Below, in pieces: positions 1 to 64,000 of a stretch of DNA of 64,000 nt. The notes under the pieces were generated by a model. The model was not told the origin of the DNA. It searched no databases and was given only the letters and a program-made list of their open reading frames with translations. A program made the position numbers and the translations under genes. Numbering within the stretch: the stretch's first letter is position 1; the number at the start of each line of letters is the position of its first letter. The DNA is from Phyllobates terribilis (taxonomy: Eukaryota), in the NCBI RefSeq assembly GCF_046119375.1, contig NW_027362768.1:163804001-163868000 (forward strand), in the 5' to 3' direction.

Positions 1-914
1 CGGAGATATCCATGTCCATATGTGGCACACGTGTGCCGCATAAGGATCACACGTACCGGCGTTTGGGAATCAGCAGTACAGTTAGCGCTGTTCCCAAGTG
101 CCAGGTGCTGAACACTGCCGTCATCATAGTCCCCTGCCAGCGCTGCGATCAGCACCAGCAGAGGACAATGATGAGAGTAGTAGTGTCTGCTCCCTGTGTC
201 TCCACCTGTAAAAATAAGAATAAAATAAAAAAATCCATATACTCACCTGTCTTAAGTGTCCCCCGCTGTAATCCATGCGACCGCTCAGCAGAAGAGCCGG
301 GGAGAATGACTCCTGCAGCGAGTAAGCCCCGGAGCTGCGCTCAGCAAGTGATGTCTTGTCACTCACTGAACGCAGCGGAGGTCCAGAGCTCGCTCACTGC
401 AGGAGTCATTCTCCTCGGCTCCTCTGCTGAGCGGTCGCATGGATTACAACGGGGGTCACTTAGGACAGGTGAGTATATGGATTTTTTTATTTTATTCTTA
501 TTTTTACAGGTGGAGACATCGGGAGCAGACTATTACTCTCATCAATGTCCCCTGCTGGTGTTGATTGTAGCTCTGGCAGGGGACTATGATGAGGGCAGCG
601 TTCAGCACCCGGCGCTTGGGAACAGCGCTAACTGTAGCGCTGATTCCCAAGTGTCGGTACATGTCACATGGATGGCATCCGTGTGCGGTACGTGTTTACA
701 TGGACCCATTGACTTGAATGGGTCGGTGTGATCTGTGCTGCCGGCCAGAAACAGACATGTCTACGTGTGGATCACACAGACTCACGTTCCGAGAAAACAC
801 ACTGACATTTGTGCAGACCCATTCATTTGAATGAGTCAACGTGTGTCAGTGTCTCCGGTACATGTGTAAACTGTCACCAAACGTACTGGAAATACGGACG
901 CGTGAAAGAGCCCT
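1..914. mobile_element. Fold-back MITE (left end outside the window), palindrome centred near 357
   Basis: Arms at about 1-345 and 365-710 are reverse complements. Same family as 39996-42370. Confidence 0.8.
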
Positions 915-1755
915 AAAAGGAAAGGTGATATACCGGTATATGCGGAAAATCACTCCATTCAACGAGGACAGTTCAGAGCCCTGTTTTTGATACGATCAGC
1001 AAGTTAGGACATGCATTGGTGGGGTACAGGTACAACCCATTTTAATTAAGGTTAGGTCACACCACCATATTTTCTCGCATCCGAGAGTTTATTTCTATTT
1101 AGGCCTCATTCAGACATCCGTGAGTTTTCTCATAAGTAAAAGCACAGACCATTGTTCATCAGTGTTTTGGATCCAATTTTCAGCACTGTTTGGTTTATAT
1201 CAGTTTTTGATCAGTGATTTTCACTGATGAAAAAATTAAGTGCAATGATCACGGGCAACACACGGACCGGGCACTGATGCCATCCATGTCTGTCTGTGAT
1301 TTTCACGGCCCCATAGACTTTTATGAGTGATTTTGAGCCGTGATTCAAATAAAAAATAGACACGTCTCTGTATTTTGTGACAGATCACTCAGTCTGCAAA
1401 AAATCATGGAGATGTGAACAGCCCCATACAGTATAACGAGGTCCGTGTTCTATCTGTGAAACATACACACAGAATTTGTACATCTGAACGAGGTCTTAAC
1501 GGAGAGGAGAAACTTGGGCATTTTTTTCCCTGTATAAGATGCTGCATTGATAAAACAGGAAAATATATCTTTGTACCATATTAGGCAGTAGATGGAAAAA
1601 TACTAAAACTAGGAAGTCTGCAGTGGTTGATACTTTTTAATGGCAGACTGATAACAAATATAATAAAAACAGATCTAAATTGGATGAAAATCAGTGAAAA
1701 TTTGTCCCTTTTTCATGTGCAAAAAAAACAAACAGGGACGTCTGAATGGGGCCTA

Positions 1756-2215
1756 AGGCTATGTTCACATGGTGCATTTTTTCTGCGTTTTTTTTTCTGC
1801 AAATGTTAAGCTGCGTTTTACAGTACCAGCAGAGTCTATGAGATGTCAGAGATCTCATGCACACACATTGGTTTTTTTTTCCTGACTGATTTTGCAAAAT
1901 GCAGCATGTCACTTTTTTCAGCGTTTTTGACCCGTAGAAAGCAATGGATGGTGCAAAAACACAGCAAAAAAATGTAGGTATCAGGTTTTGCTGCACTTTT
2001 GGTGAAAAAAACCTGAGAAAGTTGAAGTGTTTTTTTTTTTTTTTTATGCACTAAACTTTAATCAGCACGCACAAGAGACAAATGTACCCTGACAAATATA
2101 CGGCAAAAAACAAACAAAACGCAGCATAAACAGCTTTTTTTTTACGTTGCTTTTTTACTGCCAAGAGAGCAGGTTTTGCCTGCGGAAAAAAAAACTCAAC
2201 GTGTGAACAAAGCCT
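1756..2215. mobile_element. AGGC..TTCACA-type MITE (related copies at about 7935-8500 and 49471-49867)
   Basis: AGGCTATGTTCACAT ... GTGTGAACAAAGCCT termini with an A/T-tract-rich palindromic body. Confidence 0.65.
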
Positions 2216-4760
2216 AAATTTGATTATTAGGGGGGGGGGGGGGGCTTTCTGTATGCGCTCATCACCTGTTGCTAGTTAGGGCCGGAGTGATACTTTGTAC
2301 GTTAGGAAGATACATTGTATATATTGTTACTTCTGCAGCTGGAGGAGTAACATTTGGTTCTCCAGCTGTTAGAACCTGCTGGACTTTATGGTTCCCCACC
2401 ATCCGCTGTCCCTTCACAGGGCGTAAGCGTCAGGTTCTCCTCCTGATGTGGCTTTGGCTTAGTTGCTTCTCCTTCTCCTCCCACCCCTGGATCCTCCAGC
2501 TGCAGGAGGGTGTGGTGGGATTACAGCCTGTAGGAAGGGTGTGCCTGCCTGTGTCCTCTCCCTGCTGTGCAGGCCCAGCCTCACCACTGTCTGCTCAGAG
2601 CCCTCCCTAATGAGCAGGCTGGAGCTCTGATGTTAGCAGGGTGAAGTTGAGTCACACAGGGGTGTGGTTACCCAGATCTCCCTCTCTTTCTCCTTCCTTC
2701 CTCCTTTCCCTCTTTCACGCTCTCTCTGTCAGGCTTGGGAGTGTCAGGAATCCACAACATCAGGTAAGAAACTTATTTCACTTGGGGGGAAAAGTTAGAA
2801 CTTAAAGGGGGGCTGGTAAAGTGGGACCACCTTCTTTGCAGCGGGCGGCGAAGTCTCAGGGTGCCTCGTTGCCCTCTGTCCCATGTGGCAGATAGGAGGG
2901 TGACAGGCCCTTAATCCATCTGACTGATGTCGACGCCAGGCGAGAGAGTGTTAAGTACCAAGTGTGTGTCTGTGCCAGGCACAGGATGGAGCGACGGTCG
3001 CCCCACTCTCTATTCCCACCCACCGCACTCTCGGATTATTTGCCGAGTCCTTATTAAGTCTGGCACATCTGGAAGAGAGAGGGGCGACAGGAGGGCGAAA
3101 AAAGGGGAAGGATGGGACGTGTTGAAATCCGGCGGCACGGCTCGTCACCACACCGTCTGCTCAGAAAGTTCACCCAAGTTTTCTGCCTGAACAGGAGAGT
3201 AACCCTATTAGTATGATGACCCCCAAATTACCGTCATTCGATAAGTAATGCGCATTTCGTATCCGTCACCATAAAGGGTTAAAAACCATTGCGTCTCTTT
3301 CGGATGGACCTGCTGGTAGCCCTCAGCAGTTAGTAATTATGTAGAGGCCCTGAGTTGGGGGCGACGTGTGGGCAAAGGTGGAATGTGAGGCAGCAGTCCA
3401 GCCCATCTGTGAGTGGGACCACCAGACAACCTGCAGAACCAGGGACTATGGACTCCGGCAAAGGGGGGAGGGGAGGCAGCGATGAGGTTGGAGTTTTTGT
3501 TCTTTGTTAAAGAGTGACTCTGGAGAGGACGCTGGACCTTCGGGGATGTAGGTGAGAGGTGACTGCAGTTGACAGCCATGTCGGCTCGTGCGATCACGAG
3601 GTGGAGGTGCTTGCTATTAGATCCTGTAAGAAGATGGTGCCTGCAGCGGCTGTGATGTCTCATGTGACTGCTGTGTGGTTTCTGATGACATGAGGCATCC
3701 TGACGTGCCTTCTCGTGCCCCGTGATGTCAGCGGTGAACACGCCCGGGCTCCTATCAATGACACTAATGGAGTGTGGTGTTATGGGTCCCATAAGGTCAG
3801 AAGTAGAGAAATGTTTCCCCTCCATTTCCTTCCTGCGTTTCCGTGTCTATCCGCACTCACAGAACGAAAGAAAACCGGCTCTCGCGTTTCTCATCTTGAG
3901 AGAATGTATTTTTTTCCCGTGGAGCATTGCCAATAAGACGCCATAATCAGACTTTCTCCTTAAGGAGTGCCAATAGCTCCTCGAAGCTAGAGAAAATGAC
4001 TTTACACCTGAAGTCATCGACTACTCTGGAACATAAGAACTAAGACCTGATCGGATAATGGCTGATAACACAGAACAACAGCCTGCATCTATCTCTGCAG
4101 ATGAAGCGTCCTGCAGCCATTGGCCTTCTGCCGTAGCCCACCCCTGGCATGTATCATGTGAGCGCCCTGTGTTCTGGGCGTCTCGTCACCTTTCCCTTGT
4201 ATTACAATAAAAAAAAAAAAAACCCTGGGTGTGAATCTGTTTTGATCGGTGACATTTTTTCTCAGTGACAGGTGACTTGTAGATACCAGGGCTGGTCCCA
4301 TGTATAATGGATGACTGCACCCCTCCTGGATCCAGTCTGCCAGCATCCCAAATGCATGGGCACCTGCTGCTAATGTTTAGGGGCAATGGCTGCCATTGGG
4401 ATGGGTCCGGTGATGGACACATACAAGAAATTGAAGAGCTAATAGATGAAGGTTTATGCATCCAAAAGCTGGGACTTGTAGTTCCATAAGGAGAGATGCA
4501 AATTGCCGTTACTTGTTGGCTATAGTGGATGTGGGGGGCTCAAATGACTAAATATTGTGATTGTTGGGGGGAGACCCTGCTCCAGATTCTGCTCGGGACC
4601 CCAAATCTTCGTGCTGCGCCTGTGCTTCTGTATAATGCGACTTGTTTCACCTGTCGGCTGTTTCATGGCAGCCTGTGTGTGCGGAGATGCCATGGGCCCG
4701 GCCAGGAGACGATGTGCTCTCACAAAGTCCAATGTCGGGCTAAAAGGGTCTACTGTTGTC

Positions 4761-5061
4761 CAGGGCTGTGGAGTCAGTGTCCATTTTTGTGGAGTCGATA
4801 TAAAATGGACAGACTCCAACTCCTAAAATATATAATAAATTGGGTACAGTAATTCAAGTTTGTGGGGAATGTTTTCTTGAGAATTTGGGAAAGTTCTGAA
4901 ATGTCCTATAAATGTCTGTCCTATTCCCGATCTAAGGGTCTAGACTTTTAGCTGAGATGAATCTGTGCTACAGTATCACTTAAACATGAGCCGTGTATGA
5001 GGGAGTCGGAGTCATGGAAATTGAGGAGTCGGAGGTTTGGCTTACCGACTCCACAGCCCTG
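4761..5061. mobile_element. hAT-type MITE with a perfect 8-bp TSD
   Basis: CAGGGCTGTGGAGTC...GACTCCACAGCCCTG flanked by CTGTTGTC at 4753-4760 and 5062-5069. Confidence 0.88.
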
Positions 5062-5814
5062 CTGTTGTCTCATATTGGACTAGTCAGATTTCTGGCCCTA
5101 AACATGCCGGTTTAAGGCGGGGGCTACACGGCGACTGTGGCTCAATACCAGTGAATGGGTCATCTAGGGCACCGCAGCATGCAAGTCAAAGTACGACCTG
5201 GTTGTGTCTTCTGTGTCTTGCTTGTCGGGGTGCCCTAGATGACGCATTGTCGCCCCCCCCCCCCATTCACTGGCATCGTGCTGCGGTGTAGCAGCTGCGC
5301 ATGGCGATCTTTGGCCATTTAGCCCCCGCCTTAAGAAATTTTGCTACAAAATGACAAAAAAACTTGGAATCAGTTCTTATCTTGGACTGTTCTGGTAAAT
5401 CCACAGGATGTGGAGGTGGGACCTGCGTATATCTCAAGAACAAGTCCTTTTGGCCCCCCATCTCACTGTCCAGGGCCATGGAGAGATCTGACTTTACCCA
5501 GCAACACCATCAAAGAGTGAGATGGGAGAAGCACTATAAGGCTATATTCACACATGGCAGATTTGTTGCAGCAATGTCTGCCCCTTTCTGATTCATCAGG
5601 ATGGGACATGTTTAAATCCAAATGCTCATCCCTGAAATAATCCCATTTGCAGAGATGTTTGCTATGACTCTGCTGCACGTGGATCTCTCACAATGGGGTT
5701 AGTGGTATTTTTGATCATCGACTTCGCATTCTTGTCATTTCTTTCCCAGTTATCTGCGGCCAACTATGATTTGTCCCCATAAAACGGCCAGATTGCAGTC
5801 TGGTTGTCATTTAA

Positions 5815-6251
5815 AGCAAATCTGTCACCAGGTTTTTACTACCCCGGTCTGAGAGCAGCATGATGTAGGGGCAAATACCCTGATTCCAGCGATAAATCAC
5901 TTACTGGGCTGCTTGCTGTAGTTTTGATAAAATCCCTGCTTTATCTGCTGCAGATCTAGCAGTTCTCTAAATGCTGAACTCTGTATGACCCCCCGCCCCC
6001 AATCACTGATTGGCAGGTCTCTGCCAATCAGTGATGGGGACGGGGTTATACTGAGCTGATAAATACGGAGGACTACCTGGCTGCAGGTTTACTAGTCCAC
6101 TAGTGATGAGATCTCCTGCTGATAAAACAGGGATTTTTATCAAAACTAGAATAAGCAGCCCAGCAAGTGATACATCACTGGAATCAGGGACTCTGCTTCG
6201 ACATTAAGCTGCTCTCATATTAGGTTGCTGAAACCTGGTGAAAGATTCCCT
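5815..6251. mobile_element. T2/Kolobok-type MITE with TTAA TSD
   Basis: TTAA-AGCAAATCTGTCACC ... GGTGAAAGATTCCCT-TTAA. Same family at 59736-60161, partial copy at about 21770-22110. Confidence 0.8.
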
Positions 6252-8514
6252 TTAAATCCATAGGAGCTAAGTCGTATGTGACCTGTGAGGTGCAACCAAA
6301 ATTACAGCAGTGTTGGATGTTTTCTGCAATGGGTGCAGTAGGTGACGGGTGACAATGGGACCCGATTCATAGCCATTAGATATGATGCCACGTTCATGGT
6401 GTGCGATCGGTGTTCGCCGTGAAGCTTCTGTCCGGTCTTGGGCTTCACTGGGTCAAGGATCGAATAGTCCCAATCTGGTGAGGATGTTTGTAGAAAATGC
6501 GACTCTCCAGCAATTTCCATAATGACCTTGTGGTTAGCTATTGTGAAACCACAACTCCCAGCATGCCTGACATCCCGTCCAGTATGATATAGTGCCCTCT
6601 CCTGACAGCTCGGTAACGAGGCTGGTTTCCTGTCACTCACCCCAGGGGCAATGACCCTACCCCTCTAACACAAGCCTGCAAAGTGTTTCCATAGGTGATG
6701 CAGATGTAGCAGCGCTGAGATTGTTACTTGCACTTGTGCATTTCAGTAGATTGCTGTTGTCAGATTTGCTATGTTAAAGCTTGTAGGGAAGTAATTAGGA
6801 AAAAAATCAATGCCTCATTTTCATAGTGACACCCCATCCACCCCCCACAATAATGTGTATTTATAAACATTCAGAGAAGGGAAGACCCCAGCAGCAGTAA
6901 GCTGATCACTAGAAGACCCCACTCAGTTACGAAGAATTACAACCAAGGTGCATGATCCCTTTAAGAAAGCCTCTGGAATATCACATGGACTAAAAGCCCC
7001 CATGCTCAGTGACAAACTCAGCTCTGCTGCATCCATATATAATAGAGTTTAGCATTGGTGATATCTTTCACTGGTGTTGGATCGTTTATGGATAGTTTGT
7101 AGGGTTTCCCATTGGCTTGACTATATGGTGGCTCTGCACAGCTTGTACAAAATGGTAATATGGCAGTTTATAGGGTCGTGCCGTGTCTCCCATGATTCAT
7201 CCACAATTGTTACAGTAGCACCAGTGGGTGGTATACGATATAGGTCCCCGAGCGATGGAGGGTGCAGACACTTCTGGGGTGATCCATATAGTCAGTGTGT
7301 CCAAAATGGTATACAGGTGCAAACTGGCTAAGATGGCCCCCTTGTCTGGAATCCATGGGATTTTACAAAGTGACCTTGCTGCTGATATGGCGCGACCCAA
7401 CAATGACCCATGGAGCAACATGGAAGTGATCGGATTCTGTGCCGCTGTGCGGGCTCTGTGGACGAGGCTATGCTGCGTACGTGCCCCGACGTCATCAAGG
7501 AAAATGCAAATTTGTGCGAATATTGTGCCTTTATTAAAGTCGCTCTGAAGCTGCAAAGACTGTAATGAATCTTATACGCTGCGGGCTGTAGCTCTGGTGG
7601 GCCGTATTTGTTTCTTTTTGCTCCATATGGCTTATTATCTGCGCTGCTTTTATGACTTTACTGAGGCCATTTCCTGCATGATAAAAATGGGAAAAAATTA
7701 GATAAAATTAATCTGCAGATAACGGCTTCTGCCGACTGATAGGTTCACCTGCGCGGCTTCCGATTATTGCATCAGCCGATTGGAGATTAGTGCAGCCCGC
7801 ATCGTCACAGCCTCTTCCGCAACGCCGCCGCGCATTTTATATTCCTTCCCTAGGGTCCGTACTTTTATGTTCTGCACACGATTACTTTTTCATAGTTTTT
7901 GGTGGTGTTTTTATTCTGGTGGTGGTCGAGTCTAAGGCTATGTTCCCTGATGGGCTTTTTTTTTTGTAACGGCAGAAATCTGCAGCAAAACTGATTTCTG
8001 GCAGGAAATCAGCTGTCAAAAATGCAGTGCGTTTCTTTTACTGCCCTTCTGTTTTTATTTTTCATGTACTGTGACACAAAACAAACCCATTCTATTTTGC
8101 CATCAAAAACGCTGAAAAAAATTGCGTGTTTTTTTTCACCACCCATTACTTCCTATGGGTGAAAAAGTGACCTGCTCTCTTTTCCAAAAACCCAACCAAG
8201 ACACAAAATACGCAGCAAAAAAAAACAAACAAAAACAAGATGTGTGAACAGAGCATTCTGCTTTCTCATAGACTTTGCTGGTACTGCTAGACGCAGCTGA
8301 AAATTTGCATAAAGACCTGCAGCAAAACACGCTGAAAAACCCAACGTTTGCCTTAGAAAGAAACCCATGGGGAAAACCCAACTGGCGCTGCTTATAAAGA
8401 CGTTATAATAAAGTAACGTCAGGCCCCAACTTTTTCCAATGGCAAAAAAAAACCAAAACAAAACCTCAAACCATTTGTAATGCTACGTATGAATCCAGCC
8501 TAACACATCGCAAC

Positions 8515-8863
8515 GGAAAATGCAAAAGGTAAAAGCTGATGTTAATAAGCTCTAAGGCATATAAAATTCAGCAATTACTACCTTTAATAAAGTCCTTGTA
8601 AAAACACAACACGTTTCGACGGCATGCAAGCCGTCTTCATCAGGTGATACCTGATCCTGATACCTTAATCCTTTATGAAAGGTAGTAATTGCTGAATTTT
8701 ATATGCCTTAGCGCTTCTTATCACCAGCTTTTACCTTTTTGCATTTTCCACATTTCACCCCTTTTGGGGTTACTGGTGAGCTGCTTTGGCTTACTTTTTA
8801 ATTTTAGCTCATGGACTGTTTGCCCCTCATTTTGACATTACCAGCTTCAACTTCTTTTTTTCT
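8515..8863 (-). mobile_element. Non-autonomous Penelope-like (PLE) insertion with a 14-bp TSD, inverted arms and a hammerhead motif
   Basis: Direct repeat TAACACATCGCAAC at 8501-8514 and 8864-8877. Inverted arms of about 78 bp at 8515-8592 and 8671-8749. HHR core in the loop. Confidence 0.75.
8605..8646 (-). ncRNA. Minimal type-I hammerhead ribozyme motif (PLE type)
   Basis: CAC-CTGATGA-A-GACGGC-ttgcat-GCCGTC-GAAA-CGTG-TT-GTG: intact core, perfect 6-bp stem II, 3-bp stem I, GUU triplet. Confidence 0.7.
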
Positions 8864-10680
8864 TAACACATCGCAACAAAACTTTTCCAGACTTCTGCCC
8901 AGTTGTACATACGACTTATGTTCTAAGTTTAGATTTAGGGGCAGACATCAGGATTTCAGTATGAAAGGGTTAACACATTATACACATAAGCTGCTGCATC
9001 TGCGTGTCCGTTCTGCCAGGAATAACTATCAGAGCATCATCTCTTGTTGGGGGCGGAGCTCTGGATGCCGAGCTCCTTGGGGGCGGAGCTTCATCTAACC
9101 GACACTTTGTTGCCACGGCAGCCGTTTGTCTCCTGTAGAGACCACTTCTGTGTAAGAGGCTCCCGCTGCTCGGAGGGTCATCGGGCATGGTGTAATGAAT
9201 GGCGTCATTATTATTATTGATTATCCTTGTACTGAAAAAACAAAGGTGAAAGTTTCCTTATGATCGGCTGTCAGGTTTTGATGGGTGGGATCTGGATCCC
9301 CGCTGATGGTGCATTGAGGGTCTTCAGTGTCGGGCTCAGTTTGGTGGCTTTGTTAGGGGTCTGACCCTCGCTCATTAAACAGTTAAATTGGTGTCTCACC
9401 AACAATATTCTGGGGATAGCTGATATGTATGACTACCCTGAGTACTTGCGCCCCCTGTGTGCACGGAGCAGTAATGCGCAACTGTCACTCTTTTTGTTAT
9501 GAGACCAGCGGTGACCTCTCACCCCACCCCCCCCCCCCTCCTGTTCCCATAAACCAGTAGAAATGAATGAAGAGGATATTTGTGGGGTCCAGTAGTCAAC
9601 CCATCACCAATGGGACAACCCCTTTAAGTTTAGGAAGTCCTCTAATAACTACATTTATGAGAGAACCTGTTTTGTTGCAAAATTTAAGAGAAAAAATGTA
9701 ACCCTGAGAGGGGACATTAGGTGCAATAACATAATGGTAGTGATGTCACGTCTGTGATGTCATGTCGGATGATGTCTGCTAGTGAGGGAGGGGTGGGATT
9801 TATTCTTACAGGGCTAAGTTTAGACAGACGGCATAACGTATCATATTGGCCCATGTAAATGTAGTTCATCTTGCTAGCCAGGGTGCATGTTATGGCTCCT
9901 CTTATCCCCGAGCCCTATACTGGCAGAATTAAAGGGGTTGTCCCAAAACAGTAAGTTATCTTTCCACTGGATTGGTAATAACTTGCTGATTGTTGGGAAC
10001 ACGTTATTTGGACGCTCACCGATCCTGAGACCAAGGAATGGAGCAATGGCTATAGTCTATCTCCAGCAATCCCATAGACAATGAATGGAGCATTAGTGTG
10101 CGTTCTCAGTGGTGGGACCGCCGGCAAGTAATTGTCTATCCTGTCGTCTTTCATGGCCGATGCTTCTAATATGGGTTGCCGTTTGGGGCAGTGACTGATC
10201 GTATTTGACTCGTAAAAAATAGACATTTGTATGGCGAGAGTATAATGCAAATTGTAATGACTGTCACTTCATAACTTTTGCTTCTTCGTAGTAATAACCC
10301 CCCCCCCCCCCCCATATAGCAGGACACCTGGCGAACTCCTAAATCATAGAGTGCAACAACGTCTCCTACAGATGTAGCAGAGCTGACTTTGTCACTTACT
10401 TGGACAGAACATGAGAATGGCAATCTCGGCTCTGCTATATTATGCAATTTAGTAACTATAAACATGAGATCCAACATTGAAGAAAATTTACAATCTACGC
10501 TCTTCAGCCCTTATGGCCATTTTATATGGGCTGATCGGCCAAATGAGCTTGTAACCTGAAGCTCCTGGGCCCCAATGAAAACCTGTATTGGGGTCCCCTT
10601 ACCATGCCACTTATAATAATGGTATCTCGTTGGCGTCCTTTGGGCTCCAAAACCATTGAGAGTTGCCCTTGCGTCGTCTT

Positions 10681-11940
10681 CGTCCCTCCCCCTCCCTGTA
10701 GCTGCGCCTCTGCGTTCCGCGTCTCCCCCTCCCTGTAGCTGCGCCTCTGCGTTCCGCGTCCCCCCCTCCCTGTAGCTGCGCCTCTGCGTTCCGCGTCCCC
10801 CCCCTCCCTGTAGCTGCACCTCTGCGTTCCGCGTCCCCCCTCCCTGTAGCTGCGCCTCTGCGTTCCGCGTCCCTCCCCTCCCTACAGCTGCGCCTCTGCG
10901 TTCCGCGTCCCTCCCCTCCCTACAGCTGCGCCTCTGCGTTCTGCGTCCCCTCCCCCCTGTAGCTGCGCCTCTGCGTTCTGCGTCCCCTCCCCCCTGTAGC
11001 TGCGCCTCTGCGTTCTGCGTCCCCTCCCCCCTGTAGCTGCGCCTCTGCGTTCTGCGTCCCCTCCCCCTGTAGCTGCGCCTCTGCGTCCCCTCCCCCCTGT
11101 AGCTGCGCCTCTGCGTCCCCTCCCCCCTGTAGCTGCGCCTCTGCGTCCCCCCCCCCCTGTAGCTGCGCCTCTGCGTTCCGCGTCCTCCCTCCCTGTAGCT
11201 GCGCCTCCGCGTCCCCCTCCCTCCCTGTAGCTGCGCCTCTGCGTTCCGCGTCCCCCCTCCCTGTAGCTGCGTCTCTGCGTTCCGCGTCCCCCCTCCCTGT
11301 AGCTGCGCCTCTGCGTTCCGCGTCCCCCTCCCTCCCTGTAGCTGCGCCTCTGCGTTCCGCGTCCCCCTCCCTCCCTGTAGCTGCGCCTCTGCGTTCCGCG
11401 TCCCCCTCCCTCCCTGTAGCTGCGCCTCTGCGTTCCGCGTCCCCCTCCCTCCCTGTAGCTGCGCCTCTGCGTTCCACGTCCCCCCTCCCTGTAGCTGCGC
11501 CTCTGCGTTCTGCTCCCCCCCCTACAGTTGCGCCTCTGCGTTCCTCTCCCCCCCCCTCCCCTCCCTGTAGCTGCGCCTCTGCGTTCCGCGTCCCCCCCTC
11601 CCCTCCCTGTAGCTGCGCCTCTGCGTTCCACGTCCCCCCTCCCTGTAGCTGCGCCTCTGCGTTCCGCGTGTCCCCCCCCTCCCTGTAGCTGCGCCTCTGC
11701 GTTCCGCGTCCCCCCCCTCCCTGTAGCTGCGCCTCTGCGTTCCGCGTCCCCCCCCCTCCCTGTAGCTGCGCCTCTGCGTTCCGCGTCCCCCCCCCTCCCT
11801 GTAGCTGCGCCTCTGCGTTCCGCGTGTCCCCCCCTCCCTGTAGCTGCGCCTCTGCATTCCGCGACCCCCCCCCCCTCCCTGTAGCTGCGTTTCTGCATTC
11901 CGCGACCCCCCCCCCTCCCTCCCTACAGCTGCGCCTCTGC
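10681..11940. repeat. GC-rich minisatellite, variable 28-40 bp unit (core CTGTAGCTGCGCCTCTGCGTTCCGCGTCCCCCCTCC), about 36 copies
   Basis: Directly visible tandem array with variable C-tracts. Confidence 0.97.
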
Positions 11941-14699
11941 GATAATTTCCTAAATTACTACGCTATCACTGTGAAATCTGTTCTCTGCTGCACCAATGAC
12001 CGAGAAAACCCTGCGACCTCTGCAGACGTCACTTTGTAGCAAGAAAGTATCTAGAATCTGTGATAAAGGGCGGCAGCGTCCGGGGACAGCCGGGGGACAA
12101 CATTTCCAGGTACAGGCGACTTCCTGGTCCCGCCCCGCCTCGTGTCATAGTCCCGGCTGAGCAGGTTGGGGAGGACAGACATCCCCTCCAGCCCCTGGGG
12201 ACGGCGTGGGATGCCGTGCACAGACAAGTCCGGATATCAGGTCTGGTCTCCAACGTGAAAATGTAAAGCCAATAATTACAGCAAGAGTAGAAACCTCCCT
12301 GACTTAATCCTCCCTCCTCCCAGTATTGCAGGGGGATCTCCCAAAATGCAACAATGGCCAATATTATGGGATTGTATATCGAGCAATTTCCTGATATCAT
12401 GTGACGCTGCTCTGAGTCCAGGGACCCATCACTGTGGTGCAGAAAACGTTCCCTTTAGGCCGGGATCAGACGTGGCGTGGATTTTCCATATATAAAATCC
12501 TCAGCATTTTACAGCAGATTGGATGAGCTTTAACGTCCTCTCCTTCTCGTGCTGCATTTTGCTTTTTTGTGCAGAATTCTCACAGTAGATTTTATTGCGT
12601 GGTGTTTTTTATTTTTAATCTGCAGCATCTCAAATTTTGTCATTTTTTCCTATTCAGTTCAATGGGGAGTACAAATTTGCAGGTTAAAACAAGTTTCAAT
12701 ATTGGGTGCGTTTTCACAACAAAAAGCGCACAAAAGTGAGCAAGTGCAAAATATGTATTTCATTTTAGAAATGCTCATGTAAAATCCGCCCCAAATGCGC
12801 AACATGTGGACTTATCCTTAAAGGGATTCTCCTTTTATTCCACATCGGGAGTGGATGATAACAGGACGCATTACTTCTTACAGACGCCGATTGATACATC
12901 AGCCTCACCTCCAGTACGGAAGCGATCGGCAAAGGACAAACCCTGTTCACACCTGGTGAATTGGCTGCGGCTTCGCAGTGCAGATTCCACTGCTGCATTT
13001 TGCCAAAACTTTGTGCAAACCCTGAGTTGTGAGAAGTGTTCGGCCAAGAAAGGTGCAAGTAAGAATGGTCTCCCTCAATGAGGCCTTCACACAGGAGTAT
13101 GTCGGCTGCAGGACTTCTCATGTGATCGTGCTCGGCCGCCCGTACAGTCCGGTGTCATCCCATATCCTGTTTCTCAGCGGCTGTGTCCCCGTGTGACCCC
13201 GGCCTTGTCTCTGTTCATTTGGGATGATTGGCGTCCCGCTGGCCTGTGGTTCTCTGCGGTGTCTCATCCATGCGATGGCTGCTTGTCACAGATCGGGGGA
13301 CGTTCACATCACCTCACCCCACACTTACTCCGCTCACTTACTCACACATGAGGAGACCAAGAAGCTTGGGGGCTAGTGTGGATATAAGGGCGCCCTCTGT
13401 ATGGCTGGTAATTTGGGGTGCTTCCAATGTTGCAGGTTACTAAGGGTGTATTAGCACTCATAATAATGATTTTTCAGCTCCTGAACGATTGGTAAAAATG
13501 ACAATAAATGGGCTGACCTACAATTACAAGGTTCCCATGGGCAAGCACCTAACAGCGCCTGTCACCCTGTCCGTGTTTCATCCAAAAATGGATGAAAATC
13601 ACTATTTTTTTTTTTGCATATGATAAAAAACGGACGTGTAGATTCAGTTTTTAAAGGTTCAGGATCATATCTTAAGGAGCGCGCCGCACCGCTGCCTCCC
13701 TGTGGAGCGCGACGCTCTGCTGCCTCCTATAATCTTTCTGTACTTGCTATAAACCTGCCAACTGTACTGTCTACAAACTGCATCAATGAGTCAGTCTGGA
13801 AAAGCAGAGCTGCAGTGTAAAGAATGTGAGTACAACAAAGTAATAGCCATCCTCAAGTAGAAGTTGAAACTTTCTTTCAAACCTAAATTCTTAGCTTTAA
13901 CTATGATCAGTGTAATTTTTGCAGAAGTTGGGAGGAACGCAGAAAGCGGGGTGAAATCAGAAACGGAGGTGCTCACAAGTCTTGGTATCTTGTGGGGGAG
14001 GGGGTTCGGCTGACACATCTTATGTCTCATGCATCAACCTTACTCTACAGAGGCATTAAAGGGAATTACTTCTCAGACACTTTTTTGGCCTGTAATGGTT
14101 AATTTGGCCACGTGTGTTCTATTGAGTGATGTCATTATTGTCTTAAGTCTAAAGACCGGCTAGTCTGCCTCTAGGGAGGATGCATGATATCCTGAGCTCA
14201 AATATCAGCTGTCTATCCCTTAGCTCTACATTTTTTTTTTTTTTTTTATTGATGGACGATTGATAGTTGGTTGATGGATGGTCGGCCATCAAGTCTGTTT
14301 TGACTCCTGGTGACCGTGCGACCAGATGTTCCTCTAGAATGTCCGGTCTGTCTTTTCCGTTTCCCCCCTTTTTAACATCCAGTTTAATGACCATCTTTAG
14401 GATTACTTCAGACAATACACTGCCTTTATAAATGCAGCTAAGATGAGAAACACTGGTGAGGACCTTGGAGGGGTATGGGGACACCTTCTTAATAAGGTGT
14501 CACGATACTCCTAGATAAGTGAAGCGGCAAGTGCTGATTCTGGGGGCGCTGTGACGGGTTCATTAGGTTGGAGGTGAAACCTAATTTTGCATGTCTGGAC
14601 ATTTAGTAAGCATGTCATCACCCTGATTTTTTTTTTTTTCCCATGTATTGAACCACTAAACTAATTTGTGTTTTCTCTAGGTTGTGAATAGACGTGAAG

Positions 14700-17600
14700 A
14701 TGGAGGTACTCGCAGAATGGGGACAGCGCTATCAAGAATTCATGAAGGGAGCAGGTACGCTACACGGCGCAGCACCATGAGGCCCTAAGGGTCTTGGTTT
14801 TGGAAAGCTGGATGATCATTATGGCCGCCATTATACCTCCTCGATGGCAGGTCTGCCTAGTCGTGCAGCGTGCATTACTACGGTTCCTGCTGCATAACTA
14901 GACCCAGCTTTTCTTGGTTCCCGAGCAGCCAATTTTTGGAGGCAGAGCCGTCCTGAAAATATTTTTCGCCTCGTCTGCGCTCTGTTACTATTTTGAAGTG
15001 ATGTGTGCAGAGGAGATGCAAATCCCATGAAACTATGTGGATACAGAATTATACAAATGATGTGATCTTGGCACCGATCGCCAGTCCGCTCGGCTGAGTC
15101 TCTCCCCAGATTGTCAGCGAAACGCATGGTTATTACGATAATCCTCCCTGCATCTCTAATTATGGCTCTTCTCGTAGACCGGCATAGATGTCAGGAGAGC
15201 CAGTAATTACCTCTTCCACATTTGTCTTAATATATTCCAGTATCACTACACTGCAGTTCAGTGCTTTATTCTGCAATTTAACCCTTCATGCATCATCAGT
15301 AATCATCTTGTCTTTCCTCAGACCCCAGAATAGGACATTACCCCCTCATGCACTCCCCGTTCTTGCCTGGGGCCATCCTGCTGGGCTATGTCTATTTCGT
15401 CTTGTCTCTGGGGCCTAGATTAATGGCTAATCGGAAGCCCTTCGACCTCAAGCCATTGATGGTGGTCTATAATTTCAGTCTGGTCGCCCTGTCTGCTTAT
15501 ATTGTATACGAGGTGAGTTGGGCCAGGTGCGTTAGGAGTGGAGGTTGCGACGATCCGGGTGGGTTAGGAGTGGAGGTTGCGACGATCCGGGTGGGTTAGG
15601 AGTGGAGGTTGCGACGATCCGGGTGGGCCTCAGAATAGTTCTGCATTTTTCTATTTTACTTGCTGTTGGTGAATAGAAACATTCAGGACTGTAGAAATTG
15701 TTTTCCAGGGTTGCAAACCCTCACCAATGGCTTTTTGGCTATCAGCAGTATTCCATTCACTAACAGCAAGCAGTGGGATGGAGAACTGTAAAAGTTGCAG
15801 AAGTCGCCATTACATAAAGATTAAACCCTGGGTTTGGTCTGTGGCAGAGATTAGATCTCTCCACCAGGAAAATGATAATTTATTACAGAGGATTTGACAC
15901 AATGCCGACCTCGTCATTATTAAGATAAAATTTACAGCTGCCATAAAGTGATAACTGTGCCCAGCTTGAAACAGTCCTTGGCATTCATATATCTCTGCTG
16001 TCTGTCTTTGGCGCAGTTCCTCATGTCGGGCTGGTTGACCGGATACACCTGGCGTTGCGACCCCGTGGACACCTCTGATTCACCAATGGCTCTAAGGGTG
16101 AGTGAGTCGTGTGTGCGTTGCCTGGCACAGTGCCAGCTATTGATGATCTGTGGGTGAGAGCTACAGAAAATCCATAATCACGTGGTGACCCTAATTACGC
16201 CCTCACCCTCCTGCAGAGACGGTACCACTTGCCGCCACCTGCTGAACTTTGCACTATAAACACAGGGAGATGTTTACCCTTATCACCCGTTATCTCCAAC
16301 CATAGTAACCAGTACCAGGACACCCCACGCCCGGGCTCCGAAGGAACCATAAATCACTTACACTGTAAATAATGAAGGGACAATTGCTGCACAAAACTTG
16401 GTATCGATTTGCAGCATTTCGTTGGTCTAAGTTGTGTGACGTCAGCCATTAGTTACCGCTACTACATCCACACCCCTCCCCCTCCCCCCAATGTTTTCTT
16501 CAACTTCTTGAGGATCATCACCAAGATCTCCTAAGGGGCGCGTGACATTGTTCGGTATAATGGCCGCTATCGACACTTTCCGGCTGCCATGTTTTATGAA
16601 AGATGGTGTCTGGTATAGACAGATGTCACATCCGTTTGGAGGATAAAGCTTTTTTTTTTTTCTTATCTTCTAGTCTAAAAAAAAAAATGTACAAAATGTA
16701 GAGCTTAAAATGTTATTTGAATTTAAGGGCAACTGCCTAAGTGGAGTAAGGTAGACCATCAGCTCTTCTACAGCCACTCCACCTCAATAAGGTGTCTGTG
16801 CACATGAGGGTGCCCTCAATAAGGTGTCCGTGCACATGAGGGTGCCCTCAATAAGGTGTCCGTGCACATGAGGGTGCCCTCAATAAGGTGTCCGTGCACA
16901 TGAGGGTGCCCTCAATAAGGTGTCCGTGCACATGAGGGTGCCCTCAATAAGGGTGTCCGTGCACATGAGGGTGCCCTCAATAAGGGTGTCCGTGCACATG
17001 AGGGTGCCCTCAATAAGGGTGTCCGTGCACATGAGGGTGCCCTCAATAAGGTGTCCGTGCACATGAGGGTGCCCTCAATAAGGGTGTCCGTGCACATGAG
17101 GGTGCCCTCAATAAGGGTGTCCGTGCACATGAGGGTGCCCTCAATAAGGGTGTCCGTGCACATGAGGGTGCCCTCAATAAGGGTGTCTGTGCACATGCTG
17201 TCGTTCCGCTGACTGATGTCTGTCCTGAGTGTTTTTACATCAGTCCTTGCAAGCTTCAACAAAGTGGGCAGAGCTGGACGGAACGTGGCAAAATCTACTC
17301 ATCAAATTCATCATAACTTGCTCCACTATTGTGATACAACTTATGTCGGGAATGTACGCTAGACCCCAGCTGGAGTAACATTTCTGGCCAGAAACATGTC
17401 AGCTGTAAGAGGCGCCAAATTCATTAAGAGGCGATTGACTCTTCATAACTTTTGCTTGTGTTACTTCAGTGCATCTTTCACTAAGACTGGAGTTCAAAAC
17501 GTTGGTCTTTATAATGAGGAATTTATAGCGGACATACTTGGGCGTCAATTCATTGCATTTTCAGTCTTAAAATGAAGACTTGAATAGTCTCAGCCAGACG

Positions 17601-19143
17601 GGTTACTATCGGCTGACAGCCCCATTTAAAATGATAGTAATTGCTAGGGGCAGCCTGTAACAATCAGACTGTTGGGTACGACTGACTGCGTTTATGACGT
17701 GAGGTTAATCTTTTTTTTTTTTTTTTTTTTTTTTCTTCTCTTTAGATGGTCCGGGTAGCTTGGCTCTTTCTCTTCTCCAAGTTTATTGAACTGCTTGATA
17801 CGGTAAGTACCACAGTACATCAGATACAAAATGTGTCCTAGTAGAGTCTCCTAAAGAGACACGAGACTCCTTTTTGTTCCTTGGTATGAAACTAGGAGGA
17901 CATAATTACAATAATGACAGCCTGTCTGGGTATGCGGTGACTGGTGGCTACAGGGGAGGGCTGGCGGCAGCATAGGGGAGGGAGGGTAGGTACTGTAGCA
18001 GCGGGCTGGCGGCAGCGTAGGGGAGGGCTGGCGGCAGCGTAGGGGAGGGCCACAGCTTGCAGGTCCCCTGCGTTTGGAATATTAATGATGGGATTGGTGG
18101 TTGTGTTACAAGTTGTAGAACTATAATAGATGTTTGTGTTGGACGGATACAGGCATTTTCCCTGGTCTATCACTCTTATCCTGGAATCTGCTCCTCACAT
18201 ATTGTCCTTTATAGGGAGGCATTGGGTTAAGGAGAAATGTGATAGTGAGTTCTTACACTGCAGATTTCGGTTCAGAAATTTCTGTGACTGAAAATCTGTT
18301 CCATTTATGTGGGGAGGGAGGGGTTGTCCTGAATGGCACAAATTTTTAAGAACTATTTTGCATCAAATACGCAGCTTATGAATTTAGCCCTGACCACGGC
18401 AGACATTGCTTTTCTGTTTTGGTTCCACATTGATTAGTTTGCGCCTCTTGTCTCCTTTTTGTGCCGCAGGTTTTCTTTGTTGTGAGGAAGAAGAACAGTC
18501 AGATCACATTCCTGCACATCTTCCATCACTCCGTCCTGCCTTGCAGCTGGTGGTGGGGGGTAAAGTTCGGTCCCGGTAAGGACGTCCATCTCAATCTTGA
18601 CGTTATGGATCAATCTTTGATTTTTGTCTGACTGATCCCTTTTTCACCAGGTGGTATGGGATCCTTCCATGCCATGATCAACTCTCTGGTCCACGTCATC
18701 ATGTATTTCTACTACGGGCTGTCTGCTGCCGGACCGCGCTTCCAGAAGTTTCTGTGGTGGAAGAAACACATGACCGCCATTCAGTTGGTAAGAGCGTCGA
18801 TATAAATATTGGATGGTATAACCACGACGTCAATCTATCATGTCTCATAGTTAGAAACGTACAAGTCACCCGCTTCTGTCTTGTCTCCCAGCTCCAGTTC
18901 GTTTTGGTCTCCATCCACATTACTCAGTATTACTTCATGTCCTCCTGCGACTACCAGTTCCCCATCTTCATCCACCTCATCTGGATCTACGGCACCGTCT
19001 TCTTCATCCTGTTCTCTAATTTCTGGTACCAGGCCTACACCAAAGGACGACGTCTCCCTAAAAGCAGCGGCAGCAGCGTCTCCTCCAACGGAGCTGTGCA
19101 CCACAACGGCAAGTCCAAGAATGGCAAAGCCAAGGAAAACTAA
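14700..19143 (+). CDS. ELOVL1: Very-long-chain fatty acid elongase 1; join(14700-14754,15322-15512,16017-16097,17746-17802,18470-18575,18651-18787,18892-19143), 879 nt, 292 aa
   Basis: All introns are GT-AG and phases are consistent. Translation [28 protein letters not shown]...[17 protein letters not shown]...[18 protein letters not shown]...[19 protein letters not shown]...HIFHH (HxxHH catalytic motif)...[11 protein letters not shown]...[16 protein letters not shown]...KAKEN* (KxKxx ER-retrieval signal). Closely resembles recalled human ELOVL1, and the position next to CDC20 fits. Confidence 0.97.
15531..15626. repeat. 32-bp G-rich tandem repeat, 3 copies (GTTAGGAGTGGAGGTTGCGACGATCCGGGTGG)
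   Basis: Three identical copies starting 18 nt after the ELOVL1 donor at 15513. Confidence 0.95.
16783..17197. repeat. 32/33-bp minisatellite (CTCAATAAG(G)GTGTCCGTGCACATGAGGGTGCC), about 13 copies
   Basis: Near-identical head-to-tail units in the ELOVL1 intron 16098-17745. Confidence 0.97.
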
Positions 19144-20276
19144 ACCTCCTCCACAAGACCGAATTCTGAGATCTCCCGAAACCTGTTCCAGGTGGAATTG
19201 TGGGAAAATTATGTCGCCATTTTTTTTTTTTCTAATTATTTTTCTTAAAACCGAGAAACCCAGCTTTGTGATGGCCAGAATAAACTGCCAAACTGGTTTC
19301 CAACTTCATCTGGGGGCTTACACCAGCCAAAAAACAAAACAAAACAAAGTGCCTAAAGAGACTGTTTGTATGAAGTGAGTGTGTCTGACTCCCTCCATCC
19401 ACCCCATCATCCAGCGTGTCAGCGAGCTCCCTGTCCTCCAGCATCCAGCTGCTCTCCACAGAGTGTATGAAAGCAAAAAAAAAAAAAAACGGCCGGCTCG
19501 TTCCAAAAATTCCCCCTCTTGTCTTTCTTCCCTCTGTACTGTAGTCCCGCAACGATCTCCAAGAATCTGGATTCCTTTGCATCACATTCCAGTAAATCTC
19601 CTCACTAAGGGGGTGCAGGTCAGGGGGGGGGGCAGCTCCTTAACTCGTCTCCCAACCTCACCCCCATATATATTTTTATTTTTGCACTGGGTTTTATTGT
19701 TCACAGACCTCTGTACCCAGCTCGCTATAGGTGCAGGAATCCTGAAATACTTGAATATCGGGACGTTGGTGTCTTTTTAGCTTTCTAGGTCATTTTTTTT
19801 GTTTGAAGGAGATGACAGTATTTGTGTGCATTTTTCTTTTTGTATTTTTTTAGGCAGAATTTATAGTAATTTGCCTGATGAGGAGAAGGGGTGTTGTCTG
19901 CTCTTTCACTTGCCTAGTTCACACCCTCTACCCCTTAATTCACCCCTATGTCCCGTCCATACTGTTCTATCCCGACGCCTTTCACTGATTTCTAAATATA
20001 TATACATGATAAACCTGTAATACTGTTGTCTCCTCCTCGGGGGGCTGCTTGTAACTAGCAGGAGCCCTTTAGCAGCTGGTTCACTATAATCACTTTTGTA
20101 TATTAAGAAAAATTCTGCAGGCCCACCTTATAGAAATTAGAAGGGGGGAGGACTAGCACCCTACTGAACATTGTGATGCTGGTGGCCTGGGCGGCAGAGT
20201 CTGCGCCGGGCTGGGAACTCCTCATAACTTATCCGCACGTCTGCCAGAATATTTATCAGTTTTGTGTAATGCTATT

Positions 20277-20282
20277 AATAAA
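20277..20282 (+). terminator. Probable ELOVL1 polyadenylation signal (AATAAA), giving a 3' UTR of about 1.15 kb
   Basis: AATAAA about 1.13 kb after the stop codon, followed by T/GT-rich sequence; other signals not excluded. Confidence 0.6.
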
Positions 20283-22579
20283 AGACTTATTGCACATTGT
20301 TTAATTCCAAAGCTAAAGCTCGTGTAGATATTACTGTATATGTGGTGGATGCTCTCGGGCGGTTATATACTACGCAGAGAATAAGGCAAATTTTTTTTTT
20401 TTTTTTTTGACCCTTGGACGGAAGAATCATGGCACTCCGTCTGATTTATACAACCTCCATGGTGCCAGAGCAGAAGGGTGCGTACAAAGCCTTAAAGGAA
20501 AAAGTAGTAAAAAAATATAAACAACAAATGCTTGATACATGTATGAACTCGTCCGGAACGGTTCCGAGGTTATAGGCGAATGGACTGTAACCTGCAGTTT
20601 TCCCGCTGTCGTTAAACTGCAGGGAATTGTAGTTGCACAAACGATTAGGAGCCGCAGATTGCAGACCACTCGCCTAAGTCCTGTATATTTGTTTGATCGG
20701 CTTACTACTGTCGGTGCACATAGCCAATGCTCCTTTTCTGAAGGGGGTAGCACAGCTGTAGCAGAGACGGTAAGCCGGGGACTTCCTGTTGGCTGTGACG
20801 TGGCCATAACTGCTTGCACTGATCGTATTTCTCCCGCCATAAGGAAAACTTGTCCCATCCTGTATATACCCTTCGAAACTTTGAGAGGTAACAAAATAAA
20901 GTTGTTGTTTTTTTTTTCCTTCCGGAGACTGGTATTTTGTCTTTGAAATATTTTCTGTACAATTAGATATTTTTTCAAATTGCAAGTTTAGAATTTATTG
21001 AATTGCTGCACGATGGTGGGAAGGAAATGGGGAGATTTTATTGACGAGAACCTGTCATGTCCTTTTTTGCTATTATGTTTATCTTACTGCTTCATATCCT
21101 ATGTGCGCATGCTGCCGAGAGTCAGCGCGGCAAGTGGGAAGACAGGCGCGCGTAGCATGCTCGCTCACAAAGTCATGTGGGCGCTGACTCTCATCGGCTC
21201 CCGAGCATAGGATAAGAAGCTGGGACATACACCGCGATTTAGTGCGTATGCCTGCAAAGCTGAGCGTCATTGCGCAAGTGCGGGATCTGCTGGGAAATAG
21301 TGGTGGTGGGAAGGAATTATAATACAACGGGCGGAGAACTTTAAAAGGCATTTTACTGACCGTGACTAAAACAGAAGGTATGTGGGGCAATCAAGGTATA
21401 AAAAGTGATTTTTGCGCTGAATAGTGGGACGTTTTGCTTGAGATGCACATTGCGTCACTAACATGACATTGGGGACAAGTTCCCTTTAAGTCCCCGATTG
21501 TTATTAGCCACAAAACCTTCACTGAATGTAACACTATAGGATGTATTCTAGGACAAGAGGGCAAATCCCCTAATTCGGAAAGGTTCCCCATGTGTTTCAA
21601 CTGGATATCTGTGTCCGATTTTATCATAGAGATGTATACATCACTTATCCTGTATAATGCCACAGAGCTGCACTCACTATTCTGCTGGTGGAGATAATGT
21701 GCAGCCCTATGTAAAAGTACAAGCCAGATAATAGCAGTCTAGGTACTTCACTTTACTTTGCAACATAATGTAGAGAGAGAGACCCTGAATAAGATGATGT
21801 CACTTACTAGGCTGCTTGCTGTAGTTTTGATAACATGGCAATTTTATCAGCAACTAATCTCTAGAGGACTAGTAAACCTGCTGCCAGGTAGTCCTCCATA
21901 TTCATGATCTCTGTATAACCTTGACCCACCAGTGAGTAGCAGTTTTCTGCCTATGCATAGTGTACACAGAAAGCTGTTAATCAGTGATGTGGGCAGGGTT
22001 ATATACAGAGCGCAGCAGTAGGTAACATTGGCTTTATCAAAACTGCTGTAAGTGATACATCACTGGAATCAGGGTCTCTGACCCTACATCATACAAAAAC
22101 CTGCTGATAATTCTCTGTATACGTGTGCACTGTCTCAAAATCAAAATACCCCCAACTTTTTAAACATTAGGTTATATACATGCTGTCAGTTGTTTTTGAG
22201 CAATTCACATTGAAAAACAAAGTGGTTTCAGTACAAAATGCCACTTTTACTGATTGACTTATTCACCCCTTCATTACAAGCCTCTTTACCATGGAATAGA
22301 ACCCATCGCAACCTGCTGCAAATGTGATCCTCATGGGCAAGGCTCTCTAGGTCTTGAATATTTCTGGGTTAAGAGTTACAAATGCGAGAAAGGAACTGTT
22401 TCCATCTGAAGGAACTTGGGACCAATGTTATAGGAACACTGGCTATGTTACCTGGATGTGGCAGAAAGAGGGCGCAGATGGTTAAAGGAGGAAAAAACCT
22501 GCCCAAAAACTTGGTTACAACAGGTGCTGAGGTTTGTTTACTGTAATGTGTATATTGAATGTCTCCATGGCCAAACTTT

Positions 22580-25500
22580 TTTTTTAAACAATGTGTTTAT
22601 TGAATTTTGCACAAAAATCAGAACATACAATCTATAGGGCCAACAGATGCCCAAAACTGTGCCCCAACCTCTGGGCTTACAAAATGAACAGTATAAAAAT
22701 TAAAATAAAATAAAAGGAAAATACATATACATAAAAGAAAACTAAAGAAAAAAAGAATGGATTAATTACATTAAATTCCCCATATATTAGATGATTGTGA
22801 GAAATAATTTAGATCCGTAAGTGCTGGGAATGTCGCATGCTTCATATTTTGCTCTATTGCAAGATCGGAGGTGCAAGGTAGGGAGAGGGGCCCAGAATCG
22901 TCCCGCGCGTCACCCAAACTCAGAACGGCGCACAAAATATCCTACTTCCTCAACGTTCCCCATGTATAGACAATGGGCTGCTTAACCAAGGTTCCCATAT
23001 TTTCTCAGTTTTCTTCTTTGCCTTGAGTGTGTGGGCCAGAGCCCTTTCATATTGACAGTTCGTGTTTAGTCTGGTCACTATCTCCCCCACCGTAGGGATG
23101 CCCACTCCTTTCCATTTAGCCCCGATAGCTGATCTAACTGCGATCAGAATATGTGTCAAAATTCCTCTAATTTCCCAGGGGACATCCATTAATCCTATAT
23201 GAAGTATTCCCATACTAGGTGTCATCTCCAGGTGAGTCCCCAGTACATCCCATATCAAACTATCCAATGCCCCCCATAGTGATTGAAGTTTTGGACAAAA
23301 CCACCACGTGGCCCAACGAGCCTTCCCCATTGCATCCTCTCCAACATAAATGATGATTCAGACCCGAAGTGTACCATCTGTGCCAGGTAGTAGTACCATC
23401 TCATGTGCGTCTTTTTAAGCTGCTCTAGGTGGTTTAAACACGACGAAACTCGCTGGACCTCATCCAAACCATCCCGCCAGTCCTGAGCCTCCGTCGAAAT
23501 TCTTAGATCCCGTTCCCAACGAGTCATATACGTCAATTTATCGTCCATATCTGGGTCGTTTAGAGCCCTATAAAGTATAGAAACCCCCTTAGAACCGGTC
23601 TTAGAGTGGAGAAAGTAACCCATAGCTCTTTTATCCTTAGGTAGAATAAAAAAAACAGGGATGTCTGTGTAGAGTGAAGTAAATGCCTTATTTGCAAATA
23701 CTGGTAAAACAAGGGCCGTAGGTCTGGGAATCTCATAACTAGTTTATCAAAAGGAATTATTCCATTGACCTCCAACAGGTCTGCTAGCGAATGAACTCCA
23801 GCTGACACCCAACGTTGAAGGTTAATATATGGAATATGATATTCTAGAGCTCGTAAAGAGATCTCAGTCCTGGGGAGTAACAGCAGTTTGCATGCCAAAT
23901 TCCTCCAACTGCATAGTAGCCTCCGATGTTGGTAACACGGCAACCATAGTGCTTCGCTTCACTACTTCTGTCTCCAATATCAATCTGGTAGAATGGTTTC
24001 GGGCAAGTAAGGACTCTATTTGCAACCACTTGTGGCCGCTGTCCATGTTCCACCAGTCCCTGATTCCCGTCAAGACCGCCGCTCTATAGTAGGCTATGAG
24101 ATTGGGCATGCCCATCCCTCCCATGTCATATGGATAATACAGAAGTCTACCAGACACCCTCGGTCTCCTATTGTCCCAAATGTAATTATTAGCCAGTCTT
24201 TGAAGGGTATTTATGATTTTAGAAGGGATTTTAATTGAGATACACCTAAAATAGTATAACATTTTTGGAAGGACCTTCATTTTAAAAATATTAATCCTGG
24301 CTATCCACGATGCAACAACGTTTTGTAATACCGCCAGCTCCTCCCGCACCGTATTTATCAGTCTAGTAAAATTTACTTCCACCAATTGTTTTGAAAGGGT
24401 TAAGGTGATACCCAAATACGTCATTCCTTCCTGCGCTCACTGAAAAGGGTATGCCCCTTCCAGTCTTTGCCTAAGTGACAACGGAACAAAAATCGGCAGG
24501 ACAACCGTCTTAGCTGCATTCAGTTTATAATACGAGATGTTTGTAAACGTTTTGAGATCGGACATAATGGCAGAGAAGGACCTGTCCAGATCAGTGCACG
24601 GGATAACCACATCGTCTGCATAAAGACCGATTTTGTGGGAGGACCCCCCCCCCCACCGAGATGCCCGAAATCTCATAAGTCTGACCATGGGGGTCCCGTG
24701 AGATTTTCAAATCTCGCTGTCACTCAGCAAGATTTCTCACAGTCCAGAGGATCACCAACCAGACGGCTTCCGCCGAACAACAAGAACAAAGGGAAAAAAA
24801 AAGGTCAGCAATCCTCTAACAGCTCCATCTCAGCCAGGATAGTGTCCTCGCCTCTCTTTCAGGTCGATACCCATTCCTGCGCAATTTTCTTGCCCTTAGC
24901 AGGTTGTCTAGGAGCATAGGCAATCTTCCAGGAAACCAATTTCTCTTCCGCTTGTTTAGGGGTAAAACACGCTACCACGCCACTGTCACGGAGTATTAGT
25001 AGTTTTACTGGGTTGAATCCCCATCTATACCGTATGCCGGCCTCTCTCAATGCCCTGCACACATGGGCAAATTCTCTTCTCTTTGCCAGGGTAGCAGCAG
25101 AAAGATCTGGAAAGACCTGCAGATTTTGAAATTCCTCAGGCAGCCTGGGGGGTTTTCCTTAGTTGGTATAGGAACATGTCCTTCGTAGTGAAGAAATGAA
25201 TGCGTGCCAAGGTATCTCTAGGCAGGGTAGGATCTACGTGTCTGGGCTTCGGAGTTCTGTGAATCCTGTCCACCATTAATTCATTAGGGGCAACCTCAGG
25301 TAATACAGCCACCAGGAAGCGTTGCATGAACTCAGTGATCCTTATCTGGCACTTCTTCAGGGATTCCCCTAAGCCTCACATTGTTACGTCTGGATCTATC
25401 TTCTAAGTAATAAACTTTATCAGTGACTCGAGACATCTCTTCCCTGAGTGCCTCATTTTCTTCTACCAAGGCATTGATCGTTCTGGCATATTCTTCCATC

Positions 25501-25961
25501 TTGTTTTCAATGTGGGAAGTACAATCCCCTATAGAAGTAATCTCCCCTTTCATTTCCTGTAACATTGCCTGCATATCTTCCCTCATGGAGGAGCGAATTG
25601 CAGCCAGAAATTCTTGCATATCTGCCCTCGTCATTGGTGCTGTGGGCTCATTATCCCTGCTGCTGTGTTTCACATTCTCTGCTTCCCCTCCCCCTGAGGA
25701 GTGTGAAGAAGTTGCAGGAGAGGCAGATGCCATCTTACTCACTGTTCTTGTTGTTTGTCCCCTCTGGAAGAAAGCCTCCAATCTCGCCAGGGATCCTCTT
25801 TTTTGAGACCTTCCCCTGGTCGTCATGGGCCCTAGGTGTTCTGCCGCCACTGGGTGTTAGGTAATAGGCTGTAGGACGATGCTGTGTGCTGGTTTTAATC
25901 CTGGATGGCTGGAGCTATGCAGTTAAGCTGCTGCCACCTTGTCTTGCAGGCCACACCCCCC
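22580..25961 (-). mobile_element. L1-clade LINE with both ends and TSDs but a large internal deletion of ORF2
   Basis: 5' end GGGGGGTGTGGCC. Frameshifted ORF1 at 25850-24859 (coiled coil, RRNNVRLRGIPE, IHFFTTKD, RYRWGF). ORF2 C-terminal fragments (IGLYADD, YLGITL, GGMGMPNL, RWYY, HxxWxCPKLQ) at 24690-22950. AATAAA and polyA near 22580-22602. TSD TG(G/A)CCAAACTTT at 22568-22579 and 25962-25973, with a TTT/AA target. Confidence 0.9.
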
Positions 25962-25999
25962 TGACCAAACTTTAAGTACACATCTGACCCCAACCTACC

Positions 26000-26350
26000 A
26001 AACCAGATCATTTGAGATTCTTGTCTGTGGAGCAGTGGTATGTCTGGAGGAGGAAGAATATAGCAAATTCTGAAAAGAACACCCTGCATACAGTGAAGCA
26101 TGGTGTTGGCTTGGTAATGTTCTACAATAAAGCATGGTGGAAGCTGTTTTTTCTTCCTCTGGAAACCTACAGATTGTGGAGGGCAAGATTGTGTCAAGAA
26201 CTCCTAGGAGAAATCATGCCCTGTCAATAAAGTTAAGTGTTGGCATCATTGGATTGTCCAAAGAGGGCAATGCTGTTAAACATACCCTAAAGGCCAAGAA
26301 TTGCTATCAGAAAACAAACCCAAAATAATTAGAACCAGGATGCAGTTGCC
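26000..26350 (+). mobile_element. Tc1 transposase remnant (boundaries approximate)
   Basis: EKNTLHTVKHGVG resembles the Tc1 PTVKHGGG motif. Confidence 0.45.
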
Positions 26351-26989
26351 CCTGAGGCAGAGGCTGATATAGCCAAATACCAGCTTCTGGCAGTGGTTTT
26401 ACATCACATTTGTAATTTGTCACAGCAGCCAAAGAATCTTTATTAAAGATGGTTAATAGTGATGTGCGAGCGTGCTCATTTAACCCCTTCACTGAGCATG
26501 CTCAGGTGCTTACTGAGTATCTTCAGCGTGCTCGTATATCATGTTAGGGTCCCTATGTATGCATGATTTATGGTGGTTAGATGGCTTGAACACGTGAGGA
26601 TTTCCTAACAAACAAGCAATCCCTGCATATCAGCCATAAATCATGCAGAGACTCAAACATAATATATGAGCACACCGAAGAGACTCAGAAAGCACCCGAG
26701 CATTCTCAGTGAAAGGGGTAAATGAGCATGCTCATCACTAGTAGTGAATAAGTCAGAAACTGCAGTAATAAGAGTGGCAAATTTGGAGAAACCACTTTTT
26801 CCATTAGTGGTGTTGAGCAGATTCTATTGCAATAAACCAATTCAAGAACAAAACATTTGTAAATTTTACCAATAAACCAGATTGGAGGTGATGTTAGATA
26901 ATTGTGATTATACAATTAGTTGCATTCTATATGCTCTGAATTAGTGCAATAGCGCCTCTAGTGGCCACAGTATGAAACATAGTAACTAA

Positions 26990-28225
26990 CAAGTCATGTC
27001 AGACTAACTTAATTTCCTTCTATGACAGAATCACTGACTGGGTGGATCAGGGAAATACTGTAGACATTGTCTAATGCTTTGCTGAAGTCAAGATATACTA
27101 AGTATCTCACACCATCCTTATTGAAAAAAATGACCAAGTATGGAATGACCAAGTATGGAATGGACAAGGCAACTGTTGGGTGGATTGATAACGGGCTTAG
27201 TGATCGGACTCAAAGGGTGGTCGTAAATGGTTTCACATCCAGTTGGATGAATTTCTCAAGTGGGGTACCACAGGGCTCTGTCCTGGGTCCTGTATTGTTC
27301 AACATCTTAATCAATGATTTAGATGAAGGAATTGAGGGTAAACTGATTAAATTTGCTGATGACACAAAGCTAGGAGGGATAGCTAATACTAGAGAAGAGA
27401 GAGAGAGAGGATTCAAAAAGACCTAAATAAACTGGAGCAGTGGGCAGCAACCAACAGAATGGTTTTTAACAGGGAAAAATGCAAAGTCCTACATCTGGGC
27501 AATAAAAATGAAAAAAGCATATACAAAATGGGAGGAATAGAACTAAGCAACAGTACATGTGAAAAAGACTAAGGTATACTAATAGATCATAGACTGAACA
27601 TGAGTCAACAGTGTGATGCAGCAGCAAAAAAAAGGCAAATACAATTCTGGGATGTATTAACAGAAGCATACAGTCTAGATCACGTGAAGTCATTATCGCA
27701 CTTTACTCCTCTTTGGTCAGACATCTGGAATACTGTGTACAGTTTTGGGCACCACATTTTAAAAAAGACAATCGACAAACTGGAGCAAGTTCAGAGAAGA
27801 GCAACCAGAACGGTGACCGGTCTGCAAACCATGTCCTATGAGGAACGGTTACAGGATTTGGGAATGTTTAGCTTGCAAAAAAAGAGGACTGAGAGGAGAC
27901 TTAATAGCTGTCTACAAATATGTCAAGGGCTGTCACATTGTAGAAGGATCATCTTTATTCTCATTTACACAAGGAAAGACTAGAAGCAATGGGATGAAAC
28001 TGAAGGGGAGAGGACACAGATTAGATATTAGAAAAAAACTTTGAGTTAGGGTGATCAATGAGTAGAACAGGCGGCCACGAGAGGTGGTGAGTTCTCCTTC
28101 AATGGAAGTCTTCAAACAGAGGCTGGACAGACATCTGTCTGAGATGGTTTAGAGAATCCTGCATTGAGCAGGGGGTTGGACCAGATGACCCAGGAGGTCC
28201 CCTCCAACTCTACCATTCTATGATA
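26990..28225 (+). mobile_element. 5'-truncated CR1 LINE, frameshifted
   Basis: RT segment ([29 protein letters not shown]), [21 protein letters not shown], and a 3' ATTCTATGA tail. Start approximate. Confidence 0.92.
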
Positions 28226-29290
28226 GCCTGTACAAGTTTGAAAATATAAATAAAAATTAAAGTCCCCATCAAAGTTTGCATGCATGATCTGAATGTGTGA
28301 TTTACATACATTTGCAGTGTTAACCCTACAGGAGCCATCTTACTAGTAGTGTGAGCTTGCTACATTACAGGTATAACTTGAATGCAGGGGCACAAAGTGA
28401 ATTTAGCAATGGTGGATCGTTGCATTCAAAACAGCGCATTGCAAAGCCCTGTTGTCAAGCAAAGTGCCCCTCCATGCATGGACTTTGGCTGAACGTGCAT
28501 GCGTTCTGGATGGGGAGTAATCTACAGCAACTTCAAGAAACAAAAGATCAACCTTAAGACATTCAATATGCCAATCCTCCCAGGCTGTCAAGTGAGAATC
28601 AAGACTAGGAATAAGCGGACCCTTGGAAGTTCGAGTTCTGGTACCTGATCCAAAGGATATTAGAACCTGATCCCCATTTAAAAAACAAAAACAAACAATG
28701 GAGACAAGAACTTTGGTTCTGGAAAACACCTCTCGTCCCTGGACTTCCTTTGGAACCTTTACGTTTGGGTTCACTCATCTCTACTCCGGACACCCCATGC
28801 AGTCTCACTGATAAAAGTTTCAGGTAGCGTGTACGGGGGTCTTCAGTGTATAGCAAGGCATCTCCCCCAATAAGCATGCGCATCATCATTTTATACACCT
28901 TTATTAAAGTGATTGTAGCAGCTTTATACACAGTTCAGTGCCAGACAAACCCTCAGTGAACGTGCAAGGACCGCAATGTAAGACAGGAAACAAGGGTTGG
29001 AGTGATTGCAAGAGGATGTGGGTGAAGATAGTGAATGTGACAGCTCGCTCACTTCATGGCAATACCCAGAATACAATACCATATATCAGGTCTGGCACAT
29101 GACGAATCGAGATCAAGTCATTGTCAATTTCTGTACATCATAAAAGTTAAGTTTAATCATTGGACAAGGCACATCAGTGTAGAGACTCCCATCAGTACAG
29201 CACTCATCCCAATCATAGGTTAAAAAGTCTATAAAACCACAACCAACCACACTATAGACGCAGTTATAAGTCACAGTACAAAACAAAATG

Positions 29291-29346
29291 TTTAATTACA
29301 AGATCCAAATGTACATAAAAAAAAAAAAAAAAAAAAGTATTAAAAA
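29291..29346 (-). promoter_or_regulatory. CDC20 3' UTR: two cytoplasmic polyadenylation elements and an ATTAAA hexamer
   Basis: Minus strand reads TTTTTAAT (29346-29339), TTTTTAT (29321-29315), then ATTAAA (29296-29291). Confidence 0.65.
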
Positions 29347-29378
29347 AAGTTCCAGGTGGGGGTGGGGGGGCACACAGC

Positions 29379-32300
29379 TCAGCGGATGCTCTGGTGGATG
29401 ATGCTCTTGCTGCTTCTCGCCTTCTCCTTTTCCTTCTTTGTGACAGGATCCACTTCGAAGCATTTCCACAGTCGGAGGGTCTCGTCTGCTGCAGCGGAGG
29501 CCACGGTGCTGCCGTCCGGACTCATCGCCAGGCTGAGGACTCTGGAGTTGTGTCCTGCGGGAGGAAAGCACCGATGCTGGACTACAACACACGTAATGCT
29601 ACGGACAGATTCAGGGAGCATGCGGCACTTACCTTTCAGTTCTGTTACTCGGGTCATCGTGGGATATTTCCAGAGGACGAGTTGATTCTGTGCAAATCCG
29701 TGGCCAGAGATTAATTCCTTGTAGTTTGTGGACCACAGGATCGAACAGACCTGGAGGACAGACAGTTCGAGCTTACCGACAAGCCCTTTGCGATCACTAT
29801 GGACAAGGAGTCGCCCTTACCTGTGAGTGGGTGTCCACAGAGTTCAAGCAGGTTCCTGAGCAAACATTCCAGATTCTGATGTGTCTGTCGCTCGTCCCAC
29901 CGCCAGTCGCAAGGACATTAGACTGCCAGGGGCACCAGGACACCGCCTACGAGAGAAAAAGGCATTTACCCTGGAGCACTGAACTGAATCCATCTCCTAC
30001 ATGGACCAAGATATATAAAAAACCTATGCGGATCTAGAATTCTTAGGCTGCTCTCACTGAACGAGCTAAGATTTTAGCTTTTAAACAAAATCATGAGACA
30101 GAGCACAGCTCTGGAGTAGAAAACATTAAGTAACTTCAAATTAGCACAAAATACACGGCTCAAAAAAATGGCACCACAAATACCACATCCTAGAGATCGC
30201 TGAATGAAATATTCCAGTTGCAAATCTTTACTCATTATATAGTGGAACGCACTAAGAATAAAAACAAAAATGATCAATGTAAAATCAAAAGTTAAATATC
30301 CCATGGAGGTCTGGATTTGGAATGATACTCAAATTACAGACTGATCCAATTTCAGTGGCAATGCCTCAACAAGGAAAGGAGTCTCAGTATTGTGTGTGGC
30401 CTCCCCGTGCCTGTATGACCTCCCTACAATGCCTGGGCATGCTCCTGATGAGGTTGTGGATGGTCTCCTGTGGGATCTCCTCCCAGACCTGGACTAAAGC
30501 ATCCGCCAACTCCTGGACAGTCTGTGGTGCAATATGGCGGATGGAACAGAGATGATGTCCCAGATGTGCCCGATTGGATTCAGGTTGGGGGGGGGGGAAT
30601 GGGACACAGGCAGGACAGTCCAAAGCATCAATGCAGGAACTGCTGACACTTCAGCCACATAAGGCCTAGCATTTTCATGTATCAGAAGGAGCCCAGGGCC
30701 AACCGCACCAGCATATGGTCTCCAAATGGGTCTGAGGATCACATCCCAGTAACTAATGGCAGTCAGGGTACCTCTGGCTAGCACAGCTACCCTTCTTGCT
30801 ACAGTCTGCATTGAGGTGTCATCCTGGATGAGCTGCACTACCTGAGCAACTTCTGTGGGTTGTACAGTAGACAACGCCTCATGCTACTGTACCTCTAGAG
30901 GTGAGAGCATTGACAAAATGCAGAAGTGACCAAAACAGCCAAAAAGGATGACAGGTGGTATGATGTTACCACCTGCAGAACTGCTCCTTTATAGGGGGTG
31001 TCTTGCAAATTGTTTATCATTTCTACCTGTTGTCTGTTTCCATTTGTGCAACAGCAGAAGTTTATTCACAATCATAACTAGAGGTTGATTTCACAGAAGT
31101 GTGATTGACTTGTGTTACATTGTGTTTAAGTGTTGCCTTTATGTATTTGAGCAGTGTACATCTGAAGCAGTTCCTTGCCTTACCTTGACAGCACCTTGGT
31201 GTTGTGTGAAGGTTTGTACAGGTGTGAATTCTCCAGAGTCTCCTTGGACACAGGGCCAGATATTTACCAGGTTGTCGTTTGCCCCACTGGATAGATAGCG
31301 GCCATCGGGAGACCACTTCAAGCCGCAGACCTCTTGCGTGTGACCAGTCAGAGTGGCCACATGATGCTGAGCAACTCTGACATCATGATGGTGGATGTGT
31401 CCCGTCCTGGAGCCACTAAAATAGCAAAAAAAAATAAATAAATAAGAGTTGAGCGGAAGGCAGTCATAGTCCCTTAGGTTAAGTTCCCACGATGAGCTTT
31501 TGAAGTGGTGTAATTTTGCACAAAAAAAAAAAAAAAAAAAAGGCACAAACGACCCACCAAACACTCATCACAGGAGGGTAGCCTTAGAGGACAACGCTCT
31601 AATCTGTGGGGGTTATAAGACATCAGGACTACATAAAGCAGTGTTCACACTCCTGGGATAAAGTTGTGCTGCTACATCTGAAGTCATACATATTTATACA
31701 CTTAGTTGCATTTATTTTACAATCCTAGAGCGCATTTCCTCTTAGGTCCGTTTGGATCACTACTGTAGTCCAAGAACGAAATGTCAGAATTATACTACAG
31801 ATTATTTTGACCATTTTTCTTTACATCACATTCCCATAAGCTCAGAAATGTAGGAGTTTAGTGTTTGGACATAACTGGTGTCAGTCAGGTTTGTAGGTCT
31901 CGCTGCTCGCACAGGCCTTTACAGTTCTGCCCAGAAATTATCTAATGGATTGAGGTTTGTGATGACACTGTTGCCCTTAAGCCATTTTTTGGATTTACAC
32001 TTTGGGTCATTTGGAAGACTCAATCGTGCCCAAGCTGTAGGCCACGTTCACACGTTCTGGTTTTGGTTTATAAATACTGATGTAAAATACTGGAGTGGGT
32101 GAAAAATGTAGAAGTGGTGACGAGTTTCTATTATACTTTTCCTGATTGTGGCCTTATCGCCATCATCTTGACCGGACTTTCCTTCCTCATAATGCCCTGT
32201 ATTTTGTGCACCGGTCCCTCCGGCAGCAAAGCATAAACATGATGCTACCATCCCTGTATTTCATGGTTTTGCCTTGCAAGCCTCCCCTTTGGCCATATTC

Positions 32301-34596
32301 ACCCTCATACATGGAGGAGTTTTTTTTTTCTTCGTTACATTACACCGGAGGACATTTCTCCAAAAACGTAACATCTTTGTTCCCATGCGAGTTGAAAACT
32401 GTAACCCGGCTTCTTATGGTGGTATTCGAGCAGTGGCTTCCTTGCTCAGTGGCCTGTCTGGTCACGTTGACATGAGAAGTTTTACTATGGCTTCATTACT
32501 GGTATAACCTGTTCCCTCCAGCATCTTCACAAGCTCTTCTGTTCTTAGAGATGAACTGACTTGTACTTTTTGTATGAAAGTACAAGTCATTCTAAGCGAG
32601 AGCGAGTCTCCTCCCTAAACAGTATAATGACCATGGGGGAGGGTCACATTGTGCTTACATTTGCAGATCATATGAACATGGTACTTTCAGACATTTAGCA
32701 GTTGCTCCCAGGGATGTACTAGCATATTTTTTTTTTTTGGTCTTGGTAGATTTTCCTATGACGGCATAGGCCTTCATGCTGCCACATACACCAAATACTG
32801 CGATAGTGTCAATTAGTTAGCTGGTGCCTTCATAGACCATTTGGTCAAATTCAGACGTTCGTGAAACACTGGAAGATAGGGTTGGGAGACCCACGGCTGC
32901 CGGGCTCTATCATATTAAGCTGTTGAGTTTATGTACATCACAGTACAGTTTCATGAACATCTGAGTTTAGCCTTAGGCTATGTGCCCACGATGCAGAAAT
33001 GCTCCGGATTTTTTCCTGAGCGTTTCTGCATCTCCCTGGCAGAAAAAAAACGCATGCGGATTGTACATGCGTTTTTCCTGCCAGGGACAGGCGGAGGTGA
33101 AGCGTTCACATGCGGGTTGACAAGCGCTTTCCAAGCGATTTTAGCATCACTTGGAAAGTGCTTGACAACTTGGTCACACTATATAAATCCATGCAACTGG
33201 CATGGATTTATATAGTACGACCTTAATGAATGGTAAAAAAATGAAATAAATCTATATACTTACCTTCCAATGGCTCCCGGAGTGTTTATTCCTGGCTTGC
33301 CGGCAGCTCGCCAGTACACTGAAGGACCTGCTGTCACATGACTGACGTCAGGACTTACCGGTAATGATGTTTCCAGGAGTCCACATGACCGCACCATAGG
33401 AGGAGTAATCCCATATCCTGTGTAGGGACTGGAAGCACAAGAGTTTAAAAGCCCTCCCACCCCCAACCTCCTCAGTGATTTTCCAAGAACCACATTGGCT
33501 GGGTACAACAAAATTTTATTTTAGATTGCTTAGATATAGGTTAGTCACATACAGTAGCAATATAGGGAGGTAAATAAGGGTGCTGTCATGTGGACTCCTG
33601 GAAACATTACCAGCAAGACCAATTCTGGTTTTCCAGTACGTCCCCATGACAGCACCATAGGAGTATACCCAAGAACTCATACCTGAGGGTGGGATAACTG
33701 CCTGAAGTACCTTCCTACCAAACGCAGATCTCTGCTGTGAGAGAACGTCTATCTTGTAGTGTTTGCAGAAAGTAGTATGTCCTGACCATGTGGCTGCAGT
33801 ACATATCTGTTCAATGGTAGCCCCTGCTCTAGTTGCCCATGAGGTGGAAATTGCTCTGGTGGAATGGGCTTTGATAATTTCAGGGGGAGGCTGTCCTGAA
33901 AGATATGCTAGATTAATCATGGATGTGACCCATCTAGCTAAGGATGGTTTTGAAGCCTTCCTGCCTTTTTTCCCCCCAAACTGTATAAAAAGATTAGAGT
34001 CTAATCACCAGTTCCAAGTGGCTTCCAAATAGGCCAACACTGCTCTGCGGACATCGAGATGGTGGAACTCTTCCTCCCTCAGATTCCTAGGGTTTTCGCA
34101 GAATGATGGAAGAACCACTTTTTTGTTTAAGGTCATTGATGACACCACCTTCAGGGAGAAACTTGGATCCAGCTTCAGAATGATGCAATCATCCCAAATC
34201 TGCATACAAGGCTTGACAGACAGAGCCTGGATTTCACCCAACCGTTTAGCCGTGGTGATTGCCACCAAGAAGACTTTTCAGAGTCAAGTTCTTTATTCCC
34301 AATTCATTAACTGGGCCGAAGGCAGGTTTGCAAAGGACTCTCAGGACAAGATTCAGATCCCACTGAGGGGGGAGAAATTCTCTGGGTAGGCCTAAAGTCT
34401 CTGGATTGCCTTGACAAACCTGATTATCCAGGGATGCAAGGACAATCATGTGTCGAAGAAAGCACCTAGTGCTGCAATCTGCACCTTCAAGGTACTTGGT
34501 CTAAGACCTGCGTCAAATCCCGCCTGCAAGAAATCAAGGATCGCAGGGATGTCTGGCTGAGAGGTGTCTACCGTCCTGTGGAACTGAAAAGGTCCT

Positions 34597-34637
<41 letters not shown>

Positions 34638-37600
34638 ATATGGCCTGGGTTACAGGTTTTCTACTAGCCTGCATAGTCTGGATCACTCTGGCAGATAAGC
34701 CCTTGTTCTTCAGGATCTCCCATTCAGAAGCCAGGCTTAGAGCCAGAGTTGTTGAAGATTCCAATGCAACAGTGGACCTTGCGTCAGAACATCCTCCTGA
34801 AATGGTAAAAAGATTGGGTCTTCCAACGCTGTATGACGTAGAAGGGAGAACCAACTCCTCCTTGGCCAGAATGGGACAATTGCTATGACTGTCGTCCGAT
34901 CTTCCTGCATTTACTGCAGCATTCTCAAAATTAGAGGGGCATGTGGGAAGGCATATGTTAGGCCTTCTCCCGAATATTGTGAGAGCATCCACTGCCAGAG
35001 GATGATCTCCTGGGTCGAGAGAGTAGAAAGATGTCTTTGCATTCGTTCTGGATGCAAAAAGGTCTAGGTGCGGCTGACCTCATCTGCAAGTTAGTTGCTG
35101 GAACACCTCTTCGTTCTGTTCCCATTCTGAAGCCTTCATCTGACGCCTGCTGAGATAAATCGGCCTCCCGATTGTCGGATCCCCGAAGGTGAACTGCTGA
35201 AATGGAGCTCACCATTTTCTCCATCCCTAAGAATATCCTTTTGGCCAGGGACTGGAGAAGTGGGCGTCTTGGTCCGCTCTGATGTCTGATGAAAGACTGC
35301 TGTGATGTTGTCCGACAGGATTTTTACATGTCTGTCTCTTAAGACCGCCCAGCTTCTCTGTAGGGCTTCCCAGATCGCCTGTAGTTCCCGAAAATTGATT
35401 ATGATCAGGTCTGAATCTCTGTGGACCATGTTCCTTGGAAATAAGAATCTCCCACTCGAGCTCCCCATCCTGAGAGACTTGCATCAGTGGTCACTAAAAG
35501 ACAAGGTGCCAGAATCCACTGCACTCCCTTCTGGTCGAGCCACCAGTGTAGAGAGTCCTGGGCATCTCTGGATAAAGACATCTTCCTGTCTAGGTAATTC
35601 TGATGTCCATCTGTCACTTCCAGGATGCATTTCTGTAGAGGCCTGGAATGGAACTGGCTCCATCTGAAGCAGGTGATGCATGACGTCATAATTCCCAAAA
35701 TACTCATTGCCTTTCGGATCAAATGTTTCTTCTCTCTTGCAAAAGAACGAATCCTTGGTGGAATTGAGAGCATCTTGTCTTCCGGGAGATAAGACATTCG
35801 CATTCAGGAGTAGAGATGGACTCCCAGGAAGATGTGTGAAGTACTGGGGATATGATTGGATTTTTCTTTGTTCACAATCAAACCCAGGCTGGTAAATGTA
35901 GGACAAGTTCCAGATGTTGCATCATACCTAGAGGAGATCCTGCCACCACCAGGAAGTTGCCCAAGTACAGAATGATGGTAATATCCCCGAGTCGGATATA
36001 GGCCACCACCACTGCCATGATCTTCATAAAAGATTCTGGGAGCAGATGACAGGCCAAAGGCAAGACATTGGAACTGGTAGTGTAGAATCTGACTGCCTGA
36101 TGGTAGCGCAAACCTCAGATATTGCCAACTTGAGGAATGTATTGGCAGGTGGTAGTATGCGTCTGAGATCCAGGGTGCACATTACTGCATCGGAGTCTAT
36201 TAGAGGAATGGCTGATCTTACCGATTCCATGCAGAATTTTTTTGTAGCGGACCCATTGATTTAGGGGTTTCAGGTTGATAATCGTAAAGGAACTCCCCTG
36301 AGGGTTTCTTTATTGAAGACAGAGTAATGGCCCCGATGTTGTTAGTGTTCTGGAACTGGTACAATAACCGTCTGATATAGCAGCTTCTCTATGTCTGCCC
36401 ATAGACGGGAAAGAGGTAGGGGAACACTTTGTCAGGAGGAATTTTTGAGGGGGATCTTGAGAAAACCATCCTGTAACCCTGCGCTATAGTTGTTAGTATC
36501 CAGGGATTTTGAGCGACCCGATGCCAAACTTTTTGAAAAACTTTAATCGCCCCGCTACTCTTCTGACAATCATTGTCGTTTTGGACAGGAGCTAGTACTG
36601 GGCTGGCATTTCCTATCTTTGTTCCCCTATGAAAACTCCAGCTTGTGGGCCCCCCCTTTTTTCTGAGTGTTATATTTACGAGAGGGGAAGGGTTTGTTAA
36701 AGGGCTGCTCCTTTTTCTCCTCGGGGGAAGCCCTTCTTTCTATCGGACGCTTTTTCTAGAATGTCATCTAGTACAGGTCCGAATACTCAGAGCCCCGAAA
36801 ATGGAATTGAGCACAGTTTGTTCTTAGAAGCTGTATCTCGAGACCATGTCTTTAACCAAACAGCTCTAAGGGCTGAGTTGGAAAGCACATTATTTCTGGC
36901 CGCAAATCTGACAGATTCTGCTGAAGCGTCAGCCAAAAACTTTGTTGCCATTTTTAACTAGGGGCAATGATTGAAGGAGAGATTCCCTCAGGGTGCCATC
37001 CCGTAGAAGACTCTCTAGCTCTTCTAGCCAGACTTTCATGGATCTGGCCATAGATGTAGCAGCAATATTAGTTTTAATTGCCACCGAAACTTCCCAGGCT
37101 TTTTTCAAAAGTCCATCCGCCTTACTATCCATAGGATCTTTAAGCCCTGACGAGTCCTCAAAGGGGATAGAGGTTTTCTTGACCACCTTAGCCACTGGGA
37201 CATCAATTTTAGGAACAGTGTCCCACACGTTGGTGTCCCCTGGGTCAAAAAGATAGTCGGGCATGGAAGTCTCATGGTATAGAGAGTCTGTTCGCCGCAT
37301 CCTCCCATTCCTCCAGTATCATGTATCAAGGACACTTCACATGAGCATTAACAGGAAAAAAACATGGCTCTCTGGGTTCTAAGACCACAAAACATCTCAT
37401 CCTGAATGTTACTGCTCTTCTCAGTTTCCTCTACTAGCATCGTGTTTTGGATGGCTCGTAGAAGAATATCCATACCATCTGAGTGGAACATTTTTTTCAT
37501 TCCCCGCCCTGAGGTGGGCTAATAGTCTCACTGTCAAGAGTCGCCAGATGGGTCGATTTCACCCTCAGAAGATGGTGTTATATCTTCTCTGGGTCTTTTG

Positions 37601-40600
37601 GGTCCCGGGACATCCAGAACTCCTGAACTTGGGGGCTGCAGAGACGCAATAGAAGCCTGAACTTTAATTATACTGCGCATCTCATTTAATAAAGCCCCGT
37701 GCTCCTTTAGCATGAAGGCTCTACATTCAGCACAGACATTTTGTATACGAGTCGGGAAGTCTGATGTTCCAAGAGGTGCCTGGATTGTATTTTACTGTGC
37801 CCCCCACCCACCCCCGTATCCTTTTTTTCAGGAGGTGGTAATTGCCCAGAGACATCCTATAAAAAAAAAAAAATATGGAGGGTCTGGTAAGCGCAAGCTC
37901 CATTAGCCATATAAAAAGGGGTAATGGTACACTTACCCTCCCTGGATCGCCCCACAGCCATGTATCAGGGTGAGACATATCTGCCATTTTGCTGTCAGGG
38001 GTGCCCAAGCTGCAAGCCTGCCTCTGATGCTCCCCAGCCCCCCTTTTTATAACTTACCTGGTCATCCAGTCATTTTCTCCTGCTCCTTGGCGTCTGGTCT
38101 AACCGCGGTTTGAATTTCCCACACGACCGCCACCGGAAGTAGTCATCTCTGGACTTCCGGTTTCGACGCCGGGTGGTCCTGGAGCTGGGAGAAGCCGGAC
38201 CCGCCCAGAGCAGGACGCCGAGAGCCCCGGGGATGGGGAAGCGGCACCCGGAGGCTCCAGCACACCAGAGGGCTGAGGGACTCCCGACAGGGAGTGTCAG
38301 CCCAGGACCCGCTTGACGGCAGGAAGGAGAGAGCCGCGCCCACCTCCCGATCCCTTAAAGGTAAAACTTCTTCTCCAGTGCTCCTGTACTCCCTTGTCCT
38401 GTGTAGGGACCGGAAAAACACTGAGGAGGTTGGGGGTGGTAGGGCTTTTTGGGATTACTCCTCCTCCTACGGTGCGGTCATGGGGATGCACTGGAAAACG
38501 CAGCACTTCCGCAAAATAATTGCTAGTGCTGCGTTTTTTTCCGCAATGATAATCCGCAGCAGAAATTTCCGCAGCATGTGCACAGCACATGCGGATTATC
38601 ATTGGGGAACATGGCAGGCCTTCTACCATACGTTTAAGCGTTTCTGCCGCTGCGGAAACGCTTAAAAAGCGCATCGTGGGCACACAGCCTTAATGTGTTT
38701 TATAGGAGTTTGAGCCAAGGACAGTTAAAACTTTGTATGTAAACCCTTGTCCTAATGGAATTATGGATGAAGAAATTTGTTTGCTAAAAATGTATTAGAA
38801 AAATTGCTTGTATGGTGTACAAAGTAGGCCTCCTAAACAACTTGCTAAAGTTTTTTTTCCTGTAAAAAGTGGTATCACATCAAGATGATACTTGGCTCAA
38901 ACAGTTTGATCTGAGTGTCATTAGAATAATTGGCCCGATTCTCTCACATGAGAGAATCACTCGCGTGACCCCAGCTTTCGAGAAAGTATCAGAAGGAAAC
39001 AGTAGTCACCGTCACCCCTTGCTACTCTCCAGTCCTTGGACGCAAGACTTAAAAGGAAGACTTGTTCACCATTTGGAGAGTTCTCCATGATTTCTTTATC
39101 TAGTTGGTCAAAATAGGAACAGTATGTATAACAAGTGTATAAAGAAATAATATGATAACAGGTGCAAACTCAGAACTAGAACTCAGTTCTTTATAGGTTT
39201 ACTTTATCAAGTTGGGTAATACTCAAGTCTGTTGATCTGAAATCTGGAGGGGATAATTACGAGTTTTAATGACCAACTCAAGCTTATGTAAGCTTACAAC
39301 AAACTGCAGGAGTGCATTTAAAGAGTATGAAGCGAGAGCCGAGCCTCACCTGGACAGGATGTGGTTGTTCCAGCTGAGAGAACCGACACGGGATGAGTGG
39401 CTGACCATATTCCGGAGACGCTTCTGCTGCTGAACATCCCAGAGCTGAGAAAGTATAGGGAGAAATATAAGACACATTCAGACTGCCATGAAAGCAGCAA
39501 TAAGCAACAGACGTGGACTCACCTGTACTTCAGCATTGCTGGTTCCTACTGCGAGATAATTGCCCTCCTTGATCCAAGAGACAGACGACACGTACTCCTC
39601 AGAGTTCTCCATCTGGAGAAGCAGAACGATGTCTCCGCTCAGGTAGTTCCAGAGGTAAACGGAGTCATTCAGTGCTACAGCCAGCAGGTTCTGCGAGCTC
39701 CAATCAATTAGGTTCAAATCTGAAGTGAAGTTAAAGGGTTTGTCCCATCGTTAGATGTATGGCCCCCTTCTCAAACAAAAGTAATGATTTATTATTTTTT
39801 TTAAATTTTGAATGGTAAAATGAAAAAATAAAAAACTTTATAATCATTCAACTTTTAAACACTAGGGGGAGCAGCTGCCGACATTTGCCGTGATCACCTA
39901 TTGTTGTGCCAATTCACATTAGGACTGCAGTAAATGAGCCTGATCTACTCCAGGTGTCAGGTGTACTGAGAGGAGGAGAAGGGAGAATGAAGTTCAGGGC
40001 GGTTTCACACATCCGGATATTTCAGGTACCGGAGATGTCCGTGTGCACCTGTGTGCCGCATCAGGAGCACATGTACTGGTGTTTGGGAATCAGCGGTACA
40101 GTTAGCGTTGATCCCAAGCTCCGGTGCTAAAAGCTGCCCTCATCATTGTCCCTTGCTCGCGCTGTGATCAGCAAGATCAAGGGACAATGTTGGTAGTAGT
40201 CTGCTCCTGGAGTTTCTATGTGTAAAAATAAGATGTCCCCTGCTGAAATCCTCTGACCCCCGACGCTGATGAGAATGAGCCAGACCAGAAAGCGGGGCCC
40301 TGCATGGAGGTCACTGAATGATAGGACACCACTCGCTGAGCGCAGCTCCGGGCCCCGCTCGCTGGAGCTGCTCATGCTCCCCGGTGTCAGAGGATTACAT
40401 CTCCTAACAGACGACTAAGGATTTTACCATTTTATTCTTATGTTTACAAATTGGACACAGAGCAGACTACTCCCAACATTGTCCCTTGCTCGTGCTGATC
40501 ACAGCGCAAACAAGTGACAATGAGGGCAGCTTTCAGCACCAGTCGCTTGGGAACAGTGCTAACTGTATGCCGGTTCCCAGGCACCAATACGTGTCACAAT

Positions 40601-43600
40601 GACGACACACAGATGTCACCCTTGTGTGTTCAGCGTGAGACCTTTTGCGGCCTGTGCAGCATATACACCGCGTGCAGAATTATTAGGCAAATGCGTATTT
40701 TGATCACTTTGATACTTTATACATGTTGTCCTACTCCAAGCTGCATAGGCTTGAGAGCCAACTACCAATTAAGTAAATCTGGTGATGTGCATCTCTGTAA
40801 TGAGGAGGGGTGTTGTCTAATGACATCAACACCCTATATAAGGTGTGCTTAATTATTAGGCAACTTCCTTTCCTTTGGCAAAATGGGTCAGAAGAGAGAT
40901 TTGACGGGCTCTGAAAAGTCTAAAATTGTGAGATGTCTTGCAGAGGGATGCAGCAGTCTTGAAATTTCCAAACTTTTGAAGCGTGATCACCGAACAATCA
41001 AGCGTTTCATGGCAAATAGCCGACAGGGTTGCAAGAAGCGTGTTGGCCAAAAAAGGCGCAAAATAACTGCCCATGAATTGAGGAAAATCAAGCGTGAAGT
41101 TGCCAAGATGCCATTCGCCACCAGTTTTGCCATATTTCAGAGCGGCAACGTTACTGGAGTACCAAAAAGCACAAGGTGTGCGATACTCAGGGACATGGCC
41201 AAGGTAAGGAAGGCTGAAAAACGACCACTTTTGAAAAAGAAACATAAGATAAAATGTCAAGAATGGGTCAATAAATATCTTAAGACTGATTTTTCAAAGG
41301 TTTTATGGACTGATGAAATGAGAGTGACTCTTGATGGGCCAGATGGATGGACCAGAGGCTGGATCAGTAAAGGGCAGAGAGCTCCACTCCGACTCAGACA
41401 CCAGCAAGGTGGAGGTGGGTTACTGGTATGGGATGGTATCATCAAAGATGAACTTGTGGGACCTTTTCGGGTTGAGGATGGAGTGAAGCTCAACTTCCCA
41501 GACCTACTGTCAGTTTCTGGAAGACAACTTCTTCAAGCAGTGGTACAGGAAGAAGTCCGTATCGTTCAAGAAAAACATGATTTTCATGCAGGACAATGCT
41601 CCATCACATGCATACAACTACTCCACAGCGTGGCTGGCCAGTAAAGGTCTCAAAGGAGAAAAAATAATGACATGGCCCCCCTTGTTCACCTGATCTGAAC
41701 CCCATAGAGAACCTGTGGTCCATCATAAAGTGTGAGATCTACAGAGAGGGAAAACAGTACACCTCTCGGAGCAGTGTCTGGGAGGCTGTGGTGGCTGCTG
41801 CACGCAATGTTGATCGAAAACAGATCAAGCAATTGACAATTTATGGACGGAGGCTGCTGAGTGTCATCATAAAGAAAGGTGGCTATAATGATCACTAGTT
41901 TTTTTGGTTTTGCATGTTAGAAATGTTTATTTCTAAATTTTGTGCACTGATATTGGTTTACCTGGTGAAAATAAACAAGTGAGATGGGATTATATTTGTT
42001 TTTTTATTACGTTGCCTAATAATTCTGCACAGTAATAGTTACCTGCACAACCAGATATCCTCCTAAGATAGCCAAATCTAAAAAAAAAAAAACCACTCCA
42101 ACTTCCAAAAATATTAAGCTTGGATATTTATGAGTCTTTTCGGTTGATTGAGAACGTAGATGTTGATCAATAATAAAAATAATCCTGCACACAGTATGTG
42201 CGTGTGCGTATAACATACATACTGTATGTCAGCGTATTTTGCCCAGACACGGTCCGTGGAAACACACTGACATGTGCACATAGATTTGAATGGGTTTCCG
42301 TGTGTCAGTGTCTCCAGTACATGTGGAAACTGTCACCACAAGAACTGGACACTGAAGTGTGAAGAGCCCTTAGGATCACACAGCAGCGCCAGTTTGTAGT
42401 CAACTTCAATGTGATACCAAGATGAGGCCAAACACCGAGGACAGGCGGCAGTGCAGATTTTGATACATGGCACGGAACCGCTCACTGGTCTTTACAGAGA
42501 TCCGAGTGAAGCAATCATATCACTGCGGCTGCAGCACTCCGATCACAGGTCAGCTGACCACACAAAAATTTATTAAATTAAACGTCTATGCAGGCCAATA
42601 CTCTGGAATCGATACATAGCTGAGTGCATCACACATCATGGATTAGATACACAGCTGAGCTGACAACTATTGTGATCTGAGTGCAGCAGTCTTGTCACTG
42701 CATCTGCGGTGCTCAGAAAAAGGTAATCATCTGTGCGCATGGGTCCAGACACCAGAGCTGCAGCAATGATTTTGTCCAGAGAGGTGTACTCCCTGCTGGA
42801 TGAAGTCACCACTGCCGCTGCATTGGAGCGACTTTGCAGACGCAGCAGTAAAGCCTCAGAAAGCACGGATGTCTGAATGAGGCTTCACATGGATTAGGCT
42901 CCGCACAGTCAATGTTCAAAACACAGCAGTGTAACCATTTCACCACTATGCTTTGAACACTAGCACTGACAGTGGTGGCGAGCACAGGTCAGGCAGTCTG
43001 ACCAAGTGTTCCTACAATGTTGCTGACCTGGTCTCTCCACCGCAGCCTTGCTCTTACTGCAGGACTAGAGGCAACTTCTACCAGCGGTGAGAACAGATTG
43101 GTGGTACAATGCCAGGATGCCCGATCGGTGCTCACTTCTGCAGTAATTGTGCTCCTGTCACCGCTGAACACTGCGCGAGCGGCAATAGGTGAAAACTGTA
43201 GCCTCAACTACAGCTGTTAACTAGACAGCCCAGAGGAAGGGGGGAGTTACCAGTTCACAGTATGAAAGATGCGGTGGGACACCAAACAGTCTCCTATGGC
43301 TGCAGTATACAAGTATCATGCTCCGACACTTACACACCACTAAATAAAATAAAAAAGTAGCCCCCAGCAGCTGCAGAAAAAATAAAGAAAGTTGAAAAGT
43401 AAATTGTCTAAAAATAAGTGATAACTAAAGCTTGTAAAGCTCCTTCAGATAGCCTCCCCAGGTCTTAAGTACTAAACTTACAGTAATCATTCCTGATCTC
43501 AGGAGCGTCGAGGACTCTGTCGGGCATGGAGGGGATGTATCGGCTGGCCTTTTTGCAGGATCCAGGAGTTGTTTTCTGACTGTACAGAACCTTCAAGTTG

Positions 43601-46597
43601 TTCTGGTAACCTGAAAAGGAAAAGATTTAATAAAAAGCCAAAACAAAGAAACAACTAAAGTTGAAAGGGGTTCTGCCCCTCCCCCCCTCCCAAATCTAAT
43701 CCCCAATTTCTGGCATGGATTTTTAGAGGGAACCAGTCAGCAGGTTGTCACAATAAAAAACAAAACAAAAAAAAAACTAAGGCCACCACTTTTAATACCT
43801 TTCATATCAGTCTAGCAACCTGTATACAAGTCCCCAGCCTCCTCTGCACTACCCCCCCCCCCCCAAAAAAAAACCCCACTTATAATTCCCCAACATACAG
43901 TGGGGTCTGATGGGTGTCGCTGATCTTGCTCAGTGACTCATCTCTCCCCACAATAGTCGTGTTCCTGCCTTGCTCCATGTGGATGACGTATCCTACGTCA
44001 TCCCCTCAGTGTCCCCAATCTGGCTCCTGCGCAGGTGTACCTCACACTGCTGAGAGTGTAATTGGCATGTGCCAGGAGAGGTCAACATTACAGGGCTTTG
44101 CTCAGCAGTGCAGAGCGGAGTACGCCTGTACAGGAACGAGATTGGGGGACACTGTGTATGACACGTCCTGCTCATCTACACAGCAGGGCAGGAGGACGGC
44201 GACCGACACGAGGAGGAGCTGAGCAAGATCAGAAACCACAGACTGGAGCGCACCACATGGGGACGATTATAAACTGTATTTTTTGGGATATGCAGAGGGG
44301 GTTGAGGACTTCTATACAGGTTGCTAAACTAATAAAAGGCATTAAAAAAGTGGTAGTCTTCGTTTATATTGGGGAAACCCTGGAGACCGGTTCCTTTTAA
44401 AGGGTAATCAAGAGAATCCAAAGAATCAAATTTTCTTTATTAGCGATTCAAGTTTTGATTTGGGTTAAAGGGGTTTTCCAGTCAGATCTCACAAACCTTC
44501 AGGAGCATTGAGCGACTTTCCACCAAGACGTAAGATTTTGGCATCTTCCATATCAAACCCATTCAGGTTGACTGCCCAGGCCTTCTGCTGCTCCTGTTTA
44601 GCACATAGGATAAAAAAAGACGGGTGAGGCCAAGAACAAACGAGGGACCAAGATCTGCCATAAGGAGAGTGCTAGCACCACACCTCCTGGTGTTGAAGAA
44701 GTGCTCCCGACAAGACGTATCCCCTAAATGTGTGTAGCTGTATTAAAATACTTACTTATCGATGGCTGGTTTCCAGAACCGCTTCTCTTCTGACTCATCG
44801 GATCATGCAGGGGTTTGTGTGTGAACCACTTTAACAATGCAAATCTATGGTGCCCCCCCACCCATTTATGTAATCCCCTAGTGATACACCATACAGCCGT
44901 ATTGTCAGCAGCTTGGGGGTGTTATGGCCCCATATTATTCCTATAGAAGTCAGTGCACTGGGTCAACAATATCAGCAAATACCAATTTATTCATGTAATG
45001 GGATATTCCACTTACAATAAGTCATCACATATGGGACCACCGTTCCGCGTGAGTATAAATGCCCCCGTGCTGGGTGGTTTATCCTCTGGCTACTGTAGTA
45101 CCATAGAGAACGAATGGAGCAACGCGGCAACATGTATTTACGGCTGATTTATGCAGACGAAGAACAAAAGAATCCTGTTCTGGAGATTAGTGGTGGTGGG
45201 ATCTCTGGTCGGATGCCCACCGATCTAGACAATCACCTAATCTGGGGCTCTGGTCTTCTGTCCTGGTGACTGCAATATTAGGGGGACGACTAACTAGTAA
45301 CCATAATTTACGGTGCTTTGGGGTATATTACCTATATACCATTACATATTTTCAGTGCACTTTCTTCCATTGAGACCTATATTTTTGTCACATTATGTAA
45401 TACATTACACACATATAACTCCGGTATTGTTTCTGGTTGTAGTCCTTCTTAATCATATGCGCATCTCCTCCACCCCCCCCCACCCCCCAAAAAAAAACCT
45501 CTTGGCTAATTGCTATACATTGATTTGGAGTGACAGCCACCCCCATTCTTGGACCATAATATGGTGTAGGTGGACTCACTGCAAAAATGTACCTAGTGAA
45601 TATATTGCTATTTATCACCTATTCTGTAGACATGCGATACATCCAATTACCGGAAAACCCCTTCAAAGTCCACGAGATCCCCAGTAACAACAACAACAAA
45701 AAAAAAAAAGTGGCAGACGCAATAATCACCTTTTTTGTGGGGGACTGGTCAGTCGGCTCATTCTCCTTAGTGAGCAGGAAGCTGGCCACATCCATCTGCA
45801 TGGCACTGCGGTTGGGAATAAAGCGATCGCCTCCAGCTCGTGACGGCGTACCCTGCAGCTTCCCCTGCGATTTGCCTGGACAGACAATTTGCTGTTACAG
45901 TTAGCAGATAAACCTCCAAAGCCGGCCAAACACATCAGATTAGATGGCGGTAAGCCTAGCAATGCTGATGGCAGACAATCGTCAGAAGCAATCTCTCCCA
46001 TACACAGGAGCGTTTGTTCCTTCTGAGAAAGTCACCGACTAACATCCCCCGGCAGCTTATCTCTGGGAGAACAAAGATAGACAGTCCGAAAACAGATATG
46101 TCCGATCGTTCTCTTCCCTGACGATCAAAATGGCCAGCGCACCATACATGTTACACCCCCAGCCGAACCCATCGATATCAGTCTAATCTGTACGAGATGG
46201 GTGGGGGGGCTCAGTTCTGCCCATTAAGTGAATAAATCAAATAAATTTGCAAAAGCATCTCTGCAGAAAGTGAACAAGCAGGGAGTGCTGGGGGCTTTCA
46301 GATGGTAAAGATGCAGAATTGCGACTGCACAAACATCTGATTGATGTCCTAATATTCATGAGGGGGTGCCCAGTATAGAGAAGCCGCACCTGGGGTTTTT
46401 GATGGCGTCTTGCTGGAGCTGTGGGATCGGTTTGCCGCCTTCATAGGAGACACGATACTGGAGTTCACCGACGTGTTTGCTGACGAGCAGGCTCCCTCCT
46501 TCGCCTTGCGCTGCCATCGCGCCAGCGGAGCGTTTGTGATCGGCGTATCCAGCTTTAGAATGCTGTTCAGGTCGTTCTCAAACACAAATTGTGCCAT
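29379..46597 (-). CDS. CDC20: Cell division cycle 20 (fizzy), APC/C co-activator; complement(join(46390-46597,45730-45875,44497-44593,43482-43610,39523-39719,39350-39444,31184-31415,29821-29946,29633-29750,29379-29554)), 1524 nt, 507 aa
   Basis: Ten GT-AG-bounded exons in frame. [17 protein letters not shown]..., C-box DRFIPNR, KEN box (LTKENE), Mad2-interacting KILR, RYIPS, WD40 repeats ([60 protein letters not shown]) and the C-terminal IR tail. Confidence 0.98.
30293..31156 (-). mobile_element. Internally deleted Tc1 remnant in CDC20 intron
   Basis: CACTGCTCAAA terminus (minus) at 31156. Fragments [21 protein letters not shown]-like and LNPIGHIWD. Confidence 0.75.
32060..32540 (-). mobile_element. 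Fragmented Tc1 transposase remnant (boundaries approximate)
   Basis: Degenerate Tc1 coding segments (ARKKPLL-, GGSIMLW- and [10 protein letters not shown]-like). Confidence 0.5.
32975..38690. mobile_element. Host MITE of the DIRS element (AGGCTATGTGCCCACGATGC ... GCATCGTGGGCACACAGCCT)
   Basis: Matching terminal inverted repeats. The two halves align to a second copy at about 47810-48363 in CDC20 intron 1. Confidence 0.8.
33352..38497 (-). mobile_element. DIRS1-type tyrosine-recombinase retrotransposon, decayed, with ITRs and ICR, in the CDC20 intron between coding exons 6 and 7
   Basis: Inverted terminal repeats at about 33352-33485 and 38380-38497. Internal complementary region at about 33575-33665 complementary to both ends. 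gag remnants at 37.7-36.6 kb, RT/RH at 36.3-35.0 kb, methyltransferase remnant ([19 protein letters not shown]) at about 34.9 kb, YR with AHSTRA...CKHY at 33.9-33.7 kb. Confidence 0.92.
39996..42370. mobile_element. Fold-back MITE of the same family, split by the Tc1 at 40666-42194
   Basis: AGGGC..TTTCACAC / GTGTGAAGAGCCCT ends. Co-linear with 1-914. Confidence 0.8.
40666..42194 (+). mobile_element. Tc1-family transposon with long IR/DR-type ends and a frameshifted transposase (40883-41898), inserted in a MITE in CDC20 intron
   Basis: TA-flanked ends ..GTGCAGAATTATTAGGCAA, with internal copies at about 40848 and 42012. MGQKRDLT...WTDEMR...FMQDNAPSH...[11 protein letters not shown] with frameshifts near 41497 and 41680. 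Confidence 0.92.
43727..44400. mobile_element. T2-type MITE with internal inverted arms, in CDC20 intron
   Basis: AGGGAACCAGTC / GACCGGTTCCTTTTAA ends. Inverted arms at about 43790-43850 and 44290-44355. Confidence 0.6.
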
Positions 46598-47809
46598 AAG
46601 TGTCTAATCTGCAGGACAGGAACGAGATAATTAATGGGGATGAACTTCAATGACCAAAAGAACAAATGTATCCAAGACATGGAGGGCACCATATGTGAGA
46701 CCCCAAGAACCATCTCCTTTGATTAGCTGGCCTGGCACACATGTGATATTGCATCAGGCTGACCAATCAAAAGAAGAGCTCCAGATTCAATGATGTAGGA
46801 GGCTGCGGTCAGGGCCCCAATCCGGCTGTCAGATTACTGACGTGGCTGCTGCACTAGGTCCTCCTTATCTATTCACTCCAAATCTAGTAAATATTACAAA
46901 TGAGTGACTACAGATTGATTATATCACAGCACCCCTTTAAAGGGAATCTGTTACCCCCCAAAATGCCTTTTAAATTAACTATACAGTGCTATAGGGGACT
47001 TCAGTACAGCGACTGATTTTTTTCATTATATATAGGTGTGACATGCAGAAGTAGTGCTGTTGCTTCAAAAGGATCCAGCAACTATAAGAGTTAACAGTCA
47101 CAAGAGACAGGGAGTGTTTAGCAGAGCCCCAGGGAGATTGTGGGGAACTTGTTTATTAATCCAGCTGGAGCCCAAGAGAAAGGTGGTGTATGATCTGTAT
47201 CTCTCAGAAGGCAAGTGAACAGAATTCTGGTCAGAGACTCCCTGAACTAACAGTGCAGAGTATTATCGGCCTGGAAGATAAGGACTGGAAGGAATCATCT
47301 CCCTCATCAACCCCCCCCCCCCTAACAGGATAAATAATGCTGTGTATTATTGTGTCCTTGTGAAGGAAAAACCTGTGGTTGTGCATGCATAAAAGTGTGC
47401 TGCTAAGATCTAATCTGTGCTGAATTATGCTACTGTAGAGATGGACATTACTGTTCCTGCTTTAATAGTCTGTTGCTTCAAAGAGTTAAATGGTACTGGC
47501 GGTACTTGATTAAACTCCCCTGTTCAACTGTTTATGAAGACTCTTGTCAGACATGTCTGGTTAGCAACTGAATCTAATGTGTGCCTGAGAGAAGCTGCAG
47601 CCTATGGTCGTCCTGAGTAACGGAAACCTGTCTCGCCCTATCTGAACCTAATGGTGTATGTGTAACATAGGGGCCTGTTACTGATACCGATCTTGAGAAT
47701 ACATCTTAGCTCCTATGCAAATTAAGGGCTTCTGTGCCCCTTTGGCATAGTCAATGCTCAGTGCATCTTATACACTGCCTCATTTTGCATCTTGAGGACT
47801 TTCCCAGCT

Positions 47810-48363
47810 GAAAAATCTATACTTACCTTCCGATGGCCCCCGGTGTCTTGCTTCGCTCAGTCCTGGCTGCCGGCAGTACACTGAAGGACCTGCCGACGTC
47901 CGCATCGCGTGACCCGTCACATGACTATGATGTCAGCGCAGGTCCTTCAGTCCACAGCGATCTGCCGGCATGGGAGAACGAGCGCAGCGGGGGCCATCAG
48001 AAGGTAAATAACTTTATTTTTTTTTAGTTTCTATGGTACCCGGGTCTGGAGGAGAGTCTCCTCTCCTCCAGACCCAGGTACCATCCGCACATTGGAACGC
48101 ATGGATTACGCATCTACATATACAGTGATGCGTAATCCATGCAGTCTAACGCAAGTCAATGGCGGCAAAAACGCAGCGCTTCCGCAAAATAATTGGTAGT
48201 GCTGCGTTTTTTTCCGCAATGATAATCCGCAGCGGAAATTTCCACAGCATGTGCACAGCACATGCGGATTATCATTGGGGAACATGGCAGGCCTTCTACC
48301 ATGCGTTTAAGCATTTCTGCCGCTGCGGAAACGCTTAAAAAACGTATCGTGGGCACACAGCCT
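47810..48363. mobile_element. Second, left-truncated copy of the same MITE
   Basis: 48167-48363 is nearly identical to 38497-38690, and 47812-47935 is similar to 33245-33351. Confidence 0.8.
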
Positions 48364-48532
48364 AAGTCTCCACACCAAGGCTGCACTGAAGACCCCTCAT
48401 TTGCATAAGCATTGAGTGATTTTTCTCTGGCACTGAAATAATAGCACCAGGAGGATTTTGCAGTCCCCTATAGCACTGCATGGTTACTTTAAAAGTAATT
48501 GGGGGCGTATATTTCCTTTAATGAAAACACAG

Positions 48533-48565
<33 letters not shown>

Positions 48566-48861
48566 TTAGATATCTCTATCTCCTGGCCAACCCCCACCCC
48601 CCCCAGCTAATATTTGTAATAGTGTACACCCCAACCACCACAAGATGGTTTACTGCCGCCCCACCAAAAGTAATGGGCCCCGAGTCTCTAATTGGCTGCC
48701 GGTATAACTTACATACAGAAGCCATTGGGCTCCATTAGTGGGTGACAAAGGCCATGCATGAGAGCGGACACCTCCATTACCAGCAGCTGCCCTTTACATG
48801 GGGGCACCACCGCTCAGCACCCCGTTACACCCGGGGTTACCGGCCGCAGCCCCGCACTCAC

Positions 48862-48930
48862 CTCTGGCACTGAGTAACCACAGACACAAGTCAGCAGCTA
48901 GTAACGGTCACACGCCGGGCGCAGCTTGTT
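48862..48930 (-). other. CDC20: Probable non-coding exon 1 of CDC20 (TSS approximate)
   Basis: Strong donor CCAGAG|GTGAGT at 48862/48861 directly downstream of the CHR/CCAAT cluster. The first coding exon has an acceptor at 46608, 11 nt before the ATG. Confidence 0.7.
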
Positions 48931-49160
48931 TTAAAACCCACCCGCCGCGGCTCCTGATTGGACGCTCGGCTCTGAGTGACTCCATGGCAACCACCAGACA
49001 GGAAAAAAAAAGCTTCAGGAAGCGCCAAACCTTGCGTTCTGATTGGACGAAGCGTACCTAGTGCCAGGCGGTGATTGGTTCAAAAACGACCAAAGGGAAG
49101 TGACGTCACGGGAAGTAACCAAACCACCATATTTGTTGAGGGTGAGCAGTTGCTAGGAGA
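48929..49160. promoter_or_regulatory. CDC20 G2/M-type promoter: CHR, three CCAAT boxes, ETS-CRE composite and RFX-like half sites
   Basis: CHR-type TTTAAA at 48930-48935 and TTTGAA (minus) at 49079-49084. CCAAT (ATTGG on +) at 48957, 49042 and 49074, the last two 32 bp apart. GGAAGTGACGTCAC at 49096-49109 and a second GGAAGT at 49111. CCATGGCAAC at 48982-48991 and GTTGCTAGG near 49149. CpG-rich. Confidence 0.85.
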
Positions 49161-50025
49161 AGATGCTGCCTGATTCTGTGCGGCTCAGGTCGTCAGGGTG
49201 GGCATTAAAGTGTATGGTGTTTTCATAGAAGCTTTAGCCTAGGAATTATAGTCATTCTGGATGACTTTTAAGAAAAGCTTTGAAGGGGTCATCCTGAGAT
49301 ATTTTTTTACCTCAGTATATGTGATTTAGTGCATGTTTATACCTGGCCTTAAAGGGGTTGTCTAGATGTACTTGACAGTCGATTCATCCGTGGTTGCAGC
49401 AGCCATTGTATTTTTGTGAGATAAGCTGTCATTTTTTTTTTTAAGTGTCATTTTGACAAACATGTCTGTAAGGCCGTGTTCACATGTAGCGTAAATGCTG
49501 AAATATTCTTTTTTATGCATTTTGGTGCTTTTTTTTCACTTTAAGCTTCTATGGGGAGTCTGAAAAAAAATTGCAAGTAATAAAAAAAAAAACACTGTTA
49601 CATTTTTAAGTGCAGAATCAAAGATTTTCTGTACTATAAAAACACATTAAAAACGCTGCTTCACATCTGTAGCAAAAACGCATCAAATAAGTAGGAAAAG
49701 GCATAAAAGTGCAGCAAAAGCGCAATCATCAGCGATTGTTATTGCGTAGTTTTGTGAGGACACCTGCAGGTTCGAAAAACTTAAAAGCTGCATTTTTTCT
49801 GCTGCTTTTTATCTTGACGTTTTGTGCTAAAAAAAAGTAGTGTTTATGCTAAGTGTGAACACGGCCTCAGCGTTAAATTTCTATTACTTTTCCGCTTTAA
49901 TGGAGAGAGAAAATCTTGTCATTTTTTATGCCATTTACCAATCACTGTAAATAATCTGTTCACTGTATTATTTGGGTTGGTACAATTACAGAGATATCAG
50001 ATATCTCCCATGTTGTTTGCTGATT

Positions 50026-50028
<3 letters not shown>

Positions 50029-50068
<40 letters not shown>
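50029..50068. repeat. (TA)n microsatellite
   Basis: About 20 TA units. Confidence 0.95.
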
Positions 50069-50075
<7 letters not shown>

Positions 50076-50084
50076 TTATGGGAA

Positions 50085-51797
50085 CTGAGAACTGAAGGTA
50101 AACTAATCAAATTTGCAGACGATGCAAAGCTAGGAGGGATAGCTAACACTAGAGAAGACAGAGAAAGGATTCAGGAGGATCGAGATAAGCTTGAACAATG
50201 GGCAGCAACTAATGGAATGGTTTGGGAGAAATTAAAGATTTTACATCTGGGCAAGAAAAAAGAAAATGACATCTACAGAATGGGAGGAATAGAACTAAGC
50301 AACAGCTCGTGTGAAAAAGACTTTGTTATACTAATAGATCACAGACTGCACATGAGTCAAAAAAGGCAAATACAATTCTGGGATTTATTAAGAGAAGCAT
50401 AGAGTCTTGATCATGTGAAGTACCGTATTTTTCAGACTATAAGATGCACTTTTTCCCCACCAAAATTTTGGGGGAAAATTGGGGTGCGTCTTATAGACCG
50501 AATGTAGCTTACCGGGGGAGGGTGGGTGGCTGCAGGAGTCTGGCGATGCTGTGAGTCCCGCGCTTGGAGGCGCGGATGTCCGGAGGTACGATGCCCAGGG
50601 TGGTAGGAGGGGGTATTTGACTGTCCTCGGCGTTGCGGGGGCTCCGCCGACATTTTGTGAAAGTGAGGAGCCCCCGAACTTCCATGTTCTCTATGTGGTG
50701 GACTCCGGTAAAATGGCCACAGGAGGCGGCGCCTTTGCAGATTGAGATCTCGGCGCTGAGATCTCGTCTCCAGAGATCAAAATCTGCGCATGCGCGGCCC
50801 TCTGTGGCCATTTTCCTGGAGTCTACCACATAGAAAACATGGAAGTGCAGGGGCTCCTGACTTTCACTAAATGTCAACGGAGCCCACGCACCGCTGAGGA
50901 CCGTCAAACATCCCCTCCTACCACCCCGGGACACGCAGCGTCGCACCTCCAGACATCCCCTCTTCCAAGCGCAGGACTCGCAGCATCGACCTCAGTATCG
51001 CCCGACTCCTACCGCTGAGCAGCCCCTTCTTCCAGCCTGGGAATGGACTCCCAGCATCACTCCGCAGCGTTGCACCTCCGAACACCTCCTGTGTCCCCGC
51101 TCCACCTCCGCCGCTCCTCGCCGGTACGCTGAATTCGGACTGTAAGACGGACCCCCATTTAACTCATTACATTTTTTTCCCCTATTTTCCTCCTGAAAAT
51201 TTGGGGTGCTGGGTGCGTCTTATGGTCCGGTGCGTCATATAGTCCAAAAAATACAGTAATTATCCCCCTCTACTCCTCCTTGGTCAGACCTCATCTGGAT
51301 TACTGTGTCCAGTTCTGGGCACCAAATTTTAAAAAAAGACATCGAAAAACTGGAGCAAGTTCAGAGAAGAGCGACCAGGATGGTGAGCGGACTGCAAACT
51401 ATGTCCTACCAGGAGCGGTTAAAGGATCTGGGAATATTTAGCTTGCAAAAGAGAAGACTGAGAGGAGACAAAATAGCTGTATACAAATATCTGAAGGACT
51501 GTCACAGTGTAGAGGGATCAGCTTTATTTTCATTTTGCACAAAGAAAGACGAAGCAATGTGATGAAACTGAAAGGGAGAAGATACAGGTTAGATATTGGA
51601 AAAAACTTTTTGGCAGTGAGGGAGATCAATGAGTGGAACAGCCGGCCATGAGAGGTGGTGAGTTCTCCTTCAATGTAAGTCTTCAAACAGAAGCTGGACA
51701 GACATCTGTCTGAGATGGTTTAGTGAATCCTGCATTGAGCAAGAGGGTGGACACGAGGACCCTGGAGGTCCCTCCAACTCTAACATTCTATGATTCT
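50085..51797 (+). mobile_element. 5'-truncated CR1 LINE of the same family, interrupted by a MITE at 50423-51256
   Basis: KFADD region at 50100, co-linear with the 27-28 kb copy on both sides of the insertion. (ATTCTATG) tail at about 51785-51797. Confidence 0.9.
50423..51256. mobile_element. Non-autonomous Tc1/mariner/pogo-type MITE with TA TSD, inside CR1
   Basis: Terminal inverted repeats CCGTATTTTTCAGACTATAAGATGCAC and GTGCGTCATATAGTCCAAAAAATACAG. TA is duplicated at 50421-22 and 51257-58. Internal hairpin at about 50630-50880. Confidence 0.85.
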
Positions 51798-51805
51798 AAT
51801 ATATA

Positions 51806-53399
51806 CAGTACAGACCAAAAGTTTGGACACACCTCATTTAAAGATTTCTCTGTATTTTCATGACTATGAAAATTGTACATTCACACTGAAGGCATCAAAA
51901 CTATGAATTAACACATGTGGAATTATATACTTAACTTAAAAGTGTGAAACAACTGAAAACATGTCTTATGTTCTAGGTTCTTAAAAGTAGCCACTTTTTG
52001 CTTTGATGACTGCTTTGCACACTCTTGGCATTCTCTTGATGAGCTTCAAGAGGTAGTCACCGGAAATGGTTTTCACTTCACAGGTGTGCCCTGTCAGGTT
52101 TAATAAGTGGGATTTCTTGCCTTATAAATGGGATTGGGACCATCAGTTGAGATGTGCAGAAGTCTGGTGGATACACAGCTGATAGTCCTACTGAATAGAC
52201 TGTTAGAATTTGTATTATGGCAAGAAAAAAGCAGCTAAGTAAAGAAAAAGGAGTGGCCATCATTACTTTAAGAAATGAAGGTCAGTCAGTGCGAAAAATT
52301 GGGCAAACTTTGAAAGTGTCCCAAAGTGCAGTTGCAAAAACCATCAAGCGCTACAAAGAAACTGGCTCACATGAGGACCGCCCCAGGAAAGGAAGACCAA
52401 GAGTCACCTCTGCTTCTGAGGATAAGTTTATCCGAGTCACCAGCTTCAGAAATCGCAGGTTAACAGCAGCTCAGATTAGAGACCAGGTCAATGCCACACA
52501 GAGTTCTAGCAGCAGACACATCTCTACAACAGCTGTTAAGAGAAGACTTTGTGCAGCAGGCCTTCATAGTAAAATAGCTGCTAGGAAACCACTGCTAAGG
52601 ACAGGCAACAAGCAGAAGAGACAAGTTTGGGCTAAAGAACACAAGGAATGGACATTAGACCAGTGGAAATCTGTGCTTTGGTCTGATGAGTCCTAATTTG
52701 AGATCTTTGGTTCCAACCACCGTGTCTTTGTGCGACGCAGAAAAGGTGAACGGATGGACTCTACATGCCTGGATCCCACCGTGAAGCATGGAGGAGGTGT
52801 GATGGTGTGGGGGTGCTTTGCTGGTGACACTGTTGGGGATTTATTCAAAATTGAAGGCATACTGAACCAGCATGGCTACTACAGCATCTTGCAGCGGCTT
52901 GTTATTCCATCCGGTTTGCGTTTAGTTGGACCATCATTTATTTTTCAACAGGATAATGACCCCAAACACACCTCCAGGCTGTGTAAGGGCTATTTGACCA
53001 AGAAAGAGAGTGATGGGGTGCTACGCCAGATGACCTGGCCTCCACAGTCACCAGACCTGAACCCAATCGAGATGGTTTGGGGTGAGCTGGACCGCAGAGT
53101 GAAGGCAAAAGGGCCAACAAGTGCTAAGCATCTCTGGGAACTCCTTCAAGATTGTTGGAAGACCATTTCCGGTGACTACCTCTTGAAACTCATCAAGAGA
53201 ATGCCAAGAGTGTGCAAAGCAGTCATCAAAGCAAAAGACATATTATCAGTTGTTTCACACTTTTTTGTTAAGTATATAATTCCACATGTGTTAATTCATA
53301 GTTTTGATGCCTTCATTGTGAATGTACAATTTTCATAGTCAAGAAAATACAGAAAAATCTTTAAATGAGAAGGTGTGTCCAAACTTTTGGTCTGTAGTG
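51806..53399 (+). mobile_element. Full-length Tc1-family DNA transposon with a defective transposase (52217 to about 53240)
   Basis: Long TIRs starting CAGTACAGACCAAAAGTTTGGACACACCT, with TA flanks. ORF MARKKQLSKE...WSDES*FEIFG...QQDNDPKH...SPDLNPIE (DD34E). In-frame TAA at 52694-52696 and a C-terminal deletion. Confidence 0.95.
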
Positions 53400-54669
53400 T
53401 ATATATATAATTTTATTTATTTTTTATAGACCATTAAAAATGCCCTGATTGTTAATCATTATTTTTTATTATTAATTTTATAGAAATAAAATAAAATCTC
53501 TGACTTATATTTTACCCTTAGGGTACTTTCGTACTTGCGTTCAGGCACCCGTTCGGTGGCCCCATCGGTGCTTACGTCTGAAACCCCCACAAAATGGCAT
53601 TCGGACCTATGCGCCAATGGGGCCATAGCCTATAATGGTGCCAACACAGCGAACATGCTCCATTGTAACTGAGATATAAGTGCCTGTTTCTGCCAATAAG
53701 TGCAGGTCTCAGCTACTTTCTTCCAAAAACAGCACAACTCCTGTCCGAAGTTTGTATGTTGTACTGCAGCTCATCTCTGTTCACTTCAACAGAGATAGGT
53801 TACAATACCAAGCCTTGGACAGATGTGGTGCGGTGTTTACAGGAAAGTATACACTTGTGCCGGACTCTTTTTTCCTGACAGTCTCATAGGCAGTGTCAAA
53901 CTGGGGTGCCAAGGGCCCACCAGTAACCAACTATAGGGCCCCCATTTTCAGTTAAATGCAAATGTCATCAATCACAAATTTAGAGGTGCATCTCACTAAA
54001 TTAGAATATCATCAAAAAGTTAATTTATTTCAGTTCTTCAATACAAAAAATGAAACTCATCTATTATATAGAGTCATTACAAACAGAGTGATCTATTTCC
54101 AGTGTTTATTTCTGTTAATGTTGATGATTATGGCTTACAGCCAATGAAAACACAAAAGTCATTATTATCTCAGTAAATTAGAATACTTTATAATAACAGC
54201 TTGAAAAATGTTTTTAAAATCCAAAAAGTTGGCCTACTGAAATGTATGTTCAGTAAATGCCCTCAATACTTGGTCGGGTACTACTTATATAAAAGGGTGG
54301 TGGCACAGGGGCCCACCGGAGGATTCTCCTGTGGGCCAGTCCAAGCCTGCTCATAGGCATATATGAAACTCATGTATCAGGGGAACCGCCAGACATTGTG
54401 GTCCGTACTCGAACTGTGAATGTTGAAGGTGAGGAAACCAGCCTTAAAATGAGGCTTTATGGCAGCTAAATAATTTTCTTATATATTTTGTCTTTCAGTA
54501 CCTCATCATTTTTAATATCTCTGCTTGCTGGAAACGGTAAGAGAACATTCCTGTAGTTTAACTATTAATCAGGATACTAAACAAATAGTGGCCCACCTTA
54601 CAAAGCTGAACGGACCATGGTGTCTGGTCATAAATACCAGATGCTGGACAGATTGTTGCCTACTCATAT

Positions 54670-55125
54670 AATCAATAACTTTAAAAAGGAGAAAAAATGA
54701 GTGTTGCGGCATAAAAAACATTTTATTTAATCAAGATTACATAACGGCAAGTACAAAAAGATTACATAACATAATAAGAGATATAAAGTGCAAGGTGCCA
54801 GATGTTAGGGGGGGTCACATGAATAATGAGTCATGCAAGTTATGCGGGTATAGATGCATCACTATAGATGTAAAAGATGGGCGTTCAGACATATATCAGA
54901 AAGGTTATGTGGGGATAGATACTCAATAGTATACTGCTCAGTGCTAGTAAAGGGCTCTGAAGCCCGAACATGTAGATAAACTCCTTATGGTAGTGATCCC
55001 ACCCCTCTGAGATTAATAATGTCCCCTATAAGACTCACCCAGGAGTGACCCACCGATCGGTCTGATGATGATAGTGACAACGCGCCCCGACGCGCGTTTC
55101 GCCAGTCTTTTTCAAGAGGCGCAAT
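54670..55125 (-). mobile_element. Penelope-like pLTR remnant (boundaries approximate)
   Basis: HHR motif at its 5' end, then an AT-rich body with AATAAA near 54725. No ORF. Confidence 0.45.
55082..55122 (-). ncRNA. Minimal hammerhead ribozyme motif, U3-A8 variant (PLE type)
   Basis: GCGCCTC-TTGAAAA-A-GactggC-GAAA-CGCGCG-TC-GGGGCGC: 7-bp stem I (one G-U), palindromic ACGCGCGT stem III, GUC triplet, very short stem II. Confidence 0.6.
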
Positions 55126-55142
55126 CAGGATACTGTATGAGG

Positions 55143-55377
55143 TTTATTATGACAATGACATCATTTTTTAATCCGTTTATTAAAAAAATAGCATATCTTA
55201 CGGTCTTTCGTTTTAGTTAGACATAGACATAAAATACCATATAAACAGCATATAAATATGTTGCGTAAAAAAAGCATCCAAACAACAAATCTGGTCCTAT
55301 GGACATCTAGAGATGGAGGCAGAGGAGAGGCAGCGTCGTATACATCAGCTCAGGCGGCAGTCTTCCCTAGGAAATAG
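55143..55377 (-). other. Candidate non-coding 3'-terminal exon of the mucin gene with two AATAAA signals
   Basis: Long pyrimidine tract and TTTCCAG acceptor (55378). Upstream donor GAATG|GTGAGT at 57095/57094. AATAAA on minus at 55181-55176 and 55148-55143. Confidence 0.5.
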
Positions 55378-56489
55378 CTGGAAATCAAAGCAACTAAAAC
55401 CCAAACAAATAAAAAAGGGAGAAAAAAAAACATTATCAGTCATGTCACACACTCCTTATTACGGTGAATACTGAAACCCCATGAATAGTGCAAAACCTCC
55501 ACCAGTTATACCTGTTATCTGCACAGGGATGATAGTTGTAGCTTAATATGAAGGTAAACTTAAAGGGGTTGCCTAGTACCAAACTATTAGTGAGCTACCC
55601 GTAGGATAGGTCATCGATATGCTATCAGTGGAGGAGGAGCTGTGTCAGTATTCACGCTTATGTATGGACTCATCTCCGGAAAGGCATTGTGGTGGTAGGG
55701 GCAATACAGCAGAGCTGACAGTGCTATGAGAGGAGGAGAGCTGATAAAAGGGTTTGTAATGTGACACAGCTAAACACAGCTGTGCTGCCCCTTCTTCCAC
55801 ATGGGCCTTATCTGAAAGAAGTTAGTCATCTGTGCACTAATCTCCCAGCACTTTCCAATTGAGATCAGAGCTGTATCATTACATCTCACACATCAAGAAA
55901 CCTAAACTTTGGTGGGGGCGTGTTCTTTTTTCTGCTGTGTTGTTGCCTGTTTATGATTGGGCAACTCGTACAGGGAGACAAAGTACACACCCCCAGTGAA
56001 ATATATCTGATAACACCCACTTAGATTTAACAAAAGTTAACTAATTAGGTGTGAAATACTTTGATTGCTAATATCTCTGCAACAGAGAGGCAAAATTAAA
56101 AAAAAAATAGTATTATTCCACTCTGTAGCCACCCACTATTACAGCCTGTGACCAGGTCTAAATTAAAAAAATGGTGAAAGATCCTCTTTAATTAAATATG
56201 TATATTTTATAAAAAAAAATGTTTTTTTAAAAAAGTATTTTTTATATATTTTTACTTTATTATTTAGTCCCCATAGGGGATATGACTCTATAATAAACAT
56301 TTGATCACTTTGTACCATATACTGCAATACAGTGTTGCAGGATATATTAGTAATCATGATCTCCTAGGGTTCATAAGAGTTCAAAGATGGCAGTGATGGG
56401 GGCTACCAGCTGTTCTGGTAATTCATTGGCTTCAATTTAAAAATTGTATTCTTAATAGGACAACCCCTTGTTTGTTTTCTTTTTGTTTT

Positions 56490-56930
56490 TAAACAATAAT
56501 GGATTCCCCTTTATTACAATGAGTAATGTTTTTAAGTGATATACTCCATTATGCTTTATGATTGTATTGTGTGTGCTTTACGGTGTATACATGCGTTTAA
56601 GTCTGATTCCCCACCCACTAGGCATGGTGTTTTTTCGAAGGGAGGCGTCTCTGTGTGCATTCTTTCGCTATAAACAACAGACCCTGTATCTGTATGTGTA
56701 TAGACTGTCCTGAGGAAGTGGTGTCATCACTACCAAACACGTAGAAATAAAGTCTATTTCACCATTACATTGACTTGGATTCCTCTGGTACATTATTCTG
56801 CCAGGCGAGCAGCGCATTTTGATGCCCCACTCTCTTTACGCAATAAAGGATCATTGCTTCGGAGTTTGCAGCAGCCGCCAATGCTAAGTACAGTGGTTGT
56901 GTCTCACACAACCCTAATAGGTGAGTGAAT
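56490..56930 (+). mobile_element. Penelope-like pLTR remnant (boundaries approximate)
   Basis: Contains the degenerate HHR and two AATAAA signals. No ORF. Confidence 0.4.
56708..56745 (+). ncRNA. Degenerate PLE hammerhead motif (G12C, probably inactive)
   Basis: TC-CTGAGGA-A-GTGGTG-tcat-CACTAC-CAAA-CACG-TA-GA followed by AATAAA. GAAA is changed to CAAA. Confidence 0.5.
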
Positions 56931-57120
56931 TTGAATTATCTTTCACGAATATTCATTTTATCTCGGATAACACCCTCTGTGCCCTCTATATTCCTTCTAG
57001 TTACCTTTTAAAATGAAGAAATTACCCTGAGGCTTGTTGTTCCCTCCTGGGATATCCTTGCACTTGGCTTTCTAATAACCTTTTTTTTACTCACCATTCC
57101 TCCAACTGTCTGTGATCTCT

Positions 57121-60100
57121 TCACACATTCAAGTCCCCATTGATATTCACTATGGAGTTAAAAAAGTTGGTTTGCAAAGCCTGGAGGATGGAGGGAACAA
57201 TATGTCACTAAAGAGAGTAGTGATAATCCTGTATCAAGGGAATTTGCACCTAATAATACATTTTGGAACTATCTTTCTTGGCAGTTGGACCTCCCCTAGC
57301 CGTTGGCAGATATTTAGTAGTATACCTTGTGCAACAATTAGGAGGAATACTGCATGAGTGATGCAAGTGAAAAAGAAAAGCAGAGAATGCCTGCGTCACA
57401 GCTAGCTGGAAGTGAGGGTGAGCAGCACTCACTAAATTTGGTAGAATATAAGCCCAGAAGGGCAGAGTCCTCTCCTTTCTGTACCAGTCTGTCATTGTTA
57501 GTTTGTTCCCTATCATTTCTATATGTGTTTTGTATGTAACCCCTTCTCATGTGCAGCACCATGGAATCAATTGTGCTCTAAAAATAAATAATAATATTTG
57601 CTGCGCTACCCAAGGACCTTAGAGAGGCCACCAAAGAGAGTAGAAGAAAGTTCCAGCCTCTGCTGCAAGGGAGACCCATCCACATGTAGTCCCGCCATTG
57701 CACAGAGAAAGACGATTGCCATCACGGAGGTGAACGATGGGACTTATTCCTGTGAGTGAAGAGTTCATCAACCAACAGAATAATTGGCCTCTCATAAGGG
57801 ACAAAGAGGTAACCACACATTGTCTGTTGCTTCTGCTCTGTCTCCTGTGTACTCTGAATTCTTTCTGCCATCCTCTTGTTGGGAAACCATCTCTTCCACC
57901 AAGGACTATTGCATACAATTTTTAATGGATCTCATCTATACCCAACCATATAGGCCTCTAGAATGGATTTCCTAGAGCCTGGAAACCCCACTTTGAAACA
58001 TTAAATTAATTAAAATAATTCCTATGTGCCACTCAGGGGAGTTGCTGCCATTTTGACCCTCCAAAGGCAAATAATGGTAGTAATGTGGAAATGCTGAAAA
58101 TGCAGGACCGGAAACACAGCAGCTGGGTCCCCGGACGGATTGATCACCAACGGATCATGGCTATTACAACTATATTAGTACAGTAAAACTTACTATTTAA
58201 AGCTGCTTTAGCTATGTTTTTTTGTAAATATGTTCATTGTTATAAGACTGATATTCATTTTACATTATGGGTTTATATACTGTAATAACATACACACCAA
58301 GCAGATTCCTGCAGGGATGAGGACCACGGCCGCCACCATCAAGCCAATAAGTACGCTGCCGTACACGGGGATAGTCCCATCTATTCCAGCGAGGCCTGCG
58401 CAAAACCAAAAGTTTATTAGCAAAGATGGGTCAGTGAGAAAGTGCAGAATATGATATACTTAGTAAAGGGGTATATCAGTCTGTAGAGCTGGGAGACCCA
58501 TTGATCCTTATATCTGGGTCCTAAGTCCTCCATTCCTTCTCACTAAAGTAAGTACTCTCATGTGCGTCTAAAACTGGAGCTGCAGTGCACATGCTTTACC
58601 ACTGCTCCAAAGAAGCTTCTTCTCACAGCGGAGTTTGGACCCCTGTTCTAGTGATCAGTGGGGGTCCAGTAAACATCCCTGATATAATATGATTGATATG
58701 GTAAAGTGCAATTTCACTGTAAAATATAACCATTTCTTTGCAAGGTGATTTGGCATATTTCGGGTCTCCAGAGCCGCTCCGGTCCTCTTTTGGGTCAGCT
58801 GACGGCTATTTCGACTTGCCAAAGCACACTTGGCTCTAAAAGTCACTTTTACAATGTAAGTCTATGTAGTGTCAGAACAAGGCTCCATACTCTTAGGGTA
58901 TTCTACTTGTTATGCAGCATCAAAACTGCAGCGACCAGCTGTTACAAAATAGTAGATGGGATTTGTAGAAATCCTATGTCCACTATGTGTCTGTGGCTCA
59001 CCCGCAGAAACTGACATGTGGCGCGTCTTTCCAGACCGCAGCATGTCAATTTCTCCGGCGGTTCTTCATGTGGGCTTTTCCCATAGACCTAACCTCTATG
59101 AGGAAAGTCCACAGGTGAAAAAAAAATGGCGCTGATCATTTGCATAAAATGAGTGGAAGCCGGCCGTACCTGCTGTGGCTGCTGTTGTCAGTGTTTCTGT
59201 AAGTTCAGAAGCAAAAGGGAAAAAAAGCACAAAAAGTCTTACTAACAGGCTGTTGGTTTCCAGAAATTGCCATCTACATATCCATAACCATATACTGAAT
59301 GTTGAGGTCACTTGGACATTACTTAGGCTGTATTTGTTAGAAAGCTTAAAAAGGGTTGGATACAGTCCTACGAGACCTCAGGGCATCGTACACATCTCTT
59401 CAGGACAATTGGAAGCTTTTGATTACTTTCCATTTGTGGTGAATCGATTCCCTTGCCAATCGAATTATCTGCCGAATTTTCAAAACTAAATAAAATTTCA
59501 AAAGATTCGCTCATCACTACAAATGTATATGGCTATAACACGTACATTTATAGAGAGGGATACAATCTGCTATATAAACAAACCTATAGAACCAGGAAGC
59601 TTGCTGCTACTTCTGTATCTTACCATAGCGTTACTGTACTGATCGGCTTCATGTAGATGGTTATTATGACTCGGCTTCAGCATTGCCTCTCTTTTAAATG
59701 GTCCATGTTTACATTATATAATTTTGTTGTATTAAAGGGAATCTGTCACCAGGATTTTGCTATCCCATCTGATAGTGGCATGATGTAGGGGCAGAGACCC
59801 TGATTCCAGCGATGTGCCTCTTACTGGGCTGCTTGTAGTTTTGATAAAATCCCTGCATTATCTGCTGAAGATCTAGCAGTTCTCTGAATGCTGAGCTCTG
59901 TATAACCCCGCCCACAACACTGATTGGCATCTTTCTGTGTACACTGTGCATAGGCAGAAAGCTGCCAATCAGTGGTGGGAGCAGGATTATACGGGACAAG
60001 TTGATTAGAAAGCACAAGACATCTAGTCCTTTAGCGATAATCTCCTGATAAAACATTGATATTCTCAAAATTACATCAAGCAGCCCAGTAAGTGATACAT

Positions 60101-63100
60101 CGCTGACCCTACATGATGCTGGTCTCAGATAAGGTGACACAAATCTGGTGACAGATTCCCTTTAACATTGAATACATGTAGAATTAAAGTACAAATACTG
60201 TAGATAAATATTTCAAATTCAGTGTTTACAAATAAATAACTAACAACAAATTAAATCTAAAATAAAAAAGTAATAAACAGAAAAATGTATAAATGATCTG
60301 TTATAAATATGACACAAAATAATACAAAATGTAAAAAAATGCAAGCATTCAACGACAGAATAATAACACATACTGACACATGTAAATATCCATAATTATT
60401 GAAACGAACAGATGTAAAAATCAAAACCATCAATAAGAATCGAAGTAATTTACAAGTCGTGGAGCTCAGTAATGACTGTATCAACCCCTGATATCTCACC
60501 TGCAGATGTGGTGTTGACAGGAAACAACAACTGTAGTTCTTCCATCATTTCTCCATTCTTTTTTACCACCTCTAAAAATGTACTCTGCAGATTCTCACTA
60601 GATGGCGCCACTGAGCTATTTGGAAACACGGCTACATTTTCAGTCTTCACCGAGCCTTTTCTGGGGGAGAGAAACAACTGTTGTCACTGAGGACTCATTT
60701 CTACTTCTCTAAAATATTTGCCTCCCTAACATCACTTATTCACTGATAGTTAAAAAGCAGAACCCAAATTGGTGACCAGATGACCGAGACCAAGGAAATG
60801 GCCATTATTAACTTACGTGAATCCAGTTATTGCCACAGATTGACAGGAAGGATGAATTATTCTTATCACCGGGAATACCTGTATTTAAGATACAACAGAG
60901 GACATTAGTAATGTCAGGCCATAGAATACAGAATGTCAGCCATAAATCATAGATGTTATTTTGCCCCTGACATGGTGCAGAACCATTTAGCTTCGTGATA
61001 TAATAGTGCGACAATGATTGTAGACTCACCAGCGCTTCAATCCTTTTCTTTAGCTCGATATAATAAGGATCAGATGAATTTAAAAGTCTTTCATCAAACT
61101 CCATATTCAGAATTGTGAAGGAGAACTTTACATAACTTAGGGAGGGAGTCTCAGCAGATACAGGAGCAGCAGTTGTGATTCCTGTAGTTATGGGAGCAGC
61201 AGATGTTTTTAGAGTTCCTGTAGTTATCCAGGGAGCAATTGTCAGTGTTCCTGATGTGATAGGAGTAGCAATTGTTGGCAAGTTTCCTGTACTTGTAGGA
61301 TCAGGAGCTGTTGTTTTCAGTGTCGCTGTAGCCACCTGCTTAGCTGTAGTCGAGGTCCTTGTAGTTTCTGAAACAGCAGATGTTGTGAGTGTTCCTAAAG
61401 TTGTAGGAGAAGCAGTTGTCCACTTTTCTGTAGATACGGCTGCTGTAGCTGTTCTCAGTATTTCTGCAGGTTTGGGAGTAGCTGTTGCCTTTGTTAATGC
61501 AGTTACAGGAGCAGCAGCACTTTTCAGTGTCCCTGTAGTAGCAGCAGCAGTTGTCAGTATTTTTGCAGTTATGGGAGCTGTAGTTGTTGGCGTTCCATTT
61601 GTTGTGTTCACAGAAGTTGTCTTAAGTATTTCTGTAGTTAGAGCAGCAGTGTTCTGTGTGTCTATAGTCGTAGGAGAAGATGATGTCAGTGTTTCTCTAT
61701 GTATGGCAACAGCAACTGAGAGTTTTTCTGTATGTTTTGGAGCAGCAGATGTCAGCGTCTCTGTAAATATAGGAGCAGCAGTTGTCAGTGTTTCTATAGT
61801 TTTAGGAGCCACAGTTGTCAGTCTTTCTGTAATTCTTTGACCTGCAATTGATATCAGTGTTTTTGCAGTTGTAGAAGCAACAGTTGTCAGTGTTTCTTTA
61901 GCTATAGGATCAGTTGTTATCGGTGGTTCTGTAGTTATAGGAAAAATCGATGTTAGTGGTCCTGTACTTATGGGAGCAGCAGTTGTCAGTGTTTCTGTAT
62001 TTATAGCAGCAGCAGATGTCATTGTTTCTGTTGATATGGGAGAAGCAGGTGTCACATTTTCTTTACTATTGAGGGCAGCAGTTGTAACTCTTTCTTTAAT
62101 TATGGGAATAGCAGTTATCACAGTTTTTGTAGTTGTTGGTGCACTATTTGTCAGTGTTTCAGAAGTAATCAGTGCGGCAGTTGTCACTGCTTCTGTAGTT
62201 ATGGCATTAGCAGTTGTCACAGTTTCTGTATTTATTAGAGCAGGTGTTGTCATTGTTTCTGTAGTTATGGAAGCAGCAATTGTCAGTATTTCTGTCTTAA
62301 TGGGATTAACAGTTGTCACTGCTACTGTAGTTATGGGAACAGCAGCTGTCACTGTCTCTCTAGTTTTAGGAGCAGCATTTGTCAGTGTTTCTATATTTAT
62401 GGGAACAGCAGTTGTCACCTTATCTGTAGTTATGGGAACAGCAGTTGTCACTGCATTTGTAGTTATGGGAACAACAGTTGTCTCTCTCACTGTAGTTTTG
62501 GGAGCAGCAGCAAATATTGTTAATTTTTCTGCAGTTATGGTAACATCAGATATTGTCACTATTTCTGTTGTATTGGAAGCAGCAGTTATTGTTTTTTTAG
62601 TTACAGAAGCAGCAGTTGTCAACGATTCTGCAGTTATTGGAGTAACTGATGTCACTGTTTCTGTTGCAGTGGGAGCAGAAGTTGTCAGTGTTTCTTTAGT
62701 TTCGAGAGTAGTAGTTGTCACTGTATTTTTAGTATTGGGAGCAGCAATTGACACTGTTTTTGTAGTTATGGGAGAAATTTTCCCCTTTTTTTTAGTTATA
62801 GGAATAGCAGTTGTAACTGCTTCGGTAGTCTTAGTGCCTAGACTTGTTAGCCTAGTTTCTATACGTATGGGAACAGTAGTTGTCACTGTTTCTGTAGTTA
62901 TGGCAATATCTGTTTTCACTAGTTCTGTAGTTTTGATAGCTGCAGATGTTGTCACTGTTTCTGTAGTTGAGGGAGCAGTAGTGGTCAGTGTTTCTGTAGT
63001 ACCAGGAGCAGCAGTTGGCATTGCTTCTGTGTTTAGTGGAACAGCTGTTTTCATTACTTCTGTAGTTATGGCAGCAGCAGTTGTCAGTGTTTCTGTAGTA

Positions 63101-64000
63101 ATGGGATTAGTCAATGTCATTGTTTCTGTAGTTATTGGAAAATCAGTTTTTACTATTTCTGTAGTTATGGGAGCAGCAGTTTTCACTGTTTTTATAGTTA
63201 TGGGAGCAACATTTGTTACCTCTTTTTCTGCAGCATTTGTTACGTCTTTTTCTGTAGTTTTGGCACCAGCACTTGTCATTGTTTCTGTACTTATGGGAAC
63301 CGCAGTTTTCATTGTTTCTGTAGTTGTGAGAGCCGCAGTTGTTATCTCTTTTTCTGTAGTTATGGGAGCAGCAGTTGTCAGTGTTTCTGTAGTAATGAGA
63401 GCAGTAGTTGTCTCTCTATCTGCAGTTATGGAAATAGTAACAGATGTCAGTGTTTCTGAAATATCGGAAACAGCAGTTGTAATTTCTTCTGCAGTTACAG
63501 GAGCAGCAGTTGTCTCCGTTTCTGTTGTATGGAAAACGGCAGTTGTCAGTGTTTCTTTAGTTATGGGAGCAGCAGTTGTCACAGTTTTTAGAGTATTGGG
63601 AGCAGCAGTTGCCACTGGTTCTATAGTTATTGGAACAGCTGGTTTCTCTTGTTCAGTAGTTATGTCAGCAGCAGTTGTCAGTGTTTCTGTAGTTATGGGA
63701 ACAAGAGTTGTGACTGTTTTTTTAGTTATGGGAGCAGCACTTGTCAGAGTTTCTGTGATTATGAGAATAGGAGTTGTATCCGCTTCGGTAATTTTGGAAC
63801 CAGCGCTTACTGTCATTCTTTCTATTCTTATGGGAGCAGCAGTTGTCACTGTTTCTCTTGTATTGGGAGCAGCAGTTGTCAGTGTATCTTTAGTTACAGG
63901 AGCAGCAGTTGTAACTGGTTCTGTAGTTATTGGAGAAGCAGTGCTCACAGTTTCTGTGTTTATGGCAGCATCAGTTGTCTCTGCTTCTGGAGTTATTGGA
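57121..64000 (-). CDS. Transmembrane SEA-domain mucin with MUC1-like architecture, 5' end beyond the window; exons >64000-61030, 60878-60817, 60660-60500, 58395-58298 and tentatively 57180-57121 (stop)
   Basis: About 2.97 kb of stop-free Thr-rich 11-aa repeats ending in a SEA N-half (YVKFSFTILNMEFDERLLNSSDPYYIELKKRIEAL|gtgagt). Then a 62-nt exon (VFPVIRIIHPSCQSVAITGF-T), a 161-nt exon (KGSVKTENVAVF...VNTTSA-G) and a 98-nt TM exon (LAGIDGTIPVYGSVLIGLMVAAVVLIPAGICL). All are GT-AG with compatible phases 0/2/1/0. The tail exon is less certain. Confidence 0.85.
59736..60161. mobile_element. T2/Kolobok-type MITE with TTAA TSD, in a mucin intron
   Basis: TTAA-AGGGAATCTGTCACCAG ... CTGGTGACAGATTCCCT-TTAA. 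Confidence 0.85.
61140..64000 (-). repeat. Coding degenerate 33-bp tandem repeat (consensus peptide TTAAPITTETL), roughly 85-90 units in the window
   Basis: The plus strand shows recurring GGAGCAGCAGTTGTCAGTGTTTCTGTAGTTATG. Units are diverged but the frame is preserved. Confidence 0.95.

What the first reader, a model, noticed from the sequence alone, without database searches (positions are those of the whole stretch)
57121..64000. Frog transmembrane mucin with MUC1-type exon/phase architecture (PTS repeats-SEA-TM, no EGF)
Seen: a giant repeat exon ends mid-SEA at phase 0, followed by a 62-nt exon (phase 0 to 2), a 161-nt exon starting just before GSV (2 to 1) and a 98-nt TM exon (1 to 0) with the motif IPVYGSVLI. 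Recalled: human MUC1 has the same phase series (56, 137, 122 nt), the intron falls in the residue before xGSVVV, and its TM opens VPGWGIALL. MUC1 is usually described as mammal-specific, and MUC3/12/13/17 carry EGF domains that are absent between SEA and TM here. Inference: this is either an amphibian member of a MUC1-like lineage or an independent gene built from the same SEA-TM exon module. Automated annotation would probably label it only 'mucin-like'.
Basis: partly seen in the sequence, partly recalled or inferred. Interest (0 to 1): 0.75.

Follow-up and report, generated by a model that had tools for sequence, protein, structure and literature searches.

The report
Frog SEA membrane mucin, not MUC1
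This is a real, expressed frog gene for a sugar-coated membrane protein (long Thr-rich repeat, one SEA domain, membrane anchor, very short tail); its closest relatives are frog-specific repeat-plus-SEA mucins built from the same exons, so it is an ordinary new member of the SEA mucins and not a frog MUC1.

Summary
On the minus strand, a Thr-rich exon with an 11-residue repeat (at least 990 codons, running off the window) ends in phase 0 inside a SEA domain. Exons of 62, 161 and 98 nt follow, all with GT-AG borders. Spliced contigs from four public runs join them exactly as predicted, with no EGF exon between SEA and the membrane anchor.

New here: an 86-nt exon adds only ALQTNFFNSIVNINGDLNV and a stop, and a 3'UTR exon follows.

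The MUC1 reading is not supported:
- The tail is about 17 residues and lacks the MUC1 tail motifs.
- The gene sits just upstream of CDC20 and an ELO-family gene, not at the TRIM46-MUC1-THBS3 locus.
- A search of 1.84 billion proteins found only frog relatives. One is a collinear ortholog in Anomaloglossus ("uncharacterized protein"). The others are Eleutherodactylus proteins of alternating SEA and PTS (Pro/Thr/Ser-rich) segments.
- The Eleutherodactylus SEA cassettes have the same exon module (phase-0 break, 62-nt exon, 158-nt exon), so that pattern does not identify MUC1.

Sequence profiles and fold searches confirm a SEA domain but cannot place it nearer MUC1 than MUC16. Verdict: a lineage-specific anuran SEA-type membrane mucin, a new member of a known kind. 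Two earlier notes in this scan describe the related giant cassette mucin about 680 kb away.

The parts
61138..64000 (-). PTS (mucin) part of the giant exon A. It consists of 11-residue Thr/Ala/Pro/Ile-rich repeats of the TTETLTTAAPI type and runs off the window end.
   Evidence: Open frame of 990 codons. Tandem Repeats Finder periods of 33, 66 and 99 nt. Self-identity 0.36 at lag 11; Thr 31%.
61030..61137 (-). End of exon A, which is the start of the SEA domain (SYVKFSFTILNMEFDERLLNSSDPYYIELKKRIEAL). It ends in phase 0 before GTGAGT.
   Evidence: Pfam SEA positions 2-35, E = 2.4e-4. 70% identical to P0003 residues 109-148. The contig X2 record 9 joins it to exon B.
60817..60878 (-). Exon B, 62 nt, phase 0 to 2, middle of the SEA domain (VFPVIRIIHPSCQSVAITGF plus two bases of a Thr codon).
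   Evidence: AG/GT borders. 55% identical to P0003 residues 149-168. Its length fits the 60-nt gap in X2 record 9. The Eleutherodactylus cassettes have an exon of the same size.
60500..60660 (-). Exon C, 161 nt, phase 2 to 1. It encodes the rest of the SEA domain, with the candidate self-cleavage motif G|SVKT and two N-glycosylation sequons.
   Evidence: Present in the spliced contigs of all four runs. 75% identical to P0003 and 62% to the Eleutherodactylus cassettes.
59170..59196 (-). Candidate 27-nt PTS micro-exon, (E)TLTTAATA, phase 1 to 1, with AG/GT borders. The contigs do not use it.
   Evidence: Sequence read. The contigs join C directly to D. The ortholog P0003 has a 24-residue linker beginning ETLAIAAT at this position.
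58298..58395 (-). Exon D, 98 nt, phase 1 to 0. It encodes the juxtamembrane stretch and the membrane-spanning helix (IPVYGSVLIGLMVAAVVLIPAGICL).
   Evidence: Spliced contigs. 89% identical to P0003 residues 246-272. Mean Kyte-Doolittle hydropathy 2.3.
57095..57180 (-). Exon E, 86 nt. It encodes the end of the helix and the short tail ALQTNFFNSIVNINGDLNV, with the stop codon at 57123-57121. The rest is 3'UTR.
   Evidence: Spliced contigs X3 record 13 and X4 record 18. 74% identical to the C-terminus of P0003.
54844..55393 (-). Exon F, 3'UTR. It starts at 55393. The contigs continue at least 257 nt below 55101, the end of the stretch that was laid, so the true end was not mapped.
   Evidence: X4 record 18 and X1 record 1. 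Acceptor site TTTTAG|TTGC.
29379..46597 (-). Neighbouring gene CDC20, downstream of the mucin on the same strand.
   Evidence: Exon 1 matches human CDC20 residues 1-64, E = 1.9e-18. Three other exons match the Pfam CDC20/Fizzy WD40 family.
15348..19143 (+). Neighbouring ELO-family gene (ELOVL1 by position), convergent with CDC20.
   Evidence: Pfam ELO, E = 2e-12 and 9e-6.

Best explanation
This is the 3' part of a lineage-specific anuran SEA-type transmembrane mucin. It is orthologous to Anomaloglossus baeobatrachus LOC142249508 and paralogous to the frog mucin-like proteins made of alternating PTS and SEA cassettes. It is not a MUC1 ortholog.

The protein is type I. From outside to inside it has:
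- a long O-glycosylated Thr-rich rod (at least 954 residues of 11-residue repeats; the N-terminus is outside the window);
- one SEA domain;
- a single membrane helix;
- a cytoplasmic tail of about 17 residues, ending in a conserved ...NGDLNV.

Proposed mechanism (inferred): like other SEA mucins, the domain cleaves itself at G|SVKT in the beta2-beta3 turn while folding. The mucin rod then stays attached without a covalent bond and can be pulled off under force, which spares the membrane. The gene would thus build a shed-able glycocalyx. The short tail argues against MUC1-type signalling. Its hydrophobic-x-hydrophobic C-terminus (L-N-V) could be a class II PDZ ligand, which is speculation.

Shown here: the exons, the splicing, expression, SEA membership, the orthology and paralogy, and the neighbouring genes.
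Inferred: glycosylation, self-cleavage, shedding and the role of the tail.
For: Gene structure and expression:
- Spliced contigs from four runs confirm exons A-B-C-D-E-F and the early stop.

SEA domain:
- Exon A matches the start of Pfam SEA (E = 2.4e-4).
- The full domain of the ortholog P0003 scores 32.1 bits, above the Pfam cut-off of 26.4.
- An AlphaFold2 model of the P0003 SEA region (pLDDT 73) has seven Foldseek matches at E <= 0.001, and all seven are SEA domains. The best TM-score is 0.78, to mouse MUC16 1ivz. ESM Atlas matches are SEA domains with TM-scores of 0.72-0.82.
- The invariant Gly64-Ser65 lie between strands 53-62 and 66-75 of that model.

Relatives:
- Exon C, searched against 1.84 billion representative proteins, gave only three real hits, all from frogs. 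They are named.
- Exon-by-exon identity to P0003 is 70, 55, 75, 89 and 74%, in the same order, with the same C-terminus.
- Identity to the Eleutherodactylus SEA-PTS proteins is 55, 44-50 and 62%.
- In Eleutherodactylus locus L001, the three cassettes with all borders read show a phase-0 end after IEEL (QAI in the divergent third cassette), a 62-nt exon and a 158-nt exon (phase 2 to 1). A fourth cassette has B and C exons of the same sizes.

Context and literature:
- The neighbours are CDC20 and an ELO-family gene.
Against: - No phylogenetic tree against MUC1, MUC13, MUC16 or MUC3/12/17 could be built, because none of their sequences was available by reference.
- The joined SEA peptide of the window itself was not assembled or searched. 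Domain-level results therefore rest on the ortholog P0003.
- Among solved structures, MUC1 is nominally the best sequence match, but weakly (E = 0.04, against 0.22 for MUC16).
That would hint at a deep common origin.
- The 5' end of the gene lies outside the window, so further SEA cassettes upstream cannot be excluded.
- The Xenopus family in the literature was not shown to be the same family as the hyloid proteins found here.
Confidence: 0.75

Rival explanations
1. It is an amphibian member (ortholog or co-ortholog) of the MUC1 lineage: the same PTS-SEA-anchor gene that became mammalian MUC1, with a diverged tail and a moved locus.
For: - The domain order is PTS, SEA, membrane anchor, with no EGF, as confirmed by RNA.
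- The G|SV motif is present.
- MUC1 is nominally the top solved-structure hit for exon A (E = 0.28) and for the family profile (E = 0.04).
- The recalled MUC1 exon phases (0 to 2, 2 to 1, 1 to 0) match. This was not tested here.
Against: - The tail is about 17 residues, with none of the MUC1 tail motifs, and this short tail is conserved in the ortholog.
- The locus is next to CDC20 and an ELO-family gene, not TRIM46 and THBS3.
- The exon module is equally present in the frog multi-SEA cassettes, so it does not identify MUC1.
- The MUC1 hit is only about 2.5 bits above MUC16 and TMPRSS and covers only the first 38 residues.
- Language-model features rank a 'mucin-16-like' cluster (0.94) above the Mucin-1 clusters (0.87 and 0.83).
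- No MUC1 protein appeared among the hits of the 1.84-billion-protein search.
Confidence: 0.07
2. It is the membrane-anchored end of a MUC16-type gene, meaning a frog MUC16 ortholog or a close derivative. MUC16 has a giant PTS region, SEA modules, a membrane anchor and a short tail.
For: - Its nearest relatives are multi-SEA, PTS-alternating proteins.
- A giant [PTS-SEA] cassette mucin is noted about 680 kb away on the same chromosome (earlier notes s1-237593 and s1-237566).
- The best language-model cluster is 'mucin-16-like', 260 aa, score 0.94 with 187 shared features.
- The best single-domain structural match is the mouse MUC16 SEA (TM-score 0.78).
- The cytoplasmic tail is short, as in MUC16.
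Against: - Only one SEA domain follows at least 954 residues of PTS in the window.
- No second SEA-like exon exists elsewhere in the 64 kb.
- The tail lacks a polybasic stretch.
- Sequence similarity to solved MUC16 SEA domains is at chance level (E = 0.22 and 1.3).
- The 1p34-like neighbourhood is not the MUC16 neighbourhood. This point rests on established knowledge of the human map and was not tested in frogs.
Confidence: 0.15
3. It is a decaying or non-functional offshoot of the cassette mucins, transcribed but without a protein role.
For: - The tail is very short.
- A PTS micro-exon used in the relative is skipped here.
- Contig depth is modest, 5-16.
Against: - There is an uninterrupted 990-codon frame.
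- All splice sites are canonical.
- The stop lies 26 nt before the last junction, so nonsense-mediated decay is not expected (inference).
- The SEA, helix and tail are conserved with Anomaloglossus, at 70-89% identity in four of the five exon pieces and 55% in the 62-nt exon.
Confidence: 0.03

Closest known systems
[quoted passage not shown] Found here: Eleutherodactylus coqui XP_066451119 and XP_066451120. A family of this kind was reported for Xenopus tropicalis by Lang et al. 2007, as cited in PMC4948705.
   Same: - The SEA sequence is 55% (first exon), 44-50% (62-nt exon) and 62% (last exon) identical.
- The three-exon SEA module is identical: a phase-0 break after I-E-x-L, a 62-nt exon, and a 158/161-nt exon going from phase 2 to 1.
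- The PTS repeats are of the same type (TLTTTAAPITTG).
- GSVK is invariant.
   Different: - Those proteins repeat the cassette many times, and no membrane exon was found in the 55 kb examined.
- This gene has a single SEA domain after a very long PTS exon, plus a membrane anchor and tail.
- Identity with the Xenopus family was not tested.
MUC1 (mammalian mucin 1)
   Same: - The order is PTS repeat, one SEA domain, membrane anchor, with no EGF.
- A G|SV motif sits in the SEA hairpin.
- The large repeat exon ends inside the SEA domain.
- There is weak sequence similarity in the first strand and helix of the SEA domain (E = 0.04-0.3).
   Different: - There is no 72-residue cytoplasmic tail and no CQC/RRK juxtamembrane motif.
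- The chromosomal neighbourhood differs (CDC20 and an ELO-family gene, against TRIM46 and THBS3).
- The SEA domain is no closer to MUC1 than to other SEA families.
MUC16 (CA125)
   Same: - It has a giant PTS exon, SEA modules split over several exons with small PTS exons after them, a membrane anchor and a short tail.
- It gives the best language-model and single-chain structural matches.
   Different: - MUC16 has many SEA repeats before the anchor, most of them without the GSV motif, and a polybasic tail.
- Here one SEA domain with GSV is seen, and the sequence similarity is not significant.
MUC13 and the MUC3/MUC12/MUC17 cluster
   Same: They are SEA-type membrane mucins with a self-cleaving SEA domain. 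Frogs have members of this kind (PMC9578598).
   Different: Those carry EGF domains around the SEA domain. RNA contigs show no exon between the SEA domain and the anchor here.

Membership tests
SEA-domain transmembrane mucin (general class) | A PTS domain rich in Thr, Ser and Pro, usually repetitive and in one large exon | tested here: met
   954 residues with Thr 31% and Thr+Ser+Pro 44%, with an 11-residue period.
SEA-domain transmembrane mucin (general class) | A SEA domain (Pfam PF01390) | tested here: met
   - Exon A alone matches SEA positions 2-35, E = 2.4e-4, which is below the family cut-off.
- The full domain of the collinear ortholog P0003 scores 32.1 bits, above the cut-off of 26.4.
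- The model has a SEA fold.
- The window's joined domain was not searched.
SEA-domain transmembrane mucin (general class) | A single membrane-spanning helix on the C-terminal side of the SEA domain | tested here: met
   Exon D contains 25 hydrophobic residues with a mean hydropathy of 2.3, and it is spliced directly to the SEA exon.
SEA-domain transmembrane mucin (general class) | Self-cleavage at G|S[VI]VV | not testable with these tools
   GSVKT is present and invariant in the family, in the modelled beta2-beta3 turn. Cleavage itself needs a biochemical test.
MUC1 | A conserved cytoplasmic tail of about 72 residues with a CQC/RRK juxtamembrane motif and signalling motifs | tested here: not met
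   The tail is ALQTNFFNSIVNINGDLNV followed by a stop. It is confirmed by RNA contigs and conserved in the ortholog.
MUC1 | A locus between TRIM46 and THBS3 | tested here: not met
   The gene lies about 8 kb upstream of CDC20, with an ELO-family gene beyond it. Only 64 kb were seen, and the frog TRIM46-THBS3 interval was not examined.
MUC1 | A SEA domain that groups with MUC1 SEA domains | tested here: inconclusive
   The family profile against solved structures gives MUC1 E = 0.04, MUC16 0.22 and TMPRSS 0.28, over only 38 residues. The closest real relatives are frog cassette proteins. No tree was built.
MUC1 | One SEA domain with no EGF domain | tested here: met
   The contigs join the SEA exon C directly to the membrane exon D.
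MUC1 | The exon and phase pattern from the SEA domain to the membrane anchor | not tested
The pattern here is shared with the frog multi-SEA cassettes, so it would not identify MUC1 even if it matched.
MUC16 | Tandem array of many SEA modules before the membrane anchor | tested here: inconclusive
   One SEA domain is preceded by at least 954 PTS residues, and there is no other SEA-like exon in the window. The upstream part of the gene is outside the window.
MUC16 | A SEA domain that groups with MUC16 SEA domains | tested here: inconclusive
   The language-model cluster 'mucin-16-like' scores 0.94 and the TM-score to 1ivz is 0.78, but the sequence E-values are 0.22 and 1.3.
MUC13 / MUC3 / MUC12 / MUC17 | EGF domains flanking the SEA domain | tested here: not met
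   No exon lies between the SEA domain and the anchor in the RNA contigs. The PTS runs straight into the SEA domain within exon A.
Anuran alternating PTS-SEA cassette mucins | SEA sequence and three-exon cassette shared with known members | tested here: met
   Identity is 55-62% in the two larger SEA exon pieces and 44-50% in the 62-nt exon. The intron positions and phases are identical, with exons of 62 and 158/161 nt.
Anuran alternating PTS-SEA cassette mucins | Repetition of the cassette (several SEA domains per protein) | tested here: not met
   Only a single cassette is visible, followed by a membrane anchor. The gene is therefore a membrane-anchored relative and not a typical member.

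The most novel reading that the evidence does not exclude
The intron positions and phases shared from mid-SEA through the membrane exon would be inherited. On this reading, the gene and the frog cassette mucins are surviving non-mammalian representatives of the SEA-anchor exon module from which mammalian MUC1 (and perhaps the MUC16 repeats) was assembled. That would give MUC1, usually called mammal-specific, a traceable pre-mammalian source.
Probability: 0.15. Interest if true: 0.6.

Novelty: new member of a known kind. Interest (0 to 1): 0.3.

Why it matters
The result removes a tempting claim of a frog MUC1. It shows that the 'MUC1-type' exon and phase pattern belongs to a SEA exon module that frogs reuse many times, so the pattern cannot be used to call MUC1 orthologs.

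It also gives a transcript-verified 3' gene model for a membrane mucin that public annotation labels only 'uncharacterized'. That model includes the stop codon, the very short conserved tail and a spliced 3'UTR exon. The gene is linked to the anuran PTS-SEA cassette mucins.

For mucin evolution, this is a useful data point on how membrane-tethered and secreted SEA mucins are built from the same exons. It is not a surprise to specialists, who already count several SEA-type membrane mucins in Xenopus.

Tried and rejected
- **Word search, SEA start of the window ORF.** Nothing found among proteins of 585-1860 aa.
- **Word searches with P0003 and P0002.** Each found only itself or its partner. Longer or shorter relatives were not visible to this tool.
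- **Exons B, C and D alone against Pfam.** No SEA hit.
- **Exon C alone against solved structures.** Nothing.
- **The P0003 SEA region as a single sequence against solved structures.** Only chance hits.
- **P0004 from the large search.** A repetitive helix-turn-helix-like protein, taken as a chance match.
- **Locus of P0003.** No DNA was served, so synteny and exon structure in Anomaloglossus could not be read.
- **Membrane exon in Eleutherodactylus locus L001.** None found.
- **Candidate 27-nt exon at 59196-59170.** Not used in the contigs.
- **Copies of the ortholog's 24-residue linker, or extra SEA exons, in the window.** None.
- **Rfam at gathering threshold over 54000-64000.** No hit.
- **Literature.** Searches for MUC1 exon sizes, SEA intron phases and MUC1 synteny in frogs gave nothing usable. 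Lang 2007 (PMC2042186) is not held.
- **Left out by the operators' rule.** The joined SEA-plus-anchor peptide of the window was neither assembled nor searched. Each exon was searched by reference, and the database ortholog P0003 served as a proxy for the whole domain.
- **Not possible.** A SEA tree with MUC1, MUC13, MUC16 and MUC3/17, because none of their sequences was available by reference.


Full report
**What is there.** The feature lies on the minus strand.
- From the window end (64000) down to 61030 there is one open frame of 990 codons.
- Its first 954 residues are a mucin-type PTS (Pro/Thr/Ser-rich) domain. Thr is 31% and Thr+Ser+Pro is 44%.
- The repeat is 11 residues (33 nt). It is seen by Tandem Repeats Finder and as 36% self-identity at lag 11, against about 12% background.
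- The last 36 residues (SYVKFSFTILNMEFDERLLNSSDPYYIELKKRIEAL) begin a SEA domain. Pfam SEA positions 2-35 match with E = 2.4e-4.
- The exon ends in phase 0 before GTGAGT.

| Exon | Coordinates | Length | Phase | Content |
|---|---|---|---|---|
| B | 60878-60817 | 62 nt | 0 to 2 | middle of SEA |
| C | 60660-60500 | 161 nt | 2 to 1 | one base completing a Thr codon, then KGSVKTEN... |
| D | 58395-58298 | 98 nt | 1 to 0 | ...IPVYGSVLIGLMVAAVVLIPAGICL |

All borders are canonical AG/GT.

**Transcript evidence.**
- The index found four runs from one study that hold parts of the stretch.
- Their contigs, laid on 55101-61100, are spliced and have no mismatches in the exons.
- X2 record 9 joins A, B, C and D. 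X1 record 1, X3 record 13 and X4 record 18 join C, D, a further exon E, and a last exon F.
- The one- or two-base offsets in the listed pieces come from bases shared at the junctions. The piece lengths add up to my exon lengths.
- The junctions are therefore real, and nothing lies between the SEA domain and the membrane exon, so there is no EGF exon.
- Exon E (57180-57095, 86 nt) reads ALQTNFFNSIVNINGDLNV and then a stop at 57123-57121. That is 26 nt before the last junction.
- Exon F starts at 55393 and is 3'UTR. The contigs run at least 257 nt beyond 55101.
- The cytoplasmic tail is thus only about 17 residues.
- A tempting 27-nt PTS micro-exon (59196-59170, ETLTTAATA, phase 1 to 1, good splice sites) is not used in these contigs.

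**Relatives.**
- A word search with the SEA start found nothing in its length range. I therefore used the one large search, with exon C alone (collected).
- Among 1.84 billion representative proteins, only three real hits appeared (sequences, names).
- P0003 is Anomaloglossus baeobatrachus 'uncharacterized protein LOC142249508' (291 aa).
- P0001 and P0002 are Eleutherodactylus coqui 'uncharacterized proteins' made of alternating SEA and PTS segments.
- Exon-by-exon BLAST (exons never joined) shows that P0003 is a collinear ortholog.
  - Identity is 70% (end of A), 55% (B), 75% (C), 89% (D) and 74% (E).
  - The C-terminus is the same (...NFFNSIINSNGDLNV).
  - P0003 has 24 extra PTS-like residues between the SEA domain and the helix, at the place of our unused micro-exon.
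- The Eleutherodactylus cassettes are 55%, 44-50% and 62% identical to our three SEA exon pieces.

**The exon module is not specific to MUC1.**
- In Eleutherodactylus locus L001 I mapped the cassettes by tblastn and read the borders.
- In the three cassettes with all borders read, the PTS exon ends in phase 0 after ...KIEEL (...VQAI in the divergent third cassette), before GTGAGT.
- A 62-nt exon follows, and then a 158-nt exon that starts with one base completing a codon, followed by EGSVKV (RGSVKT in the third), and ends in phase 1. A fourth cassette has B and C exons of the same sizes.
- These are the same intron positions and phases as here (62 and 161 nt).
- Two earlier notes of this scan (s1-237593, s1-237566) describe a giant [PTS-SEA] three-exon cassette mucin with a 62-nt SEA micro-exon about 680 kb away in this genome. 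I could not read that DNA, but it fits.
- From my own memory (not tested), the human MUC16 repeat units are also split into a first exon, a short exon of about 23 codons, an exon of about 58 codons, and small PTS exons.

**Is it a SEA domain, and which kind?**
The ortholog P0003 served as a proxy.
- Its SEA domain passes the Pfam cut-off (32.1 against 26.4 bits).
- A profile of the database family members (A2) finds SEA domains among solved structures, which take the five best places, and every hit is weak: MUC1 E = 0.04, mouse MUC16 0.22, a TMPRSS 0.28, TMPRSS11D 0.63 and MUC16 1.3. Two chance hits rank among them. The MUC1 and TMPRSS alignments cover about 38 residues.
- An AlphaFold2 model (pLDDT 73) has the SEA beta-alpha-beta-beta-alpha layout. 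The invariant Gly-Ser sits in the turn between strands 53-62 and 66-75, which is where MUC1 cleaves itself.
- The seven Foldseek matches at E <= 0.001 are all SEA domains: TMPRSS6, MUC16 and mouse MUC16 (TM-score 0.78). MUC1 is deposited as two chains and cannot compete there.
- The ESM Atlas shape search gives generic SEA matches with TM-scores of 0.72-0.82.
- Language-model features, which are a lead only, rank a 'mucin-16-like' cluster first (0.94) and the Mucin-1 clusters lower (0.87 and 0.83). For P0001, 'Mucin-16 (Fragment)' scores 0.85 against 0.78 for 'mucin-1'.
- None of this places the domain in MUC1.

**Neighbourhood.**
- CDC20 lies downstream on the same strand, from 46597 to about 29379. 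Exon 1 matches human CDC20 residues 1-64 with E = 1.9e-18, and three exons match the CDC20/Fizzy WD40 family.
- An ELO-family gene lies on the plus strand at 15.3-19.1 kb.
- This matches the human MPL-CDC20-ELOVL1 arrangement on 1p34 (established knowledge). It is not the TRIM46-MUC1-THBS3 locus on 1q22.

**Mechanism.**
- Shown: the gene is expressed and spliced. It encodes a PTS rod, one SEA domain, one membrane helix and a very short conserved tail.
- Inferred from what is established for SEA mucins (Macao et al. 2006, cited in PMC1552070): heavy O-glycosylation of the rod, and self-cleavage at G|SVKT during folding. The outer subunit would stay bound without a covalent link and could be released under force.
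- The tail has no MUC1-like motifs, so a barrier or glycocalyx role is more likely than signalling.
- The conserved C-terminal L-N-V could be a class II PDZ ligand. This is speculation.

**Comparison and novelty.**
- SEA-type membrane mucins in frogs are on record. Xenopus tropicalis has seven such genes (PMC9578598) and a family with alternating SEA and PTS domains (PMC4948705, citing Lang 2007).
- MUC1 outside mammals remains unproven. The chicken candidate was judged unconvincing (PMC1552070).
- This gene is a new, unnamed member of the SEA mucins. It is related to the anuran cassette family and detectable so far only in hyloid frogs.
- I put the MUC1-lineage reading at about 7%.
- A deeper shared origin of the SEA-anchor exon module with MUC1 is possible, at about 15%, but it cannot be tested with the sequences available here.

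Noticed in passing
window 59170-59196 (-): A 27-nt PTS-like micro-exon candidate, (E)TLTTAATA, in phase 1 to 1 with AG/GT borders. It lies in the intron between the SEA and membrane exons. The contigs of four runs skip it, while the Anomaloglossus ortholog carries a 24-residue linker beginning ETLAIAAT at that position. It may be an alternative or a vestigial exon.
   Followed up: partly
window 59737-60166: An element of about 430 bp with inverted ends (aaagggaatctgtcaccag... / ...ctggtgacagattcccttt) inside the mucin intron. The RNA contigs pile up on it at summed depths of 8,000-31,000, with many rearranged joints. It looks like a very high-copy, transcribed MITE-like repeat.
   Followed up: partly
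window 55082-55181 and 54844-55393 (-): The stretch that another note (s1-221022) calls a hammerhead just past a distal polyA signal lies inside the spliced 3'UTR exon F. The contigs run through it and continue at least 257 nt below 55101, so transcripts do not all end at the AATAAA at 55181-55176. Rfam gives no hit at gathering score anywhere in 54000-64000. CDC20 is on the same strand as the mucin (in tandem), not facing it.
   Followed up: partly
window 55321: All four runs read G where the assembly has A, in the 3'UTR exon. This is most likely a polymorphism between the sequenced animals and the assembly.
   Followed up: no
window 52217-53338 (+) and 40883-41644 (+): ORFs that look like Tc1/mariner transposase fragments. 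One lies between the mucin and CDC20, the other inside a CDC20 intron.
   Followed up: no
window 10681-11913 and 16782-17197: Two long tandem arrays. The first is a GC-rich 39-nt unit repeated 33 times, upstream of the ELO-family gene. The second is a 33-nt unit repeated 13 times at 98% identity, inside that gene.
   Followed up: no
L001 41503-44884 (Eleutherodactylus coqui CM069420.1): The third SEA cassette of the Eleutherodactylus gene is much more divergent than its neighbours. Its first exon is 41% and its last exon 51% identical to the sister cassettes, which are nearly identical to one another. Its 62-nt exon, however, stays 85-95% identical to theirs at protein level. The evolution among cassettes is uneven, recalling note s1-237566.
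   Followed up: no
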